From contig BAAIJX010000001.1 in assembly GCA_054600435.1 (NCBI GenBank), positions 124,001 through 188,000 on the forward strand: a stretch of 64,000 nucleotides of DNA. Reading direction: 5' to 3'. Source of the stretch: Neophaeotheca triangularis. Its lineage: Eukaryota. The notes beneath the pieces were generated by a model. It had not been told where the DNA came from, made no database searches, and saw nothing but the letters and a program-made list of their open reading frames with translations. Position numbers and translations under genes: made by a program. Shown here piece by piece: positions 1-64,000 of the stretch; position 1 is the stretch's first letter; each line of letters begins with the position of its first letter.

Positions 1-926
1 AGCGCCGGTGTTGCCGGCACCCCGGCGTGAAATGGAGGACTGCGGGCTCCGCTGTTCAGACCATAGAGGTGCTTTACCTTGTCTATCGTGTATCGTTGAT
101 ATTAAATGTCCAAGTTCTAGACGCCGTGGCATTGCCGCATGTCGACTTCGCTACAAAGAGACTCTTGGCTGGCTCACTCAGGCCCTCACCTCGGGAAGGC
201 ATAGCGCAGCAATGACAATAATCACCGACTTTCATGCAGCCTTTAACTACCTTAGGCGGGGAGTGGCGGGGCTAGGAGTAGGAGTGTTTGGCAGACTCCA
301 TTATTATTACTACTGATATCCTGGCAAAGTCTGTCACGAGCGATGATGTTGCTTCTTCCGCACTACCTTACCTAGGTGCTGCTACTTTTTCCTGACCCTA
401 CTACTCACTAATCATTTAAGTTACTACTGTGACATGTCGGAAGATCAGGATTCAGGAGAGGGACGGGCATGGGGAATTCCTCGGATTGCGAGGCACAAAA
501 GGATCGCCGTGCTCGCGTTCCGACGCCAGGTGACGAGACTATCGTCCCTCGCGCATATTGGCTCTGATATTACCCGCTGTTATGCCCGCTACCTATACTA
601 CTCCCCTCTGTAGCAGTCATGCATGACGCTTCCTTTAGAAACGCGGTGTGTGTGTGAATGTGATGCTGTGGATGCCTTGCCTGGAATCCTCGGTTTGGAA
701 GTCATCTACCACGCAAGGCGAGCCGTTACAGTGTGACGCCGAGCCACCGGCTGCTCTACCATCAATCACAGCGAGGCTGGCTGGGTACTAGGTACACCAC
801 ACCGTACGACTGCCTTCAGCGTCTAGGAGCAGCACACGCATCCACCTCGTTTGTTGTTGATCATCAATCAGCAGGATGCATCACGGATCACCACTTCAAA
901 GCGTACTGGAGTCACTGGACACAACT

Positions 927-949
927 CGCATCGCATCGCATCGCATCGC
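927..949. repeat. (CGCAT)n pentanucleotide microsatellite
   Basis: cgcatcgcatcgcatcgcatcgc. Confidence 0.8.
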
Positions 950-2528
950 GTCTGAAGACTTGCGGATGCCTACATACAGGTCACAGCCTTGCGTTGCTCA
1001 GCCAGCCGCTACGCTCCTTCGCATTTTGCCCTTTTACGGCGACCCGTCGGCGAAGGTGTCTTGGGTGTATCTTCACGCCTTACGGATTCGGCTTCTTGTG
1101 GATGATGATTTCTGAGACAAGCCGCTAGTTGCACGCGTGTCTTAAGCTAGGTAGGTAGCATGCTGGACCGATGAAGCAATTCAGGTCACGCAGAATCGGG
1201 AAAGGACGCCGCCCGCACAAGAATCCCACATACGATCCCGGGAGACGGCGTTAGTAGGCAGTAGGTTGTGGGAAGCTAACCTCCGTATTCCACTCGCTCA
1301 AAGTGACAGCATGTACCGATAGGAGGTAGTTATGACTTTTATTGCCAGTAGTGGATCGTGAACTGTGCCGTAACTTGCCTCTGGCCTCGCGGAGGTAGAC
1401 TTTTTGCACATTGACTCGTGAAGTTTTTCTTAAATGGCCTTGGCCGCCTTGTCGTGGGCTCGCAGCCGCCCAGATCCGGCATGCGACGTTTGATCCTGTG
1501 GCGTTTTGTCCCATGGCGCGTGCATGTACGCCAGAGGCCAACGGACGCTCGATACACTGAACACTACACACACTACTTTCATGAGCCACCCTAGCTACCG
1601 TACCTTAGGTGGTGTGTGAGAGAGGGGGGGCAGGCAGAAAGCCGGCCCAATAATGGCATCCACAGGCGCAGACGAGTCATCAACGACATGCGTTACACAG
1701 TTTGACGATAGGGCTCCATCGAGCCCATGTGGCTCGGCTGAAGCGGGACACGACTTTTTTTGCATTCCAGTCGTCTCCGAGACCAAACAGCAAAACATGC
1801 GCATGCGCCGCAGGAGTCGTGCCATTAGTCTTGGTGGCTTCGCAAAGAGTAGTTGCAGCCCGGCCACGGTCGAAGTTAGGCTCGTCCCCGAAAAGAGGAG
1901 TGATGAAGTTTTTTCTTTCATCATGGGCATGGCGTGCGGCCTCGCAATCCATCATTTCTCCACCTCGACGGGGAGTAACATACCTAGTCAAAGTGCCAGG
2001 CCCAGCAGCCACGGTTCCGCCACGAAAGTATGAGCGTCACCCAATCTTGCTCATCATACGAGTCGGTACGGCCGAGGAGCAGCCCGCCGTGGGGTGGGAT
2101 TTAATCATGCTGAAGTTTCCTTATTATTATCATTATTATTGTTATGTGCGCCGCATCGGCAATCTTGGGTCGCTTGGGGACCCAGCGTGACGGAGCGAGT
2201 ACAGGATGACTACCTAATAGTTGATCCCGGAAGACTTTGGGACAAGTCATTTGGTGGCGGAGGCACAAGTGAGTTGTGAAATGCAGCGATGCGCGCGCGG
2301 CGATGCTTTGCGTAATTATTGCTGGGTTGGCTGCGTATTCGCTTTTGATTACAAGGGTATGCGTGCATGTACCTATTCTATTACCCAGTACCGTCGACCG
2401 ATGTTGCGTCTCGGCCTATTCGGCCTGCCTACCTAACGTTACCTAGTACCTTATTAGCCAGTCGCGCTTATTAGACTGCCCTGGGTGGGATTCGGATTCA
2501 TCATTCAGTAGTAGTCAGTACGCGACGA

Positions 2529-2555
2529 TAGTAGTAGTAGTAGTAGTAGTAGTAG
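2529..2555. repeat. (TAG)n microsatellite
   Basis: tagtagtagtagtagtagtagtagtag. Confidence 0.85.
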
Positions 2556-4155
2556 CGAGCCTTCTGCTCCACTGTGGCCAATCATAGCGCGTTTCCCATT
2601 ATCCAAATCCATGACAACCCGCGAATCTGGATATGCTCGTCCGCGTAGCCGTGCAAATACATACATATTGTTATCGTTGTTATTATTATTATCAGCTTTG
2701 CAGTGGTGCCACGGACCACGGTGCTGGAGGCGTGCGGCGTGCCTGTCTTAGAACCGGAGAGCCTAGGCGCGGATGATGAGACAGCAAAACAGTACGAGCG
2801 CCAAAAAGTAACTACTGATCAAACAGTCGGAAGAGGCATGGCACCGGCTAGGTAGCAAGCATACGTAGGCTGGTAGCATATACATACGTATGATACATAC
2901 ATACGGTCACATACCTCGCAGCTACCTAGAGGTTTTCTAACAAAACAACTCAAGCTGTCTGCCCTCGCCCCGACGCCCGCTTGGCGAATCAGTAACCTTC
3001 CTGACACGTTGTTGGTTGGCGATGAGCCAGCCCTTGTCGCGTGTAGTAGTAGTCACTGGTGTCGGTAGTAGTCTCGGGGTCTCGTCGCAGGGAGTATAAC
3101 TACTAGTAGTAGTAACAGTACTGGCTGGACGCGTTCCGCTGTTGTGGTCCGGTCCTGTGGAGAGGACTCGCAAAGTGCCACCCCTGGTTCAAGGTTGTCT
3201 TGTGCTGCCGTTTTAGCCTTTTGGCCCCCTCCGTACATTAACGTTAGTTGTAGACTTGTAGTGGTAGTAGTAGTAGTAAGGTACTACTAACAGACCGGGC
3301 AGTTGGCAGTAGTGGTAGCTAGTAGCCCCAGCTTAGCTTTCTTGAGCCTGTTCTGTTCGGCGGCGCCTTCTCCTCTCTTCCCATCCCATCATCGTCAATC
3401 TCACTACTCAATCCAGCCATAACCTAAGCCTCCCTGAACACGGACGGACACCCGCTTTTCTCGCTTCAAATCAACCTCTCGCCGTTGGCCGTTGGCCATG
3501 GCCATGGCCATGACTTCTAAACCCAGACCAACATGTACTGCCGCCTAGCCCTTAGGGGCCGTCTCTGCTATACGTATGCATGCGCTATGGTGTGGGACCT
3601 TTGCGTTTGCAACTGACTACCTACCTACCTACCACCTGCCTTGCCTTACCTTACTACTGTCCCGTCGCCTCGTGCGTGGGCCATTCCTCTGCACTCTCCT
3701 TGCGTGGGACCATCAACAACCGAAGTCGACCTCACTCACCTCACCTCACCTCACCATCTCCTTCCAGAACCTTGTTGATTGTTGTCACAGCCCTGCCGCC
3801 CGCCTCTCGCCTCTCGCCTCTCACCTCCCACCTCCCTCCTCGTCTGGCCTCAGTATCTACCTACCTTACCTTACCTACCCAACTAGTGCATCGACCGGGG
3901 TCCTCCTCCTTCCAAGCTTCACTTTCCATACGCCTCTCCCACCGCATCCTTCTCCCGCCTGTCATTCCTTCCTCCTTACCTTACTCTCTCTTCCTCTTCT
4001 TCTTCTTCTTCTTCTCATAGATCCTCCCTACCTACCTCTCCGCACCTCTCTGACCCCTCACCACCTTCCAATCCCTGCGTGTCAGGATCCAATGACGCTC
4101 ACGGGCAATGCTCCATAGCTCACCTCACCACCGACCCACCTGATCCTGCTCCCTC

Positions 4156-6209
4156 ATGACTACCACCAGCATACTCCCGCAGCCGCTCCGAGCCATGTAC
4201 GCTGATACCGCCATTCACTTCCGGGATCCTTTTGCCCACGACACCCGCAGAGCAGCTCAGACAGATCGACCTGGAAGCCGACAGCGCGTTCCTACTACCC
4301 GAGCTCTTGCACCCCCATTCGACATGAATGGCCTCTCGCAACACAGCACCAAGCTTCCCAATCTACTTCAAGAGCATGGAAATGTGAGCGGTTACGGCGA
4401 CAAACTGCACCACTACTACCAGGCCCCTTCTCGACCTGCAGCTCCAGCATACATGCCTCCGCAAGTTAGTAATACCGAATACGGCCGCTATGGGCAGGCT
4501 CAAGGAAGAGTCAGCCGGCCGGCTTCGCCCAACCTCTCAGCTTCGAAGCCTGGCGCTTTCGACACTCAGAGCCAGTCCCAGTCCCGTAGAGGTTCTCAGA
4601 ACACCTCGATAGCTCCATCTTTCCAAATACCGAGAAGCGTCAACGACAGCGGAGGAAGCCTGGCTGAACTTGCAGCGCAGGTGAGTAGCTCTCATTGGTC
4701 CAGGTTTCCTCTCCCACCTCTAACAGCCGGCGGCATTAGATCACATGCCTTTTCTGGTTCGAATCTTCTGATCTCCTGAAGCAAGTGGAAAGCTCGCCGG
4801 ACGCCATCACCCCACCAAGGAAGCTCATCCCTGAAGCAACTCCAAGTACCGGCTTCAAGAAGTTTGTCACGACCCTCCTTTCGACTACCATGGTGGCCCA
4901 GAACGTTGTTCTTTTGGCTCTCTTGTTTATCTACAGGCTCAAGAAGCTCAACGTTGGTGTTCGCGGGAAGGAAGGGAGTGAATTCAGGTTGTTGACTGTA
5001 GCACTCATGCTCGGCAACAAGTTTCTCGACGACAACACCTACACGAACAAGACATGGGCGGAAGTCTCTGGGATCAATGTTGGCGAAGTGCACATCATGG
5101 AGGTGGAGTTCTTGAGCAACATGAAGTACTGCCTCTTTACTTCTGCCGAAGACTGGTCACAATGGCAGTCGTTGCTCGGCAGATTTGCTGCATTCTTTGA
5201 CCGAGCCACGAGAGTCCAGTCTACATACCTGCCGGCTCCCGTTCTCCCGCCAGCTTCGTCCCTACATCTTCCGATGACGCTTCCGTCACCACCGGCATCC
5301 AACCAGGCCTCGCCTCCTTTCGGTGGGGAGCAATCTCACGGCGGTTACCCTTACTACGCTGCGAGCCAGCATGGGCCTACACCTGCCCCTTCACCTCTGA
5401 CAGCAATGCCCTTGAACGGTATGCAGGGTCAGCAAAGTAGCCAGCCCCAAAGTCGAAAACGAAGCCATGACGACTTCGCAGCAGAGCCCTCAGCGAAGCG
5501 GGCTGCGACGGAATCGCGCTTTGGCTCGCCGCGACATCAACCAAACACAACAATGCCAGCTCATGCCAACCAGCCAGTTCCTCGCCTTACTCTGCCAAGC
5601 ATGTCGTTACCGCCAAGTCAGAACTCTGCTACCGCCTACAGCACACATTCTCACCAACAGCTACCACCACTGGTCGTTCCGAACCGAGCCATGGCCATGG
5701 TGTACCCAAGTGGACACTCACAGAGCACCACACCGCAGCCGTTTGCCGCCTCGGGAACCGCTTTACAACCGCGCTCCTCATATCAGTCCCGCCAGCATAG
5801 TCCATGTGATACGTCAGCAGGAGCTTCACCAAGTAGCCACCTGCCTAGATCGGCGACAAGCACGCTGCATCCTACTTCACAGATTTCGCCATCCTACTTT
5901 TTGCAGCAGCGAAATTCTCCTTACAGGCCGGTACACAACGTAAATACCTTGCTACACCCTCCCCCGTCTGCAGCCATGCAACATCGGTCCCGAAATGTCG
6001 ACTACAATCAGATGCACTACCAGCCCATCGGCAAAGCAAGCCAGCAAAGACAAAGTGGGCGGCTCCCTTACATTGCGCAGAACATCTGGCTCGACGGCAA
6101 TCACCAGCAGGCCATGACACCGGTCTCCCAGTGGAGCGGTTTCCAACACCTCTCTCAACAACCACAGCACCAGTCACAAACGTCGATGCCTCAGCAGCAA
6201 CAGGGCTAG
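4156..6209 (+). CDS. CLG1: Clg1-like cyclin (Pho80/Pcl family); exons 4156-4680, 4740-6209
   Basis: SLAELAAQ|ITCLFWFES joined across intron 4681-4739 (GTGAGT..CTAAC..TAG); cyclin box GSEFRLLTVALMLGNKFLDDNTYTNKTWAEVSG..MEVEFL. Confidence 0.85.
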
Positions 6210-6416
6210 GCACCCGTGCACTTTGGCAGTGATTTGTGGTTGTTCGACACCCCCTTTTCGACTTTCTTCTAGTCAACCCCCGACTTGCACACTATGTGGC
6301 AAGCTTAGCGAACATTCTTCTTTGCAGCGTTCAGAGCACTTTGCTTGCATGCATGGCGGACCGGCGTTTTATACCTCTCCACACTCGAGGCGTGGATGAA
6401 TATCTTGTGGGAGCAT

Positions 6417-6443
6417 ATCATCATCATCATCATCATCATCATC
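6417..6443. repeat. (ATC)n microsatellite downstream of CLG1
   Basis: atcatcatcatcatcatcatcatc. Confidence 0.85.
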
Positions 6444-7983
6444 TGAGTATGGCCAAGACTACTGCCATCAGAGAATATCAGTATTACCGAGGAAGGAAGG
6501 GTGGTCATCACGGGCTAAATGGCTCGATGAGTACCTCGTTTGAAAGCCGCAAGAATGGCGTCTAGAGGACGTACTATCCTGTGGTGTGGGTCACTGCTAG
6601 TGAGACTTATTATACCAATACCAATCACCATTACCCTCACACTAGGATCTACCTATATATATGTATCTCATAATGCCGAATACCTGTAATGTCTGCGCAC
6701 TCAACTTGGGTGCTTGGCAGTCTGTGCTTGCACAACATCATGTACTATGATATTATGCACTGCCTGACTAATCGCCAAGTCATCGCTCTTGTCTAGTCAA
6801 TCAACTGAGACCTGATCCAACTTTGGCCTTGCTCTTGACTAGCCTAGTCTGCCGGCCTTTTGTCCATGGCCTCCAGATATCAAAACTACTCCCCCACCCC
6901 AGCGGAACTCAAGAGGGGTGCTAGAAGCGATGAAGCTGAGAAGCATGGCTGATTGAGCTTCAGACTAGGACGTCAGGGTGAGGAGGTGACGGCTGGGTAG
7001 TATACGAACCATCCCGGTCGCACGAGCTGTCGATGTAATTCACCTGACACCAAACGATTAATAAATATTGCTAGGGTAGTTCGTGGAATGGCTGATCATT
7101 TCGGAGAGAGGCCAACGCCAGCTGCTTGGTGACTGCCGAGGTTTCAAAACGTAGGTATTGGGCAAACGGACGATGGGCTCAAAAGGGTTGCTTGCTTGCT
7201 TGCTGGGAAGAGTCGGGTGTTTTCGTGTCTTGGCTCTTTCTTTTGCCCTTGCTAGCTAGCTTACTTTGCTATCGAGGATGGGGGCGGGAAGGAAGAGAGG
7301 GTCCCCGGCGGAGGGGGAGGGGGTTTTATCATCTGAGTTTATTCTTGGTGTCAGGCTCCTTGTTCACTCACCCTGGGCAATGCTACGTACATCGCCTGTC
7401 GTTTCTTGGATTTTTTCATTTGTATCCCTTGTTTCTCGACTTTTATCGTTTGGGCAAGGCTGGGTTCTAGAGACGGTGCGGCGGTGTGAAGGTTGACTGA
7501 CTGTAGAATGTTTTTGACAGGCGCAGAGCGCTTTGTCGCAGCAATAATAAGTACTAGGCCACGGCTGCGGCGTCTGCTGGAGACAGCCTGGATTTCCACT
7601 CGATCTTGGCGTCTTGAGGGTCAGGGTTTGGGTAATATCTCTCACCAGTGTTCAGGGATAGTAAGGTAAGGTTAAGCTGAAGTCCGATCGCAGGGGTTGC
7701 TGCTTGCGGTTTGTGTCTGGTGTCCAGCTCCGCTGCAAGGTAGTCAAGGCGTGGGTGGCAGTGGAGGCTTTGTTTCGTACGTGGACAACTGGAAGACTGC
7801 TGGTCTGAACCATAGAGTGCAATCTGTTGAGATTCCCGCAGGGATATAAACTTTTACTGGCGACATGTTTTGGCCTCGCGGTTGAAGAACAGCGACGGTG
7901 TGGAATAATTGCAACAAGCTACGTAGCGTAGCAATAAGGCTGAGCCGCTCCCCTGCGCAAAATTATCAACCAAGGCCTCTCGT

Positions 7984-9087
7984 CTAAACCCCAGCCATTG
8001 GTTCTTGGTGTCCCGACTCGTCCCCCTCCGCCTTTTCCCCGTCGTCGTTGGTAGCAACCAGGCCACTGACTCCAGCCACCAGACCTTGAGCATCCTCAAC
8101 ATCTTGAGACGCCGAGTCATCAGACACCGCAACCTGCGCACTATCCCCGCCGCTAACACCCTTGACAGCCTTCTCGACCGCCGCAACGATCATCGCCTGT
8201 AATTCATCGACCGTCACGGGGATCGACACGCGGCTCTGCCCTGGAAAGACGTGAGCCATGCTACTGTCGAAAGCGGGAGACATAATACTAAGCATCGGGT
8301 CGATCTGCCCACCCGTCTCAGTGGTAGGTGTCGCTGCCGGTGTCGGGGTGCAGACTCTTGAGCTGACGAATCGTGGCTGGTGGTCCGGGACAACTGGCTC
8401 GTACGGGGGACAAGACGCGGAAGCTTGCATGTCCTCCATAATTGACGTTGACGGCGCGCTCGTGGGAGCCTGACGCATTGGTTGGGTTTGGGCGCGGCGC
8501 AGCGAGTAGCGTTCGGCACCACCACGATCCATGCGCTTTGGTGAGTAGGGGGTTTGACGGTGTATTTTGTCTTTGTTGCGTGGAAGGCTCTTGAGTGGGC
8601 GGGCGGATGAGCCGGATTGGACGGGGGTGCCGATGAAGTGACCGTCGCGGTGGAAGCCTATCGAGGGCGCCGAGTGTGATGGCTGATGATGAGGATGGTT
8701 GTCAGGCGGCTCCGAAACGGATCGACGATGAGATCCGAGGAAGTGTGCTGAGTGGCCGACCTGACGTAGCGGAGTCGAGTTGGTAGGGACTGGTTGTAGA
8801 TCGTAGTAGGGGGAAGGAAATCCAGGACTACCGAAGTCAGGGTAGGTGAAGTCGTCAGTGCTAAGGTTCGCCTCGAAAGCTTGATCGTTGTAGACGGAGT
8901 GGAAGGAGCTTGCAGGAGATGGTGGGTTGCTGAGAACCATGCGCGGGTCGATTGATGTACCATTTCCAAAGTTGGCGTTGAAGTCTTGAAGGGCAGAGAG
9001 CTCGCCGTGACTGTTGTCCGTGGCTTTCTGCCAATTTTCCTCGAAGCCGGAATGATTGAAGGATCCGCCAGCGACGTCGCAAGACAT
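7984..9087 (-). CDS. hypothetical Ser/Pro-rich, probably disordered protein (367 aa)
   Basis: Long ATG-initiated ORF with good start context (CACCATG); HRRSVSEPP motif; no recognised domain. Confidence 0.7.
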   Translation of the reverse strand: MSCDVAGGSFNHSGFEENWQKATDNSHGELSALQDFNANFGNGTSIDPRMVLSNPPSPASSFHSVYNDQAFEANLSTDDFTYPDFGSPGFPSPYYDLQPVPTNSTPLRQVGHSAHFLGSHRRSVSEPPDNHPHHQPSHSAPSIGFHRDGHFIGTPVQSGSSARPLKSLPRNKDKIHRQTPYSPKRMDRGGAERYSLRRAQTQPMRQAPTSAPSTSIMEDMQASASCPPYEPVVPDHQPRFVSSRVCTPTPAATPTTETGGQIDPMLSIMSPAFDSSMAHVFPGQSRVSIPVTVDELQAMIVAAVEKAVKGVSGGDSAQVAVSDDSASQDVEDAQGLVAGVSGLVATNDDGEKAEGDESGHQEPMAGV

Positions 9088-9567
9088 GGTGGTGATAGCG
9101 AGCTTGCCTCTGATTTTGCGGTACGTAAAGAGGTAGGAACTACTGTTCGTGCGACCCGTTCGCAGATATCAATAGTTCGCAGAAGCGTTCGCATGACGGC
9201 TGACCGCCGATTCTTTGTTCGCAGTATCGAAACGTGGGGTCGAGTGAGACATGCCTCCTGTCTTACTCGTAGACAGCTGGGCGGTGCAAAAGTGGCAATC
9301 CAAACTCCACGCAGTCCAGACACGCAGCGGTGACGGGCTAGATTCAGTGCCATTGGCCAACTCATCCCAGGAAATGCGAATGCTGATGCCCATTGAGAGA
9401 CAGCCCGAGCTCTTTACGCTTTCTAATGCATAGTTGAGCATGTCTCGGTGCAGATACCCGTAGTGTCGACCCGGCGATGCGTGAAATCATGCCGAATCCC
9501 GCCATTCGGAAAGAGTTCGCAACACGTGTTCCAACGCTCTAAATGATGCAAGGCATAACGTTGGTTC

Positions 9568-10746
9568 TTAGGTCGAGTAGCTGATTTGGAGGCCAACATT
9601 ACCAAGCATACGATCCTTGCTCTTCATGTCGAGGTTTGCTCCCACACCCACTAGCAATTCGTTGATCTTGCCCTCCCAAAGCAATCCGACCTTTCCATTC
9701 TGATCGGTTCTCGCCTTGATCACACTTTCCAACTCGTCCTTCATTGCATCGCCCCATTCTGGTCTGAGCAGTTTCCTAGCCCAGACTACGTCCTCAGGAG
9801 CGAGTTTCCGCCTCGAAAGTTCCATACCCACGACGACGTCGCTCTCATAAGAATACCAGTTGAAATCGAATCTTGAGCATAGCGCGAGGTTTGGACCAGC
9901 CTTCACAGCATATGTAGCGCTTAAATTACCCATGAGTGGGTTCATAGTGCATGTCATTGTGTAGGGAAAGCCTGTATGGACGGGCAAAGTTGCGAAACGC
10001 AGGCCTGCGCTCACTCCGGCGCTCTTGTTCCTGGGGCTGAAGTACGCCTCGGCGCCGGCGCTCAATCGTCCATTCTGATGTTCCCAGAGATGCGTAGGAT
10101 GGTCCGTTGGCTCGTTGTAAGATGTTCGTGGGTCAAACCCAAAGTTGTAGAGTCCTCTAACTCCCAACAGTGCAGAGTCGGTAGAATAGAGGTACTCTGT
10201 GCTATACTTGCCATAGTCGTTCTGCAGGAGAGCAAGAGCGGTACCGCCGTTTGGAAGTGCACTGCCGGAGACACAATTGATTTTTAATAATCTGGTTGGC
10301 GAGATGCGTCGAAGGTAAAGAGCTTCCAGAGTACTGCTCGGCAGATACATGCGACCGTACAGCAAGGCATCTTTGCGATCGACACGTTTGCCATCCTGCC
10401 ACAGCTCGTTCCAGTGCAGATCTTCCGGCCTCGTGAGTTCCCGTAGACGTTTGTAGCCGGGGATCAAGTTTCGAAGGGGTATCTGGATGCTCTTACTCTC
10501 AAGGTTCAGATTGAGACTAGAGTACAGGAAGCTGAGACTGCCATCTACGAGACCTTGACTGCCGACAGTATAGCTAGTGGCAAAGTTTGGACTGCTAAGA
10601 CTCGAAACGTGCAATGCAATACCTCGTGGCGTGTGGAAGTCCAGAAGAGAATGGACGGTATTGTTCAATGTGGCATAGCTGTTGTCCACGTTCCAGCGTG
10701 AGGCCGAGAAGAAGGCCGCTTGAACGTAATCCATGAACTCCAACAT
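9568..10746 (-). CDS. MDM10: mitochondrial distribution and morphology protein 10 (ERMES/SAM beta-barrel)
   Basis: MLEFMDYVQ..WNVDNSY..LLDF start; LLYGRMYLP; NPLMG; CSRFDFNWYSYESD; C-terminal GLQISYS. Confidence 0.95.
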   Translation of the reverse strand: MLEFMDYVQAAFFSASRWNVDNSYATLNNTVHSLLDFHTPRGIALHVSSLSSPNFATSYTVGSQGLVDGSLSFLYSSLNLNLESKSIQIPLRNLIPGYKRLRELTRPEDLHWNELWQDGKRVDRKDALLYGRMYLPSSTLEALYLRRISPTRLLKINCVSGSALPNGGTALALLQNDYGKYSTEYLYSTDSALLGVRGLYNFGFDPRTSYNEPTDHPTHLWEHQNGRLSAGAEAYFSPRNKSAGVSAGLRFATLPVHTGFPYTMTCTMNPLMGNLSATYAVKAGPNLALCSRFDFNWYSYESDVVVGMELSRRKLAPEDVVWARKLLRPEWGDAMKDELESVIKARTDQNGKVGLLWEGKINELLVGVGANLDMKSKDRMLGNVGLQISYST

Positions 10747-11050
10747 GGTGAATTTTCAGCAGGATATCATCGCGATATCTCCATAGTACCAGAAGACTCT
10801 CAAACGTCGCTCGATTTGTTGCAGAGTTCGCTATCTCGTCGAGGTTGTCAGGAAAGCTCGGAAGGCTTCATTCACCGTTTCTGAACAGGAGAAACGACCA
10901 GCTGCCATGTACATGTTAGCGTCAGCTTATCGATACGCACGGACTGCGACTTTTCTCAGATCGCAGTATTATTTCCTCGAGCTCACATGCAACATAGTTC
11001 TTGCGCTACTCTATACAACATACCCATAACAAACACACTCCACCGCCAAA

Positions 11051-11776
11051 ATGCCGAGATCAAAGCGCAGCAAGGTCATTCACACGTCCGTTGTGCAGAA
11101 GAAGGCGCCCAAAGAAAACTCCGCGCGCCTGTACGAGCTCATCCAGGAAGCCGCAGAAAATTACCAGCACATCTTTACCTTCTCCGTCGAGAACATGCGC
11201 AACACCTACCTCAAAGATGTTCGCCAACACTTTTCCGACTCGCGCATCTTCTTCGGCAAAACAAAGGTCATGGCGAAAGCGCTGGGCACAACCCCCGAGG
11301 ACGAACATCTACCTGGGCTATCGAAGTTGAAGGGATTCTTTGAGGGCAGCATTGGTCTGCTGTGCACGAATCAGCCACCGACCGAGGTGCTTGAGTATTT
11401 CAGTAACTACGCAGTTGTCGACTTTGCGCGTGCAGGAGCAGAGGCTGCAAGGACAGTGGTGGTACCGGAGGGGGTGGTGTACAGCAGGGCTGGGGAGGTT
11501 GCGCCTGAGGACGATGTGCCCCTCCCGCATAGCTTGGAAGTGACAGTGCGGAAATGGGGGATGCCGACGCGGCTGGACAAGGGGAAGGTCATGCTCGACG
11601 TGCCGTACACACTGTGTGACGAGGGCAAAGTGCTCAACTCGCACCAGACGGCACTGCTGAAGCTGTTCGGAATCGCGATGGCCGAGTTTAGTGTCAAGGT
11701 GCTTGCCTACTGGAGTGCTGCGGAACAGGATGTGACGGTTGTGGATGAGGAAAGCGCGGGCATGGTTACTGATTAA
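11051..11776 (+). CDS. MRT4: ribosome assembly factor Mrt4 (uL10 paralog)
   Basis: MPRSKRSK; VENMRNTYLKDVR; FFGKTKVMAKALG; DFARAG; QTALLKLFG. Confidence 0.95.
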   Translation: MPRSKRSKVIHTSVVQKKAPKENSARLYELIQEAAENYQHIFTFSVENMRNTYLKDVRQHFSDSRIFFGKTKVMAKALGTTPEDEHLPGLSKLKGFFEGSIGLLCTNQPPTEVLEYFSNYAVVDFARAGAEAARTVVVPEGVVYSRAGEVAPEDDVPLPHSLEVTVRKWGMPTRLDKGKVMLDVPYTLCDEGKVLNSHQTALLKLFGIAMAEFSVKVLAYWSAAEQDVTVVDEESAGMVTD

Positions 11777-12009
11777 GAGTTTCAAAGTGTGGTTTTGGGG
11801 TTAGACGAAACGTTGAGCATTTGAGGCGTTCTTATGGAGTTTACCCAGCTATATATGCTAGAGTATCCCCAGCGAGGCGTTGGCGGAGTTGAAATGTACC
11901 CCGTGCCTTCATTGGCTGTTTGCGAGTGCAACAATGCCTCTACCTCGTAACTGCTGCAACGCTTCCCATGTCTGCTCACAAAAGCCACCGTAACACCGCC
12001 CACGTCAAA

Positions 12010-12615
12010 CTACGATTCGGTCGTAAGCTTGGCCTTGCCGTTGGTAACCTTAACACCGAGCTCCTTGGCGCGAGAGACGATCTCTATCCTCTTCCTAGCA
12101 GAGACGGCGTGGCCGATCCTTCGTACGGCATTAGCCAGTGACCCAGTTTATACCACCCCCAGTAGATCCAGAAACTTACTCTGCGGCGTAGGTCTTGTTG
12201 TGCATGAGGAGAAGGTCGAGGTCGCGGGTGTTGTTGACGAGGAAGGCCTTGTGGCCGGAGGGCATCATGTGGCGGGTCTTCCTGTTGCTACCGTAGCCGA
12301 TCTGGAGACGCAATCGCATCAGTATCACCGTTCTTGTACAACTCCTCACTCCATTCTCCTCTGTTTTGTTTTCCTTCCTCCGCTGGCTATGTAGCTCTTT
12401 TTGCAGCTCTTCCCCAAAAGAACCCCTTCCCTGGTGTGAGTCCAACGCACCTTTGGCATGGCAGCCTGGCCAGAGAAACGTCTCCTGACGGCATTGTCGA
12501 TACCCTTTGGCTTCCTCCAGCTGGGTCCAACGCACTTGAAGCGGTCGGACTGGTGGCGGTTGAAGCGCGCGGTGCGCTTCTTCACAATCGGGACGTGCTT
12601 CTTTGCGGCGACCAT
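12010..12615 (-). CDS. RPL32: 60S ribosomal protein eL32; exons 12615-12451, 12301-12180, 12118-12010
   Basis: [56 protein letters not shown]; splice sites read directly from the sequence. Confidence 0.97.
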
Positions 12616-13027
12616 CTGGGCGACAGTATTAGTATCGCAAAGCAATCCAGTAAGGGAGTCGTTTGTTGATAGATCGTACCGTGACTGCTGTAGGTTAGTG
12701 CTGGAGGGAGTGGTATCGTCGTCGCTGACTTGCAGTCTTTGTCGTAAGTGGTGTGCGGTCGGATTTTGCAAAGCGGCGGGAGCGGCCGTGGCCAAGACTT
12801 CAAGTTGCTGCACGTGAGGCTGAGGCTGCACTCGGGCTTGCTGTCAGGTGCACTTAGTTAGATTGCTTGCCCTTATCAGCCAGCCAGCGATAAGACCAGA
12901 AGCTCACTTACACATCGTCACCTCGGACCTCACGAAGCTCCCATCATGCTTCTCGCCACATCTCAGCATACTGTACTTCCTAGCAGATACGAGAGTGCAG
13001 AGGTCAAGCCTCCGTGCTCGATAACAC

Positions 13028-15829
13028 ATGCACCCGCATTCGCGCCTCCCGAGTGAGAAGAAAACGCACGATCGCAGCGAAGCTCGCAAGCGCAAGTTGA
13101 GCAATCACCGCCCCTCGCGGCAAGAGGCATCGCAACAGCAATCGGTGAAAGGTCTATTCTCTGGCGATCAACGACAAGGACGAGGCGATCAGACTCCGCC
13201 ACCGCACAAACGCTCCAGATTCACCAACGCCGATTCATCCCCATCCACTCCGCCAAGAGCCGCTGCGGCCAGCGAGATGTACGCATTCGTCCCGAAGACG
13301 TCTGTAGCGAACCAGAATGCCAATAGCGTGGTCGACCTAACAAGCAGTCCACCGACGGGAGGCTCTCCAGGCCTTCCCCTGAATGGGCAACGAAAGCCAA
13401 TGCGAGGTTTAAACCCCCATGCCGGAGCCAAGAAGCTGGTGGTGAAGAACCTCAAGGCGAATGCTGCGTGGGATGGAAAAGCGTACTTGGAGAAGATTTG
13501 GGGTCAACTTGATACCGCGTTAGCAACCATTTTCAAAGGCGAGCCTGACGGTGTCGGAAAGGAAGAGTTGTACAGGGGTGTGGAGAATGTCTGTCGTCAA
13601 GGCGGAGCCTCCACGCTCTATTCGAGGTTGGAGAAGAGGTGTCGGAACCACGTGCAATTGGACATGAGGGAACCATTGCTTGAGCGGGCTCGTGAGAACA
13701 GTACCGACGTGCTCGCAGCAATACTGCAACATTGGGGCCAATGGAAGGAGCAAATGCTGACCATCCGCGGCATCTTCTTCTTCTTAGATCGGTCTTATCT
13801 TCTGTCTTCCGGCAAATCAACTTTAGCGGAGCTTGTACCCCAGCTGTTCCGGGAGATTGTGTTCGATCACGACGCACTGAAAGCACAAGTTATAGACGGC
13901 GCATGCGAGCTTGTTAGCGCAGACCGTCGGGGCGGCAATCAACTCGATCAAGGGCTGTTCAGACAAGCAGTGGACATGTTTCATGATCTTGCGGTGTACA
14001 ATGCTAGCTTCGAGCCACGCTTCTTGGGTGCAACGCAGAAATACATCGTGGCGTGGTCGGAGCGAAATACCCAGGATTTGAGCGTGTCCGACTACGTCAA
14101 ACAAGCTAATCAGGTCATAGCAAAGGAAATGAGTCGATGTGAGGACTTTGCACTGGACAACAGCACGCGTCGAGATCTTCTTGAATTGCTGGAAGAATAC
14201 CTCATTGTGCGACCAGAGGCCTACCTCACTAGCCAGGCTGCTCTCGCATCCATGCTAAACAACTACGCAACGCCTGAAATCGAAGCTCTTTACAAGATGC
14301 TGAGTCGTCGCCGCCTGGGTGGTAAGCTCCGGCCTGCATTCGAAAAGTGGGTAAATGAAACCGGTACGAACATTGTGCTTGCGAAAGATTACGAGGACAT
14401 GGTGATACAGCTGCTGTCGCTGAAACGGCGAATGGACATGACATGGCGCACTGCATTTCAACGGGACGAAACTTTAGGCCATGGACTTCGAGAGAGCTTT
14501 GAACACTTCATCAACAAGACTCAGAAAGGCGACGCCACAGGAGGTACGGATAACACCAAGGTAGGGGAGATGATTGCCAAGTACGTCGACCAACTGTTGC
14601 GAGGTGGTGCCAAGATGATTCCCGAGGCACTTACGACGAGGCGGGCGTCTTCCATCATTGCCCCTAATGGAGAAGCTCTGGCTGCTGCTGCCGCCGCCTC
14701 CGCCGAGAAAGACGACGACAATGATGACGATGGTCTGGACGAGGATACTGAAATGAATATTCAGCTTGACCAGGTCCTTGACCTCTTCCGCTTCGTGCAC
14801 GGTAAGGCGGTCTTTGAGGCGTTTTACAAGAAAGACCTTGCGCGACGTCTGCTCATGGGCCGCTCGGCGTCTGCCGACGCGGAGCGGAGCATGCTTGCGC
14901 GCCTGAAGACGGAATGTGGTGCTGGCTTCACCCACAACCTGGAGCAAATGTTCAAAGACGTCGAGCTCGCCCGGGACGAGATGTCGAGCTACAAGCAACG
15001 GCTGGAAGATCGCCTCGGCTACGAGAAGGGCAAGAATGTGGAACTCTCCGTCAACGTCCTGTCGGCCGCGGCATGGCCAACCTACCCCGATATCCCGGTC
15101 ATTATTCCCTCTAATATCAAGCGGGCCATTGATGACTTCGAGCTGCACTACAAGAGCAAGCACTCGGGCCGGAAGCTGGACTGGAAACATGCCCTGGCTC
15201 ATTGCCAGATGCGGGCTAAGTTCAACAAGGGAACGAAAGAGTTGGTGGTTTCAAGCTTCCAAGCAATTGTGATGCTGCTCTTCAACAATGTCGCCGAAGA
15301 AGAACACTTGACATACCAGCATATTTTATCTGAAACCGGCTTGCGTAAGTATTTCATATAACCCCATCACTAAAACAAAGTCCACCAACTAACCTCTTTC
15401 CCAATAGCCCCCGCTGAAGTCAAACGCACCTTGCAATCCCTCGCCTGCGCTAAGTTGCGGCCTCTAACCAAGCACCCCAAAGGCCGCGACATCGCCGACA
15501 CGGACACCTTCACGCTCAACGCCGACTTTACGCACCCCAAATACCGCGTCAAAATCAATCAAGTCCAGCTGAAAGAGACCAAAGAAGAGAACAAGGAAAC
15601 GCATCAGCGCGTGGCCGAAGACCGCAATTTCGAGTGCCAGGCGGCGGTCGTGCGGATCATGAAGTCGAGGAAGACGATTTCGCACCCGGAGTTGATTGCC
15701 GAGGTCATTAGCGCGACCAAGTCGAGGGGTGTGCTAGCTGTGACGGATATCAAGAAGAATATTGATCGCTTGATTGAGAAGGATTATATGGAGAGGGAGG
15801 AGGGAAACATGTATTCGTACATTGCTTGA
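13028..15829 (+). CDS. CUL4: cullin-4; exons 13028-15344, 15408-15829
   Basis: KKLVVKNL; FFLDRSYLL; FEAFYKKDLARRLLMGRSASADAE; ECGAGFTHNLEQMFKD; neddylation domain AAVVRIMKSRK..LIEKDYMER. Confidence 0.95.
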
Positions 15830-16564
15830 GCAGGTGCAAAGTACAAGGGAGCGGTGTGGGCGTTTTTATGGGGCGTTTGGGGAATGTCACTCGGGCTGCA
15901 AGACGTCGTTCCGCGGGTACACAGGGCGAGTGGTTAGATGTCTATCGACCTGTTTGGCTCTAGGTAGAGTAGTGTGAATTTGAAGAATCGTCGTCACGTT
16001 TCTTGAGCCGTGATATGTTGAATCCTCTTGTTACGCCCACTAGAAGTATCGAATGAGGTCCACCTTGAGCAATCTCACAGGAAACTGGCTGCGATTAAGA
16101 AGGCCTTGAGGTGTGAGCCCCGTTGTGGCCTGATGCATGGCTTGAAAGAGCCACAGTACCCCTGAATGCCTATTGGCAGTCTACAAGCTCAGTCCTGACC
16201 CGGTGAATCCATAAGCCAATGACAACGACCCCAAGAACGGTGTGAGATACAACGTAGGGGAGATCATGCGGTCTCGGGACAACATATCCCGGTCGAGCTT
16301 CGAGGCCTTCACGCCAACATCGCCTAGATACGCCGTTGACCATGCATTCCCGCACCTGCCAACTTCGCAACATGGAAATCTTTTCGTGGCACACCTGGAT
16401 GCAACGACCTATCAACTCCCATGTAAAAAAGCAATGGGTATCATATCCACCGGAAACGCCAGCGACATCTTACCACTTCACGCCCATCCCGCCAGCCGAT
16501 TACCTTCCACCTAGCATTAAAAAAAAAAAAAAAAAAAACCAATCACCCCCCCGTTGCCATCGGA

Positions 16565-17223
16565 TCACCCAAAGACGCCGGCCCTCTTCATAACTCCCTC
16601 GAAATCCTCCAACCCCACCGCACCAGTCCCACCACCCGTAGCCTCCCTGAGCATATCTCTGAGCACGGCCTCAGGAACATCCTCGCGTAGACTCCTCGCC
16701 ACGCGTCTCAAATCCGCAATAGTGATATCCCTCTCCTGGCCCGCGGTGAACAGTCGAAAGGCCTTCTCGACCTCAGCATCCCTCTCCTCGTCGCCCTCCT
16801 TGCTAGCATTTCGCTGCAAACTCAGCGCGGCCACGGCGACAAAGTGCTCGTACTCGACTTCATTGGTCGTTTCCGGGTCGCAGATGTCGTGGAACTCTTC
16901 CAACTCCGAGGGTGAGGGCGGGGCGTTGAGCGCGATCAGGCAGCGCCGGATGTCGGTTGTTTGGATGACGCCGTGTTCGTTGCTTTTGGCTGGGTCGCGC
17001 GTGGTGGGCATGAAGGAGAAGAGGGCGAAGGCTTCGGAGATGTCGGTTTCTTGGTCCGGGGTGATGTTGTTTTCTTTTGCGAGTTTGGAGCGGCGTTTGG
17101 TGGGAGCTGTTGTGTCTTTCTGGGGAGCTGGTTTGGCCGGGGTTTTGCGCTTGGGAGGCTTGAGGGAGAGAGTGTTAGTGCTGGTGGGCAGTTTCGAAAT
17201 GTTGGTGATGTCGGACTCACCAT
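16565..17223 (-). CDS. centrin/calmodulin-like EF-hand protein; exons 17223-17221 (ATG only), 17158-16565
   Basis: ATG|GTGAGT..CTAAC..AAG|CCT gives MPPKRK; EAFALF, EKAFRLF, ITIADLRRVA, FEGVMKRAG are EF-hand-like helices. Confidence 0.8.
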
Positions 17224-17828
17224 GGTGGGCCCGTCTAGTTGGCTTGAGATATCTGGTCGCTGCCTTCACAGCCAAAGATGATGGAGGGTCGTTCGGCTTT
17301 CAAGTTGGAGTGGAGTTGGCTCCCGATCCGAAGTGAAGATGCCAAGAAATGAACTCTAAGCTCCCGCGAGCTTCACGGTACCTACCTACCTAACCTTCCT
17401 GCCAAAGAAAGCAAAGGTAGCACTTTAACTCGACAAATGCTACCTACTGACAGCTTAATACATCACAAACGCTCCACTACTCGACGACGACCCCAGCAAG
17501 CAGAGGTAGCGCGTTATGTCGTTTCTGTAACCGGGAGGTGGAGAATTATGGACAACGGGACCTGGGGATCGGGACGAACGAGCGAGGCGACACGTGCTGG
17601 ATCATGGGCCGTGGCATATCCGAAGGAAGCAGTGGCGAACCGAGGAGTAATTGGAACCGGCTTCAGAAAGATGCAAATAGCAAGGTACTTTACCTAGTAA
17701 ATACCTAACCATGGTAGTACCGATAAACGATACATGCCTAAGGCAGTAAAGAAACACTGAATAGGGGATCGAATATCGATACCGAACCTTGCTCAAAACG
17801 CGAGCCGGTAACAGAACTGTTTGGGAAT

Positions 17829-17854
17829 TAATTAGAATTAGAATTAGAATTAGA
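17829..17854. repeat. (AATTAG)n hexanucleotide repeat
   Basis: aattagaattagaattagaattagaa. Confidence 0.8.
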
Positions 17855-18927
17855 AGGCGAGATATTCGAACTTGTCTCATCATTAATTCTATGGCTGGCT
17901 GGCGGTAGGGCAGACTATTGCTTTCTGCTAATATACCTACTAACGTTGACTAGTACCTGGGTAATAATATTAATCAAAAGTCGTTGGGCTTGGAGATTTG
18001 GACCAGAGCGGCTGTGGCTTGGCACAGCGCATGTACCGTATAGTTAGGTGTAGGAGGTAGATGGATGTGCTAAGCAGCGCCATCTTATCATCCCTGGCCC
18101 GCCCTCTTTCTGCACTAACTTAGACTCTCTCTTCTGACTCCGCTGTCTACATACATCCATCCTAACTCAGGTGGTACTATCTACCTTGAACTCCACCAAC
18201 TCCCATCTCGCCACCTTCACCTTTCGCGATACACTCCGTATCCCGATTCAGCCTCCCCCTACCAACCGAATACATACCGACAGTATCCAACCAAGGCAGA
18301 CATACCACCACCTTGCTTGTTATCACGCCCATCACCAACGAGCCTGCGGCGGTAGCGGCCGTGAGCGAGCGCCGCTTCCCGGAAGACTCGACTGCGAGGA
18401 AACCACATACGGGAAGACGGATACAGGAGGTGAGGTGTAGCAGTTAATACATACCACCATCCCATCTACTTGTACCGCCGAACACTCCACCAATACCACT
18501 TCTCGCTCTCGAGAGAAGAAGAGAACGTTGAGCCGGGACCAGTACAGCAGCACTACACTCCGCTTCGCTCGACGCAGTACATCGCCAGCGACTCACCAGC
18601 ACACTTCGGCCTTCTGTTATAGGTCGCTTGACATCGATTCCCACTGCGACCGCAACGTCCTTTTCTTTTCTACCATCAGGCGCCCTGCTTGCCCCACGGC
18701 TGCCTCCTTGGCATCTGGTGCACGCGCTCAACATCTGGATTCGGAGTTTGATCTGCAGCGAATAAGCCTCTTTCCATCCAGGCGCAGCTCAGGTCAGACA
18801 CATAGCGGGGCTTGCTAAATCGCAAACACCAACGACCCGTCCCTTTAACTGGACGACCTTTGCCATCTGCGACGTGCGGCCACCTGTCACCGCTCATCGC
18901 CGGCGTGAGGAATAGCCTGGCGTGACC

Positions 18928-21168
18928 ATGCGCGAAGCCAACTTCTCCATCCCAAATGCCAACAAAGCTTCCGTTGGCATCACCACCGCCCTCTATGATC
19001 GCCGCGCACTCGATTGTACCTCGACCCTCCCGCTCATCACTTCCCTGAACAACCTCGCATACCTTACAACCTCCTCTGGCCGCATACGTGACATTTTGAC
19101 CGTCGACGGCGGCATCGAGCGTTTAGTATGCATTCTCAAAGAAGGCAGGAGCAAGGATATGATGGACATGTGGAAGTGGAACTTGGCTTTTCAGTGCATT
19201 GTCAACATAGGTGTACGAGGATCCGAGGCGGTAAGGACACGAGTCGTCGAGGCAGATATGGTTCCTGTCATCGCCACCATACTCGACAACTACTTCAGGG
19301 TAGTCGAAAAGTGCCGGGAGCGTGCGGAGCTGGAGAGCAAAAGAAAGGTTGCCAGCCAAAGTTTCTCGGCCAGCAAGAGCGGGAACTCATCGAGAAATGC
19401 AGGCCGAACAGGTACCATCAATGGCCACAGATCTGAGAGGAGTCGGCGGCAGGCTCCTCCACCGATTGCTATACCAGAAACGAGCGACACTGTAGAGGAA
19501 GGGCTGGAAAGCGAAGTGACGCCCACAGCACCTGCGGCCAACTTGTCGTTGAGCTCTCCGCCGGACGGCAGCCAATCTCGTTCACGACAATCACATCTTG
19601 GCCGCATGGCCGATGCGCAGCCTAGACAACAATTCACATCATCCAACCCGCGGTCACATACACAATCAGAGCAGCGTTCGAGGTCGTCTGCGGGCTTCCA
19701 ATTCATGCGCCCTGTGAGGGATACCGACCGACTTCCCTCCATGGCACCCGCAACAAACGCGGAGCTTTCCTCACAACCTCAGTCCCCTACCACTCCCCAC
19801 GGGCCTTCCGTAGATCGCTCCATGGCTGGAACCTTGGATAGCGAAAGCCGGCCACGAAGAAGGCCCTCCATCCGGCATCAACTCTCAACGTCTGGGAGTG
19901 ACGACGACGGTCAAATTGAGGAGGTTGCAAGCGACCCTGACTCGAACGACACCGTGGAAGCTTCATCCGAGCCAGTGGTCGGCATCCAGAACATGGACGG
20001 TGAAGGGGAGACGGACATTGTTATGCGAGACATTGTAGATGATGATACGCTACTGGTGGACTCGCAGCGCGACAACAACGATCTGACACTGGCAAGCACC
20101 AATACTGGCGACAATAACGGCACTTTCAACATCACTCATCGTTCAGCAACTGGCGATGGCAGCATGGTGCCTACGATGAACATGGATATGAACGGCGCAA
20201 CGACACCCACAGTACAAAATCCACACCCTCGAAATGCATTCGGACCTCCCAATGCAACACCCACACCAGGACCACCGGCAATCGCTCTCAATAATGGACC
20301 TACGCCCTTACACACACAAAATGCCGGTACCATACCCACCTGGTATCCTTCGCCGACACCTTCCCACAGCTCCAATACCCCTACCAATTCCGCCATATTT
20401 GCAGCCATGCCAAAAGACGAGGACGTACTAATGTCTCTCCAACTCCTCGCATACGTGAGCAAATACTGCAACCTGCGCTCCTACTTTCAGGCCACCCACC
20501 TCGTCCCTCGTCTCAAAATTGGCGCCGACCTTCGCCTTTTGGATCTCGATTACGACCCAGCAAATGATACCGGCGCTCCCACGGCGGAGCAGTTGCAAGA
20601 AGATTGGGATAACGAATTTGTGACTGCACCTGGCGATGAGCCTTACAATATTTTCCCGCTCATTGAGCGCTTCACCGCTAAGCCTTCCCGCCAAAGCAGT
20701 ACCTCCCTACCTTCGGCATACTCCAACTCCAACTTACTCAGTCCCAGACAAGGCGACATGCAATACTGGGCTGGCGTGGTTATGCGCAATTTGTGTCGCA
20801 AAGATGAAGCGCGCGGTGGAATCCGGCAATGCGCTTACTGGCAATGTGGCAAGTGGGAGCAGTTTCAACGGCAATTTGCCAAATGCCGTCGATGTCGCCG
20901 GACAAAGTACTGCAGCAAAGAATGCCAAAAGGGCGCCTGGGGGAGCCACAGGTTCTGGTGCGTGGCCGCTGAAGAGGGCAACCGAGAAGGCGCCCCAGAC
21001 CCTACCAGCGCCTCTTTCGATGTCGCACCGAACGCGGGCGAAGGCTCTTCTAGACAGGACTTGGCTATTGCTGGGAATGGCAGTGGCTCTTCGAGGCATG
21101 GTCACAGGCACAGGCATCACCATCGCCATGGGCATGGAAGACATGGTCAGCCCGAAGGCCAGGTCTAG
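18928..21168 (+). CDS. samB: MYND-type zinc finger protein SamB/Mub1
   Basis: MREANF..ITTALYDRRALDCT; WAGVVMRNLCRKD..GGIRQCAYWQCGKWE..FAKCRRCRRTKYCSKECQ. Confidence 0.92.
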   Translation: MREANFSIPNANKASVGITTALYDRRALDCTSTLPLITSLNNLAYLTTSSGRIRDILTVDGGIERLVCILKEGRSKDMMDMWKWNLAFQCIVNIGVRGSEAVRTRVVEADMVPVIATILDNYFRVVEKCRERAELESKRKVASQSFSASKSGNSSRNAGRTGTINGHRSERSRRQAPPPIAIPETSDTVEEGLESEVTPTAPAANLSLSSPPDGSQSRSRQSHLGRMADAQPRQQFTSSNPRSHTQSEQRSRSSAGFQFMRPVRDTDRLPSMAPATNAELSSQPQSPTTPHGPSVDRSMAGTLDSESRPRRRPSIRHQLSTSGSDDDGQIEEVASDPDSNDTVEASSEPVVGIQNMDGEGETDIVMRDIVDDDTLLVDSQRDNNDLTLASTNTGDNNGTFNITHRSATGDGSMVPTMNMDMNGATTPTVQNPHPRNAFGPPNATPTPGPPAIALNNGPTPLHTQNAGTIPTWYPSPTPSHSSNTPTNSAIFAAMPKDEDVLMSLQLLAYVSKYCNLRSYFQATHLVPRLKIGADLRLLDLDYDPANDTGAPTAEQLQEDWDNEFVTAPGDEPYNIFPLIERFTAKPSRQSSTSLPSAYSNSNLLSPRQGDMQYWAGVVMRNLCRKDEARGGIRQCAYWQCGKWEQFQRQFAKCRRCRRTKYCSKECQKGAWGSHRFWCVAAEEGNREGAPDPTSASFDVAPNAGEGSSRQDLAIAGNGSGSSRHGHRHRHHHRHGHGRHGQPEGQV

Positions 21169-22031
21169 GAAGCCGGGCCTGGCAACGAACCTGTCCAGCC
21201 GGGGGTGACGCAAGCATATTCCCTTCCCCGAACGGAGTGAATAGGGGGTTTACGGGAGAGATAGTACTTTGATTGAGCGTTACGATTATAATATTCTTTT
21301 CTCTAGCATGGCGATATGCATGAATTGGCAGGCGGGCGAACCATTGGTGTTGAGGCAATCCTAGAATGAGCGCATCGGGTTGGCAAAGGAAGAGGAAATA
21401 TGCATCGCCAGGCGAATCTGGGGTCGAATGCTTCCTTCGACCGGACTGCATCGTTTTCCTGAACGGCTTTGGCTGGGGTCAATGATGGGCAAATGTCCGG
21501 TACTGCGCGCTGGGACCGGGGTGCCTTGAAATGCGAAGCAGTGTGAAGATACCTTCATGAAATAGCCTTTTCGTAGCAGTTGATAGCGTTCTTGTTGAAG
21601 CTTGCACTCTTTTTCTCTATTTTGGGTTTCCAGCTCCAAGTTCATCAAAGTCTTGACTATCAGCATACCCCTGTCATGACCGAGTGGGCATAGGGGATCC
21701 AGCCAGGCATTACTGGGAGTTGAGAAAAGAATAGCATGGTACGGTCCATCGGGCAAGCGAAACCTGTGCTCTGCATTTTCGTTTTTACTTTTCAAGTCTG
21801 TATGTACTTTCCTTCCTACCCAATGCGTTCGCGCGGCAACCCGCCATTCAATGCACGAACTATTCTAGCAGCTACCAGCCGATATCCAAGCAATAAACAG
21901 CAGATTTCAACTCTACTGGCAACCGCTTGCAGATACTTGAATCATCCCAACTACACCGCAGACCCTTGCCCACAGCATCGGCTCGGGGGAAGAGAGAGAA
22001 AGAGAGAAGGAGAGAGAGCAAAGCCTCCCCA

Positions 22032-23249
22032 TTAGCGACGGTAAAGCGCCCGACGACGGGTGAAAGTCGCATTCCCGCCGGAGGCGGAAGACGAGGAACC
22101 AACCCTGCCGACACCGGCGTCCGCAGTCACGGCATTGGCAACGCCGTCGGCAGCCTGAGCCTCGACAGCACTTGAACCAATAGAGGACAGCACGCTCGAG
22201 CTGCTGTAGGAGCCAAAGTCCCCCGAATCGGAAGAGACCGAGTTGGCGACACAGGGCCTGCCGAGAGCGGCGCTGCAGTCGCCTTCGGAGCCCGAGGGGA
22301 CGTTGAAGATGGCGCCGCCGTGGCTGGCGCTCTCGGGCGTGATGGGCTGCGCGACCGACTCGAAGACGTTGGCCTCGATGAGCACGCTGGCGCCCTCGGA
22401 GATGTCGAAGGCGTGGCCCGTGTTGTCTTGCCAGTAGTTGTTGACGGCGTGCATGACGATGTTGCCGTTGCCGCCGACTTTGGGGCTGCGGCCGGAAGTC
22501 GTGTGGATGTAGTTGCCCTGGAGGGTGATTTTGTCGGCTTCGCCCAGGAAGAGCATGGACCAGTAGTGGTGGCCGTCGCAGGAGGCGGACCAGTCCGTCT
22601 CGCCGTCGAATTCGTTGGACGAGATGGTGACTTTGCCCGCTTGCTCGTAGCCGGTGACGATCATCTGGCGGCCGGTGAGGGAGAATTTGCAGTGGTCGAT
22701 CCAGACCATGTCGGTGCCGGCGAGGGTGATGGCGTCGCCGCCCCAGATGTATTGCGGGTTCAGGTCGGTGAAGTGGATGTTTTGGATAATGACGTTGGTG
22801 ATGCCGTTGGCGAGACGGAGGCCTTTGCCTTTGATGACGGCGTCGCTGCCGACGCCGACGATGGACTTGTCTCCGGCGATGTTGATGGCGTTGACCCCGG
22901 CTTCATCGTAGGTCACTTCCACCGAGGGAAACGAGGCGTCGCACCAGTCTGCGCCGTTGATGGCGTCCTGGCCGCCGTTGCCCGGGCAGGTGTTGGAGTC
23001 TGGACGGCAGCCCGTCTCGGTCGTGCTGCCCTCGCTGCCGGTGAAGTCGTACGTCTTGTCGAGGAGGATGACGCGGGGTGAGTTGTCGGTGAGGTAGCTG
23101 ACCAGCTCGTCAATGTCGGCGGGTGTCACTGGGGACGCATCCCCACCGCCCGTCACGCCGGATGCGAAGCCAGATGCGGCTCCAACGACCTGCGCCAGCG
23201 CAGTGTTGGAGGCGTAAAGAGCGCCCAAAAGGAGGGCTTTGGGAAGCAT
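22032..23249 (-). CDS. secreted pectin lyase (polysaccharide lyase family 1)
   Basis: Signal peptide MLPKALLLGALYASNTALA; VVGAASGFASGVTGGG; KGKGLR; WGGDAITL; VWIDH; TSGRSPKV; HAVNNYW. Confidence 0.92.
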   Translation of the reverse strand: MLPKALLLGALYASNTALAQVVGAASGFASGVTGGGDASPVTPADIDELVSYLTDNSPRVILLDKTYDFTGSEGSTTETGCRPDSNTCPGNGGQDAINGADWCDASFPSVEVTYDEAGVNAINIAGDKSIVGVGSDAVIKGKGLRLANGITNVIIQNIHFTDLNPQYIWGGDAITLAGTDMVWIDHCKFSLTGRQMIVTGYEQAGKVTISSNEFDGETDWSASCDGHHYWSMLFLGEADKITLQGNYIHTTSGRSPKVGGNGNIVMHAVNNYWQDNTGHAFDISEGASVLIEANVFESVAQPITPESASHGGAIFNVPSGSEGDCSAALGRPCVANSVSSDSGDFGSYSSSSVLSSIGSSAVEAQAADGVANAVTADAGVGRVGSSSSASGGNATFTRRRALYRR

Positions 23250-24492
23250 AGTGGGGGAAAAAAAAAGACGAACAAAGAGCGACGAATCAAAGTAACGATG
23301 GGAATTGCAAGTCAAACAGGAAAAAGGCGGAAGCAGTAGGAATGTGAATAGCGAAAGGGAAATACCCCAAGGACGAGACCTACCTACCTTTATCATATTT
23401 TGTCGACAACATCAAGATGGGTCAAGCTTGTTGATTACCGGAATGCGAAGTGAGGATCGTCTGTCTTAGCAGGGCTTCTGATGAATGCTTTGCAAGCGTG
23501 ATGTCGTGGCATGCCGCATAGTATGGGAAATGGTCTAGGTGAAACAGACCCACACGACTTGCAAGGTTGGTTTCAAGGGTACTAACTAGTACTGGAGGTA
23601 GTAAGTAGTTAACATGCCGGGCCGAACCTCAGCGATCTTGTCTGTCTTGGGGAAGTCTTAACTACCTACATAGTATGAGGTAGACGTGTCGTCGATACAA
23701 AGGCAGGGCAGACTGCTACCTGGTCCTGGGTAGTACCTTAAGGGGTTACATTAACGTTAGCCTGGGTGTGCGTCCCATCGTCGTAAGCTTCTGAGAAGTG
23801 TGCATTGATACTACTATGTACCTAGTATTCCCAGGGTGAGTCTAAACTGTACGAGGTAGATTATTACTGTGTACCATCATACAGACCATGCCATGTATAA
23901 TGTACTTATTACTGTGTCAATCTGGCCTCTTACACAATTCATCCGTGACCATGGGAGGCGGCCCAGCTGCTTTCTTTCCTGCCCTCGACTCCTCGAGAAG
24001 GTGCCTTCTCTCGCCTTTGTTATCGTCCAGTCTTGCCTGCCACTCGTCTGAGCGGCTTCCTGGTACTGCGCTGAAGCGGTTGATACTCCTAAGTAGGTAC
24101 TGTACTGTACCTATGTACTAATAATCCATGCTGTCAAGAGTCGAATCACAGTAGAAACCTCCTCCCGTCCGCTAAAAGGTGACAGAGGCGACGCAAGGGG
24201 TAGACCGTATTGGGACACCCCCGCTGATGGTGGTGGCAACCTGTGATTGGTCAGTCTGACTTCACCCTACCTTCTGACTGCGCCTCTCTCTTATTTTTTT
24301 GCCATATCTCCTATCGGTACAAAGCGCCTCCGTCGTTGACCATGCATGACAGTGACTGACATTCGTTTTGAAGCCTGTGGCCTTCATCATTCGCTTACAG
24401 AGGAGACAGCATAACAACAGCCACTCGGCTAGACCAATCGCTCCCAGATCACAGCCTGACCTCAGCTCGTGAAATACAGCCAGGCGGCCAGC

Positions 24493-26406
24493 ATGACAAC
24501 GCAACAGGACTTTGCTTCGCTCGAACCAATCGCTTCTGCTGCTACTATTACCCCCGAGACGCAGAGCGAAGATGCACCAGAAGCCGAGTCACCTCGCCTA
24601 ACGACTTCACGCTCTCCGGAGCTCAACAGACAAACGACACAGGCCGCGAGACGACGCAGCACCCATTCAGTAACTGCAGACATAGACGATGGAGCACGAA
24701 TGAGGAGGCCGTCCCGTACTAACACCGTCAAGACCTACCATCAACCTGAACTTGCCGAACAGCCCAACTGGCATCCCGGTGCTGAACCCGGAATCGACAC
24801 GGCCGCTGAGCACGACGATGCCTTGCCACACTTGCAGGCGCTCAAGGCAAAGTGCGACATCACAATCATCGACTTTTCCGATTCCGAGGTCTTCACTGCG
24901 CAATGCGATAACAACGATTTGGCAAAGTTACTCGAAGAGCCCCAAGTGGAGGATACTTCCTGCCGATGGATCAGTGTGAATGGCTTGAGCTGGGACGTCA
25001 TCAAGTGCCTCGGAAACAGGTACAATCTCCACCGTCTGGCAATAGAGGATCTCATAAACACACACTCTCGTACAAAGGTCGACTTCTACTCCGACCACGC
25101 TTTTCTCTGCTTGACCCTGCAAAAGCTCGTGCGTCTACACAGACATGATGCGACTAAGGGCCCTTGCGATTGTCCAGGAGTCGAGCATTACGAAGATGAT
25201 AAGATGCCTTCCAGAGTCTCCAAGTATCGCAGGAGAAGCAGATGGGCCAACAACCGACGGGAACCCGACGAGCTGCCCCCTTCTTACCTTGAGGCCGGTG
25301 CCTCCGATAAATTCCAAGAGTTTATCACGGCACACAGCGGTACTTCAGACGCATCGCCGATTAAACCCATCCGGACCCTCCATCGGTACGATAGCGCGCA
25401 GATACCGGAGCACACCGCGTTCATGGAACGCCACAGCGCTCTGAGTAGCGAAGACTTGGTTGTTAGTGTTGAGCAGGTCGCCATGTTTTTGTTGGCAAAT
25501 AACACGGTCATCTCGTTCTTCGAGCATTCCGCACAGGATGTGGAAGACCCAATTCTGGATCGGCTTCAGAGTAGTGAGACGATACTGAGACGGAGTTGCG
25601 ACGCCTCTCTCCTTGTGCAGGCCATCATCGACGCTGTCGTCGACTTGACTATCCCGGTCAAGGACGCCTACAACAAAGCCCGGAAAGACCTGCAAGTCGA
25701 TGCCCTTACAAACCCCGACATCAAAACATCCCGAGCCCTCCACATCTTTGGTGAAGAGATTGACATGCTGCAAAACCTCTTCAAACCCATCGTCCATCTC
25801 GTCAACGCTTTACGAGATCACCACACCGAGGCCACTACCTTTGTACACCCTTACGAAACCAATCCCGACGAATCCGCCCCGCCCAACGAGTCACGTCCAG
25901 CTAACCGTGCCAATCACCGTAACCGCGAGGGCGTGCCCAACTTCCAGCGCATATCATCCGACTTCCGACGCCTCGTGGTCCACCGCAACCAACCCGCCAG
26001 CAGCGTCACCATCTCCCCCTTAGCCCGAACCTACTTCGGCGACGTCCTCGACCACTGCATCACCCTCATCTCCACGCTCGAGCAAATGGATGCCAGCGCA
26101 AACAACATCTCAACCCTCATCTTCAACACGGTTGGCGCCCGCACCAACAACTTCATGTACATACTCGCGCTCGTGACCGTCTTTTTCAGTCCTTTGACCT
26201 TCATTAGCGGATACTTTGGCATGAACTTCGCCAATGGCGCTGGACTGGATCACTCTTTTGCCTTCTTCTGGTTGATCGCCGCGCCCAGTTTGGCGGCTTT
26301 TATGATTATTGTGTTTGGGTATATGCTCTGGGATAACGTCAAGGACCTTTTGGCTAAAAGGGGTGTTCGGGAGCATAGGAGCAGGAGGAAGAGGAAACGG
26401 GTGTGA
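24493..26406 (+). CDS. CorA-family Mg2+ transporter-like protein
   Basis: RWISVNGL; LHRLAIEDL; VEQV; YFGDVLDH; PLTFISGYFGMNF (GMN signature) followed by a TM helix. Confidence 0.9.
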   Translation: MTTQQDFASLEPIASAATITPETQSEDAPEAESPRLTTSRSPELNRQTTQAARRRSTHSVTADIDDGARMRRPSRTNTVKTYHQPELAEQPNWHPGAEPGIDTAAEHDDALPHLQALKAKCDITIIDFSDSEVFTAQCDNNDLAKLLEEPQVEDTSCRWISVNGLSWDVIKCLGNRYNLHRLAIEDLINTHSRTKVDFYSDHAFLCLTLQKLVRLHRHDATKGPCDCPGVEHYEDDKMPSRVSKYRRRSRWANNRREPDELPPSYLEAGASDKFQEFITAHSGTSDASPIKPIRTLHRYDSAQIPEHTAFMERHSALSSEDLVVSVEQVAMFLLANNTVISFFEHSAQDVEDPILDRLQSSETILRRSCDASLLVQAIIDAVVDLTIPVKDAYNKARKDLQVDALTNPDIKTSRALHIFGEEIDMLQNLFKPIVHLVNALRDHHTEATTFVHPYETNPDESAPPNESRPANRANHRNREGVPNFQRISSDFRRLVVHRNQPASSVTISPLARTYFGDVLDHCITLISTLEQMDASANNISTLIFNTVGARTNNFMYILALVTVFFSPLTFISGYFGMNFANGAGLDHSFAFFWLIAAPSLAAFMIIVFGYMLWDNVKDLLAKRGVREHRSRRKRKRV

Positions 26407-27250
26407 TTGGAAGGTTGTACTTCTGGTTAGGGATATTGGAGGTTTCCTGAGGAGCAAGGCTCGGGGGTGTGGACGACCTGAGGGTGAAGACTTTTCCTGA
26501 GCATGGAGGTGTCATTACGGCGTTCAGTAGGAGAGTATACCCCTAGTGTTATCTGAGAATTCATTCTAGCTTACGTTCCTACCCCCTGCTCCCTCCGTTC
26601 GACTGGAGTCTGCCTCGCCCACCAAAAGCTTTCCCCTTTAGCTTCTCAAGAGTAATAGGGCCCCTCCACCTCACCTTACAAACGAGGTTGGCAGGGAGGT
26701 CCAGGCTTGTGGGAGCTCGGCTGAGATCTGGAGGGCCATCTGGCTATTCTCCGCAACTTGCTAGAAGCCTTGGGATCAGGAAGAAGCGGTCAATTGTAGG
26801 CGGAAAAGGGTGAAATACCAGTGATCATACTACGTACCCGCAAAACAACACTGTTAGGACGATGACGCCATGGCAACCATGCCCTGCCCTTGACCCCCTT
26901 CACTGTACTTTGCACCTCGTCATAGGCGTAGGCGGCAACGCTCCCAAGGCATTCCATTCACTGAAACCCGACTCGTGTTGCCATTGCTGAGTGGCCCGTG
27001 CGTCCACTCTCCCTATTCCCAACTCTCATGCCCTGTGACTTGCTGCTACCTTCTCTTCACCCTTTCCCACAACAACCATATTCACGGGGGCAAGCACCGC
27101 AACACCTCATACTTGGCTGGCCGCCGCTACCAACTCCTTCCAAAACTTGGTCCTCTGCTCCACAAACCGAAGCGAAGCATTTTGGAGGTAAGTCTCCCCT
27201 GTAAGCCCCCATTAAACTCACCCGTATTAACCCCGGAGCGACCAGCCACT

Positions 27251-27703
27251 ATGAACTTCACCTCACACATCCGAACCCTGCACCGCTACGATGCCGACGA
27301 GTACAAGCTGTGGAAGATTGAAGTCCGAGACGTTCTAATCGCCAACAACGCCTGGGAGCAAATCACCGACGAAGCGATCCACGACCACAAATGGGAGGCC
27401 AACGACGCTCTCGCCCGCCTCATCATCCGCCACTTCGTCGACGAGGATCTGGTGGAAATGGTGGCCTGTCTTGGGACCGCGAAGCTGAGCTGGGACTTCA
27501 TCAAGTACCGCGTCAAGGTTTTGACGACGATCCAGCAAAGGGGCGTCTTCGATCCGTATGGCATTGGGCTCGGCGATCAGGAGAAGAGGTTTCTCGCGCG
27601 TCGCGAGCGTTTGTGCTTGATTAGGAACGGGGTTGCGGAGTCGGTTATCGATGATACCATGTGGAGCATCGATAGCGAGGAAGAAGAGGACGTGTGGGAG
27701 TGA
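27251..27703 (+). CDS. Ty1/copia Gag N-terminal-like protein, copy 1 (150 aa)
   Basis: YKLWKIEVRDVLIANNAW..WEANDALARLII..TAKLSWDFI matches the copia Gag pattern (DUF4219 / Retrotran_gag_2-like) by eye; putative 5'-UTR intron 27188-27245. Confidence 0.65.
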   Translation: MNFTSHIRTLHRYDADEYKLWKIEVRDVLIANNAWEQITDEAIHDHKWEANDALARLIIRHFVDEDLVEMVACLGTAKLSWDFIKYRVKVLTTIQQRGVFDPYGIGLGDQEKRFLARRERLCLIRNGVAESVIDDTMWSIDSEEEEDVWE

Positions 27704-28266
27704 CGGGGCTCTGCAGCCTAGCTAGCTTGCGTGATCACGCTGTCGTGCTGTTGGTGCAATCCGCGTAGCTTGATCCAGTATACCACAGCAAACCTCTCAA
27801 GGTCCCTACTTCTTCATCTGAGCGTATCTACTACCCACGCTCGGGTACCATAGCTTATCAATTCGGCTATCTTCATACCCGAACTTACCGTTTCACATGG
27901 GAGGTGCTGACCGGTGTCGCCTGATGACCTCATGCATCTTCTTCGGCTTCACTTTGGCCCGCCCTCCAGGTGTTTTGATGCGTGATCCGTGCGTCGAACC
28001 TACCTACCTATATCAAGCCCGCCAACCTCGCTCTTTCCCTACTTAACTCTTTGCATAACAAAGTCAATCACCATAATTGACCAATTCTGGGCTCCAAAAA
28101 CCAAGCTGATGCGAACAGCATCTCGCTTTCGGACATAGCTTAGATTGCAACACCCATCACGACACGGCGGACACGCGGTGAAAGTCAAAGCACTCCTCAA
28201 AGTCAGCACAGTTTTGCTTCGCCTGGCCCACACGATATCCATACTGACCAGAGGCAGACCACCAAG

Positions 28267-28818
28267 ATGCAATTCGCCGAGTGCATTGGTCTCCTCGACG
28301 AGAACGCAGGCAAAAGTGCTTGGGCGTGGCGAATCCAAGTCAAAGACGTCCTCATGGCGAACAAAGTCTGGCAACACGTCAACGGCGAACACCAACGTCC
28401 ACAGGAGAAGTCGGCTGCGCAAGAATGGGATTCCCAGGACGCTCTCGCTCGCCTCATCATACGCCGCTTTTTGGTCAACTACTTGGTCAAGAAGGTTCTC
28501 GTCTTGGCAACTTCACAGGAGACTTGGGATTATCTTGAGGGACGTACCAAGGCCCTGGCGGATCTGCGCGCCACGCGTGACGACGGCCCTTCGGACGATG
28601 AGCTCGAGTTTCTTGGATTTGAGGACGAGGATAAGGGATGCCCGGCTTTGCTAAGTTCGAGCGTCGTTTCGCGGCGAGGAAGCGTTCTTAGATTGGACCA
28701 CGAGGCTGCATACCAGCGTTCTTTGCTGTGGCATCCAGCAGACAGCTTGCCTCTGTGCCCAAGACGATTTGAACTTGATTGCCAGTGCATGGGGTTGCTC
28801 GCTCGACAGCAAGTGTAG
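28267..28818 (+). CDS. Ty1/copia Gag N-terminal-like protein, copy 2 (183 aa)
   Basis: WRIQVKDVLMANKVWQHVNG..P..WDSQDALARLII..TSQETWDYLE; shares DALARLIIR with copy 1; putative 5'-UTR intron 28202-28257. Confidence 0.65.
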   Translation: MQFAECIGLLDENAGKSAWAWRIQVKDVLMANKVWQHVNGEHQRPQEKSAAQEWDSQDALARLIIRRFLVNYLVKKVLVLATSQETWDYLEGRTKALADLRATRDDGPSDDELEFLGFEDEDKGCPALLSSSVVSRRGSVLRLDHEAAYQRSLLWHPADSLPLCPRRFELDCQCMGLLARQQV

Positions 28819-29710
28819 CTTTGTACCCTCATCTCATCTCATCGCATGGTTCAATGCCCAGGTATTGTTGTGCCTACGCCCACTGTTGCCGTTCTCCCAG
28901 TGTAAGTGGCCCTTTGACAAGTCGACTTCCTTTTCGGCTTCACTTATTCCTACTTCCATTCGTGGTCTGTGTGTCGATTTAGCCCATAGCTTGGGATTGA
29001 TGACCACGCGGTTGCCAAGTAAGATGCAGAATGGATGTCTCGTGATAAGCGCGATAGCTCGAACACAGCAAGAACAGTAACGAAATACAGGAACCATGCT
29101 CTTCTCTTTCCAACAAGGTGCGCTGTCCGCCATTATGTGATTTTAATGGTACGATGCTCTGCTGGAAGGAAGCACTTCAATGTGAAATCCAATGAGAGGC
29201 TCGGAGGTTCAAGAGATGACCCAAAGTTTCTCGTCGCTTGAGTCGTTCTTCTGGACTTCGGTCCCAGGAGATCGCCATACATCAGGTTGACGAGTGATTC
29301 CAAATGAAAAGCGCCGTTTGAGCTACGCAGTGGACCAAATCGTCCCGCTTGTCCAGACGTATCATCCTCGTTCAGCTCATCTTGTCATGATACTTCCGGA
29401 TAGGATCGCATCGCGCCTTTCCGTGACCATCAGCCCCACCCCAACACACACGAGAGTTGTCTAAAACAACAAGACCGCATATTCCACCTCACCACCCAAG
29501 TCTCCTTTCGACTGGACATCCTGGCACGAACCCACACCACCTCTTCGCGCAAGCTCTCCCAGAAGGCCACAAGCTGGTGCTCAAGCTCTCGAGTACCAAC
29601 AGCAAGCCTCTTCTTCTTTCAGTGAATCCCCATACCCCCCCAAAAGAGAAGATTCACTCCACGTCTGCAAAGCACATCGCTCTTTCACAACAGTTCTTCC
29701 AGTACCAGCG

Positions 29711-30055
29711 ATGGACCTCAACGGCATCCAGTTTGCGCGCAAGCTCTCCTCCGACCCAAACGACTACGCGAGCGGATATTGCGGACGCTCTCCGAGCGAA
29801 AGGCATCGCAGGCCACGTCACAGGCTCCAGCTCGAAGCCCTCCCGCATCCACGGCGGCCGGCCTTGTCGATGAGACATGTACGCCAGTGACGCTAGCTTC
29901 CGAAGCACGCGCGGGCTGAGTGGGAGTGCAAGAACGCCGAGGCCTGCTTCATCATTAGGGCCACTCTTGAGAACGACGTGGCCATGCAAGTGGATTTCCT
30001 CGGACCTGCTGTGGAGGTGTTTGGGACTTTGGAGGACGAATACGGCCACAGTTAA
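29711..30055 (+). pseudogene. frameshifted copia Gag-like gene, copy 3
   Basis: MDLNGIQFARKLSSDPNDYAS / shifted frame DIADALRAKGIAGHVTGSSSKP / original frame after stops RAEWECKNAEACFIIRATL..AVEVFGTLEDEYGHS*. Confidence 0.55.
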
Positions 30056-30434
30056 AAAGTGCTGGGGATATTATGCCGAGGGAGAGGGTCGGGAGTGGAA
30101 GCACTGCTTTCGTCTGTGGGATCACGAAGCCCGCTGCACATTTCCCAGCAAGCGCTCCCGATCGCTGTTGATGACTTCGTCTATAGCTTTGAGTCTTTCA
30201 GCATCAGCTACTAGACACAAGAGGGTACACTCAGTACTTAGCTCGCCAGTATCAAGAACACCATCAAATGCTTATCAAGTCGCTCAACCTCGCCTCCCAA
30301 ATGCTGAAAGAGTCAATCCCAAACGCCAGGCCGTAAAATCCCACTACTCATGAGTTATCCACTCTTGTCAACGTCAACACAACTCAAGATTGATCCTTCT
30401 CCATGCTGAGAATGAGATTAAGCAGAACCAATCT

Positions 30435-32022
30435 CTACGAGTTCCCCTGGCCACCATCAGTTGGACTCATATCCACATTCGTGCTGCTGAAGTCCAAGTT
30501 TCCAGTCTGACACCACCCATTAACCGGCAAGCAAGACAGGTACTTGCACCAGCCGCACCCAGTCCGCCACTCATAAAAGTTCCTCAGAAGTAGTATGAAG
30601 CCGATGAGGCAGCCTAGAAGAGCAGCGGCGCGAACCAACCACCAAGACCACCAAAGACCCTTCCTGTTGCGGAAGAAACCAATAGGCTGGCGAAAGAATC
30701 CTGTTATACCTTCTTCGCGGGATGTGCGTGAAGGAGCGGGCTGGGTCTCTGGAATTTGGTAGGGGTCGTAGTTGACGGGGATTTTAGAGGTGCGCTGGGA
30801 GAGTTTTGCTGGACTGCGGAGGAGACAGACACCTAGCACTAGTCCCATGAGGAAGCCGCCAATGTGGCTAAAGTTGTCGAGACCCGGTAGCAAGCCGAGG
30901 ATGAAGGCAATGACTATGTCCACGAAGATCCAGGCTAGTTCGACTTTCGGCGAGGCGTGGGTGCTCCAGTTGTAGAGGAGGTCCAGTAGAGTGATTGCGA
31001 GGATGCCGAAGATGCTTCCACTACACCCGGAAGAGGCGATTCCTGTTGCGGCGAAGTTGCCACCAAGCACGAAGCCAAAGATACCGGCGGCGAAGTATAC
31101 AAGGACGAAGCGGACACTACCGATTAGCTTTTCTACATCGCGACCCAATGTGAGCTGTAGCAAAAGGTTGAAACCGATGTGAATGATACCAGCGTGGAGG
31201 AAAATGGGCACGATGAAGCGCCACCACTGGTTTGGCATGTTCGGGTCTGAGAGGTCGCCGTTCGGCTCGGGGTTCGGGACACCACCAAAACCGCAAAGGT
31301 CGGAGAGCGTGCAGGAAACGTCGTCGCCTTCGAAGGAGGTGGCGTCAGGACAAGGCCATAGGATGGGCTGAGTGTTGTTTTGTACGTTGGCCATGTTGTG
31401 CATGCAGGGCTGGTAGCGCGCGCCCATGTTGATGAGCACGTAAGGAGATGGCCCGATCATTGGGTTGAACTGCGGCTTGATCGCAATCGGTGTGCCAGTG
31501 AGAACTCCTATATATGTATCGTCAGCAACCATCCATGCTTTGATCTCGCCTACGTGGCCAACACTTACCCATCCGGACAATTTCCGCTATGAAGACAACC
31601 AGTTGTACCACTGACAGAGTGAAGCAGACCCAAGTTATCTTCCCCGAGAACCAGCCATCCTTGCTCTTTCGCCTTCGCTTCTTGTGCGGGTCAGTATCTC
31701 TTACAAATGGGTCCACCGGCTCTGGCGCGAGTATTGGGGCGACCGAGGCCGTAGAATCATGCTTCTTCCTCCTCCCAGTCAGGGGTATGGCGTCGTTGTC
31801 TTCGTAGGGATCGGCATCGTCTGGTATCCTGCCACTTGCGCCCGAGTAGGATTGGGAGGGAGTCTGGTGTTGGTAAGAGTATCTCGGGTCGTCGAAGGGC
31901 GATTGTGATTGTGATGATGGCGGAGGGAGTGGTGGTAGCGGCGCATCGTTGCGGCGATCGTAGTAGTCGTTGTAATGATCGTGGCCGTAACCGGGTTGCT
32001 CGTAGTAGTTGTTGGCTGCCAT
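30435..32022 (-). CDS. rhomboid-family intramembrane serine protease; exons 32022-31569, 31507-30435
   Basis: NPMIGP; WWRFIVPIFLHAGIIHIGFN; GCSG (catalytic Ser); DNFSHIGG (catalytic His); intron 31568-31508 GTAAGT..CTGAC..TAG. Confidence 0.9.
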
Positions 32023-32388
32023 GGAGAAAGTACTATGCTTTGAGATGGTCGAGTGCAAGTAGAAGACGGGACTTAATGGTGGTACTGAAGCTTCCGCCGG
32101 CGGATCCAGAGTATTAAGTGGTTAGTATGAGGGTGAGACAGGAAAGATGAAGAGCGGCGGTTGCTTCCAAAACAGGCCGAAAGAAGCGAAGATGCGTGCG
32201 GGCAATGCAGCTGGTTCTCTGGCGCCTGCTCAATCCTCTAAACACCTAAGAAGGTGAATGGTAGGCAGAGAAGACGTGCTTGGCGTGGATTGTTTGACGG
32301 TGGCGCATGTGACGACAATGCGGCCGGGGAATCAAGAATACATGTGGCTTGAAGCAGACAAAAGTAACAAAGCGACGGGAGACAATGA

Positions 32389-32418
32389 TGTAGTAGTAGT
32401 AGTAGTAGTAGTAGTAGT
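32389..32418. repeat. (GTA)n microsatellite
   Basis: gtagtagtagtagtagtagtagtagtagta. Confidence 0.85.
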
Positions 32419-33230
32419 AACGCAGAAATTACCAAGGACGTGTCTCGTTGAAAGATGAGGCTGGAGGGAGGTGGCCAGTGGGAGCTTCCACCTGCATTGT
32501 CCTCGGTGGTGGTGGTCGCGGTGGTGGTCGTCGTCGTTGACGCACGTGCATGACATGCATGTCCAAAGCACCCGACCGCGGTGTGGGTCTGTCTCCAGCT
32601 CCAAGACTGACTGCAGGTGGCATTCGAGGTTGCTTACGACAACAACCTTGGAACACTACTACTACGGTGAAATTCTGTGCTGATGGGACCAAAATCCTGT
32701 TCCCTCAAGACGAGAGATCCAGCAACTGGTCGGCGGTAGTTGGCCCCTCAGAAGGCCTTCTACTTACCTCACGTTGCATGGTCGCCATACCTTTCAGCCT
32801 CCTCCAGTGAAGCCTGGCTGTTGTCACAACGGCAAAATACTGACTTCTGATTCTGCAAGAGCTTGCACACTGATATGCCAGAGTTATCTTCGTTTACCGA
32901 CCGCTCACGCTGATCGACGTCGGTCATGCTTTTCGGAAGGGCAGAAACAAAGAGATGGCCACATATTTTCTTTGACGGAAGTACCCCCTTTGTCCCCTGT
33001 AAATGAAATGTCGACAACAATGGCACAATCGCCTTGTTAGAATCCTTTCATGGTTCAGAGAGCACGAGTATACAAGTCCAAGTCTCGGTGCCATTCCTTT
33101 TCATTTCTTATTTCAGTAGAAACGTCGCGCGAAAAGTGTTATACTGCCCGAACTCACCACTAACAACACCACAAGAACATCAAGCACTTACGAGAGCCTT
33201 GGATACGCCCATACTGCCCTCATAAACACG

Positions 33231-33812
33231 ATGGACAAAGTAAGCACTCCCCCCTCCCCAAAGGCCGAAGAAAGCCTGATACCCTTCTACATGGCGCTTG
33301 CCCGAGCAAAGCAACCGTCCCCAACCCCTGACCCTCTTTACCTTCACGTCGAAGCAGCCCTGGACATTGAAGGCTGCATCGACGACTGCAACTCTCACGC
33401 AGCGACCCTAATCGCAGAAGCCCAGCATCAGCTCTCGCTCCCTGCCTGCGTGTTTCTGCCCGCTGACTACGATGTAACCACTGACGACAAGCTCTCGGAC
33501 CCCCGCCGCACCAAACTCTCCAAAATGGTGATAGAGAACGGCGACCGAGCCCTCGCAGCTTCGCAAAAGACCTTCGGCAGAGTCATGGGCTTGATCGACA
33601 AGCATCAGACTGAAGGCCTCGAAGCGCTTTCCATGCCAGAGGAGGATGTTGTGCTTTCGCCTTCACCACCAGCTCCTCAGACACCGAGGGTTTCGCCGAC
33701 GCCCAAACCTTCCAAGCTGCCTAAGCGTTCGAGCTCCCAGAAGTCCGCTGTGCCGGTCGCGAAAGGTAAGCCCTCGCCGCTTAGTTCGCGTATTCCGGTG
33801 GCTTCGCACTGA
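33231..33812 (+). CDS. hypothetical protein (193 aa) with Pro/Ser/Lys-rich tail
   Basis: ATG ORF with gene-like codon usage; no recognised domain. Confidence 0.55.
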   Translation: MDKVSTPPSPKAEESLIPFYMALARAKQPSPTPDPLYLHVEAALDIEGCIDDCNSHAATLIAEAQHQLSLPACVFLPADYDVTTDDKLSDPRRTKLSKMVIENGDRALAASQKTFGRVMGLIDKHQTEGLEALSMPEEDVVLSPSPPAPQTPRVSPTPKPSKLPKRSSSQKSAVPVAKGKPSPLSSRIPVASH

Positions 33813-34701
33813 CTTGCGGTAGGAGCTTCGGTTGGTTGTGAGAGGAGGCAGGCTGCTGCTAGGAGGAGTTTGCATAGAGCAGATGTCATGGTAAGCTGGT
33901 CAGCGGGCGCCGGGCATGTTCGTTTGTTTTTCATTCTGGTTTTGATTGCCGCGGTTTTTGGAAGAACAGGTTGACTGGAGGTGGCGTTGGATGCCGTTTG
34001 ATATAGAGCTTTTAGTGTTATCATCTCCTTTGGCTGTGGATCCGCTGAATTCTCTCTCCGTCGCACTTTCATCGCTAACAGTTCTATTCGTTGCTTTACT
34101 CCGTGGTGAGCGTCTCTCTAATAATCTCTAGAGCAAGGAGACATCGTGGAAGAACACTTCTCGTCCGAGTCTGTGGCCATAGGTGTCCACCTTGCTCATG
34201 CTGCACTAAGTCTACGGCAGTATATGCAGACATCATTTGACCGCCGTCTCGCACAAAATCTTGTCCATAATCATCACAACTGCTTTGCCATCCTGAAACA
34301 AGTTGAATCGTCGAATTTGTAGTGGTATTGATGTAGTTACAGTCTTTTGTAAGTGCTACCTCACTGGGTAGGTAAATTTGGCACGTCCATTGGCTAGCGC
34401 AGGATTGTCACAGCCAATTGGATCATGGAACACCCAAAGTGAAGTTCTCTCATGCTACCGATTGAGCGTGCCGCGCAGTTTTCGAACATCGTTCGTGGTA
34501 AAAGACCTACCCGATTCCGTCGACTGTGAGCAACTTCTGGTCTCCGTGGGGCAAGCTGTGGCTGCCCCTTGTCGTCGCCGGCCTCTTGATTGCGCGGAAG
34601 TCAGCATTCATCCCGCGGATCTACCCGCACTCTCTTCAATCACCTCACATTGGCAACTTCATATCACCCCCGTCTCCTCCTCAAGGTCTCGAGTACACAA
34701 G

Positions 34702-35693
34702 ATGCCTCCACGGTTACAACTACTCAGTCGGTCGCTGGCCATAGCGTCGCGGCCGTCTTACCAACCTATCGCGCCCTTCCTCTATCCAACCGCGAACACC
34801 TCGCAGTACCGCGCCGCATCAATCTTGTCCTCCCTCTCTGATACTCCAGGCGCCTACAACAAGCGCAAGCGTCTCGGTCGCGGACCAAGTTCAGGCAAGG
34901 GAAAAACATCTGGTCGTGGACACAAGGGACAAAAGCAGCATGGAAAGGTCCCGTTCGGCATGAACGGAGGTCAGACTCCAGACGAGGTCGTTTCTGGCGA
35001 GAGGGGTTTCGAGAACCGGTATGTGGCAGAACATGCTCCCTGCGTCTCCCAAGGATACCGTTTTACTGACTATGTTACCTAAGGTTCTCGATTGACATGT
35101 CCCCCGTAAACCTCAACAAAATCCAATACTGGATCGACCGCGGCCGCCTCGACCCTGCCCAACCGATTACACTGAAAGAACTGAACCACACGCGTTGTAT
35201 CCATGGCGTCAAAGACGGCGTCAAGCTCCTCGGTCGCGGTCTCGAGGAGTTCAAAACTCCAATCAACATCGTTGTCTCGCGAGCCTCTGCGGACGCCATC
35301 GCAGCGGTGGAGAAGGCTGGCGGTACCGTGACTACGCGCTACTACACCAAGACAGCTATCAAGCGTATCATGAAGAGCCAGACGGACCCCATTCACAGCC
35401 TGCAGAGCAGAATAAGGATGGCCCCGGAAAGTGCTGAGGGCGCGGAGGGTGCGGCAGAGAGTCTGACGGCGGATTTGAAAAGGTTCCCGTTCCGCTTGCC
35501 TGACCCGACGAGCAGAAAGGACTTGGAATACTATCGGGACTCGGCTCATAGGGGTTATCTGAGCCATCTTGTGGAGGAAGGTCATGGTCCCAGCTTGTTC
35601 TTCAAAACTCCTGGAATGGGCCGGGTGAATAGGAAGGATGCTGGCAAGAAGGGTGGCAAGACTGCTATGAGGAGCGAGAACAGGCTCTGGTAG
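34702..35693 (+). CDS. MRPL10: mitochondrial ribosomal protein uL15m; exons 34702-35018, 35084-35693
   Basis: [55 protein letters not shown]. Confidence 0.93.
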
Positions 35694-36847
35694 ATGTGTA
35701 AGTATAGTTTGTGCAAATAATAAAGCAGGTTTCTCATGCTCAGAATACGGCTTCGCTGTGCGTCCCGAGACTTCACAAACGCACGCTCAAAAAGCGCCTC
35801 GACGTTCAAGTGACTTTTTTTACCTACCGAATTCACTGTAACACTCATTCCGCTTGCGCCGAATAAAATCGTCGCTTTCACGGCCCACACCCACCGCCCT
35901 TGTCGACAACGGATAACGTTCCAAGATGGCACATGCGATGTCGATCCTCGCGCACCCCCAGGACCTCGATAATTCACTTCTCGGTGGTCTACCCCCGTAT
36001 CTACGTAAGACCACCGAGAGTCGAGCGCCAGCCCGCTTTAGTGGACACTGGTACTCAGCTATGAGCTTGCATTCCTTTGGCCTCACAGCTTACAGCCCAC
36101 GCAGAGCGATAGCCGTTGCAGCAATTCCACAATCCTGAAGTATAGCAACCCCGACCAAACCTTTGTGAGCCTTACTCGCTTTTGCCGGAGCTGTGCATCT
36201 GGAGGCGAAGTTTGAAAAATGAGTGAGTGGGATCAAGGAGGTCGTCAAAGCAGTTGTAACGTCGGGATAGTGCAATGCGTCGCGGCTGGGCATGATGGGA
36301 CTTTGGGAGGCGCTTTGGAGTGCAAGGACATCCACAAGGCATCTCTAATTGGATTGAGCTAGCAGTTCGATTCGTCGTGCGCGAAACGTATGGATCGCGT
36401 TGTAGCGGCAGCTATAGCTAAGTGGGCCAATCGCACGCTCTCTGCAACTCTGGATCAACGTCTCACATCATGCCCCTATGCCCTCGATCGTGAGCAGGCA
36501 TCAACAGAAAGCGTCGGGACATATTATTCGCCTCGTCGACCCGTAGTACAAAAGGTGCGCAACGACGTTGCGCAGTACCTATGCCTTTCCTCCATTTGAC
36601 TGCTGCTTACTGTCAGACCACCACCATGTACATCAATTCTTGGCAGTGGGGAGCTTGGGAGCAATACGCAGCACTCGTCTTCGTTCCGACAACCCACCAT
36701 TGGACAGGGCGAGGAGCTCTCGCATCACATGAACACATCAGTTGCGCAATGGCAGATACGGAACTCGTATGCGCGGGAAGCGGAAAACGCCTCGGGGCGC
36801 GCAAGGCAAGTACGCTGTAGTAGTAGTCGTGTTGCAGCTACAAGCCC

Positions 36848-37750
36848 ATGGATATAAACCCGCTCCGTCGGCGCTATACAACCAAATTTTCAGAGCTTCT
36901 CCAAGCCCTGCCTTTTCTTACAATTTCATCCAAAAAATCGTCCATGGAGCTCTCCACCCTCCGCCGCCGCGTTTCGGGACCTTCACCCCAATCACCCAGG
37001 GCAGCTGACAGCCCCTTTCCAAACAACCGCTCAAAGCCCCCTCCTGAAACCAGCAACACACACCACCAACCTTCAGCTTTCAGTCCCAACACCCAAACCC
37101 TCTCTTACTACTTCTTCCCGGCCGCCTGTTTCGGTAGCAACATGCTGGTCGAATCCGCGAGTGGCGAGAGCCTCTACTATTGCGACTGCTCGGAATGGAC
37201 GCCGGCACCTGACATCGTGCTCCACGAAGGGGCCGAGAAGAGTAAAGGACCAGTAGTGGGGGGTGCAGAGTTCAGGAAGGGTACTGTATCGCGGATGCTT
37301 CTGGGGTCAGGGGCAAGGGAGAGAGATAACTACGCGAGGGACGTGGAGGACGAGGGCGAGAGGAAGGTGGTGGAGATGAAGCTCGAGAAGAACCTGGCGC
37401 ATGGGAGGTATTCTCTTGCAGTACCAGATCCGGGTACAAGTGACGTGGGAGGTCTAGGCACTGGGCCGGAGGGGGCGAGGTTGATCGAATGGCATCGCAC
37501 GCGCAAACGGGATCATGGCTGTGAGGGCATTGCGCGCTGGTCTGCCAACAATTTCGCAATAACCGATGGGAAGACGCAACAGCTTTTGGGGGTGACGGTG
37601 AGGAGTCCGAAATTCAGTCTGCGGCGCAAAGGAAAGCTTGTCGTGAGGGCCGATGTGCCGGACGATGTACGGCTGTGTCTGCTTCTAGGGGCCTTAGGTC
37701 TAACGGAGATGGCGAGGAGGAGAGATGCTAGATGGCAGCCTCAGAAGTAG
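36848..37750 (+). CDS. hypothetical fungal protein (true start may be the Met of MELSTL near 36944)
   Basis: 300-aa ORF with a globular-looking beta-rich region (LYY..PDIVLHEG..GPVVG..EW..KGKLVV..LLLGAL). Confidence 0.7.
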   Translation: MDINPLRRRYTTKFSELLQALPFLTISSKKSSMELSTLRRRVSGPSPQSPRAADSPFPNNRSKPPPETSNTHHQPSAFSPNTQTLSYYFFPAACFGSNMLVESASGESLYYCDCSEWTPAPDIVLHEGAEKSKGPVVGGAEFRKGTVSRMLLGSGARERDNYARDVEDEGERKVVEMKLEKNLAHGRYSLAVPDPGTSDVGGLGTGPEGARLIEWHRTRKRDHGCEGIARWSANNFAITDGKTQQLLGVTVRSPKFSLRRKGKLVVRADVPDDVRLCLLLGALGLTEMARRRDARWQPQK

Positions 37751-38274
37751 GGGGTTACGACTTTTCGAATTTGAGCACTTTGGATGCTGTGAGGGGAAGT
37801 GATTTCGGAGCTAGGGAGGAATGGGCGCGGTGCAGAATTTGTAACACCAGAGTATTGTTAAAGAGCAGATTGGCATTGTAAAAGTAGGCCATGTACCGTG
37901 TAGCGTGGTTAGTATGGTGCTCCTTTTTCCGGGAATACCGCTCATGGCAGGGCCATGGTCAACGGGATTAGCTGCGAATTTAAGCCGTCTTTCTCGCAAG
38001 TTGTTGAGGTTCCCTTTGGCCGACAAGGTCCTAGATCTTGTTCGTGTGGGTTTCAAGCTCTCTCGATAGCGCTCTCGTGAGCAAACGAGGGCCACTATAG
38101 ATATGTGAGGCCATGTGCCACAGCGACTCCGTACCACGCCGACAGCACATCTTCCACAAGGCTCGAAAAGGCCTCTTTCAACACCCAACATAGAGCGTCG
38201 TTATAGCGTGGCCCGTATCCCAGCGATAAGGTGGCATACGCCTTGCTCGCATTAGTTGAAATCATTCCGAAACA

Positions 38275-39242
38275 TCAGCTCCCTTCCATCAGCTCTTTTA
38301 CAGCCTTGGCGGCCATCCTTTTCCTTTGCGCCTCGGGCAGGTCGGCGCCTTGCTCTTTAACCGCCAAAAGCTTGCCCATCATCCGGTCCAAGTCATCGAC
38401 TTCGTCCTTCTGCCGAAGAGCTGGCTCAAATAGCTCCGCATCAGGCTCAGGCTCAGGCTCATCATCCCCTCCAATCAGCGCAGCCTTCATTCCAAACAAC
38501 TCAGCTGTCATCTCCGCCTCTTCATGCCCGAAAGTTCCGATACCACCAAGCTCTTTGCCCTCGAGCGGATCTGTCAAATCATCCAGATCATCCGCGCCAG
38601 ACCCAGCAGTCCACTCATTCGCTTCCAAAGCCTCCCTCAACCGCTCCAGCCCCACCTTCTCCCCAAACTCATTTTTCCCCTCTGCCGCCAAGTCGACATA
38701 CTCGAAACCATACTGCAAACAAGCATCCTCACAATCTGCCGCGACCTCTTCCGTCAGCTTGCTCGTATCCTTCGCACCGGGTACAGCAACCGCCAGCAGC
38801 GCGGCGTCCTCCGCGTAACCCGCATGCTCCTCCCTCACGAGCATGATAGCCCGGAGCGCATTCTCGACCTCCTGCGTTATCCTGCCATCACTTGATTGTC
38901 TGAAACAATACACCCAAGCTCCTACGGCTTCGACAACCTCTTTAGCCTCCTCTTTCATGAAGTCGTTTTTCCAGGTTTCAAGGTCGGAGATTTCGTCCAC
39001 CCAGATGGGAATCGTGGCATTGTAGTATTGGGTTTTGAGATGCCATTCATGCGTGAGACCGGCGGTGGAAGAGGTGGTGGGGTTTGGTGCAGGAGCGTTG
39101 CCGGTAAGGTCTGTACTTGATTAGAGTTGGGCTTCTGGGTGAAGGGTCTCGGTCGAAGCCAACCTTCTAGGACATCGAGCGAACCGCAGTTTGGCGGACC
39201 GAGTACGAGTAGTCGACGCGCATGCTTAATGTCAATGGTCAT
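38275..39242 (-). CDS. IRC6: Irc6 / alpha-gamma-adaptin-binding p34-like protein; exons 39242-39164, 39110-38275
   Basis: RRLLVLG..DLTG..KTQYYNATIPIWVDE; FEYVD..NEFGEKVGLERLREALEANEW; RKRMAAKAV. Confidence 0.88.
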
Positions 39243-39574
39243 CGTGTTGGCGACACTGTATAGTTACATGGCTGAGTTGGTGTTTTGAGGTTCAAGAGAT
39301 GAAGTTCAAGCCCAAATGTGGAGAAGTTCACTCGTTGGCAGATTTGCACGTGATGATACGCATGTAGCGCTGTTAATACAGGCTCCACGTCCAAAGAGCG
39401 CAAGCCGAAAACTTGAGCTCACGCTCGTGGTAGCGTTTTAGCATCGAATATAGCACCCAGTCTCCGTCTCCCTCTCGAGTACGCCAAACGCCGCGCTGTC
39501 GCTCTTTTCATGCCGCCCTTTGATTCGCCTTTGACAAAGTCTCAACTCAGTCCCCCGGATCGTGGCAACCTTGC

Positions 39575-40209
39575 TCATCTGCCACCACGTGGAGCTTGCC
39601 CCCTAGCACGGTTGACCGTTGCTTTCCCTCTCGCCAATCCGACACCCCTGCCGCGCGTGGTCCTGGACCTGAACATGGGCGCATTCCTGATCTGCGGTCA
39701 ATATGGTCCCACAATGGAGAGCGTAGTATGCTGTAGTCTTTCGAGGTGCGCGCCCTCTCCATCGCCAGATCGTCGTATCTCGCCAACTCCCCCCGTGCCG
39801 AAGTGCACAAATGACTCCCGCTAGCAGGCTAGAAATGGTGCGGCCCTCGAAATCCCACAGCAGCTTCAAGACTCGACCTACCTCAACATGTCTGGCACAA
39901 TAAACAAGCGCACGTGGGAGCCGCGGATGTAGACGCGCTCGAGATGAGTGACTCTGCCGTCGCGCTGGGTGACATTGATGTTCTCCATCTGAACGTTCAT
40001 GTTGTCTTCCGCCTCAATGAGTTTGCCGCGGTAGGTTTGGCCTGAGGAGATCTCGATGGTGACTTGGTGGCCCTGTGAAGTTTTCCATCAGCTGCCGTCG
40101 CTCGCAGTCGTAAGCTTGTGCGCGGTGAAAGAGCTGCTGGCGGGTCGAGGTGAGCACCTACGGTCGCTTCGTTGAGTAGCTTGATCGGGATGCCAATGGT
40201 GGACGTCAT
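39575..40209 (-). CDS. SMD3: spliceosomal Sm protein D3; exons 40209-40162, 40072-39882, 39686-39575
   Basis: [57 protein letters not shown] tail. Confidence 0.96.
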
Positions 40210-40457
40210 GTTTGCGGTCGCGGTTGTAGTCTTGGTTTCGGTGAAGGAGTGGCGCGGATGGGAAGAGTGAGGTTGTGAGTGTACTAAAGTCGGTCTTCAG
40301 ACTTGTCGCATCGCGAGGCGCATGTGGAAGCGGAACCTTGAGCTTTTGGAATTTCTGCCGCAAGGCGGTGAGCCGGGCTTGGCAGTTACGACCTTCCAAC
40401 CTGACTTCCCCTTTCGGTTATACCAAAAGCACCTTGACAAACATATATGGCCATTCA

Positions 40458-41203
40458 ATGAACGTCTCGGCGACAGTGAACGTGCTGAGACTCTTCTCAA
40501 ATCCTGCACTCTGTCTACCGCACCATACCATCCCGACCTTCGATCAGCTTCCCATCCCGCTGTCAAAGGCTTTCGCCAACAGCAGCAATGGCGAGAAACC
40601 CGACATCAGGGCGGTAGTACTCGACAAAGACAACTGCTTTGCTATTCCCAAGCAAAACGAGGTTCACAAGGCTTACGAAGTGTGTGGTATCAGGGCCAGC
40701 TCCGCGAAAATCATCAGCCTCAATCTAACCACTGCTCGCAGTCCCACTTCGCCAAACTCAGAGAGACGTATCCAGGCTCTCGCCTCCTAATCGTTTCAAA
40801 CTCAGCAGGCACGCGCTCGGATCCAGGCTATAAGGAGGCTGACACCCTGGAACACAACACCGGCGTCAAAGTCCTCCGCCACACGACTAAAAAGCCAGGT
40901 TGCCAGGCTGAGATCTTAGACCACTTCCGGAAAGCTACCGACGTGGACATCACTTCCCCATCCCAGATAGCCGTGGTCGGTGATCGCTTGTTTACAGATG
41001 TCATGCTAGCAAACATGATGGGCGCGCGAGGGATTTGGGTCCAGGATGGCGTGGTGCACAATCATGGCCTTGTAAGTAACATACTGCTTCGTAACGCCGG
41101 CTCTTCTGACAACGCGCAGCTTTCGAGAGTAGAGAAAGGGCTCGCTGGCTTTCTGTTGCGTAGAGGTTTTCGTGCCCCTGATTGCAAGAGCGATTTCGAG
41201 TAG
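40458..41203 (+). CDS. GEP4: mitochondrial phosphatidylglycerophosphatase (HAD IIIA); exons 40458-40679, 40742-41071, 41120-41203
   Basis: AVVLDKDNCFA; LLIVSNSAG; HTTKKPGC; VVGDRLFTDVMLANMMG. Confidence 0.92.
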
Positions 41204-41854
41204 CCTCCTAACCTTGCCTTTGATTGCCCTGAACGAGTCCAGTGACCCAGTGAATCGCGAGGGACTCGACTGGTGTAGCAGTCATGCTTGATGTAAATCT
41301 GAATCCTCAGAAGGCTCGCGCCTGGGATATCTCGCATACATAATACCATTTAAGAAAGCTCTACGTCGCGGAGCGCGTCACAAGCGTTCGCCTGATGATG
41401 GCGCAAAGATTGAAGGGCTAAAGCATGGTCCCTGACAGTCATGGTTTGGTATTGACATGTGAACGTCGAATTCACAGACATTCGTCCTCTACCTACGGAC
41501 CCGGCTTGAACGAACTTTTTACGAAGCTAGAGCCACAACGGCACACGTGCTGTCGATCCTCGGGTACCTTCGAACGCCCTCAGGCCCGCCATAGAGTGAT
41601 GCTGATTGTTCACTTGGCTTTTGTCCACAACGGGCTCAGTTGCTTCATTTTTCCGGCACTTGCTTAGAATGTTTCTTGCGTGCACAGAGTGGGTTCGCGG
41701 GGCCTCCATCCTGACGTCGACGAGGATGGGAATATAGACCCTCGCGAGAGGGGTAGTAGTCTGGCTTGCCGAGGACAAGCTCACGCTCCCAGGAAAACAA
41801 TATAGCTTTCCAGCTGATATTCACGGCGCGAAAACAAAGGCCCTGGGCCCCTTC

Positions 41855-42568
41855 TCAAAATGCTGTATAACCCTTCCACCACATGTAGCCAAAGTCAATG
41901 ACTACACTCGCGAATGCCGTGCCCAAGTCCATTTCAACCACACTCCACAGCCAAAGCGTACCGATGGGCGGAGCTCGCTTCATAACCGCATAGTAGTCCT
42001 TCGTATTGCCAACAGTAATGAGGTGGCAACCCGCGATGATCGCAACGACGAAGAAAAAAACCTGCTTGGTCTTGGGGAAACGCTCAGCAGTCTCCGTGCG
42101 CACGATGTAGATCAAAAAGAAAAGCACAGGCAGTATTGTCGCGGTGCGCTTGCTAATGGCGTCCCATTGAATCTCCTGCCTGTACTGGCTGAAGACGAGC
42201 ACGTCGAGAGTGAAATGCAGCATGGAGCCCACGAGCGCGTAGAAGATCGATTGGCCCAGCGGACCGATGGGCTCGCCCTCGCCGAGACCAGCTTCGAAGA
42301 CACTTCCATCGCCAGTCTCGAGAATTTTGCCGTTTTCATCGCGGGCAAGGCCGTCGCCCTGTTGCTTCTCGAAAGGCTGACCTTGTTCGAGAAGTTCGCG
42401 CTTTTCATCTGCAATCTCCATCAGGGTTTTGGCTTTGGGTCCTGAGCGATCAGGCTGTTCTAGTTTGATTTTGGGGGTCGAAGTGCCAGGTGCCATCGGT
42501 TTGCCGGATTCGCGGGCGGCCCGGCGGCGCTCTTTACGGTTGACGGTTCCTGGATCGTCGTCTCCCAT
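41855..42568 (-). CDS. conserved fungal multi-pass membrane protein of unknown function
   Basis: NRKERR N-terminus; LHFTLDVLVFSQY; YYAVMKRAPPIGTLWLWSVVEM; several hydrophobic segments. Confidence 0.8.
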   Translation of the reverse strand: MGDDDPGTVNRKERRRAARESGKPMAPGTSTPKIKLEQPDRSGPKAKTLMEIADEKRELLEQGQPFEKQQGDGLARDENGKILETGDGSVFEAGLGEGEPIGPLGQSIFYALVGSMLHFTLDVLVFSQYRQEIQWDAISKRTATILPVLFFLIYIVRTETAERFPKTKQVFFFVVAIIAGCHLITVGNTKDYYAVMKRAPPIGTLWLWSVVEMDLGTAFASVVIDFGYMWWKGYTAF

Positions 42569-43145
42569 GGCTGGTATTGCGACGTGTTTTGCTTATTTTA
42601 CAGCCGGCCTGTGCTAAGTTGGCACTGTGTTAATGAACGGCCAAGGCAGAATATGGTCGACTGGAATTAGGCTTGACGGAGTTGATATACTCTCAGATAA
42701 TGCTTTTGGCTCGCCATCGGAGAATCCCTTCGAGAATAACGTATGGAGATGCAATGGTCTGACGAATTCAGGGCGAGGAGTATGACGGCCAGGAAGTGAA
42801 GACTGGTACTTTGTCCGTGTATCAGCCGAGATGCGACTGAAAGATGCTAGCGCCATCGGCGTTGCTGGGGCTGTTCTATTTTGACAACGGGAGCGGCCGC
42901 AAGGTTACCGTACCCTGCATGAGCAACCCTAACTCCTGGGACCTGAGCCGCGCGATCCATTTGCTCCTCCCTCACCATGCCGCACCCAAGACACATTATT
43001 CTCCTTCGCACCACCTTCGCCAGAAACCTCTAACCGCTACCATTTCGGCCAACTAATCATTACCACTTGAAAGCAGTAGTACGGACAACCACCGATCATC
43101 CATTAGGCGAACACCCCTCGGCGGCCACCGCCACCCCTCGCAGCC

Positions 43146-44269
43146 ATGGGCTTTGGCGACTTCCAGGACATATGCACAAAAGCGCCTCTGCCACTGTGCC
43201 CTCTCGTCGGGGCCGAGTCTGAGATCACAGGGACACACTATACCCAATCACAATGCTACTCGCGAACGATCGAGCTGGCAAACACCATTATCTTCCAAGG
43301 CGCGGCCGGGTTCGCGCACATCATAGCTCTGATCATGACGGTGATCATGATCATACACGTTAGGAGCAAGTTCACAGCAGTCGGTACGTACGATGAGGAT
43401 GCCCGAGGACGAACGCGTGGCATGAAAAAGGCTGGGAGCTGACTCTACCACTCGCGCAGGCCGCAAGGAAATCACAACGTTCTTCTACTTCTACGGCCTC
43501 CTCACCATCTTCTCCCTCCTCATAGACTGCGGCGTTGTCCCGTCCGGCTCTTCCCCCTATCCCTACTTCGTCGCCGTGCAGTGCGGTCTGGCATCCTCGA
43601 CTTGCATATGCCTCATGATCAACGGTTTCGTCGGGTTCCAGCTTTATGAAGACGGTACCACGCTTTCTGTTTGGCTGCTGCGCATTTGCACTCTGACCAT
43701 GTTCGTCATATCTTTTGCCGTGGCACTTTTAACATTTAAGGGTTGGGCTGGGCTAGGACCGGAAAATACCGTCGGTTTGTTCGTGGTGGTCTACATCTTC
43801 AGCGCGATCTTCCTCTTCGTGTATGTGGTCATGCAAGTCTTGTTGGTAGTGGGCACGCTGCAAGAAAGGTGGCCACTGTGGCATATCGGGTTCGGTGTGT
43901 TTGGTTTCGCGATTGGGCAGGTCATCCTGTACGTGTTCAGCGATACGATCTGCGACAATGTGCAACACTACATGGACGGGCTGTTCTTCGCGACGCTCAC
44001 TAACCTACTGGGCGTGATGATGGTCTACAAGGCAAGTTTCCAGCGAGCACGCCACTACGCTCTCTTGCCAGTATGCTAACAAACCATCGCAGTATTGGGA
44101 CTCGATCACGAAGGAAGACCTCGAATTCTCCGTTGGACAACGGCAGAACAACTGGGAAGTCAAAGAACCGCTGCCAGACAACGACAATAGCGGCATCTAC
44201 CAGGACAACGATTTTGCGAGCAGCATGTACCACCAGCCCGGTCAAAGGGGCTCTGTCTACGGTTACTGA
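43146..44269 (+). CDS. CHS7: chitin synthase export chaperone Chs7; exons 43146-43383, 43460-44031, 44093-44269
   Basis: [73 protein letters not shown]. Confidence 0.95.
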
Positions 44270-44462
44270 GTGCTTCCAATATGGTGGGAAGCATGGTGTT
44301 AGGTTTGGTATCTGTTCTCACTTAGCGGGCTGCATGGAAAGGGCGCAATTTTCGAGAGGGCCGAGATTAGGTCACATAGTTTTAACATTTAATGAACGCA
44401 CCTACTGCTTTAGCGCTTTGTGATGAACGCCCTCATCAAGATTGCGCTACTCTACTCTCGTC

Positions 44463-45305
44463 TCATACAACCTTCTCCCTTCTCAAATCGTTGACGACCA
44501 TGTATCGACTAATCCCTATCCATCCCCACCTAAACCAGCGCATCTGACTCTTATGCGCCGTTGTCATAGCCCTCTGCGCCCTCCTCACATCTCCTGGCCC
44601 ACTAACAACCAACAGCGGCGTGGGAAAAGCGCCCCTCTCCTTGAGCCTCAAAACCGAGCTCAAAACCGTCACAGCCGCATCCACAAAACTGCTATACTTG
44701 CGCACCACATTCGTCGTCGTGAGCGTGTACAATTTTATTGGACACTCCCACCCAGCATGCCGCTGCATCAGCTGCCGCAGAAACTCCCGCGCCCCGTGAT
44801 ACAGCGAGATGTGATTCGGATGCCCGGAGACGCCGTGGGCATCAAACGTCACAATCGCGTCCAGGCTCACCGGCGGCGCCGTCGTCGAAGCCGTCGCCTT
44901 CACATCCGGGGCAAAGTAGCCCGTCAGCACGCTAGCGATGCGCTTGGCTTCCCAGTGCTTCGTCATGGAGTCCGGGAAGTGCGTGGCGTCCTCGACGACG
45001 ACGACATGTTGCGAGTTTGTGACGCCGAGCGCGAGGGCGCTCTTGGTGAGTTCGGATTTGCGGACGTGGCCGAGGCCGTCTGCGTCGCCGCTGCTGAGGC
45101 AGAGGATCAGGATTTGGTTTCCTAGGGCTGGGTTTGCGAGGTTTTGGAGCGCCGGGGCGAAAAACATGGCTTCGTCGTCCGGGTGCGCGATTAAGAGGAG
45201 GATGCGCTTGCCCTGGAGGGTGGGGAAGGAGTGCGAGAGCCAGGCGGTTATTAGGTAGAAGAGTAAGGCTAGGATTGGGAGTTGGAGGGATAGTGGAAAG
45301 CTCAT
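44463..45305 (-). CDS. GPI12: GlcNAc-PI de-N-acetylase (PIG-L)
   Basis: LLIAHPDDEAMFFAP; CLSSGDADGLG; TFDAHGVSGHPNH; AHKSQMRWFR. Confidence 0.93.
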   Translation of the reverse strand: MSFPLSLQLPILALLFYLITAWLSHSFPTLQGKRILLLIAHPDDEAMFFAPALQNLANPALGNQILILCLSSGDADGLGHVRKSELTKSALALGVTNSQHVVVVEDATHFPDSMTKHWEAKRIASVLTGYFAPDVKATASTTAPPVSLDAIVTFDAHGVSGHPNHISLYHGAREFLRQLMQRHAGWECPIKLYTLTTTNVVRKYSSFVDAAVTVLSSVLRLKERGAFPTPLLVVSGPGDVRRAQRAMTTAHKSQMRWFRWGWIGISRYMVVNDLRREKVV

Positions 45306-46146
45306 TTTTGCGACGGTCCGAGGATGGTGATTTGGTTGTGTTTATGTAGGTCGCCTACGGCTTGTGGTGTTTGAGAAGATTTTTACGACGCCGTGGTTCA
45401 GATGTCTCAGTCATCGCCAGTTGAGTGGTTCAATCATGGTGGTATTCAGTATTTAGTCGTAAAGTATGGCATGAAGCGGTAGTAAGGATGAAGTCGGCAA
45501 GCAACTCGGTCAAGTGGAGCTTGCTCGGGCTTGATCGAGATACGCTTTCCTTTTACTATCGGGATACAATATAATACACACCTCATGAGTATGGCAATAA
45601 AGGGATCACATGAAGCAACAGGGAATCTCGTACAAGTGCAGCTTATGTGTAAATCATAAGCACGCCAAAATCGACAATCGACCTCATGGTGATTCTGTTA
45701 CATCGCGAACAGCACACAGAAAACTGATCCCTATGATAGGTAGCTAAAGATGGGAGCCGCCAGACGGTGAAGTGATTCGCACCGTCTCCTGCTTCGAGCA
45801 CTTCAGCGATGTACCTCAACCAGATCCCCCCCCCCTTCTCCCCATCGTTCGTGACCCCAGTGCATTCCTTCCCCCGGTGTAGAATTGATGCGAATTCGCT
45901 GGAAAGGCGTACATGCCTTGGGCCAGATAGCTTAGCGTCTCGCGCCCCTCTTGTGCTCCAAAACGATCCTTAACTCGTGGCCGTTAATCTAGTAATACTC
46001 CGGTCGACCTTGAGCTTATTGAGCCGGAGTGCCGTCGCTGCCCTCCCCTGGCTATATGTGCAGGTCTAGATCCTTTCGCTGCAACGCCGACTTCCCTATT
46101 CGTCCCACTCTAATATTGGTCCTATGCGGCGCAATTCTACACCGGT

Positions 46147-46704
46147 TCAACTCTCAGGCACCCGACCATCCATCGACTTCGAACCCTTCCTCCACAGCGC
46201 ATCCACACCAGCGCTAGCCCTGCCCCAACCCCACGCAGCCGCTGTCTTAACATCCGCTACGTAACCCTTCCCCTCAGACGCCTTCACCTCCTCTCTCCAC
46301 TGTTCGCTCCCGGCCTCTCGAGCATACGTCTCATCGTACTTCCACTTGTGGTCCGCATGCGAGTTGTAAGAGGAGTACGGTGCGTCTTCAGGAGAGATTT
46401 CCTGCCAGTCTGATGACAAGGTCGGCTCCTGAGGTGGGAGATGCTTTGCAACCATGTAGTTCGGTGTCGTCAGGGAGACGGTGTGAAATTCCTTCTGCCT
46501 TGCGTTTCGGGTTTGCTTTGACTGGAACTCGTTCCCTGCGTTCCGCGGTGTTTGCTGAGTCGCTTTGTTCGGGTATGGGTGAAGTTTTGTGGCGAGCTCG
46601 AGACGGTTCTGCCGCGGATCTGTGGGTTGGCTTGAGCCGCCGTTGAAGGAGGTGTCGTCCCTTTGGCTGGCACGCTTGACACCGGTGTGGTCGAAATTTG
46701 CCAT
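46147..46704 (-). CDS. hypothetical protein (about 185 aa)
   Basis: ATG in AAAATGG context opens the ORF MANFDH..; no recognised domain. Confidence 0.5.
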   Translation of the reverse strand: MANFDHTGVKRASQRDDTSFNGGSSQPTDPRQNRLELATKLHPYPNKATQQTPRNAGNEFQSKQTRNARQKEFHTVSLTTPNYMVAKHLPPQEPTLSSDWQEISPEDAPYSSYNSHADHKWKYDETYAREAGSEQWREEVKASEGKGYVADVKTAAAWGWGRASAGVDALWRKGSKSMDGRVPES

Positions 46705-47288
46705 TTTGGAAAGGCTGATGTTGCTTCGTCGACTTTGTTCACAGATGAGAAGAAGAGGCCGGGCCAGCGGATTCTGTAGTCGACGAAGAGCCAACGCATA
46801 GAATAGACACCTTGGAAGTTGTGATGTTCCAGCTCTCTGCTTGGATGAAGATAGATCTTGCGATGTTCCTTCTTCGGTATTTCAAAGGATGAACTGAACG
46901 AGGAACATTCACGAGCGTGCAGCTGAAGACGGGCGTTGTCAAGGGGAGCCATTCACAATCTTCCAAGGTTCAGCAAGGCTTGCAGCTACTTTTTGGCTTA
47001 CCTATTGACTAAACAACCGCTTACGGAGGTTTTTTATGTGTTTCTCAATGAGGTGTTCTCCCTTCTTGAACGATATCTCACCTTGCGTTGGTCAGGAGGG
47101 GTTTAAGCAACCTGAAAGTATAGCAGGAACCTAGAATAGTAAGATCTTACAACACTCAAACATGCAACGCGCCTACCTTGGTAACTTTCTCGGCTTGATA
47201 CATTCACTTCCAAGTCGCATGCTAAGTCGCATGCTAATCAAGTTCAGCTGCAGCCTTACGGATCGACCAACGGCCTCTAGGTAAGTGA

Positions 47289-47891
47289 CTAGGTAGATTT
47301 TGCCAGTTTAAAGGCACGATCAACAGCAATGTCGCACATGGCCTGCAATACATGTCAGCAAAAATCCAGCGTCGAGCACTGTATACGGAAGCCGTTACTT
47401 GCCCTAATAGCGGCCATCCTTTCGCCTTTACTATCACCTTCATCAATCCTCCGCCTCATATCCTGCATGATCACATCCCTACCGCGTCCATTCACAAACA
47501 CCACATATCTCAGCCCCGGAAACTTGACCTCATACTCCTCATTGAGAGCGGCCAATTTCTCAGCCTCCCCGCTACCACCCTGATGTAACTGCGCTTGCTC
47601 AGCCTGCGACTGCGCACTCTCCACCTTCTTCGCGCCGAGTCTAGGATGCGAGCCTAGAATGTCCTCGAGCCATTGCGTATCAGACGTCGAAGCAGATTCG
47701 GCAAGCTCAGTCAGCTGCACGCCCACTGCGGCTATGAGGTCTGGGTACGACTCGAAGCGCTGCTCGTGGAGCAAAGGGACGGCTAGTGTATGAAGTTGGA
47801 TGCTGGGCTCGAAGAGGGTGTCGAGGATCGTGGCTCGTTCCTCGGCCGCGAGTGAGGGTATGGTTTCGATCGAGGGGAGCTGGGACGTCAT
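47289..47891 (-). CDS. OHCU decarboxylase-like protein (purine catabolism); exons 47891-47403, 47342-47289
   Basis: LDTLFEPS; HPRLG; SQAEQA; LNEEYEVKFPGLRYVVFVNGR; GC-AG intron restores AMCDIAVDR. Confidence 0.88.
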
Positions 47892-47925
47892 TGTGAGTGG
47901 AGGGTGCCAATGCCCGTGTAAGTGG

Positions 47926-47946
47926 GTGTGTGTGTGTGTGTGTGTG
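47926..47946. repeat. (GT)n microsatellite just upstream of the OHCU decarboxylase ATG
   Basis: gtgtgtgtgtgtgtgtgtgtg. Confidence 0.85.
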
Positions 47947-49222
47947 CCTGCGAGGTGTCATCACGTCGAGCAAGCCGAGCACTGAGCTTCGAGCTGCTCC
48001 ACGTTGCGATTCATGAGCTGCATAGTGGCCGCAACAATGCTTGATCGCTCTAACATTCGTCTCCTCATGGCTGCACAGCTTGCAGGATAATTTGCAGCAT
48101 GCATTTTCCTTGCCGCGAATGCCATGTTCCGCCACCGGAATTGGCTCGAACGAAGCTTTGGAGGAATAATATGTCGTGGATACAGGCAGCTTTATCCGGG
48201 AACCCGTGGACCTCAAGACAAACGGCTTCGTCGCTCCTTCGCGGTGAACCAAGATGTAACCGAAGATGCAGTCGGGAAGTACTTCCTACCTTAACGTGGC
48301 AATTGATAAACCCCTGGCACCCAAGCATCATCCTGGCGATGTCGACATGCGTTTCCTCAGAAGGGCTAGAACGATGGACAAGGGCAGAGATAGTGGAGAG
48401 CTTCAGATCTCGGAGAATACTAGTACTAACTATGTTAGCTTCCTAGCTGATCTCGCACTACTTATAGGTAAGAAATGAACAGTAGTACGTGCTATAACGA
48501 TAGTGAAAGAGAATAATGCCTCCGACACTCATGTCGACACGATGTTTCTACGTTGTACATGACGAATCTACTAAATCTACATGTAAGTACACCTAGTAGT
48601 AGTACCTCCAGGGCTATATGTACATATAATAATAACTAGGAGACGGCAGTAGTACCAGGTAGTGTGTAAAAGTTAGATTGAGGAGCCGAGGATGCCGAGC
48701 CTGGTCTCAGAGTGAGGTGGCTGCAGGATGGAAGAGAGTTATATAAGGTTACACTAGCATGCATGTACTACTAGGTATGTATGCAACCTTAGGTTGTGGG
48801 AGGGCTACGGAGGGCGTCAGTAGTGGTAGTAGTAGTGGTAGTGGCTGTCTTCTGTCTTCTGTACCTCCCCCAGTGTCCCCTCTTCAGGTTGTCTCCTATC
48901 AATCTTACGTACCACTGCGTCCATACCTAACTTGACTTATTACATACCTTACTACATTACCTACCTACCTACCTGCCTACCATATCATATCACTCGTTTA
49001 TTTTATCCTTTCTGCCTCTCTTGCCTCCCTCACTCCCTCGCTCCTTCCTCTCGCTCTCTCCCCTCCAAATAACCGGCCGTCGGTACCTCCTACTTTCCAT
49101 CGCGATGCGCCGAGTCACCCCATGGATCACGAGGAGCCACTGAACGTTTGACGTTGCTCGACCAGACGAGACTCAAACAGCCTCGCCTTTACGCGACTCC
49201 ACGCTTCACCGGCCGAGGGAGC

Positions 49223-52200
49223 ATGTCGCTGAACGGGCTAGACGAACCGACGATTCAGGAGGCATACCAACAATCAATTGCCGAAGCGGGAGGATGGTCA
49301 GTCACTACGTCGCAACATGCGCAAAAGCGTCCGAGTACCTTGCTAAGGCTCATATAACAGGTTCCTATTGAAATATGTGTCGCGCGACTCTGTAGAACTT
49401 CATGGGAAAGGCAAGGGGGGCGTGCACGAGGCGCGGAATGCCATTGCCAAGTATGAGGAAGCCTCCCCTTTATACGGCCTCATCGTGTATCGGCGGCGGA
49501 AGATTCTGATCAAATACATCCCTGAGAGTACTTCACGCCTTTTGCAAGGTAGGGCAAAATGTTCAGCTAGCGACCAGGAAGTTCAGCGAGGCTAACAACC
49601 CACGAGCACGCACGGCTGTACATTTCCACGACGTTGTAGAGCGCTACTCGCCTTTCGAAAATCTGCTCGAAATCGCGACCGCCGACGACCTAAACGATAC
49701 CTCTCTGGCCGCCTCGTTTCCCCTCCATACCGCCTCACCTTCTACTTCATCTAGTCGGCTCCAGCTCCATGAGATTAGCGAGGATGGAGAAGATACCGGT
49801 CCGCCTAAACGACCGACAAGCATACGAGCAAACACCGGCTCAATCTTTGGCACGCAGCGATACAAGATGGAACGCCGAGTAGACCAGATCATGCGATCAG
49901 ACTCTCCAGCAAGAACCCCTACACCCTCAATACGATTTAGTACCGATGGCTCTTCTCTATCCGCTCCACCTGGCTCTCCACCCACCCCTAAAGCCTCATC
50001 AAACTCTGGACGACATCCAACTATGGACTTCGGTCTTCGGCACTTAAACTCATCGAGTGAAGAGAAGGCACAGTCGGATGAAGTGGAGACGGAGGGCGTG
50101 GTCGGAAAAGACGACAAGACGAGCATTGCGGCGTCAGCAGATGGAGAACCAACTTCAGAAACACCCTCACCCTCAAAAGCGGAAGTCCCGGTCCAGGAGG
50201 CTGCTGAAAAGTCAGCGGAGGTGGAGGCCGACCCAGGCAAATCTACTGTCAAAACAGATGCGACAGAACGGTCAGTGCAGCGCAACAGCATCTCTGAAAC
50301 CCGAAGCCTTTCTGAACGACCAAAGTTTGATTACGACGAACCCTACGACTTCAGCAAATTCGATGCGCTTAAGCCGAAGGTCAAGCTCGGTCCAAGACCT
50401 GTGGCTGCTGGGGAAAGAGCGAAAGCGAGCGTCGCGACTCTTCCCATCAATCACAGACCTATTTCGAAGAAGCAAGAACAGTCAAGGCATAGATCGCAAG
50501 GGCCAATGAACTTGCCGGCTCCCGCATCCGCGCCTACCTTTGTACCGCCGCCCGTCCCAGAGACACCCGAGTACAGTCCGAGACCGGTGTTCAAGGGCGG
50601 CAGCATCAAGTCTTTGCCCTCTTTCAAATCCTCCACCATGAAGCCAGATAAAGCGAGGTTGATGAAGGCGGTCGAATTGCAGAAGCGGAAGCAACGAAAA
50701 TCTGGTACTCGCGAGCCGGCTTCTGACCACGCAGTTGAGACTCAGGCAGCGACGGAAGCGTCAGAAAACGCGCGAACAGGATCCAGTCAGGACGAAGACC
50801 GCCCACAGGATCTAGTCAAAGCGATACCTCCCGAACAAGCCTCCGACCAAAGAGCGGCTAGCGAACTCGCGCCCTGGCCTCGAGACGACCATTTGAAAGA
50901 AGAAGATGGGCAATTGCAGACCAAAAAGCCGGACTCTGGTATTTTAATGGAGTATCAACGATCAGAACAAGGTGGGTCTGCAGCTGGTAAGAACGACAGC
51001 AAAGTTGGCGAGGTGCACGCGCAACGGGAGCCGGAGGCATTGTGCTCTTCTACTCGTTTATCTGAGACGAGCGGGGTGTCGGCCTTTCATGAGGGCGCGG
51101 ACCCCGAACCGTCGGAGGACACAAAAAGAGAAAAGATGGATGGCCCTGTTTCCGAGCCAGTGCAGCCAAAGGAGACTGAGATCGACGAAAGACTGGGACC
51201 TCACGCCATACTCGAAAGTCGGAGCGAAACGGTTCCAGTACCAGATAGCAATCGAAACGCACCAGAGACATCTCCGACCGGCATTGATGAAGTTGGTGCT
51301 TCAGAGGATCAAATATCACCACTTGCAGACGATGCTGACGCGCTTTCGCCGTCTGGAACTGTATCGCCAGTAGCGGAAGACATGGCAGCGCAGTCGTTGA
51401 GGATTAGCCACCACAATGTCACTACGGCGAAGAAGCGGCGCGGAATAGTTGCTCCAATACAGGTGGACGAAAGCAATGACAGTCTCGCGGACGACGAATT
51501 CGCAGACGAAATGCAGGAGGCCACCGTGCACGATGCGAAGCCAATGACTGTTGCCAAATCGCCCATCGCAGAAGTCTACCGGAGACGACCAAGCGCAATG
51601 TCAGGAGGTTCGACACAGTCCGTTCGGTCCAACCAAGACGCGCATGGACACAACGTCCCCTCGTCGATGCACGTCGATCGATTCTACAGTAGTCCCGACA
51701 ACCTCACGCCTGGTGCAGCGTCACTTCCAACCTCGCGTACACCTTCGTTCTCAGCTAGTCAGGGCGATTCACCGAATGCTGAGCGCGGCGATCTGATTGC
51801 CGGACGCAAGCGAAATGTCTCTTCTGGCATTACGAAGCGCATTCAGGCTCTCGCGGAACACTCTAGCAGAGACCCTAGCCCAACTAATCGGCCAAGCCCC
51901 TCGGCAGTGCCCTCTCCTGACCCTCCCAATGGCACGGTAGGTGATCGAAAGGCGTCGATCAGAGACCAGCCGCGTCCCAGAAGCAGCTATTTCTTTAGGA
52001 AAAAGACCGAAAAGTACGGACCTATCGCGCCTCTGGAGGCAACTGCTGGTGCGCCAATGTCTAGCACGCCTGTGTGGAATGTTCAGCACAATGATGTGAG
52101 CGACCGTAATTCCGTCTCCGTGACGGCGAGAATTGTCCGACCTCAGTCTCGCAATAAGACCAACGCGCTCCCTGAAGGGGAGCTGCGACATTCCGACATC

Positions 52201-53047
52201 CTTGTCAATCACAAGCGGACGACGAATTCGCCCAAGAAAGCCGAAGAGTGGCAATCAGTCGACACGAACGTACCTGTTGCATCACCCAAGTCGGAAGTTC
52301 CGCTAGCTAGCCAAACGCCTTCTTCGCCCACAATCACCCGTCCTTCTGGATCGAGTATCAGGCACCTTCATTCGGCTAGCCGACTCTCATTTGGACGTCA
52401 CAAAGCGTCGCCCGTCCAGGAAGACGTTCCGCAAACTCCGGCATTGCCCAATACCTCGTCATCCAATTCTATCTTCTCAAACGACGAGAACGCTGCTCCT
52501 AAGGAGGGTAGCAGGACCAGCCGCTTCTTCAAGCGAATGAGCAACATAGGCGGAGGCAGCAAGCGCAAAAGCATTTCGCAGCAGTCTATGATTAGCAGTG
52601 TGAGCGTCGCGGGGACGGACGATGCTCGACCAGTGGCAGCTGGTAAGGAACAAAACGACAAGCCCCCCGCAGTCGTTGTTGGGGATCTAAACATTCAGTT
52701 CCCTGACAGCTTGGTGAGTCAGCAGCCTCCAGTAGTACCACGTTGAACACTCACTAACACGTATCTAGCTCTGGAAACGCCGATGGGTCAAAATCGACGA
52801 AGCCGGCTATCTCATCTTCTCGATCCCCCAAGCTATGGATCACCAGCGCGGCCTCTCAAAGAGGTTCCACCTCTCAGACTTCCAAGCCCCATACGTCCCT
52901 GACTTGGACCGCCAAGAGCTGTCCCACAGCATCCTGCTCGACTTCTCCGACGGCACAACCCTGCAAGTTGCTTGCGAGGACTCGTCGACGCATCGGCAGG
53001 CCCTGCAACTGTTGCGGACTTACCACAAAGTGTGGCAAGCATCCTGA
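49223..53047 (+). CDS. large protein with N-terminal ADF-H-like domain, disordered middle and C-terminal PH-like domain; exons 49223-49296, 49361-49548, 49607-52713, 52769-53047
   Basis: MSLNGL..GGWFLLKYVSRD..YRRRKILIKYIPE (ADF-H-like); LNIQFPDSL|LWKRRWVKID..GYL..ILLDF..LQVACE (PH-like). Confidence 0.8.
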
Positions 53048-53918
53048 ATACCCCTGTTGGCTGCGGCTGACTTTACGACTAATCTTTTGTCCCCTTTGTT
53101 TATCCCACACCACACACACTACACGAGCTTTTACCACAGAGGCTCACAGCACACATACACATAACAGCGCCTCACCCGGGCCGGCGTTCTTACTACTTAC
53201 ATCACGGGCTGGGCGTTTGCATAGGGAAGCAATGGGGCTCGCCGGCGTTGACGCGGTTTCAGGTTCTTTTCTCAATTATAATACCCCCTGATGCGCATGT
53301 AGACGTTGAGGAGGGAGGGGGAGAGGAAGTTAGATTACAAAGAACTGGTTGATTCAAGTACGAATGTATAGTGGTTATACCTTGAATCGTGAAGATGTGT
53401 GTTGTATCGCCCCATCGTTTGAGTGATAATTGAGGTTTGCTAGGAATGATGTGATTGTTCCGGCTTGATGAGCCGGACGCACTATTCGATATTCTCATGG
53501 ATTGATCCGACGAAACCAGAATACGCTAGCAAAACCCATGGAGCCTTGGTCATGTCGTCTTGCCGGTCAACTTCGATTTAATACTGTATCTTGCAAAGAG
53601 ACACCCAAACGCCAACCCTAATAAGGTACCTAGCGTCTTGATTGGCTAGGAATGGAGAAGGCTAGTGGAAGCTCGACCTTCAATGCTCAGACCCCCCAAC
53701 GTCGGATACACGGTACCTTACCTATCTGAGACGCCTTGTCGTCCACTTGCGAAGACTGGGCGATCCGTACGACAAAAATGTCATTCAACGAGCAGTGAAC
53801 CAATTCTAGCCAGGAGCCAATGGACTAGCCCAGAAGGTCCCCTCGAAAGGCACCTAACGCGGTAGAAGAAAGAGCCAGCATTACAACCTGAAGGACCACC
53901 CTCCCAACGCCCACAACA

Positions 53919-54620
53919 ATGTCGCTCTCAAACAACACCACCTCCCCACCTCCCCCTTCCAAGCCCCAATCAACACACATCCCCCTCCCAGCGAGCAAAC
54001 CCTTCGTCCCATCCCTGCGCCACCCAACCTCTCGCCGCAACATCTACGACCGCAACCTCGCGCGCACACGCAACGCCGAAATCTCCCTCGCCAGCTTCGC
54101 CCACCTCTTCAACACGCTAATCGAATACCACCACTCGCGCTCCCCCTCGGTCTCAGAATTAGAAAACCGCCTCAATCGCGCCGGCTACCCGATCGGGCTC
54201 AAGATGCTCGACCTCATCCTGCTGCGGCAGGCCAATGGCAAGACACCCACGCGGCCCACGCGGTTGCTGGAATTGCTGCAGTTTATACACGGTGTCGTGT
54301 GGCGGTCGCTGTTTGGACGGGCGGCGGATGCGCTCGAGCAGAGCACGGATAAGAAGAACGAGTATATGATTTTTGATAATGAGCCGGTTGTTAATACGTA
54401 TGTGAGCGTGCCCAAGGAGATGAGCAGTTTGAATTGCGCGGCTTTTGTTGCCGGGCTCGTGGAGGGTATTTGCGATGCCGCCGGCTTTGCGACCGAGGGG
54501 GTTAGTGCGCATTCTGCGGGGGAGGGGGATGAGATGTGGCCTGGGAAGACGATTTTCTTGATTAGGTTTCGGGAGGCGGTTGGGGAGAGGGAGGAGGGGT
54601 TGAAGGCTGGGGGTGGTTGA
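53919..54620 (+). CDS. TRS31: TRAPP complex subunit Trs31
   Basis: IYDRNL..SLASFAHLF..LENRLNRAGYPIG..ADALEQS..EYMIFDNEP..SLNCAAFVAG. Confidence 0.93.
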   Translation: MSLSNNTTSPPPPSKPQSTHIPLPASKPFVPSLRHPTSRRNIYDRNLARTRNAEISLASFAHLFNTLIEYHHSRSPSVSELENRLNRAGYPIGLKMLDLILLRQANGKTPTRPTRLLELLQFIHGVVWRSLFGRAADALEQSTDKKNEYMIFDNEPVVNTYVSVPKEMSSLNCAAFVAGLVEGICDAAGFATEGVSAHSAGEGDEMWPGKTIFLIRFREAVGEREEGLKAGGG

Positions 54621-54700
54621 GGGGTCGATGGGGGAGTTGAGTTTGGGTGAGAGGTAGTACATGGTTCTATGGTATGGGGCTTATGGCGGGATTACAGGGC

Positions 54701-56074
54701 TCAGGCGACCACTCCGATGGGTACGCTTGGGGGCAGCACTGCTCTCGACCAACCACCAGATTCAGTATCTTGTTGCATCGAGTCCGTCGAGGTATCGTCC
54801 GAATCTTCCACGCTCGCCTCGCGACCTTGTGGCCTTGGCGCGTCGGTAGCGGACCCAGCCTCTCGCAACTTGCTGGCAGCGAATATGTCTCCCCAGACCT
54901 CACGAAATGCGACATCGGCCCCGTCCAACACCCGCTGGCCGAGCTCCTGCGAAGTACCGCCAGGGTACAAACAGCAGTGCTTCATTGCGCGTGAGCTCCA
55001 TTGGTATGCTCTTTCCTGCGAATGCTGCTGTTCGATCAAGTGATATACCCACCAACAGAACGCCATCCTAGCGCCGTCGGTTGCAGGGAATTGCTCGCTG
55101 GACGCAACGAGCAGCGCTTGAATCAAAATGCCAGCAAAGCCTTGCAGCCTCTCGAGCAGTTCGAAAATGAGACCATCCCAAACAAGGAAGGCACCGTTGA
55201 TGGGTTGAGCACTGCGGATAGTTAGCGAATGGCGGTAAAAAGATATCCTCGATGTAAATACGTACTCAGGATCCGAGGGTAGCATTAGTCGATCATCAAC
55301 CAGAACACTCACCAAAGCCTCCACCTTCCCCTTCCCACCCTCGCAAAGCTCAACACAGCTCTGCACCGCCTTCTCTCGCTCCTCCACATGCGCCTGCTTG
55401 CCAGCAGTCTTGGTGCTCAGCGCTCTAACCCTCGCGCTCCTCCAACCCTTAAGCACCCTCCTCGCCTCATCCCGCAAACCACTCAAGTCCACCGCATCTC
55501 CCTCCCTCTCCACCCCCTGCTCACCCTCAAGCCCCACCCAATAAACCGCCCACAACCACGCCAACGCCCTCTCCGTCGCCACCACCAACCGCCGCAGTCC
55601 GGGCAACTCCTCGTGCGTCGCCTCGTGCCGCAGCGCCACAAACTCCTCCGGCATGCCTATCTGCTGCGCGATCTTCAGCATGCTGCTCGGCTCCAGGGAG
55701 CGCTCCTTGTGGCGTCCGATATCGCAAAAACCGGTTACGAAACGAGTGAAAGCGGCCGTGTACACTGCGCGGATGCTGAAATCGGAAGCTTGCAGGGAGG
55801 AGGCGGAGGTGGTGGTGGTGGCGGGTGTTGTCGTTGTCGTTGTCGTTTTCGGTGGTGTTGATGGTGCCTGGAGCGTGTGAGCGTGGTGTAGTTGGGCTTC
55901 TAGTAGGAGTGCCGTGCTCTCGACGGCGTGGGGAAGGTTGCCGCGGAGTTTCCAGGCTTGGATTCGGGCAATGGCGTGGCGCTGGTCGGAAGGGGTTGGG
56001 GGTTGGAAGAGTTGGTCGCGGACTTGGAGGAGATCAGAATGGGTGCGCCAGGGGGTTATTATGTAGCGGGACAT
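54701..56074 (-). CDS. LAS1: Las1 HEPN endoribonuclease (ITS2 processing); probable intron 55265-55212
   Basis: TPWR; AWKLRGNLPHAVESTA; AFTRFVTGFCD; FVALRHEATHEELP (HEPN R-x4-H); ALAWLWAVYW. Confidence 0.92.
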   Translation of the reverse strand: MSRYIITPWRTHSDLLQVRDQLFQPPTPSDQRHAIARIQAWKLRGNLPHAVESTALLLEAQLHHAHTLQAPSTPPKTTTTTTTPATTTTSASSLQASDFSIRAVYTAAFTRFVTGFCDIGRHKERSLEPSSMLKIAQQIGMPEEFVALRHEATHEELPGLRRLVVATERALAWLWAVYWVGLEGEQGVEREGDAVDLSGLRDEARRVLKGWRSARVRALSTKTAGKQAHVEEREKAVQSCVELCEGGKGKVEALVSVLVDDRLMLPSDPEYVFTSRISFYRHSLTIRSAQPINGAFLVWDGLIFELLERLQGFAGILIQALLVASSEQFPATDGARMAFCWWVYHLIEQQHSQERAYQWSSRAMKHCCLYPGGTSQELGQRVLDGADVAFREVWGDIFAASKLREAGSATDAPRPQGREASVEDSDDTSTDSMQQDTESGGWSRAVLPPSVPIGVVA

Positions 56075-56572
56075 TCTTGGCTAGGGTTGTTATATGTTTC
56101 TAAGAAGACAAGGTTGTCTTGGAAAAGGTTTTCTGTACGACCTGCTGGACTAAGGGTAAGGAGGTTTTGGATTGCCAGTCTAGCTTAATATAGTGGTAGG
56201 AAAGCAACACCGGTGATTTCGAAGTCTGGTCAATTTGCCCGGTCAATCTTCACCTCGTGGTGGAATGGTAGAAGAAGATGGTTTACCGAAGAGATTGTAT
56301 AGAAAAGCTCGGAGTATCTGGTGAAGATACCTAGTTCTAAATTAGTAGCGCGTAGACAAGCATTTCTACCCCAGACGCCACGCTGCACGTTAGTGCGGGT
56401 CTGCTAAACCACCGAGAACCACCTCACCTAAGCTACCTACTACCTACCTTAGCTAGCGTGACGCGGCCGTCATCATTGGCGCGCAATTCGGGTTCTCGAC
56501 ATCACATCACTCCAAGTTCCGTCTCCTGCAACCCCAAGTTAGTCCAACACCAGCCGCTGAGATAGAACCAAC

Positions 56573-58223
56573 ATGCCTGTGCAGGGTTCCAATGGAGCCG
56601 AGGCGGCAGAGCATGACATGTCACATCCGGAAGGCCATGCCCAAGCTGCTGGCACCTATGAATACGAGGTAGGGACTGCGCTACATCCATTGCGCCACTT
56701 CGAATCTGTACTTACCTTTTGTTTGATCAACAGGGCCATGAAGATACAGACGATGAGGGAATCCATCAGCAGCTAGAGGTCATCTTCGACAAGGGGAGCC
56801 AGAACCGACGAAAGGCATCGCTGTCAGCTTCCGACTCTAAGAGACCGGGTGCCTCACGCCAGCGGACGTCGTGTTTTGTGCACACATTACTTGAAGGTGT
56901 CCACAAAAGTAAACAATCCGTCACCCCATCCGCAGAAGGTCTTACCCAGGGCAAGCCTACCGACAAGGACAGCGGCGGGCCACCAGACGGTATCGAGAGG
57001 CACACCCAGAGCCGCCTTCTAACCAAGAAGCAGCTTTCAGACATGGCATTTGGTATTCGGGAGTTGAGCAAAAAGTTGGGTCACATACGACTGATGCTCA
57101 AAGTCCGCAACGTCTTCCTTCTCACCAAAGTTCACGACAAACATCTTATTGGCCTGACCAGGAAAGTCACTGAGTGGTTGCTTTCGCAGACCAACCGAGA
57201 AGGCGAGAAGTACATTGTGTGGGTCGAAGACACTATGGAGAAAAGCCCAGTCTTCGACGCAGACAGAATTACAGGCCAGGACCCTAATTACAAGGAACGC
57301 TTATGCTACTGGAACACAGAGCTCTGCAGGCGCAAGCCACACACGTTCGAGATTTGCGTAGCTCTTGGAGGTGATGGTACCGTTTTGTACTCCTCTTGGC
57401 TCTTTCAGAGGATTGTGCCTCCCGTCATGAGCTTCGCTCTTGGTTCTCTAGGTTTCCTGACCAAATTCGACTTCGACAAATACCCTGAGATTCTGACACG
57501 GGCCTTCAACGAAGGTGTCACCGTATCCCTGCGACTCCGATTTGAGGCGACTATCATGCGTAGTCAGGAACGAGACGGCAGGGAGGGCTCTGAACGGGAT
57601 CTCGTTGACGAGCTCATTGGCGACGATGCGGACGACATCGGCACTCACAAGCCGGAACGCTCGCACAACATCCTCAACGATGTTGTTCTTGACCGTGGAC
57701 CTAACCCCACAATGAGCAGTATCGAGATTTTTGGTGATGAAGAGCATTTCACTACGGTGCAAGCTGACGGGATCTGCGTCGCTACGCCCACTGGCTCAAC
57801 GGCGTACAACCTTGCTGCTGGAGGTAGCTTGTGTCACCCGGACAACCCTGTAATCTTGGTCACTGCCATCAGCCCGCACACACTGAGCTTCCGGCCTATC
57901 ATCCTACCCGACACTATTGTTCTGAGAATCGGAGTGCCCTACGATGCTCGTGCCAGTTCGTGGGCGAGCTTTGACGGCAAGGAGAGGTAGGCCTGCTCTC
58001 TCTTACATCCCACTTTACATGCACTAATTTCCAATCTCGCAGGACCGAACTCAAACCCGGTGACTACGTGACAGTATCGGCGTCTCGCTATCCATTCCCC
58101 TCAGTGCTCCCTCTAGACCGACGAAGCGAGGACTGGGTTGACAGCATCTCTCGAACCCTGCACTGGAACAATAGACAGCGGCAAAAAGCTTTCAACGACG
58201 AACAGAAGAACGGAGAAAGCTAG
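56573..58223 (+). CDS. ATP-NAD(H) kinase (Utr1/Yef1-like); exons 56573-56668, 56734-57986, 58043-58223
   Basis: LGGDGTVL; GSLGFLT; ILNDVV; QADG..TPTGSTAY; PHTLSFRP; SFDGKER. Confidence 0.93.
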
Positions 58224-59339
58224 GAGATCGGTGGTCAATTTGTACAAAGTAGTCTTGAACCCCGGCATAGCGCGTTAGCGCCATAGTGGCTGACCTTTTA
58301 GCACAGGCTGCCGAGACTCACGCCGCTCATGATTGATGAAACTTGCATACGCTGGGAGTTGGTAGCATAGTATATCCGGTATGATGTGCCCTTCGTATAA
58401 TGACTGGGCTTGAGATAACCATTGTTTACTACAGTGCGATCTTCTCATATACGACTAATGTGCCAGATCCCTGGTGCCTTGTGTCTTCTCTATTCTGATC
58501 CTTACTAACCTGCATCTGGGTAGACTGCCGTTCGTGATTCCCTTGCTCGCTGGATCGCTTGCGCCGCGTTTGGGCGGGCCGCTCAGTGCAGGAAGAATAG
58601 GTAGGTTTGCTGCAGTTCCCAAGTCGCGGCTTCAGGTTGCCGTCGTTTTGCCAATTAGGTAGGTCATCATCCCGAACCGTCCGTTTTTATTCCAACCCTC
58701 TTGCTGTGGGGTTTCCTGTGCCCAAGCCCCCTACTTGTAAGACGGCCACATCGTTAACCCGTCTCGTGCAATGCAGGGGACCTCTTCTTGCGCACTCTCC
58801 TGAGCCAGCGAAAGGCGCGGTGGCAAGGGCGCGGTCGGTACCATGATGAGACGAAGAGGTGACCTCCCGCCGTGAATTCACTCCTGTGCTATCGTCTGTG
58901 AACCCTTCTGGAGTGAGCATGAGCCAGAGGTCTGCAAAGCGATGCATGCTGAAAGTAAGAGCGCCGCATTCGCGGGGATCCCCATCCGATCAAGGTTCTT
59001 TCGGAGGTAGTGGATGTAGAGGCAGGGCTGGCTCAATAGCCTAAAGGTATGTACCCAGTCGTCCGTGTTCGAATATATCATAAAGCGCTAATACCATGCG
59101 CGCATTGTCAGGGGCTTAGCTGCTCGCAGCCTCGTTCTCACTGCCGAAGTGCTGCCTGAGGTCACTTGGGGTCTTTTGACATCAAGCTCTTTCTCTCTTG
59201 GCCGCAACGCAAACCTCTCTCATTCACTACAAACTCGCTCACCGTACCACTTGCTGCCATCCAACTATTCTTCTACTTACCTACCTACCCACACGGTGAC
59301 ATTGCTACTTTTCATCACCATCACAGCTATCATTCCACA

Positions 59340-60202
59340 ATGCATTCCTTCTTCGTAGTGGCCATTGCCCTCTGGGCCCTCTTCACCGCGGTGAAGGCTT
59401 CTGCATTGTCAAGGCTGCCTCTCTCTACAGACCACCACACTCACGTTCAACGCACCGAGCCCGAGATTGTCATTGACAAGAACGTTGCGGCCGAGCGCAC
59501 CACCACCAGGACCTCCTACGAGGATGTCAACGCCTACCTGAGTGGTGTTTGCTTCCCTGCCGACGAAGCCACGGGTGAAGTCAACTACGATGCTCCTTGC
59601 AACGCCATGAATGTTCTTGCGCTGCAATGCATTCACGGGCCTGCGATTGTGGACTTTGCGGACAATACGAAGCTGAGGGTCACGAATATTACCAGTACTT
59701 CAACAACATGCTGGGCTGCTCGACCTGCATGTTCGCTCACGGCGGCACTGAAGCCTACGACGTCGTTCCAATCTCCTTCATCCAGTCTCTCAGCCGCGAC
59801 TACTGCCTCGCGAGCAACACACCCACGGCAGCTATGGTCGACATACTGGACTCCTACGCGCCCGCATCGACGCCGCAGTCCATCCTCACTGCTCCCGCTT
59901 CGCTGTCAACCTTTTCCGATCCCATCGGCAGCCTCACGGAGGTCGCCATCTACTGGACTCCAGAGGTCACAGGAACGGCGAGGTACCTCGTCGACTTCCT
60001 TGGCAACGGCACCGCCTCCTTTTCGGCGCCGTTGAAGACGAATTGGGCTGGCATGATCGTGCCGACTGTGGGTTCTGGCTCGTTCGACCAGAGCGCCGTC
60101 ACACCAACGCCGACTGTGCTGGATTCTGGTGCTGGGGTCGTAGGTGGCAGTGGGGTTCTTGTTGTTGCGGTTGTGCTCGCGGCCGTCATGGAATTTTGGT
60201 GA
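59340..60202 (+). pseudogene. secreted Cys-containing, GPI-anchor-type protein with apparent frameshift near 59660-59690
   Basis: Signal peptide and CFP..APCN..QC in one frame; LGCSTC..HGG..YC, S/T-rich stalk and hydrophobic C-terminus (SGAG..VLVVAVVLAAV) in another. Confidence 0.55.
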
Positions 60203-62273
60203 GCGCTGCAAGCTTCTACTGCAGAGCGAGTTGTGTGGTTGCGTCGTGTTTTTCTTTGCGACATGGGCTACGGCCTTCCGAGTGTGCTTGTGGCTGGGAG
60301 CGTGAGCTCCCACTGCCGCTTTTGCCACGTCGTTAGTAGTACGTAGCAGTTGAATCTTTTCGATGCTGTTCACTCTCCTATCGCTGTCACGTGAGTCACT
60401 GTAGTGCCCGCAATACTCTCGATGTGCTTCAACTTTTGCTTGACTTTTTACTCCTTGAATTTGCTCTCGGCGGCTTCACCTCCTGAAAGCTTCACGCTTG
60501 CCCTCTAATTCTCGACTACAAAAAACTGATACATGCAGCAGTGATACGGTATTTCCCCCTTACAAAGCTCAACCCAAAGACGCCAAGGCGCGAGAACACT
60601 GTCATATTAGACCTCAAAATCTGCTCCCGGCGGACTTGCGTCCACAGAATCACCGCAATCGATCCATGCTCTGAGATATCAATGAAAGCCGCCTTCCCAA
60701 TACAGACTTCTCCGCCCACTTAATGGTTTCGTATAGTACGCCGCGAAGCAGCAGATTCCATATGTCTTTGTAAAATATCACTGTTCCCGGCGACTTCAAC
60801 CCCTGAAACCCCCGACAGCTCTGTCTACTTTCTACAGGTCAAAGGCACGGACAGCGGCAATGACAACTAGTCGATTTCTCGGCGACTTCGCCCCTGAGTT
60901 TTCTGAGATCCATGCCGCGATCGGGCAGGCCGAAAGGCGAGTCCCAGAACCCACGTGACATCCTTCTTCGTTATCCCTCTGGACCAGCTCGAATACGCCG
61001 GGAAGTGAAGCTTGCGGGTTGCTGCTGATGTGCCTTTAACAGGGTGCGATTCAATGTCGAAAGGTTGCGGAATGTATGCCCTATCGTAAGGGCCCTTTAC
61101 CCCCATCGATTGCTCTGCTAGTTATTTTGTCAAGCAGGCTTACCGCCGCTTGCAGAAAGCGGTTCCTGGGGTCGATACGTACCCGGCAAACTCATCCTCC
61201 CCGACACCAAGCTCCAAAAGTCTCCAGACTCACCCGTCGCGAAGTCAAGAGGGAGAGAGAGAGAGCCCGCGGGCACCCTACAGCCTGTATTCATTCAGCA
61301 ATCTCGAACAGGCCGCCCATTCTTGACCCGACTCCCTACTCTAGCATTTGGTCCCCGACAATACCAGCGCTTCCCTCACGGTCAGAGACTCACTTCAAAG
61401 CCCTCATGAAAATTGTCCGGCACCACGGGAAAAAGGATGTCTGCATCACTCGATTAGTCGTCAGATCCCGAGAAAGTGACCACCACCACTACTTGCTCTA
61501 CGTTCGCTCAAAAGCCCAAGCATCGCAGATGAGCCAACCCAAGCCATGCCATCCCCGCATAGCCCTTGCTCATCAGTCGGATAAGTAGGTGGTTTCGTCT
61601 CCTAAAACGTCGAATTGTCGTCGTCGTCATCACTCGACATCCATGTGTCGAGCGCCGAAAGCAATCTCCCCCCAAAACCATCTGCCTCTCCCGCTGCGCA
61701 CCATCTTCTTTCTTCTCCCGGCCTCGTCGCCCTATCTACGAGTCCTCTCTTTGCATTCGCTGCGTCTGTGGCACATGCCACCGAGCACCCGAAACCATCC
61801 GCTATAGAAATCCACACGACTACCTGATTCAAAGCCCAGTGATCCGTCTTCCTCGACCGCGGATGGCGAATCGACTTGTCCAGTCGAGTGCAGCTATCGC
61901 TTCTGCGGGCGCCGTCGCGACTAAACCAAAAAAAAAAAAGGGGGGGGGGGGACGGAAACGCAGTCCCACTAAACTCCCCAAGACCACCATAGTCACGAGC
62001 CGAAGCAGCGCCAAAGGACTCCCAACCCTCTTGCCCTGAAAGCCTAGAAAAGAGGGGAAAAAAAAAAGAAAAAAGAAAACCATCATCAAGCAGTTAAGAA
62101 ATTCGGTGTGCGCTCGTTACAAAAGAGGCCCGAAGCAGAGTAACAGCCCCAGATAAAGAAGAAGCTAGTGAAAAAAGAAAAAAAAGAGGAAAGAAAGGAA
62201 AAAAACGCACAGCCAGAGCGCCCGAGTGCCAAGTACTTGTCTCGATAGCCAGGAGTAAGAACTACGAGTAGGA

Positions 62274-62300
62274 AGTGAGAGTGAGAGTGAGAGTGAGAGA
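62274..62300. repeat. (GAGAGT)n hexanucleotide repeat
   Basis: gtgagagtgagagtgagagtgagaga. Confidence 0.75.
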
Positions 62301-62728
62301 GGGGGATTGATCTCTAGTACTCAAGAGTAAAACCCCCAGAAAACCCCCCCCCCCCCCCCCTTTGTCCCCAAGTGAGAACTTTCTCCCAGAAAAAACAAAA
62401 CTTGACCAGCAAAGTCTTGACCCAGAACAATTTCTTTCTTCCGCCGTCCCAAACTCCATCCTATCATATGCCCAGTGGTGAATTTTTTTCCCGATCCCAG
62501 GCGCCAGTAATCCATATTTCTTTCCCCATTGCCTTGTTGAAACCGATTCCGTGATACAGTAAACCCCAGCCTGAGAAAATACGAAAAGGGGGGAGAAAAG
62601 CACTCCGGCTCGACCTATCCAATGCCGGGAGAAGATCAACGATAACGCTCAGAAAAAACACACACGAGACCATAAACATCGCTCTCCCACCCTTGCATCC
62701 CCATCACCTCTCTCCCACAACTCCCCAC

Positions 62729-64000
62729 TCATTCCAAAGCATCACTTCCCTCATACCGACTCAAATATGCATTCAAAGTTCTCTCGTCCAACACCTCGCC
62801 AGCGACGATCTCATCACCATCCTCTGTCAAAACGGGACTAGCTTTGCCCCGACTCGCGCTACCCTGACCACTGCCCCTACCCTGCGTAGGTGGGCCTTTG
62901 GAGCGCGAAGACCCTCTCAGCATGGCGGTCAAGTGGTCGATACTGCCGTTGAACCAGCCGGTGGAGGGGTTGAATTGTGGGCTCGGATGGAGGACGGCGT
63001 AGAAGTCTTGGTCATTATCGTTGTCGGAATCGGAGTCGGAGTCGCCACGGTGGTGGGGTAGAGAGCGGGATTTCTGGGGCGGAGAGGAGAGGTGGTCGAG
63101 ACCCGGAGGTGCGGGGACTTTGAACTCGTAGTTGATGCTGGGTTCGCCGCCGTAGCAGTCGTCGGTGGAGGAGTCCGAGGGGACGTCGTTTTCGTCAAAG
63201 TTGTAGAAGGAGTTTTCTTCGCCGTCCGAGGCGGGAAATCCGGATACGATGAAGTCGTCGACTTCTTCGTCGTCTTCGTCTTTGGCGGAGGTTTCGTCGC
63301 GGGATTTGGTCAGGTCTTCGTCCTGCGCGGCTTTGGCGCTGATGCCTTGGGAGAGTTGTTTGCGCAAACCGGCGAGGACGTCTTTTAGCCGCGCTTTCGA
63401 GCGTTGAGTGGGCATCTGCTCCATTTGGAGTTCGATTTCGGCGATTTGGGTGAAGAGGTTGTTGATGTCCGCGTCGAGGGCGGCAGCATGGGCGCCCGCG
63501 TCGGTGTTGGTTTCGACGGGTTCCGAAGGGGAGACGTTGCCGGCGGGGGCCAGGACGCCTTCAAAGGCTCGCTCGAAATCGCGGATCATGGTGCGGTCAG
63601 GGATGGCAAAGATGATTTCTTTGATACCCTCCCATTGCTCCGTGTTGGGTCTTCGTTGTCGGGGACTGCCTGCGATGACTTTGCGCCAGATTTTGGCAAC
63701 CTCTTTGACAGGGTTGCCGTATGCGCCACATCCCCAAGCTCCGAGGACGACTCTTTCGGCGCCTTTGGCTTGAGCCATACGGAGGACGGCTTTCATTTTG
63801 CGGGTGACGAGCTCACGGTCTTGATCGCAGTAACTCACGCCGCAGCTACATCCTTCGCTTCTCCGTTCCGTTTTTCCACTGACATCCGGGAAGCGGAACA
63901 TACCAGACGTAATGACATCAACAAAGAACCGATCACGCTTTTCGAGGTCGTTGGCTTCGGGCATGTCGTCACGAAAAACCATGACGTCTGGGGTGTAGAC
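62729..64000 (-). CDS. 5'-truncated microbial-type PARG / TIGR02452 (DUF2263)-like macrodomain protein
   Basis: VYTPDVMVFR; DVITSG; KMKAVLR; VVLGAWGCGAYGNP..VA; long acidic tail; frame runs off the window end. Confidence 0.8.
   Translation of the reverse strand, partial: VYTPDVMVFRDDMPEANDLEKRDRFFVDVITSGMFRFPDVSGKTERRSEGCSCGVSYCDQDRELVTRKMKAVLRMAQAKGAERVVLGAWGCGAYGNPVKEVAKIWRKVIAGSPRQRRPNTEQWEGIKEIIFAIPDRTMIRDFERAFEGVLAPAGNVSPSEPVETNTDAGAHAAALDADINNLFTQIAEIELQMEQMPTQRSKARLKDVLAGLRKQLSQGISAKAAQDEDLTKSRDETSAKDEDDEEVDDFIVSGFPASDGEENSFYNFDENDVPSDSSTDDCYGGEPSINYEFKVPAPPGLDHLSSPPQKSRSLPHHRGDSDSDSDNDNDQDFYAVLHPSPQFNPSTGWFNGSIDHLTAMLRGSSRSKGPPTQGRGSGQGSASRGKASPVLTEDGDEIVAGEVLDERTLNAYLSRYEGSDALE

Follow-up and report, generated by a model that had tools for sequence, protein, structure and literature searches.

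The interval between a CorA-like transporter gene and a rhomboid protease gene of Neophaeotheca triangularis carries two open reading frames, ORF1 and ORF2, and a damaged third copy, all of which almost certainly descend from the N-terminal part of Ty1/copia Gag. The reading that we favour, with modest confidence, is that they represent a small, old and narrowly distributed gene family resident in the host, in which only the capsid N-terminal domain was co-opted. From the comparisons given below it is probable that the family, or at least ORF1, is kept as functional genes. That the family acts by interfering with copia Gag assembly is a tentative proposal, and the Gag-decoy role is one that we infer. 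The host is presumably a halotolerant black yeast-like fungus, judged from the species name on the deposited protein P0002. Positions refer to the whole analysed stretch of 64,000 nucleotides, here called the window.

All three loci lie on the plus strand, with start positions spaced by 1016 and 1444 nt (Table 1). The initial annotation had placed three same-strand genes between CorA and rhomboid; coordinates, strand and both flanks are borne out by ORF calls and Pfam, and the content is two ORFs and one pseudogene rather than three genes. The motifs it had quoted, W-x3-V-x-D-V-L-x-A-N-x2-W, W-x3-DALARLIIR and T-x4-WD, are found in both ORF1 and ORF2, and the strong divergence that it had noted between the copies corresponds to 34% identity between ORF1 and ORF2 in BLASTP (42/122 residues, E 2e-18). 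The ORF lengths of 150-183 aa hold for ORF1 (150 aa) and for ORF2 as read (183 aa), but the latter figure owes to a frameshifted tail. Copy 3 is a real family member, as its match to the family profile indicates, but it is broken and has to be called a pseudogene and not a gene. The surrounding region is gene-dense, and the other long frames of the window are housekeeping genes (94 of 107 long frames scanned). GC content is normal (0.49-0.58), and base composition, the one property looked at in this respect, does not suggest RIP. Contigs from RNA run X5 cover 30218-30500 only, which is the rhomboid 3' end; three 151-nt contigs from run X3 match the window, and none from X6 do.

Table 1. Positions of the array members, their parts and the flanking genes in the window
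Feature	Position	Strand	Basis
CorA-like Mg2+ transporter gene, left flank	24493..26406	+	PF01544, E 2.8e-26
ORF1 (150 aa), stand-alone capsid N-terminal domain of copia Gag, intact	27251..27703	+	ORF, paralogy, fold
Candidate 41-nt GT..AG intron	27600..27640	+	implied by isoform P0002 against window DNA
Conserved region of ORF2 (residues 1-129), second paralog of the copia-Gag N-terminal domain	28267..28653	+	PF14223
ORF2, ancestral C-terminal tail (..KFERRFAARKRS, then stop)	28641..28691	+	tblastn, run X2, motif
Copy 3, pseudogene, three colinear pieces in two reading phases	29711..30055	+	translations, family profile
Copy 3, piece 1 (M..NDYAS)	29711-29773	+	
Copy 3, piece 2 (ADIADALRAKGIAGHVTG.., stop at end)	about 29775-29870	+	
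Copy 3, piece 3 (AEWECKNAEACFIIR...EDEYGHS, then stop)	29897-30052	+	
Rhomboid protease gene, last exon, right flank	30435..31532	-	PF01694, E 2.1e-33

The descent from Gag is seen in sequence and in the predicted fold. ORF2 matches PF14223 (Retrotran_gag_2) with 30.9 bits, above the gathering cut-off of 27 (E 2.3e-7), and its residues 28-92 align to positions 4-71 of the 172 profile positions; full coverage is absent, with nothing more downstream in any frame scanned. The Gag N-terminus pattern proposed at the outset is therefore supported for its Retrotran_gag_2 part but not for DUF4219 (PF13961), a very short profile to which ORF1, ORF2 and the frames of copy 3 showed no match with E <= 1, which is weak evidence. 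ORF1 alone has no Pfam family match at E <= 1, and a PDB sequence search with the family profile returned 0 matches at E <= 10. An exhaustive profile search found 145 proteins at E <= 1e-3, including the N-termini of proteins of Gag-Pol length. One of them, P0012 (658 aa), is matched at residues 8-87 and continues with CCHC and integrase-like sequence.

The structure comparison with capsid N-terminal domains that had been suggested supports this descent. In the AlphaFold model of ORF1 (pLDDT 79.5), residues 6-94 superimpose on residues 3-92 of the Drosophila Copia capsid chain 8vvw_A with Z 10.7 and rmsd 2.3 over 88 residues. The second Copia chain, 8s41_A, scores Z 9.4 and the next of 48,161 chains Z 5.1. 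Foldseek ranks the same two Copia capsid chains first (E 7.5e-3 and 2.9e-2). ORF1 thus resembles the Copia capsid in having the same N-terminal domain fold, at about 15% identity, starting at the native Gag N-terminus. Copia capsids assemble into T=9 shells (PDB 8vvw, 8s41; bioRxiv 10.1101/2024.02.21.581285). Copia Gag extends further, through a capsid C-terminal domain and a CCHC zinc knuckle to pol, whereas the ORFs described here end after about 125-150 residues.

A trimer model of ORF1 supports head-to-tail self-association of the N-terminal domains, as a prediction. Its score is 0.38, against 0.00 for the best of 3 controls; in the calibration of the tool, which was done on dimers and not on trimers, 21 of 30 solved homomers but none of 23 single chains came up to this mark. 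Contacts agree by at least 81% between runs and the partner pLDDT is at least 66. The predicted interface packs residues 3-6 and 20-33 of one copy against residues 49-72 of the next. The complex score may stem from the model's memory of solved copia capsids.

ORF1 consists of the N-terminal domain (about residues 1-96), one more helix, which bears the RF-x-[AS]-R-[RK] motif at residue 113, and an acidic tail. Its residues 1-116 are identical to P0002, which is recorded as 'hypothetical protein MBLNU230_g0053t2 [Neophaeotheca triangularis]', has 120 aa and ends in ...RFLALGYR. The candidate intron implied by this isoform would, if spliced, replace the basic tail of ORF1, and it may be an annotation artefact. 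In run X2, which contains the locus with all three copies at about 2-5% divergence (30/30 bins covered), ORF1 is intact, with 7 base differences in 453 and no indel. The amino-acid changes cluster in a surface loop (residues 34, 43, 44 and 46). A long N-terminal extension of ORF1 was considered and rejected: the frame is open from 26894 but has no ATG, and the 8 differences to X2 in it follow no codon-position pattern (4/8 at third positions, counted by hand).

In ORF2, the conserved tail has been lost by a frameshift in the strain of the window. As read, the frame extends to 28818 in a shifted frame. The protein P0001 (141 aa, 91% identical) matches 28641-28688 with its residues 126-141 in tblastn, in a different frame from ORF2. 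The ancestral tail lies in the +1 frame in the window because one base is missing near 28652; run X2 carries one extra G behind 28652, and the ancestral tail frame is restored there. In line with this, the motif RF.[AS]R[RK] is present in ORF1, P0001 and P0003, and in ORF2 solely in the +1 tail frame. ORF2 itself was not found as a deposited protein in the searches of protein collections.

Copy 3 is dead. The piece at 29897-30052 matches the family profile with E 7e-5 (profile of 4 sequences) and 2e-5 (profile of 47 sequences), and among 1899 six-frame segments of the window it is the only match at E <= 0.01 beyond ORF1 and ORF2. An upstream piece shows a weak colinear profile match (domain E 1.4), and the match to PF14223 remains under the cut-off (12.9 bits, E 0.074). 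With one base fewer at 29774, run X2 has pieces 1 and 2 in a single frame, yet the same stop still ends that frame. Rescue by splicing was tried by hand, not exhaustively, and rejected; pairing the sole GT upstream of the stop with those downstream AGs that were tried never leads into the frame of the last piece.

The family is rare and, by its phylogeny, old. Among 1.84 billion representatives, only the clusters of P0001, P0002 and P0003 are set apart, at E <= 3e-22, and in a collection of 5.8 billion proteins there are just two 90%-identity clusters, that of P0002 (NCBI, 2 members) and that of P0001 (Logan, 3). The next relatives follow at E 1e-9 or weaker, plant tandem-repeat proteins excepted. 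A search of the ESM Atlas with P0003 returned copia-gag clusters only (scores <= 0.90), which we treat as leads. A scan of JGI metagenomes with the family alignment gave 213 pattern matches, reduced to 3 loci at 29% identity, which are not relatives of the family; the one inspected, L003, is a copia element of the ordinary kind, with gag, CCHC and RT-like ORFs. The tree unites the four family members in a single clade (SH-aLRT 92), in which ORF1 groups with P0003 (96) and ORF2 with P0001 (97). This topology indicates that the tandem duplication is older than the split of the organism of the window from that of P0003.

Could such copies be neutral relics, left by an ancient copia insertion that was reduced to its 5' gag, copied twice by local segmental duplication and is now slowly decaying? 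We consider this unlikely, though several observations fit it: copy 3 is dead, the ORF2 tail is frameshifted in this strain, the distribution of the family is very narrow and the RNA contigs of run X5 fall outside the array. The recent changes in ORF1 are mainly nonsynonymous (5 against 2 synonymous), with a dN/dS of about 0.65 from too few changes to tell it from 1, and the divergence of the ORF from X2 (7/453) resembles that of the upstream spacer, being slightly under it (8/351). Against it stands the divergence between the paralogs. Over 98 aligned codons of ORF1 and ORF2, identity at codon positions 1, 2 and 3 is 51, 65 and 46%, and codons for the same residue have the third base in common in 21 of 42 cases. 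The Nei-Gojobori values of pS 0.642 and pN 0.408 therefore give a dN/dS of about 0.41, obtained with a protein-guided alignment of saturated sequences, a bias that is addressed in part by shifted-frame controls over the same columns (0.96 for +1 and 1.12 for +2). At a pS of 0.64, neutral sequence would not retain two open frames that are colinear and begin at the same position; shuffled ORFs stay open in only 0.1-0.5% of cases (23/20000 for ORF1, 100/20000 for ORF2). Codon usage is host-like in frame only, with codon scores of 0.40 for ORF1 and 0.30 for ORF2, compared to 0.18-0.27 in 7 host genes; the spacers score below zero, and the shifted ORF2 tail (28654-28815) scores -0.08. Between P0001 and ORF2, the core is conserved relative to the termini, since only 2 of its 74 residues differ, compared to 10 of the 55 residues outside it (Fisher p 0.004), and both paralog lineages persist in at least one other organism or strain. 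Taken from these comparisons, the ORF1 and ORF2 domains are under long-term coding constraint, which refers to the divergence of the paralogs and not to recent changes. The initial annotation had proposed an old co-opted Gag family under birth-and-death evolution. The family is indeed old, with two domains constrained, and birth-and-death fits because one copy is dead and another has a damaged tail, but a function as restriction factor is a proposal that has help only from the predicted head-to-tail self-association.

The same coding constraint applies if the capsid domain was co-opted for a cellular role unrelated to the control of transposons, for example as an oligomerisation or scaffold module, a function that SCAN and Arc-like domains have in animals. 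The self-association predicted by the ORF1 trimer model and the conserved basic tail motif agree with such a role, in which the RF-x-A-R-R tail might serve as a nuclear-targeting or nucleic-acid-binding element. In addition, plants have independently made use of this domain. The plant tandem DUF4219/copia-Gag N-terminal proteins (P0004, P0005, P0010, P0015; tandem copies in P0005 and P0015) show the same module recruited into host proteins in tandem; there the repeats lie within one polypeptide, in some cases fused to ankyrin and PGG domains, whereas the fungal array consists of separate small genes. The plant proteins are distant from the family in sequence (E values between 1e-18 and 1e-6, to which the repeats contribute). 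Among the structural neighbours is an Atlas cluster with PGG and ankyrin families. For the published fungal Crtg genes, no anti-transposon role is known (PMC8321522). On the other side, copies that are gained and lost, damage that varies from strain to strain and changes clustered in a surface loop are seen more typically in conflict genes than in housekeeping scaffolds, and so narrow a family is unlikely to serve a core cellular process. We regard a purely cellular role as improbable.

The absence of further element parts, also reported initially, is borne out by repeat and domain scans. Between 22 and 36 kb there is no LTR-like repeat pair; 4 direct-repeat families were found, none longer than 73 nt and none flanking the array. 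The longest direct repeat in 22000-36000 is a 73-nt paralogous coding block with 73% identity. A scan of 56 of the 74 six-frame segments of at least 35 aa in 26.1-30.6 kb, which covered all but 17 segments on the minus strand and one on the plus strand (30394-30507), gave no CCHC, protease, integrase or RT/RNase H, and in 94 of 107 long frames across the window there was no pol or CCHC domain. It is very improbable that the copies are gag-only units of a non-autonomous mobile element that has escaped recognition, or parts of a larger repeat at many genome sites, given that terminal repeats are missing, the spacers share no similarity beyond the 73-nt coding block, the protein collection holds so few clusters, the copies are far from near-identical and the region is one of housekeeping genes.

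For the co-opted host family that we favour, the following course of events can be proposed. A founder would have comprised the first ~125 residues of a Ty1/copia Gag, i.e. the capsid N-terminal domain and the first helix after it, with the rest of Gag, pol and the LTRs lost. Tandem duplication of this founder would have preceded the split from the organism of P0003, and subsequent birth and death would have left ORF1 intact, ORF2 with an intact domain and a shifted tail, and copy 3 as a pseudogene. The proteins would have retained the head-to-tail packing surface of capsomer rings, which brings helix 1 (residues 20-33) into contact with helix 3, formed by residues 49-72 and containing the family-invariant motif DALARLIIR. 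The C-terminal domain, by which capsomers are linked into a shell, is absent from the protein, and the protein could therefore self-associate or enter the rings of resident copia Gag without extending the lattice. The outcome would be a host-encoded decoy that poisons the assembly of virus-like particles.

Precedents for parts of this proposal exist, and the novelty first claimed for the array was overstated in view of published copia-gag co-option in Dothideomycetes (PMC8321522) and of yeast DRT2 (PMC10951436). According to Wang and Han 2021 (PMC8321522), which counts three deep events of Gag co-option in fungi, Crtg12 and Crtg13 are single-copy genes that Dothideomycetes have co-opted from Ty1/copia gag; they are known from Pleosporales and Mytilinidiales, with 217 and 293 aligned sites, and no closely related retrotransposon was found for Crtg13. 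Like them, the genes described here belong to a host of this fungal class, derive from copia gag and have neither LTRs nor pol, and selection served as the criterion of co-option there too. Unlike these longer single-copy genes, they form a tandem array with a dead member and comprise only ~125-150 residues. The distance of the next relatives (E 1e-9 or weaker) argues for a separate family. In the open literature searched, no tandem array of N-terminal-domain-only genes is described in fungi.

The closest functional parallels come from yeast. In Saccharomyces cerevisiae, DRT2 is a restriction factor domesticated from a Ty1' Gag (PMC10951436), and Ty1 encodes its own restriction by p22/p18 (PMC4599808, PMC8458377). 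The known fungal Gag-derived restriction factors use the capsid C-terminal domain. The array shares with DRT2 and p22 a truncated Gag of the Ty1/copia superfamily that exists in a fungus apart from the element, and, by analogy, an action on Gag or virus-like particles that we propose here; as with DRT2, the locus is structurally variable between strains. The suggested analogy to Ty1 p22 is apt as far as the truncated Ty1/copia-type Gag is concerned but concerns the opposite domain, with p22 and Drt2 corresponding to the capsid C-terminal domain and the proteins of the array to the N-terminal domain and one helix. In the structural comparison, the ORF1 model scores Z 4.5 and 4.3 against the Ty1 CA-CTD entries 9rxx and 9rxy, the latter being the comparison to Drt2, compared to 10.7 for the Copia N-terminal domain. 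The function of p22 and Drt2 was shown in retromobility assays, whereas that of the array is proposed from sequence and models. A host defence built from the capsid half opposite to that of every known fungal case, in which stand-alone N-terminal domains would insert into or cap the pentamer and hexamer rings of resident copia Gag and, for want of the C-terminal domain that links the lattice, end shell growth, is a doubtful possibility. The array would then be an arms-race cassette with copies gained and lost as the target elements change, which would explain the coexistence of intact, damaged and dead copies as well as the surface-loop changes.

Domesticated Gag genes are well studied in animals, with Arc, PNMA and Fv1 as examples. 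They are rare in fungi, and this locus would be a further case there, unusual in three respects: the restriction to the N-terminal capsid domain, tandem amplification with visible turnover, and the position in a compact, gene-dense region. If the array is functionless, it still illustrates cleanly for how long the remains of a gag may keep the look of a gene. If restriction of copia holds true, either half of the capsid can be turned against its parent element, and a small, tractable protein of ~150 aa would be at hand for studying the poisoning of ring-forming capsid interfaces.

The initial annotation described three copia-Gag-like loci in a row, flanked by the genes for a CorA-like transporter and a rhomboid protease, and this observation is confirmed. 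The interval of ~4 kb contains two plus-strand open reading frames, ORF1 and ORF2. They are paralogs (42/122 residues identical, E 2e-18) and share the motifs quoted for them. The third locus is present, but it is no longer a gene. Among 1899 six-frame segments from the whole window, its last piece is the only one besides ORF1 and ORF2 at E <= 0.01, with family-profile matches of E 7e-5 and 2e-5. The two pieces before it are in other phases, one of them ending in a stop; copy 3 is therefore a pseudogene. The 64-kb window holds no family copies beyond these three.

Features of the array and its surroundings, with positions in the window
Feature	Position	Strand	Remark
Pectate-lyase-domain frame	22035-23411	-	PF00544, E 2.1e-15
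CorA-like transporter gene	24493-26406	+	left neighbour of array
Open frame upstream of ORF1	26894-27250	+	119 codons, no ATG
ORF1	27251-27703	+	150 aa
Putative intron in ORF1	27600-27640		41 nt, GT..AG, implied by P0002
ORF2	28267-28818	+	183 aa as read in window
P0001-type tail of ORF2	28641-28691		+1 frame
Copy 3	start 29711; last piece 29897-30052	+	family-profile match on last piece
Rhomboid protease gene	30435-31532	-	right neighbour of array
ORF over trinucleotide run	32258-32458	+	
Trinucleotide run (microsatellite)	32330-32460		V9 on one strand, T10 on the other
ORF over trinucleotide run	32332-32556	-	
Longest unexplained frame of window	49510-52743	+	1078 aa, no Pfam match at E <= 1e-5

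The profile evidence for a Gag origin comes from ORF2, which scores 30.9 bits on Pfam Retrotran_gag_2 and so passes its cut-off of 27, the match being confined to profile positions 4-71 of 172. ORF1 by itself has no Pfam match. DUF4219, the other family named initially, is matched by none of the three copies. When the family profile was run exhaustively with HMMER against 1.84 billion representatives, 145 proteins were recovered at E <= 1e-3. Three are set apart: P0001 (141 aa, 91% identity to ORF2), P0002 (120 aa, first 116 residues identical to ORF1) and P0003 (323 aa, E 3e-22, domain at residues 158-258). The rest are copia Gag N-termini, some of Gag-Pol length, and plant proteins that repeat the module in tandem. 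In the latter group P0004, P0005, P0010 and P0015 carry 2-4 copies of the copia-Gag N-terminal module per chain. They were judged to be plant proteins by the Atlas taxa of similar clusters, and the structural neighbours include one Atlas cluster containing PGG and ankyrin families. The domain seems to have been recruited independently in these proteins.

The fold agrees with the expected capsid N-terminal domain. The AlphaFold2 model of ORF1 (pLDDT 79.5, pTM 0.68) superimposes on the solved capsid of Drosophila Copia (residues 3-92) with Z 10.7 and an rmsd of 2.3 A over 88 residues. Among 48,161 chains compared, a second Copia entry follows with Z 9.4, and the best non-Copia chain reaches Z 5.1. 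Foldseek places the same two Copia entries at the top. By this superposition, the ORF1 domain is the capsid N-terminal domain, starting at the native Gag N-terminus. Behind this domain, a helix at residues 108-125 bears the motif RF-x-[AS]-R-[RK], which is conserved across ORF1, P0001 and P0003. By eye, it appears to correspond to the QRF...M motif located behind the N-terminal domain of ordinary copia Gags, for example P0006, P0008 and P0012. Together, profile and fold demonstrate the Gag origin of the family.

The frame of ORF1 is open upstream of its ATG, and the gene model of P0003, which belongs to another organism, is extended by 157 aa at the N-terminus and has D at the position of the ORF1 start methionine. 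These sequences may reflect an upstream exon of the family or another start in some species, or the open frame may be due to chance. P0002, an isoform with the name suffix t2, implies an intron that would replace the basic tail of ORF1 by LGYR and a stop. Fungal introns are rarely this short, and this one may be an artefact of annotation.

As noted initially from sequence, no further retroelement parts were recognized around the array. No LTR-like repeat pair is present in 22-36 kb. Protease, integrase, RT and CCHC gave no signal in 56/74 six-frame segments of at least 35 aa from the interval, a scan that took in all but one of its 33 plus-strand segments, nor in 94/107 long frames of the window. 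These long frames encode cyclin, MDM10, ribosomal proteins, cullin, Chs7, TRAPP, Las1, NAD kinase and similar proteins. Base composition is ordinary, and similarity between the spacers is limited to a 73-nt coding block with 73% identity. With neither LTRs nor pol found in these scans, the family does not qualify as a retrotransposon. Elsewhere in the window, the pectate-lyase frame lies in a stretch with GC of 0.62-0.65, compared to 0.47-0.56 in its surroundings, and the microsatellite lies directly upstream of the first exon of the rhomboid gene.

ORF1 and ORF2 could be relics rather than genes. Several tests count against this. Over 98 aligned codons, identity at codon positions 1, 2 and 3 is 51, 65 and 46%, and the third base is shared in only 21/42 codons for the same residue. 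The Nei-Gojobori comparison (pS 0.642, pN 0.408) gives a dN/dS of ~0.41, against 0.96 and 1.12 for the same columns in the wrong frames. Codon usage is host-like in frame only: with seven host genes from the window as training set, the score reaches 0.40 in ORF1 and 0.30 in residues 1-129 of ORF2, with the host genes at 0.18-0.27 and spacers negative. Shuffled ORFs remained open in 23/20000 and 100/20000 trials. Between ORF2 and its ortholog P0001, 2/74 core residues differ, compared to 10/55 outside the core (Fisher p 0.004). These findings point to long-term coding constraint on the N-terminal domain, and selection as expected for a co-opted gag is thus observed in the family. Maximum-likelihood analysis of 47 sequences unites the four members of the family in a single clade (SH-aLRT 92), within which ORF1 pairs with P0003 (96) and ORF2 with P0001 (97). 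The tandem duplication therefore predates the split from the organism of P0003, which bears out the proposed old age, and both lineages have stayed open since.

Other findings do not point to a maintained gene. The contigs of sequencing run X2 carry the same organism label, diverge by ~2-5% and cover the interval fully (30/30 bins), so that the locus with its array is present there, which shows the synteny expected of a co-opted gag only in part. In X2, ORF1 is intact and free of indels but differs at 7 bases. Of these changes, five are nonsynonymous and alter four residues (34, 43, 44 and 46), which lie in the loop that precedes helix 3; the resulting dN/dS of ~0.65 is uninformative because the changes are so few. 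Divergence of ORF1 (7/453) is barely under that of the upstream spacer (8/351). In addition, ORF2 itself was not met among the deposited proteins searched. The only RNA run with any share of the interval has contigs covering 30218-30500 only.

X2 also revises the end of ORF2. One extra G behind 28652 brings the tail into the P0001 frame, ..KFERRFAARKRS, followed by a stop, and the window retains this tail in the +1 frame. The frame is indeed open over 183 aa, but its end is therefore an out-of-frame read-through, with a codon-usage score of -0.08 and no coding signal. The frameshift in the window may be an assembly error. In copy 3, one base missing at 29774 in X2 joins the first two pieces, and the same stop still ends the frame. 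The dead copy 3 and the frameshifted ORF2 tail in the window fit the proposed birth-and-death turnover. Over 28353-28571, ORF2 is covered in X2 by two contigs of equal depth (68.8 and 68), which show 5 and 10 mismatches across these 219 nt, and depth with and without some indels is about half and half, e.g. at 28676 and 29446-29635. For the X2 strain, this may mean heterozygosity, diploidy or a hybrid origin, or a second copy of the locus.

Co-option of gag in fungi has precedent. Wang and Han describe three such events (PMC8321522), including Crtg12 and Crtg13 of Ty1/copia origin in Dothideomycetes. In yeast, DRT2 is a Ty1' Gag that has been domesticated and acts as a restriction factor of Ty1' (PMC10951436). 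Compared to these cases, the present family consists of the N-terminal domain only, forms a tandem array with a dead member and is very narrowly distributed. It does not belong to the p22/Drt2 type, which uses the other capsid domain. Our search of the openly accessible literature found no account of such an array. Novelty is nevertheless lower than initially claimed, since copia-gag co-option in this class and a yeast Gag restriction factor are already published. The interpretation as a domesticated Gag family is partly supported, namely in Gag origin, age, long-term constraint and birth-and-death turnover.

In mature retroviral capsids, the capsomer rings are stabilized through helices 1-3 of the N-terminal domains, while C-terminal domains link the rings. 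The copia capsid resembles mature HIV CA, according to a preprint (bioRxiv 10.1101/2024.02.21.581285). Three ORF1 copies are predicted to associate with a score of 0.38, compared to 0.00 for the best of three controls; this score was reached by 21/30 solved homomers and 0/23 single chains in a calibration with two copies, not three, and the pass may reflect memory of solved relatives. Contacts agree by at least 81% between runs, with partner pLDDT of at least 66. The predicted interface is head to tail and pairs residues 3-6 and 20-33 (helix 1, V-x-D-V-L-x-A-N) of one copy with residues 49-72 of its neighbour (helix 3, with the invariant DALARLIIR). An ORF1-type protein would thus keep the ring-forming domain and lack the lattice-linking one. 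Such a protein could self-associate, or it could enter Gag rings and halt shell growth. On this hypothesis, ORF1-type proteins would act as decoys against Gag assembly.

Follow-up and report, generated by a model that had tools for sequence, protein, structure and literature searches.

A tandem gag-like cluster between CorA and rhomboid genes

The window analysed here is a 64 kb stretch of fungal DNA, positions 124001-188000 of contig C1 of the Neophaeotheca triangularis genome, in which a CorA gene (24493-26406, forward strand) and a rhomboid gene (30435-32022, reverse strand) flank a tandem cluster of gag-like sequences. The tandem unit is about 1 kb long with a period of 991 nt, and its upstream elements and reading frames are as follows.

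26957-27075, forward: upstream element of unit 1, pyrimidine-rich and putatively promoter-like
27251-27703, forward: copy 1 ORF, 150 aa, copia capsid N-terminal domain (approximately residues 1-100) followed by an acidic tail that is not Gag
27948-28061, forward: upstream element of unit 2, 991 nt from that of unit 1
28267-28818, forward: copy 2 ORF, 183 aa as read, PF14223 E 2.3e-7
28928-28977, forward: third, weak copy, limited to the start of the upstream element, again at an offset of 991 nt
29711-30055, forward: copy 3, broken, homologous at 29769-29840 and, in another frame, at 29903-30034, with stops between them

Other host genes nearby encode a protein with a pectate lyase domain (22032-23396, reverse), a MYND finger protein (18928-21168, forward) and a protein with a ribosomal L27A/L15 domain (35097-35693, forward). 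No tRNA genes were found in the window.

Copy 1 alone gave no Pfam match and a PDB sequence search gave no match, while the PF14223 cut-off was passed by copy 2 and by two related proteins, P0002 and P0003. Predicted from an alignment that included copia Gags, and thus leaning towards the copia capsid fold, the structure of copy 1 residues 1-104 (pLDDT 79) matched the Drosophila Copia capsid 8vvw with a VIA Z of 11.7, the match spanning chain residues 3-103 and the next unrelated entry reaching 6.1, and a second Drosophila Copia capsid structure, 8s41, with a VIA Z of 10.8; Foldseek placed it on the Copia capsid with a TM score of 0.68, an rmsd of 1.7 over 81 columns and an E-value of 0.014. 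The match is to the N-terminal domain of the Drosophila capsid; its C-terminal domain and zinc knuckle (CCHC) are absent from copy 1, and the alignment stops short of the C-terminal domain. A model of all 150 residues built from 4 sequences was unusable (pLDDT 47). ESM Atlas returned copia Gag clusters at no more than 0.85, which we treat as a lead only, and a DUF4219 search found no match anywhere, its controls being likewise silent. Codon use in the cluster is host-like, with coding scores of 0.076 (copy 1) and 0.084, where the host median is 0.071.

The only close relatives found by our searches were P0001, P0002 and P0003; four distinct proteins of the family were found (copies 1 and 2, P0002 and P0003), and a protein search of the N. 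triangularis genome found copies 1 and 2 only. The first 116 residues of P0001, labelled as a hypothetical protein of N. triangularis, match copy 1 exactly. The 41-nt internal intron that P0001 implies (27600-27640) scored -16, far below every host intron, and is probably an artefact of the gene model. P0003, a relative with 38% identity from a different genome (an assembled public sequencing run), has the non-Gag tail in common with copy 1 and looks like an unspliced read-through.

Copies 2 and 3 are less intact. Copy 2 shares 90% of residues 1-130 with P0002 and leaves the P0002 frame near 28650; the last residues of P0002 are found in another frame of the window, and the last ~55 codons of copy 2 are not family sequence and have a coding score of -0.043. 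Copy 3 ends before the tail, its last piece matching PF14223 at E 0.074. These frame changes could be assembly errors: a noisy test left 15 of the 35 strict frame switches in 800 kb unexplained by an intron.

The frame 5' of copy 3 (29466-29640) resembles P0003 residues 92-147 at a level reached by 0 of 10000 shuffles (E 1.2 over 464 kb), possibly through composition or shared leader DNA. A 14-nt exact repeat lies 5' of copy 3 and inside it (29546-29559 and 29736-29749, 190 nt apart), recurs in part near 29583 and is perhaps a local duplication. A scan of metagenomes confirmed 3 of 213 candidate stretches; one (L003) is an AT-rich, plant-like copia element with 33% identity, and the other two (L004, L005) have the same match statistics and GC content.

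An upstream element common to both units

Each of the first two units carries an upstream element of ~120 nt that lies 110-140 nt 5' of the predicted splice donor. The two elements align with a score of 51, compared with 25.7 ± 3.7 in shuffled sequences; none of 500 shuffles and none of 66 host upstream regions reached this score. The third copy scored 33, against a 99th percentile of 30 and a maximum of 36 in shuffles, and is weak on its own. Since the element is common to both units, the duplication took upstream DNA along with the ORF. The element is better conserved than the leader that separates it from the ATG, and may represent a core promoter. An Rfam search gave no match to it.

Predicted introns before copies 1 and 2

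The original prediction placed a spliceosomal-type intron just upstream of the ATG of copies 1 and 2. On re-reading the sequence, all coordinates of these splice motifs proved right, and the relevant features are listed below.

27028-27030, forward: upstream ATG, in frame with copy 1 after removal of 27188-27245
27188-27245, forward: predicted intron of copy 1, 58 nt, donor GTAAGT, acceptor CAG
28109-28138, forward: upstream ORF of nine codons within exon 1 as predicted for copy 2
28202-28257, forward: predicted intron of copy 2, 56 nt, donor GTCAGC, acceptor CAG, alternative acceptor at 28266

To score these motifs we used coding and splice-signal models trained on 800 kb of the N. triangularis genome outside the window, the splice models having been seeded with textbook fungal motifs, which biases them against rare donors. 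Of 302 candidate junction groups, 84 were kept as inferred host introns and the 218 that scored below 1 were dropped. The retained introns have a median length of 60 nt (quartiles 57-73) and 40 of the 84 measure 50-60 nt, so that the claim of host-like sizes for the two motifs also holds. The controls, 4227 non-coding ATG sites, include real introns and are therefore conservative.

In copy 1, the branch motif ATTAAC starts at 27226 (branch A at 27230), and the CAG ending at 27245 is followed by CCACT-ATG, with the ATG at 27251. On the model trained on 800 kb this motif scored 8.8, above 63 of the 84 host introns; a single control out of 4227 reached that score, as did 0 of 2000 dinucleotide shuffles under a first, smaller model, and host introns are ~110 times denser than controls near it. 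Its TTAAC branch is found in none of the 84 host introns. Starting from a prior of ~5% (4 of 69 long ORFs scored at least 4.2 before their first ATG), we estimate that the copy 1 motif, taken alone, is very probably a real intron.

In copy 2, the branch motif CTGAC is at 28244 (branch A at 28247), and the CAG ending at 28257 is followed by ACCACCAAG-ATG, with the ATG at 28267. The score here was 5.6 (3.7 with the alternative acceptor), above 29 of the 84 host introns; it was reached by 21 of the 4227 controls and by 14 of 2000 dinucleotide shuffles (first, smaller model), and host introns are ~22 times denser than controls near it. From the same prior, the chances that this motif alone is a real intron are roughly balanced. 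Both motifs have the GT donor, branch site and YAG acceptor of U2-type introns together with host-like strength and size, and on the forward strand between 26500 and 30300 only the donors of copies 1 and 2 gave scores of at least 3. Judged from these signals, the motif of copy 1 is strong and that of copy 2 is moderate and positionally concordant with it, splicing being predicted in both.

Could both motifs be chance matches in leaders that are unexpressed or unspliced? They had been picked by eye, which leaves room for such matches, but the near absence of the copy 1 score from controls and shuffles and the excess of host introns near both scores argue against it, and we give this explanation very little credence.

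A weaker candidate had also been proposed before copy 3. Its GTGAAT (29622) and a CAG ending at 29693 are present, but no branch-site pattern lies between them, and the score of -3.2 falls below all 84 host introns and was reached by 2691 of the 4227 controls; we rejected it. No intron signal was found before or inside the copy 3 ORF.

The upstream ATG at 27028 raises the question of whether the copy 1 intron lies within coding sequence instead. After splicing, the frame from this ATG has no stop in 53 codons, and P0003 has a Thr at the place of the Met of the copies and would need another start. On the other hand, the exon from this ATG has a coding score of 0.003, compared with 0.038-0.098 in the host, and a C at -3, a poor start context; unit 2 has no ATG at the corresponding aligned position, and P0001 and P0002 both begin at the downstream ATG. 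A coding intron is thus a reading to which we attach little weight. Given this lack of coding signal in the exon and of a matching ATG in unit 2, the ATG at 27028 is probably not used, which would put the intron in the 5' UTR. The copy 1 frame is in fact open for 119 codons 5' of the ATG (26894-27250), across the predicted intron and without coding signal; openness of that length is found upstream of 15 of 106 long host ORFs.

Position of the predicted intron in the two copies

Relative to the ATG, the donor lies at -63 in copy 1 and -65 in copy 2, and the branch A at -21 and -20, respectively. Among 333 other motifs scoring at least 2, only 5 fall within 2 nt (donor) and 1 nt (branch) of the copy 1 offsets. 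The acceptor is less constant, at 5 nt from the ATG in copy 1 and at 9 or 0 nt in copy 2, depending on which acceptor is taken. Position relative to the aligned flanks, a criterion of intron homology, agrees between the two copies. The intron bodies, in contrast, do not align better than chance (549 of 5000 shuffles do as well, and 371 of 5000 for the last 30 nt), as expected of neutral DNA at a dS of 1.66, and the common descent of the introns is consequently argued from position.

A further hint comes from P0003. When the unspliced copy 1 frame was compared with this protein by BLASTP, the ungapped alignment started at PVLT/PILT, which are the branch-site codons of copy 1; [IV]LT has a frequency of 0.0007 in non-coding read-through positions. 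Copy 2 carries the same letters in another frame, which points to constraint at the level of DNA. This back-reading from protein, noticed post hoc, suggests that the branch point is conserved in a third gene. A second match between the copy 1 upstream frame and P0003, PYSQLSC/PYKQLTC, was not significant (237 of 1000 shuffles).

These comparisons bear on the alternative that only the copy 1 intron is real and that the copy 2 motif is a coincidence or a dead remnant, in which case little could be said about the state before duplication. The 21 controls that reach the copy 2 score, a donor type absent from the 84 host donors, the unalignable intron bodies and the lack of an intron in copy 3 all speak for it. 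The agreement of offsets with copy 1 (5 of 333), the scarcity of shuffles that reach the score (14 of 2000) and the typical branch site and spacing of copy 2 (CTGAC, 11 nt) speak against it, and we consider it unlikely.

Selection and traces of transposons

Between copies 1 and 2, dN/dS was 0.36 (bootstrap upper bound 0.66) over 110 codons, a value measured near saturation of dS and between paralogues, so that it could partly date from a transposon stage. Natural selection, one of the Crtg criteria next to synteny shared by two or more families or a gene tree that follows the host tree (PMC8321522), is seen here in a weaker, paralogue-only form. The copies show no RIP damage: their RIP substrate index is 1.04-1.25, compared with 0.02-0.43 in seven copia reverse transcriptase (RT) remnants of the same genome. 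All eight copia RT matches in that genome (L009-L016, on contigs C19, C24, C4, C3, C41, C2, C49 and C63) carry TAG or TAA stops, and the seven loci that were measured have a GC content of 27-39% and RIP-type indices. As read from these sequences, RIP has been active in the N. triangularis genome. That the copia remnants found are all inactivated might account for a relaxation of selection on copies 2 and 3, and the cluster now looks partly relaxed or decayed.

The intron and the upstream element might instead descend from the leader of a parent retrotransposon, with the cluster being a duplicated relic of the 5' end of an element and not a host gene. In favour of such an origin, some LTR elements are reported to retain functional introns (PMC5580714; PMC12786077), two of the three copies have frame damage, and the parent element was not found. 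Yet the LTRs, primer site and full gag and pol of an intact copia element are missing at the cluster: there is no long direct or LTR-like repeat in 22000-36000, no match to a Met-tRNA primer site better than chance and no RT match on this part of contig C1. A DNA search of the genome found no further copies of the upstream element, and blastn found no match between the cluster and the seven RT-bearing loci. In these seven RIP-damaged loci no related gag was found either (best E 0.13), although heavy RIP could hide one. Copy 1, moreover, is open, has host codon use and has a tail in common with P0003, and copia introns of the EVADE and BARE1 type are described at the gag-protease junction, not before gag (PMC5580714; PMC12786077). 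We regard the relic as quite unlikely.

Proposed duplication of a host gene together with its intron

The explanation we favour, with moderate confidence, is that the cluster descends from a host gene that was duplicated with its intron. The motifs and how rare they are, the upstream element common to both units, the fold, the signal of selection and the lack of RIP damage are observed, whereas transcription, splicing, common descent of the introns and the order of events are what we infer. A copia gag gene would have been trimmed to the capsid N-terminal domain, losing pol, the LTRs and the zinc knuckle, and would have become a host gene with a short non-coding exon 1 and a spliceosomal intron of ~57 nt whose acceptor sits a few bases 5' of the ATG. 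Tandem duplication in the interval between CorA and rhomboid would then have copied the whole ~1-kb unit of upstream element, exon 1, intron and ORF. The copies may have diverged until their neutral DNA could no longer be aligned, with the donor and branch point retained along with the upstream element and the coding core, and the acceptor shifting by a few bases.

The original prediction had likewise proposed that the ancestor was transcribed by the host before the tandem duplication. The shared upstream element, the donor and branch offsets, the branch register of P0003, a dN/dS below 1 and the lack of RIP damage add support to this plausible proposal, and the unalignable intron bodies and the unsupported candidate of copy 3 set limits to it. 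One of its premises, that retroelements tend to lose introns, has exceptions: LTR elements are mostly intron-free, but copia elements such as EVADE and BARE1, as well as Ogre, are described as keeping functional introns (PMC5580714; PMC12786077). The other, that domesticated gag genes often gain 5'-UTR introns, has its source in placental mammals, whose retroelement-derived domesticated genes are reported to have gained introns with a bias to the 5' UTR and coding regions (Kordis 2011, PMC3257199). The present case resembles those mammalian genes in the proposed gain of an intron by a gene of transposon origin, and differs in that the gene is a fungal copia derivative and the introns, of 56-58 nt, are predicted. 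Among the papers searched, none paired Neophaeotheca with a retrotransposon, and neither titles nor the opening lines of abstracts mentioned a domesticated gag of a fungus that has an intron in its 5' UTR.

Few co-opted gag genes have been described in fungi. Three fungal Crtg genes are listed by Wang and Han (2021, PMC8321522), all single-copy, and two of them, Crtg12 and Crtg13, are co-opted Ty1/copia gag genes of Dothideomycetes. Like these, the cluster consists of stand-alone copia-derived gag genes with a signature of purifying selection. Their descriptions (PMC8321522) nevertheless set the cluster apart, Crtg12 and Crtg13 being single-copy and present in several families (Pleosporales, Mytilinidiales), whereas the genes here are in tandem, contain the N-terminal domain only and have a predicted intron before the ATG. 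For Crtg14, of Bel-Pao origin, a GT-AG intron with a YURAY branch point is taken in the same paper as support for co-option. A tandem, intron-bearing set with the N-terminal domain only, from another Dothideomycete lineage, would add a more recent case and, if the favoured explanation is true, an instance from fungi of a transposon-derived gene that gained an intron. Its value is limited: co-option and intron gain are both known already, the cluster looks partly decayed and its function is putative.

As to that function, the single most likely role, which we put forward tentatively, is that of a capsid-like decoy that might co-assemble with copia Gag and spoil its particles; another protein-binding role or no present role shares the remaining probability. 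The decoy is modelled by analogy alone on Drt2 of Saccharomyces cerevisiae, described as an exapted Ty1/copia-type gag fragment without pol for which restriction was shown (PMC10951436), and on p22/p18 of Ty1. Drt2 is, however, a capsid C-terminal domain, whereas the cluster proteins correspond to the N-terminal domain (Copia chain residues 1-106) and lack the C-terminal domain of Drt2/p22-type restriction factors. A more specific version, unlikely in our estimate, would make the cluster a lineage-specific decoy family of N-terminal domains with an intron arising de novo in the 5' UTR after capture, tandem spread, turnover of the acceptor and restriction of copia through the N-terminal domain. 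If true, it would provide a datable intron gain in a fungus, from an ancestral gene without the intron, and restriction through the capsid half opposite to that of Drt2 and p22.

A second stand-alone copia gag is found on contig C14 of the N. triangularis genome (L107:3960-4613, forward strand; also L006). There is no pol ORF within 8 kb of it and no intron signal before its ATG. The gene is open over 217 aa and free of RIP damage, contains both capsid domains (PF14223 E 2e-12, profile positions 4-146) and adjoins a gene for an AFG1-like ATPase.
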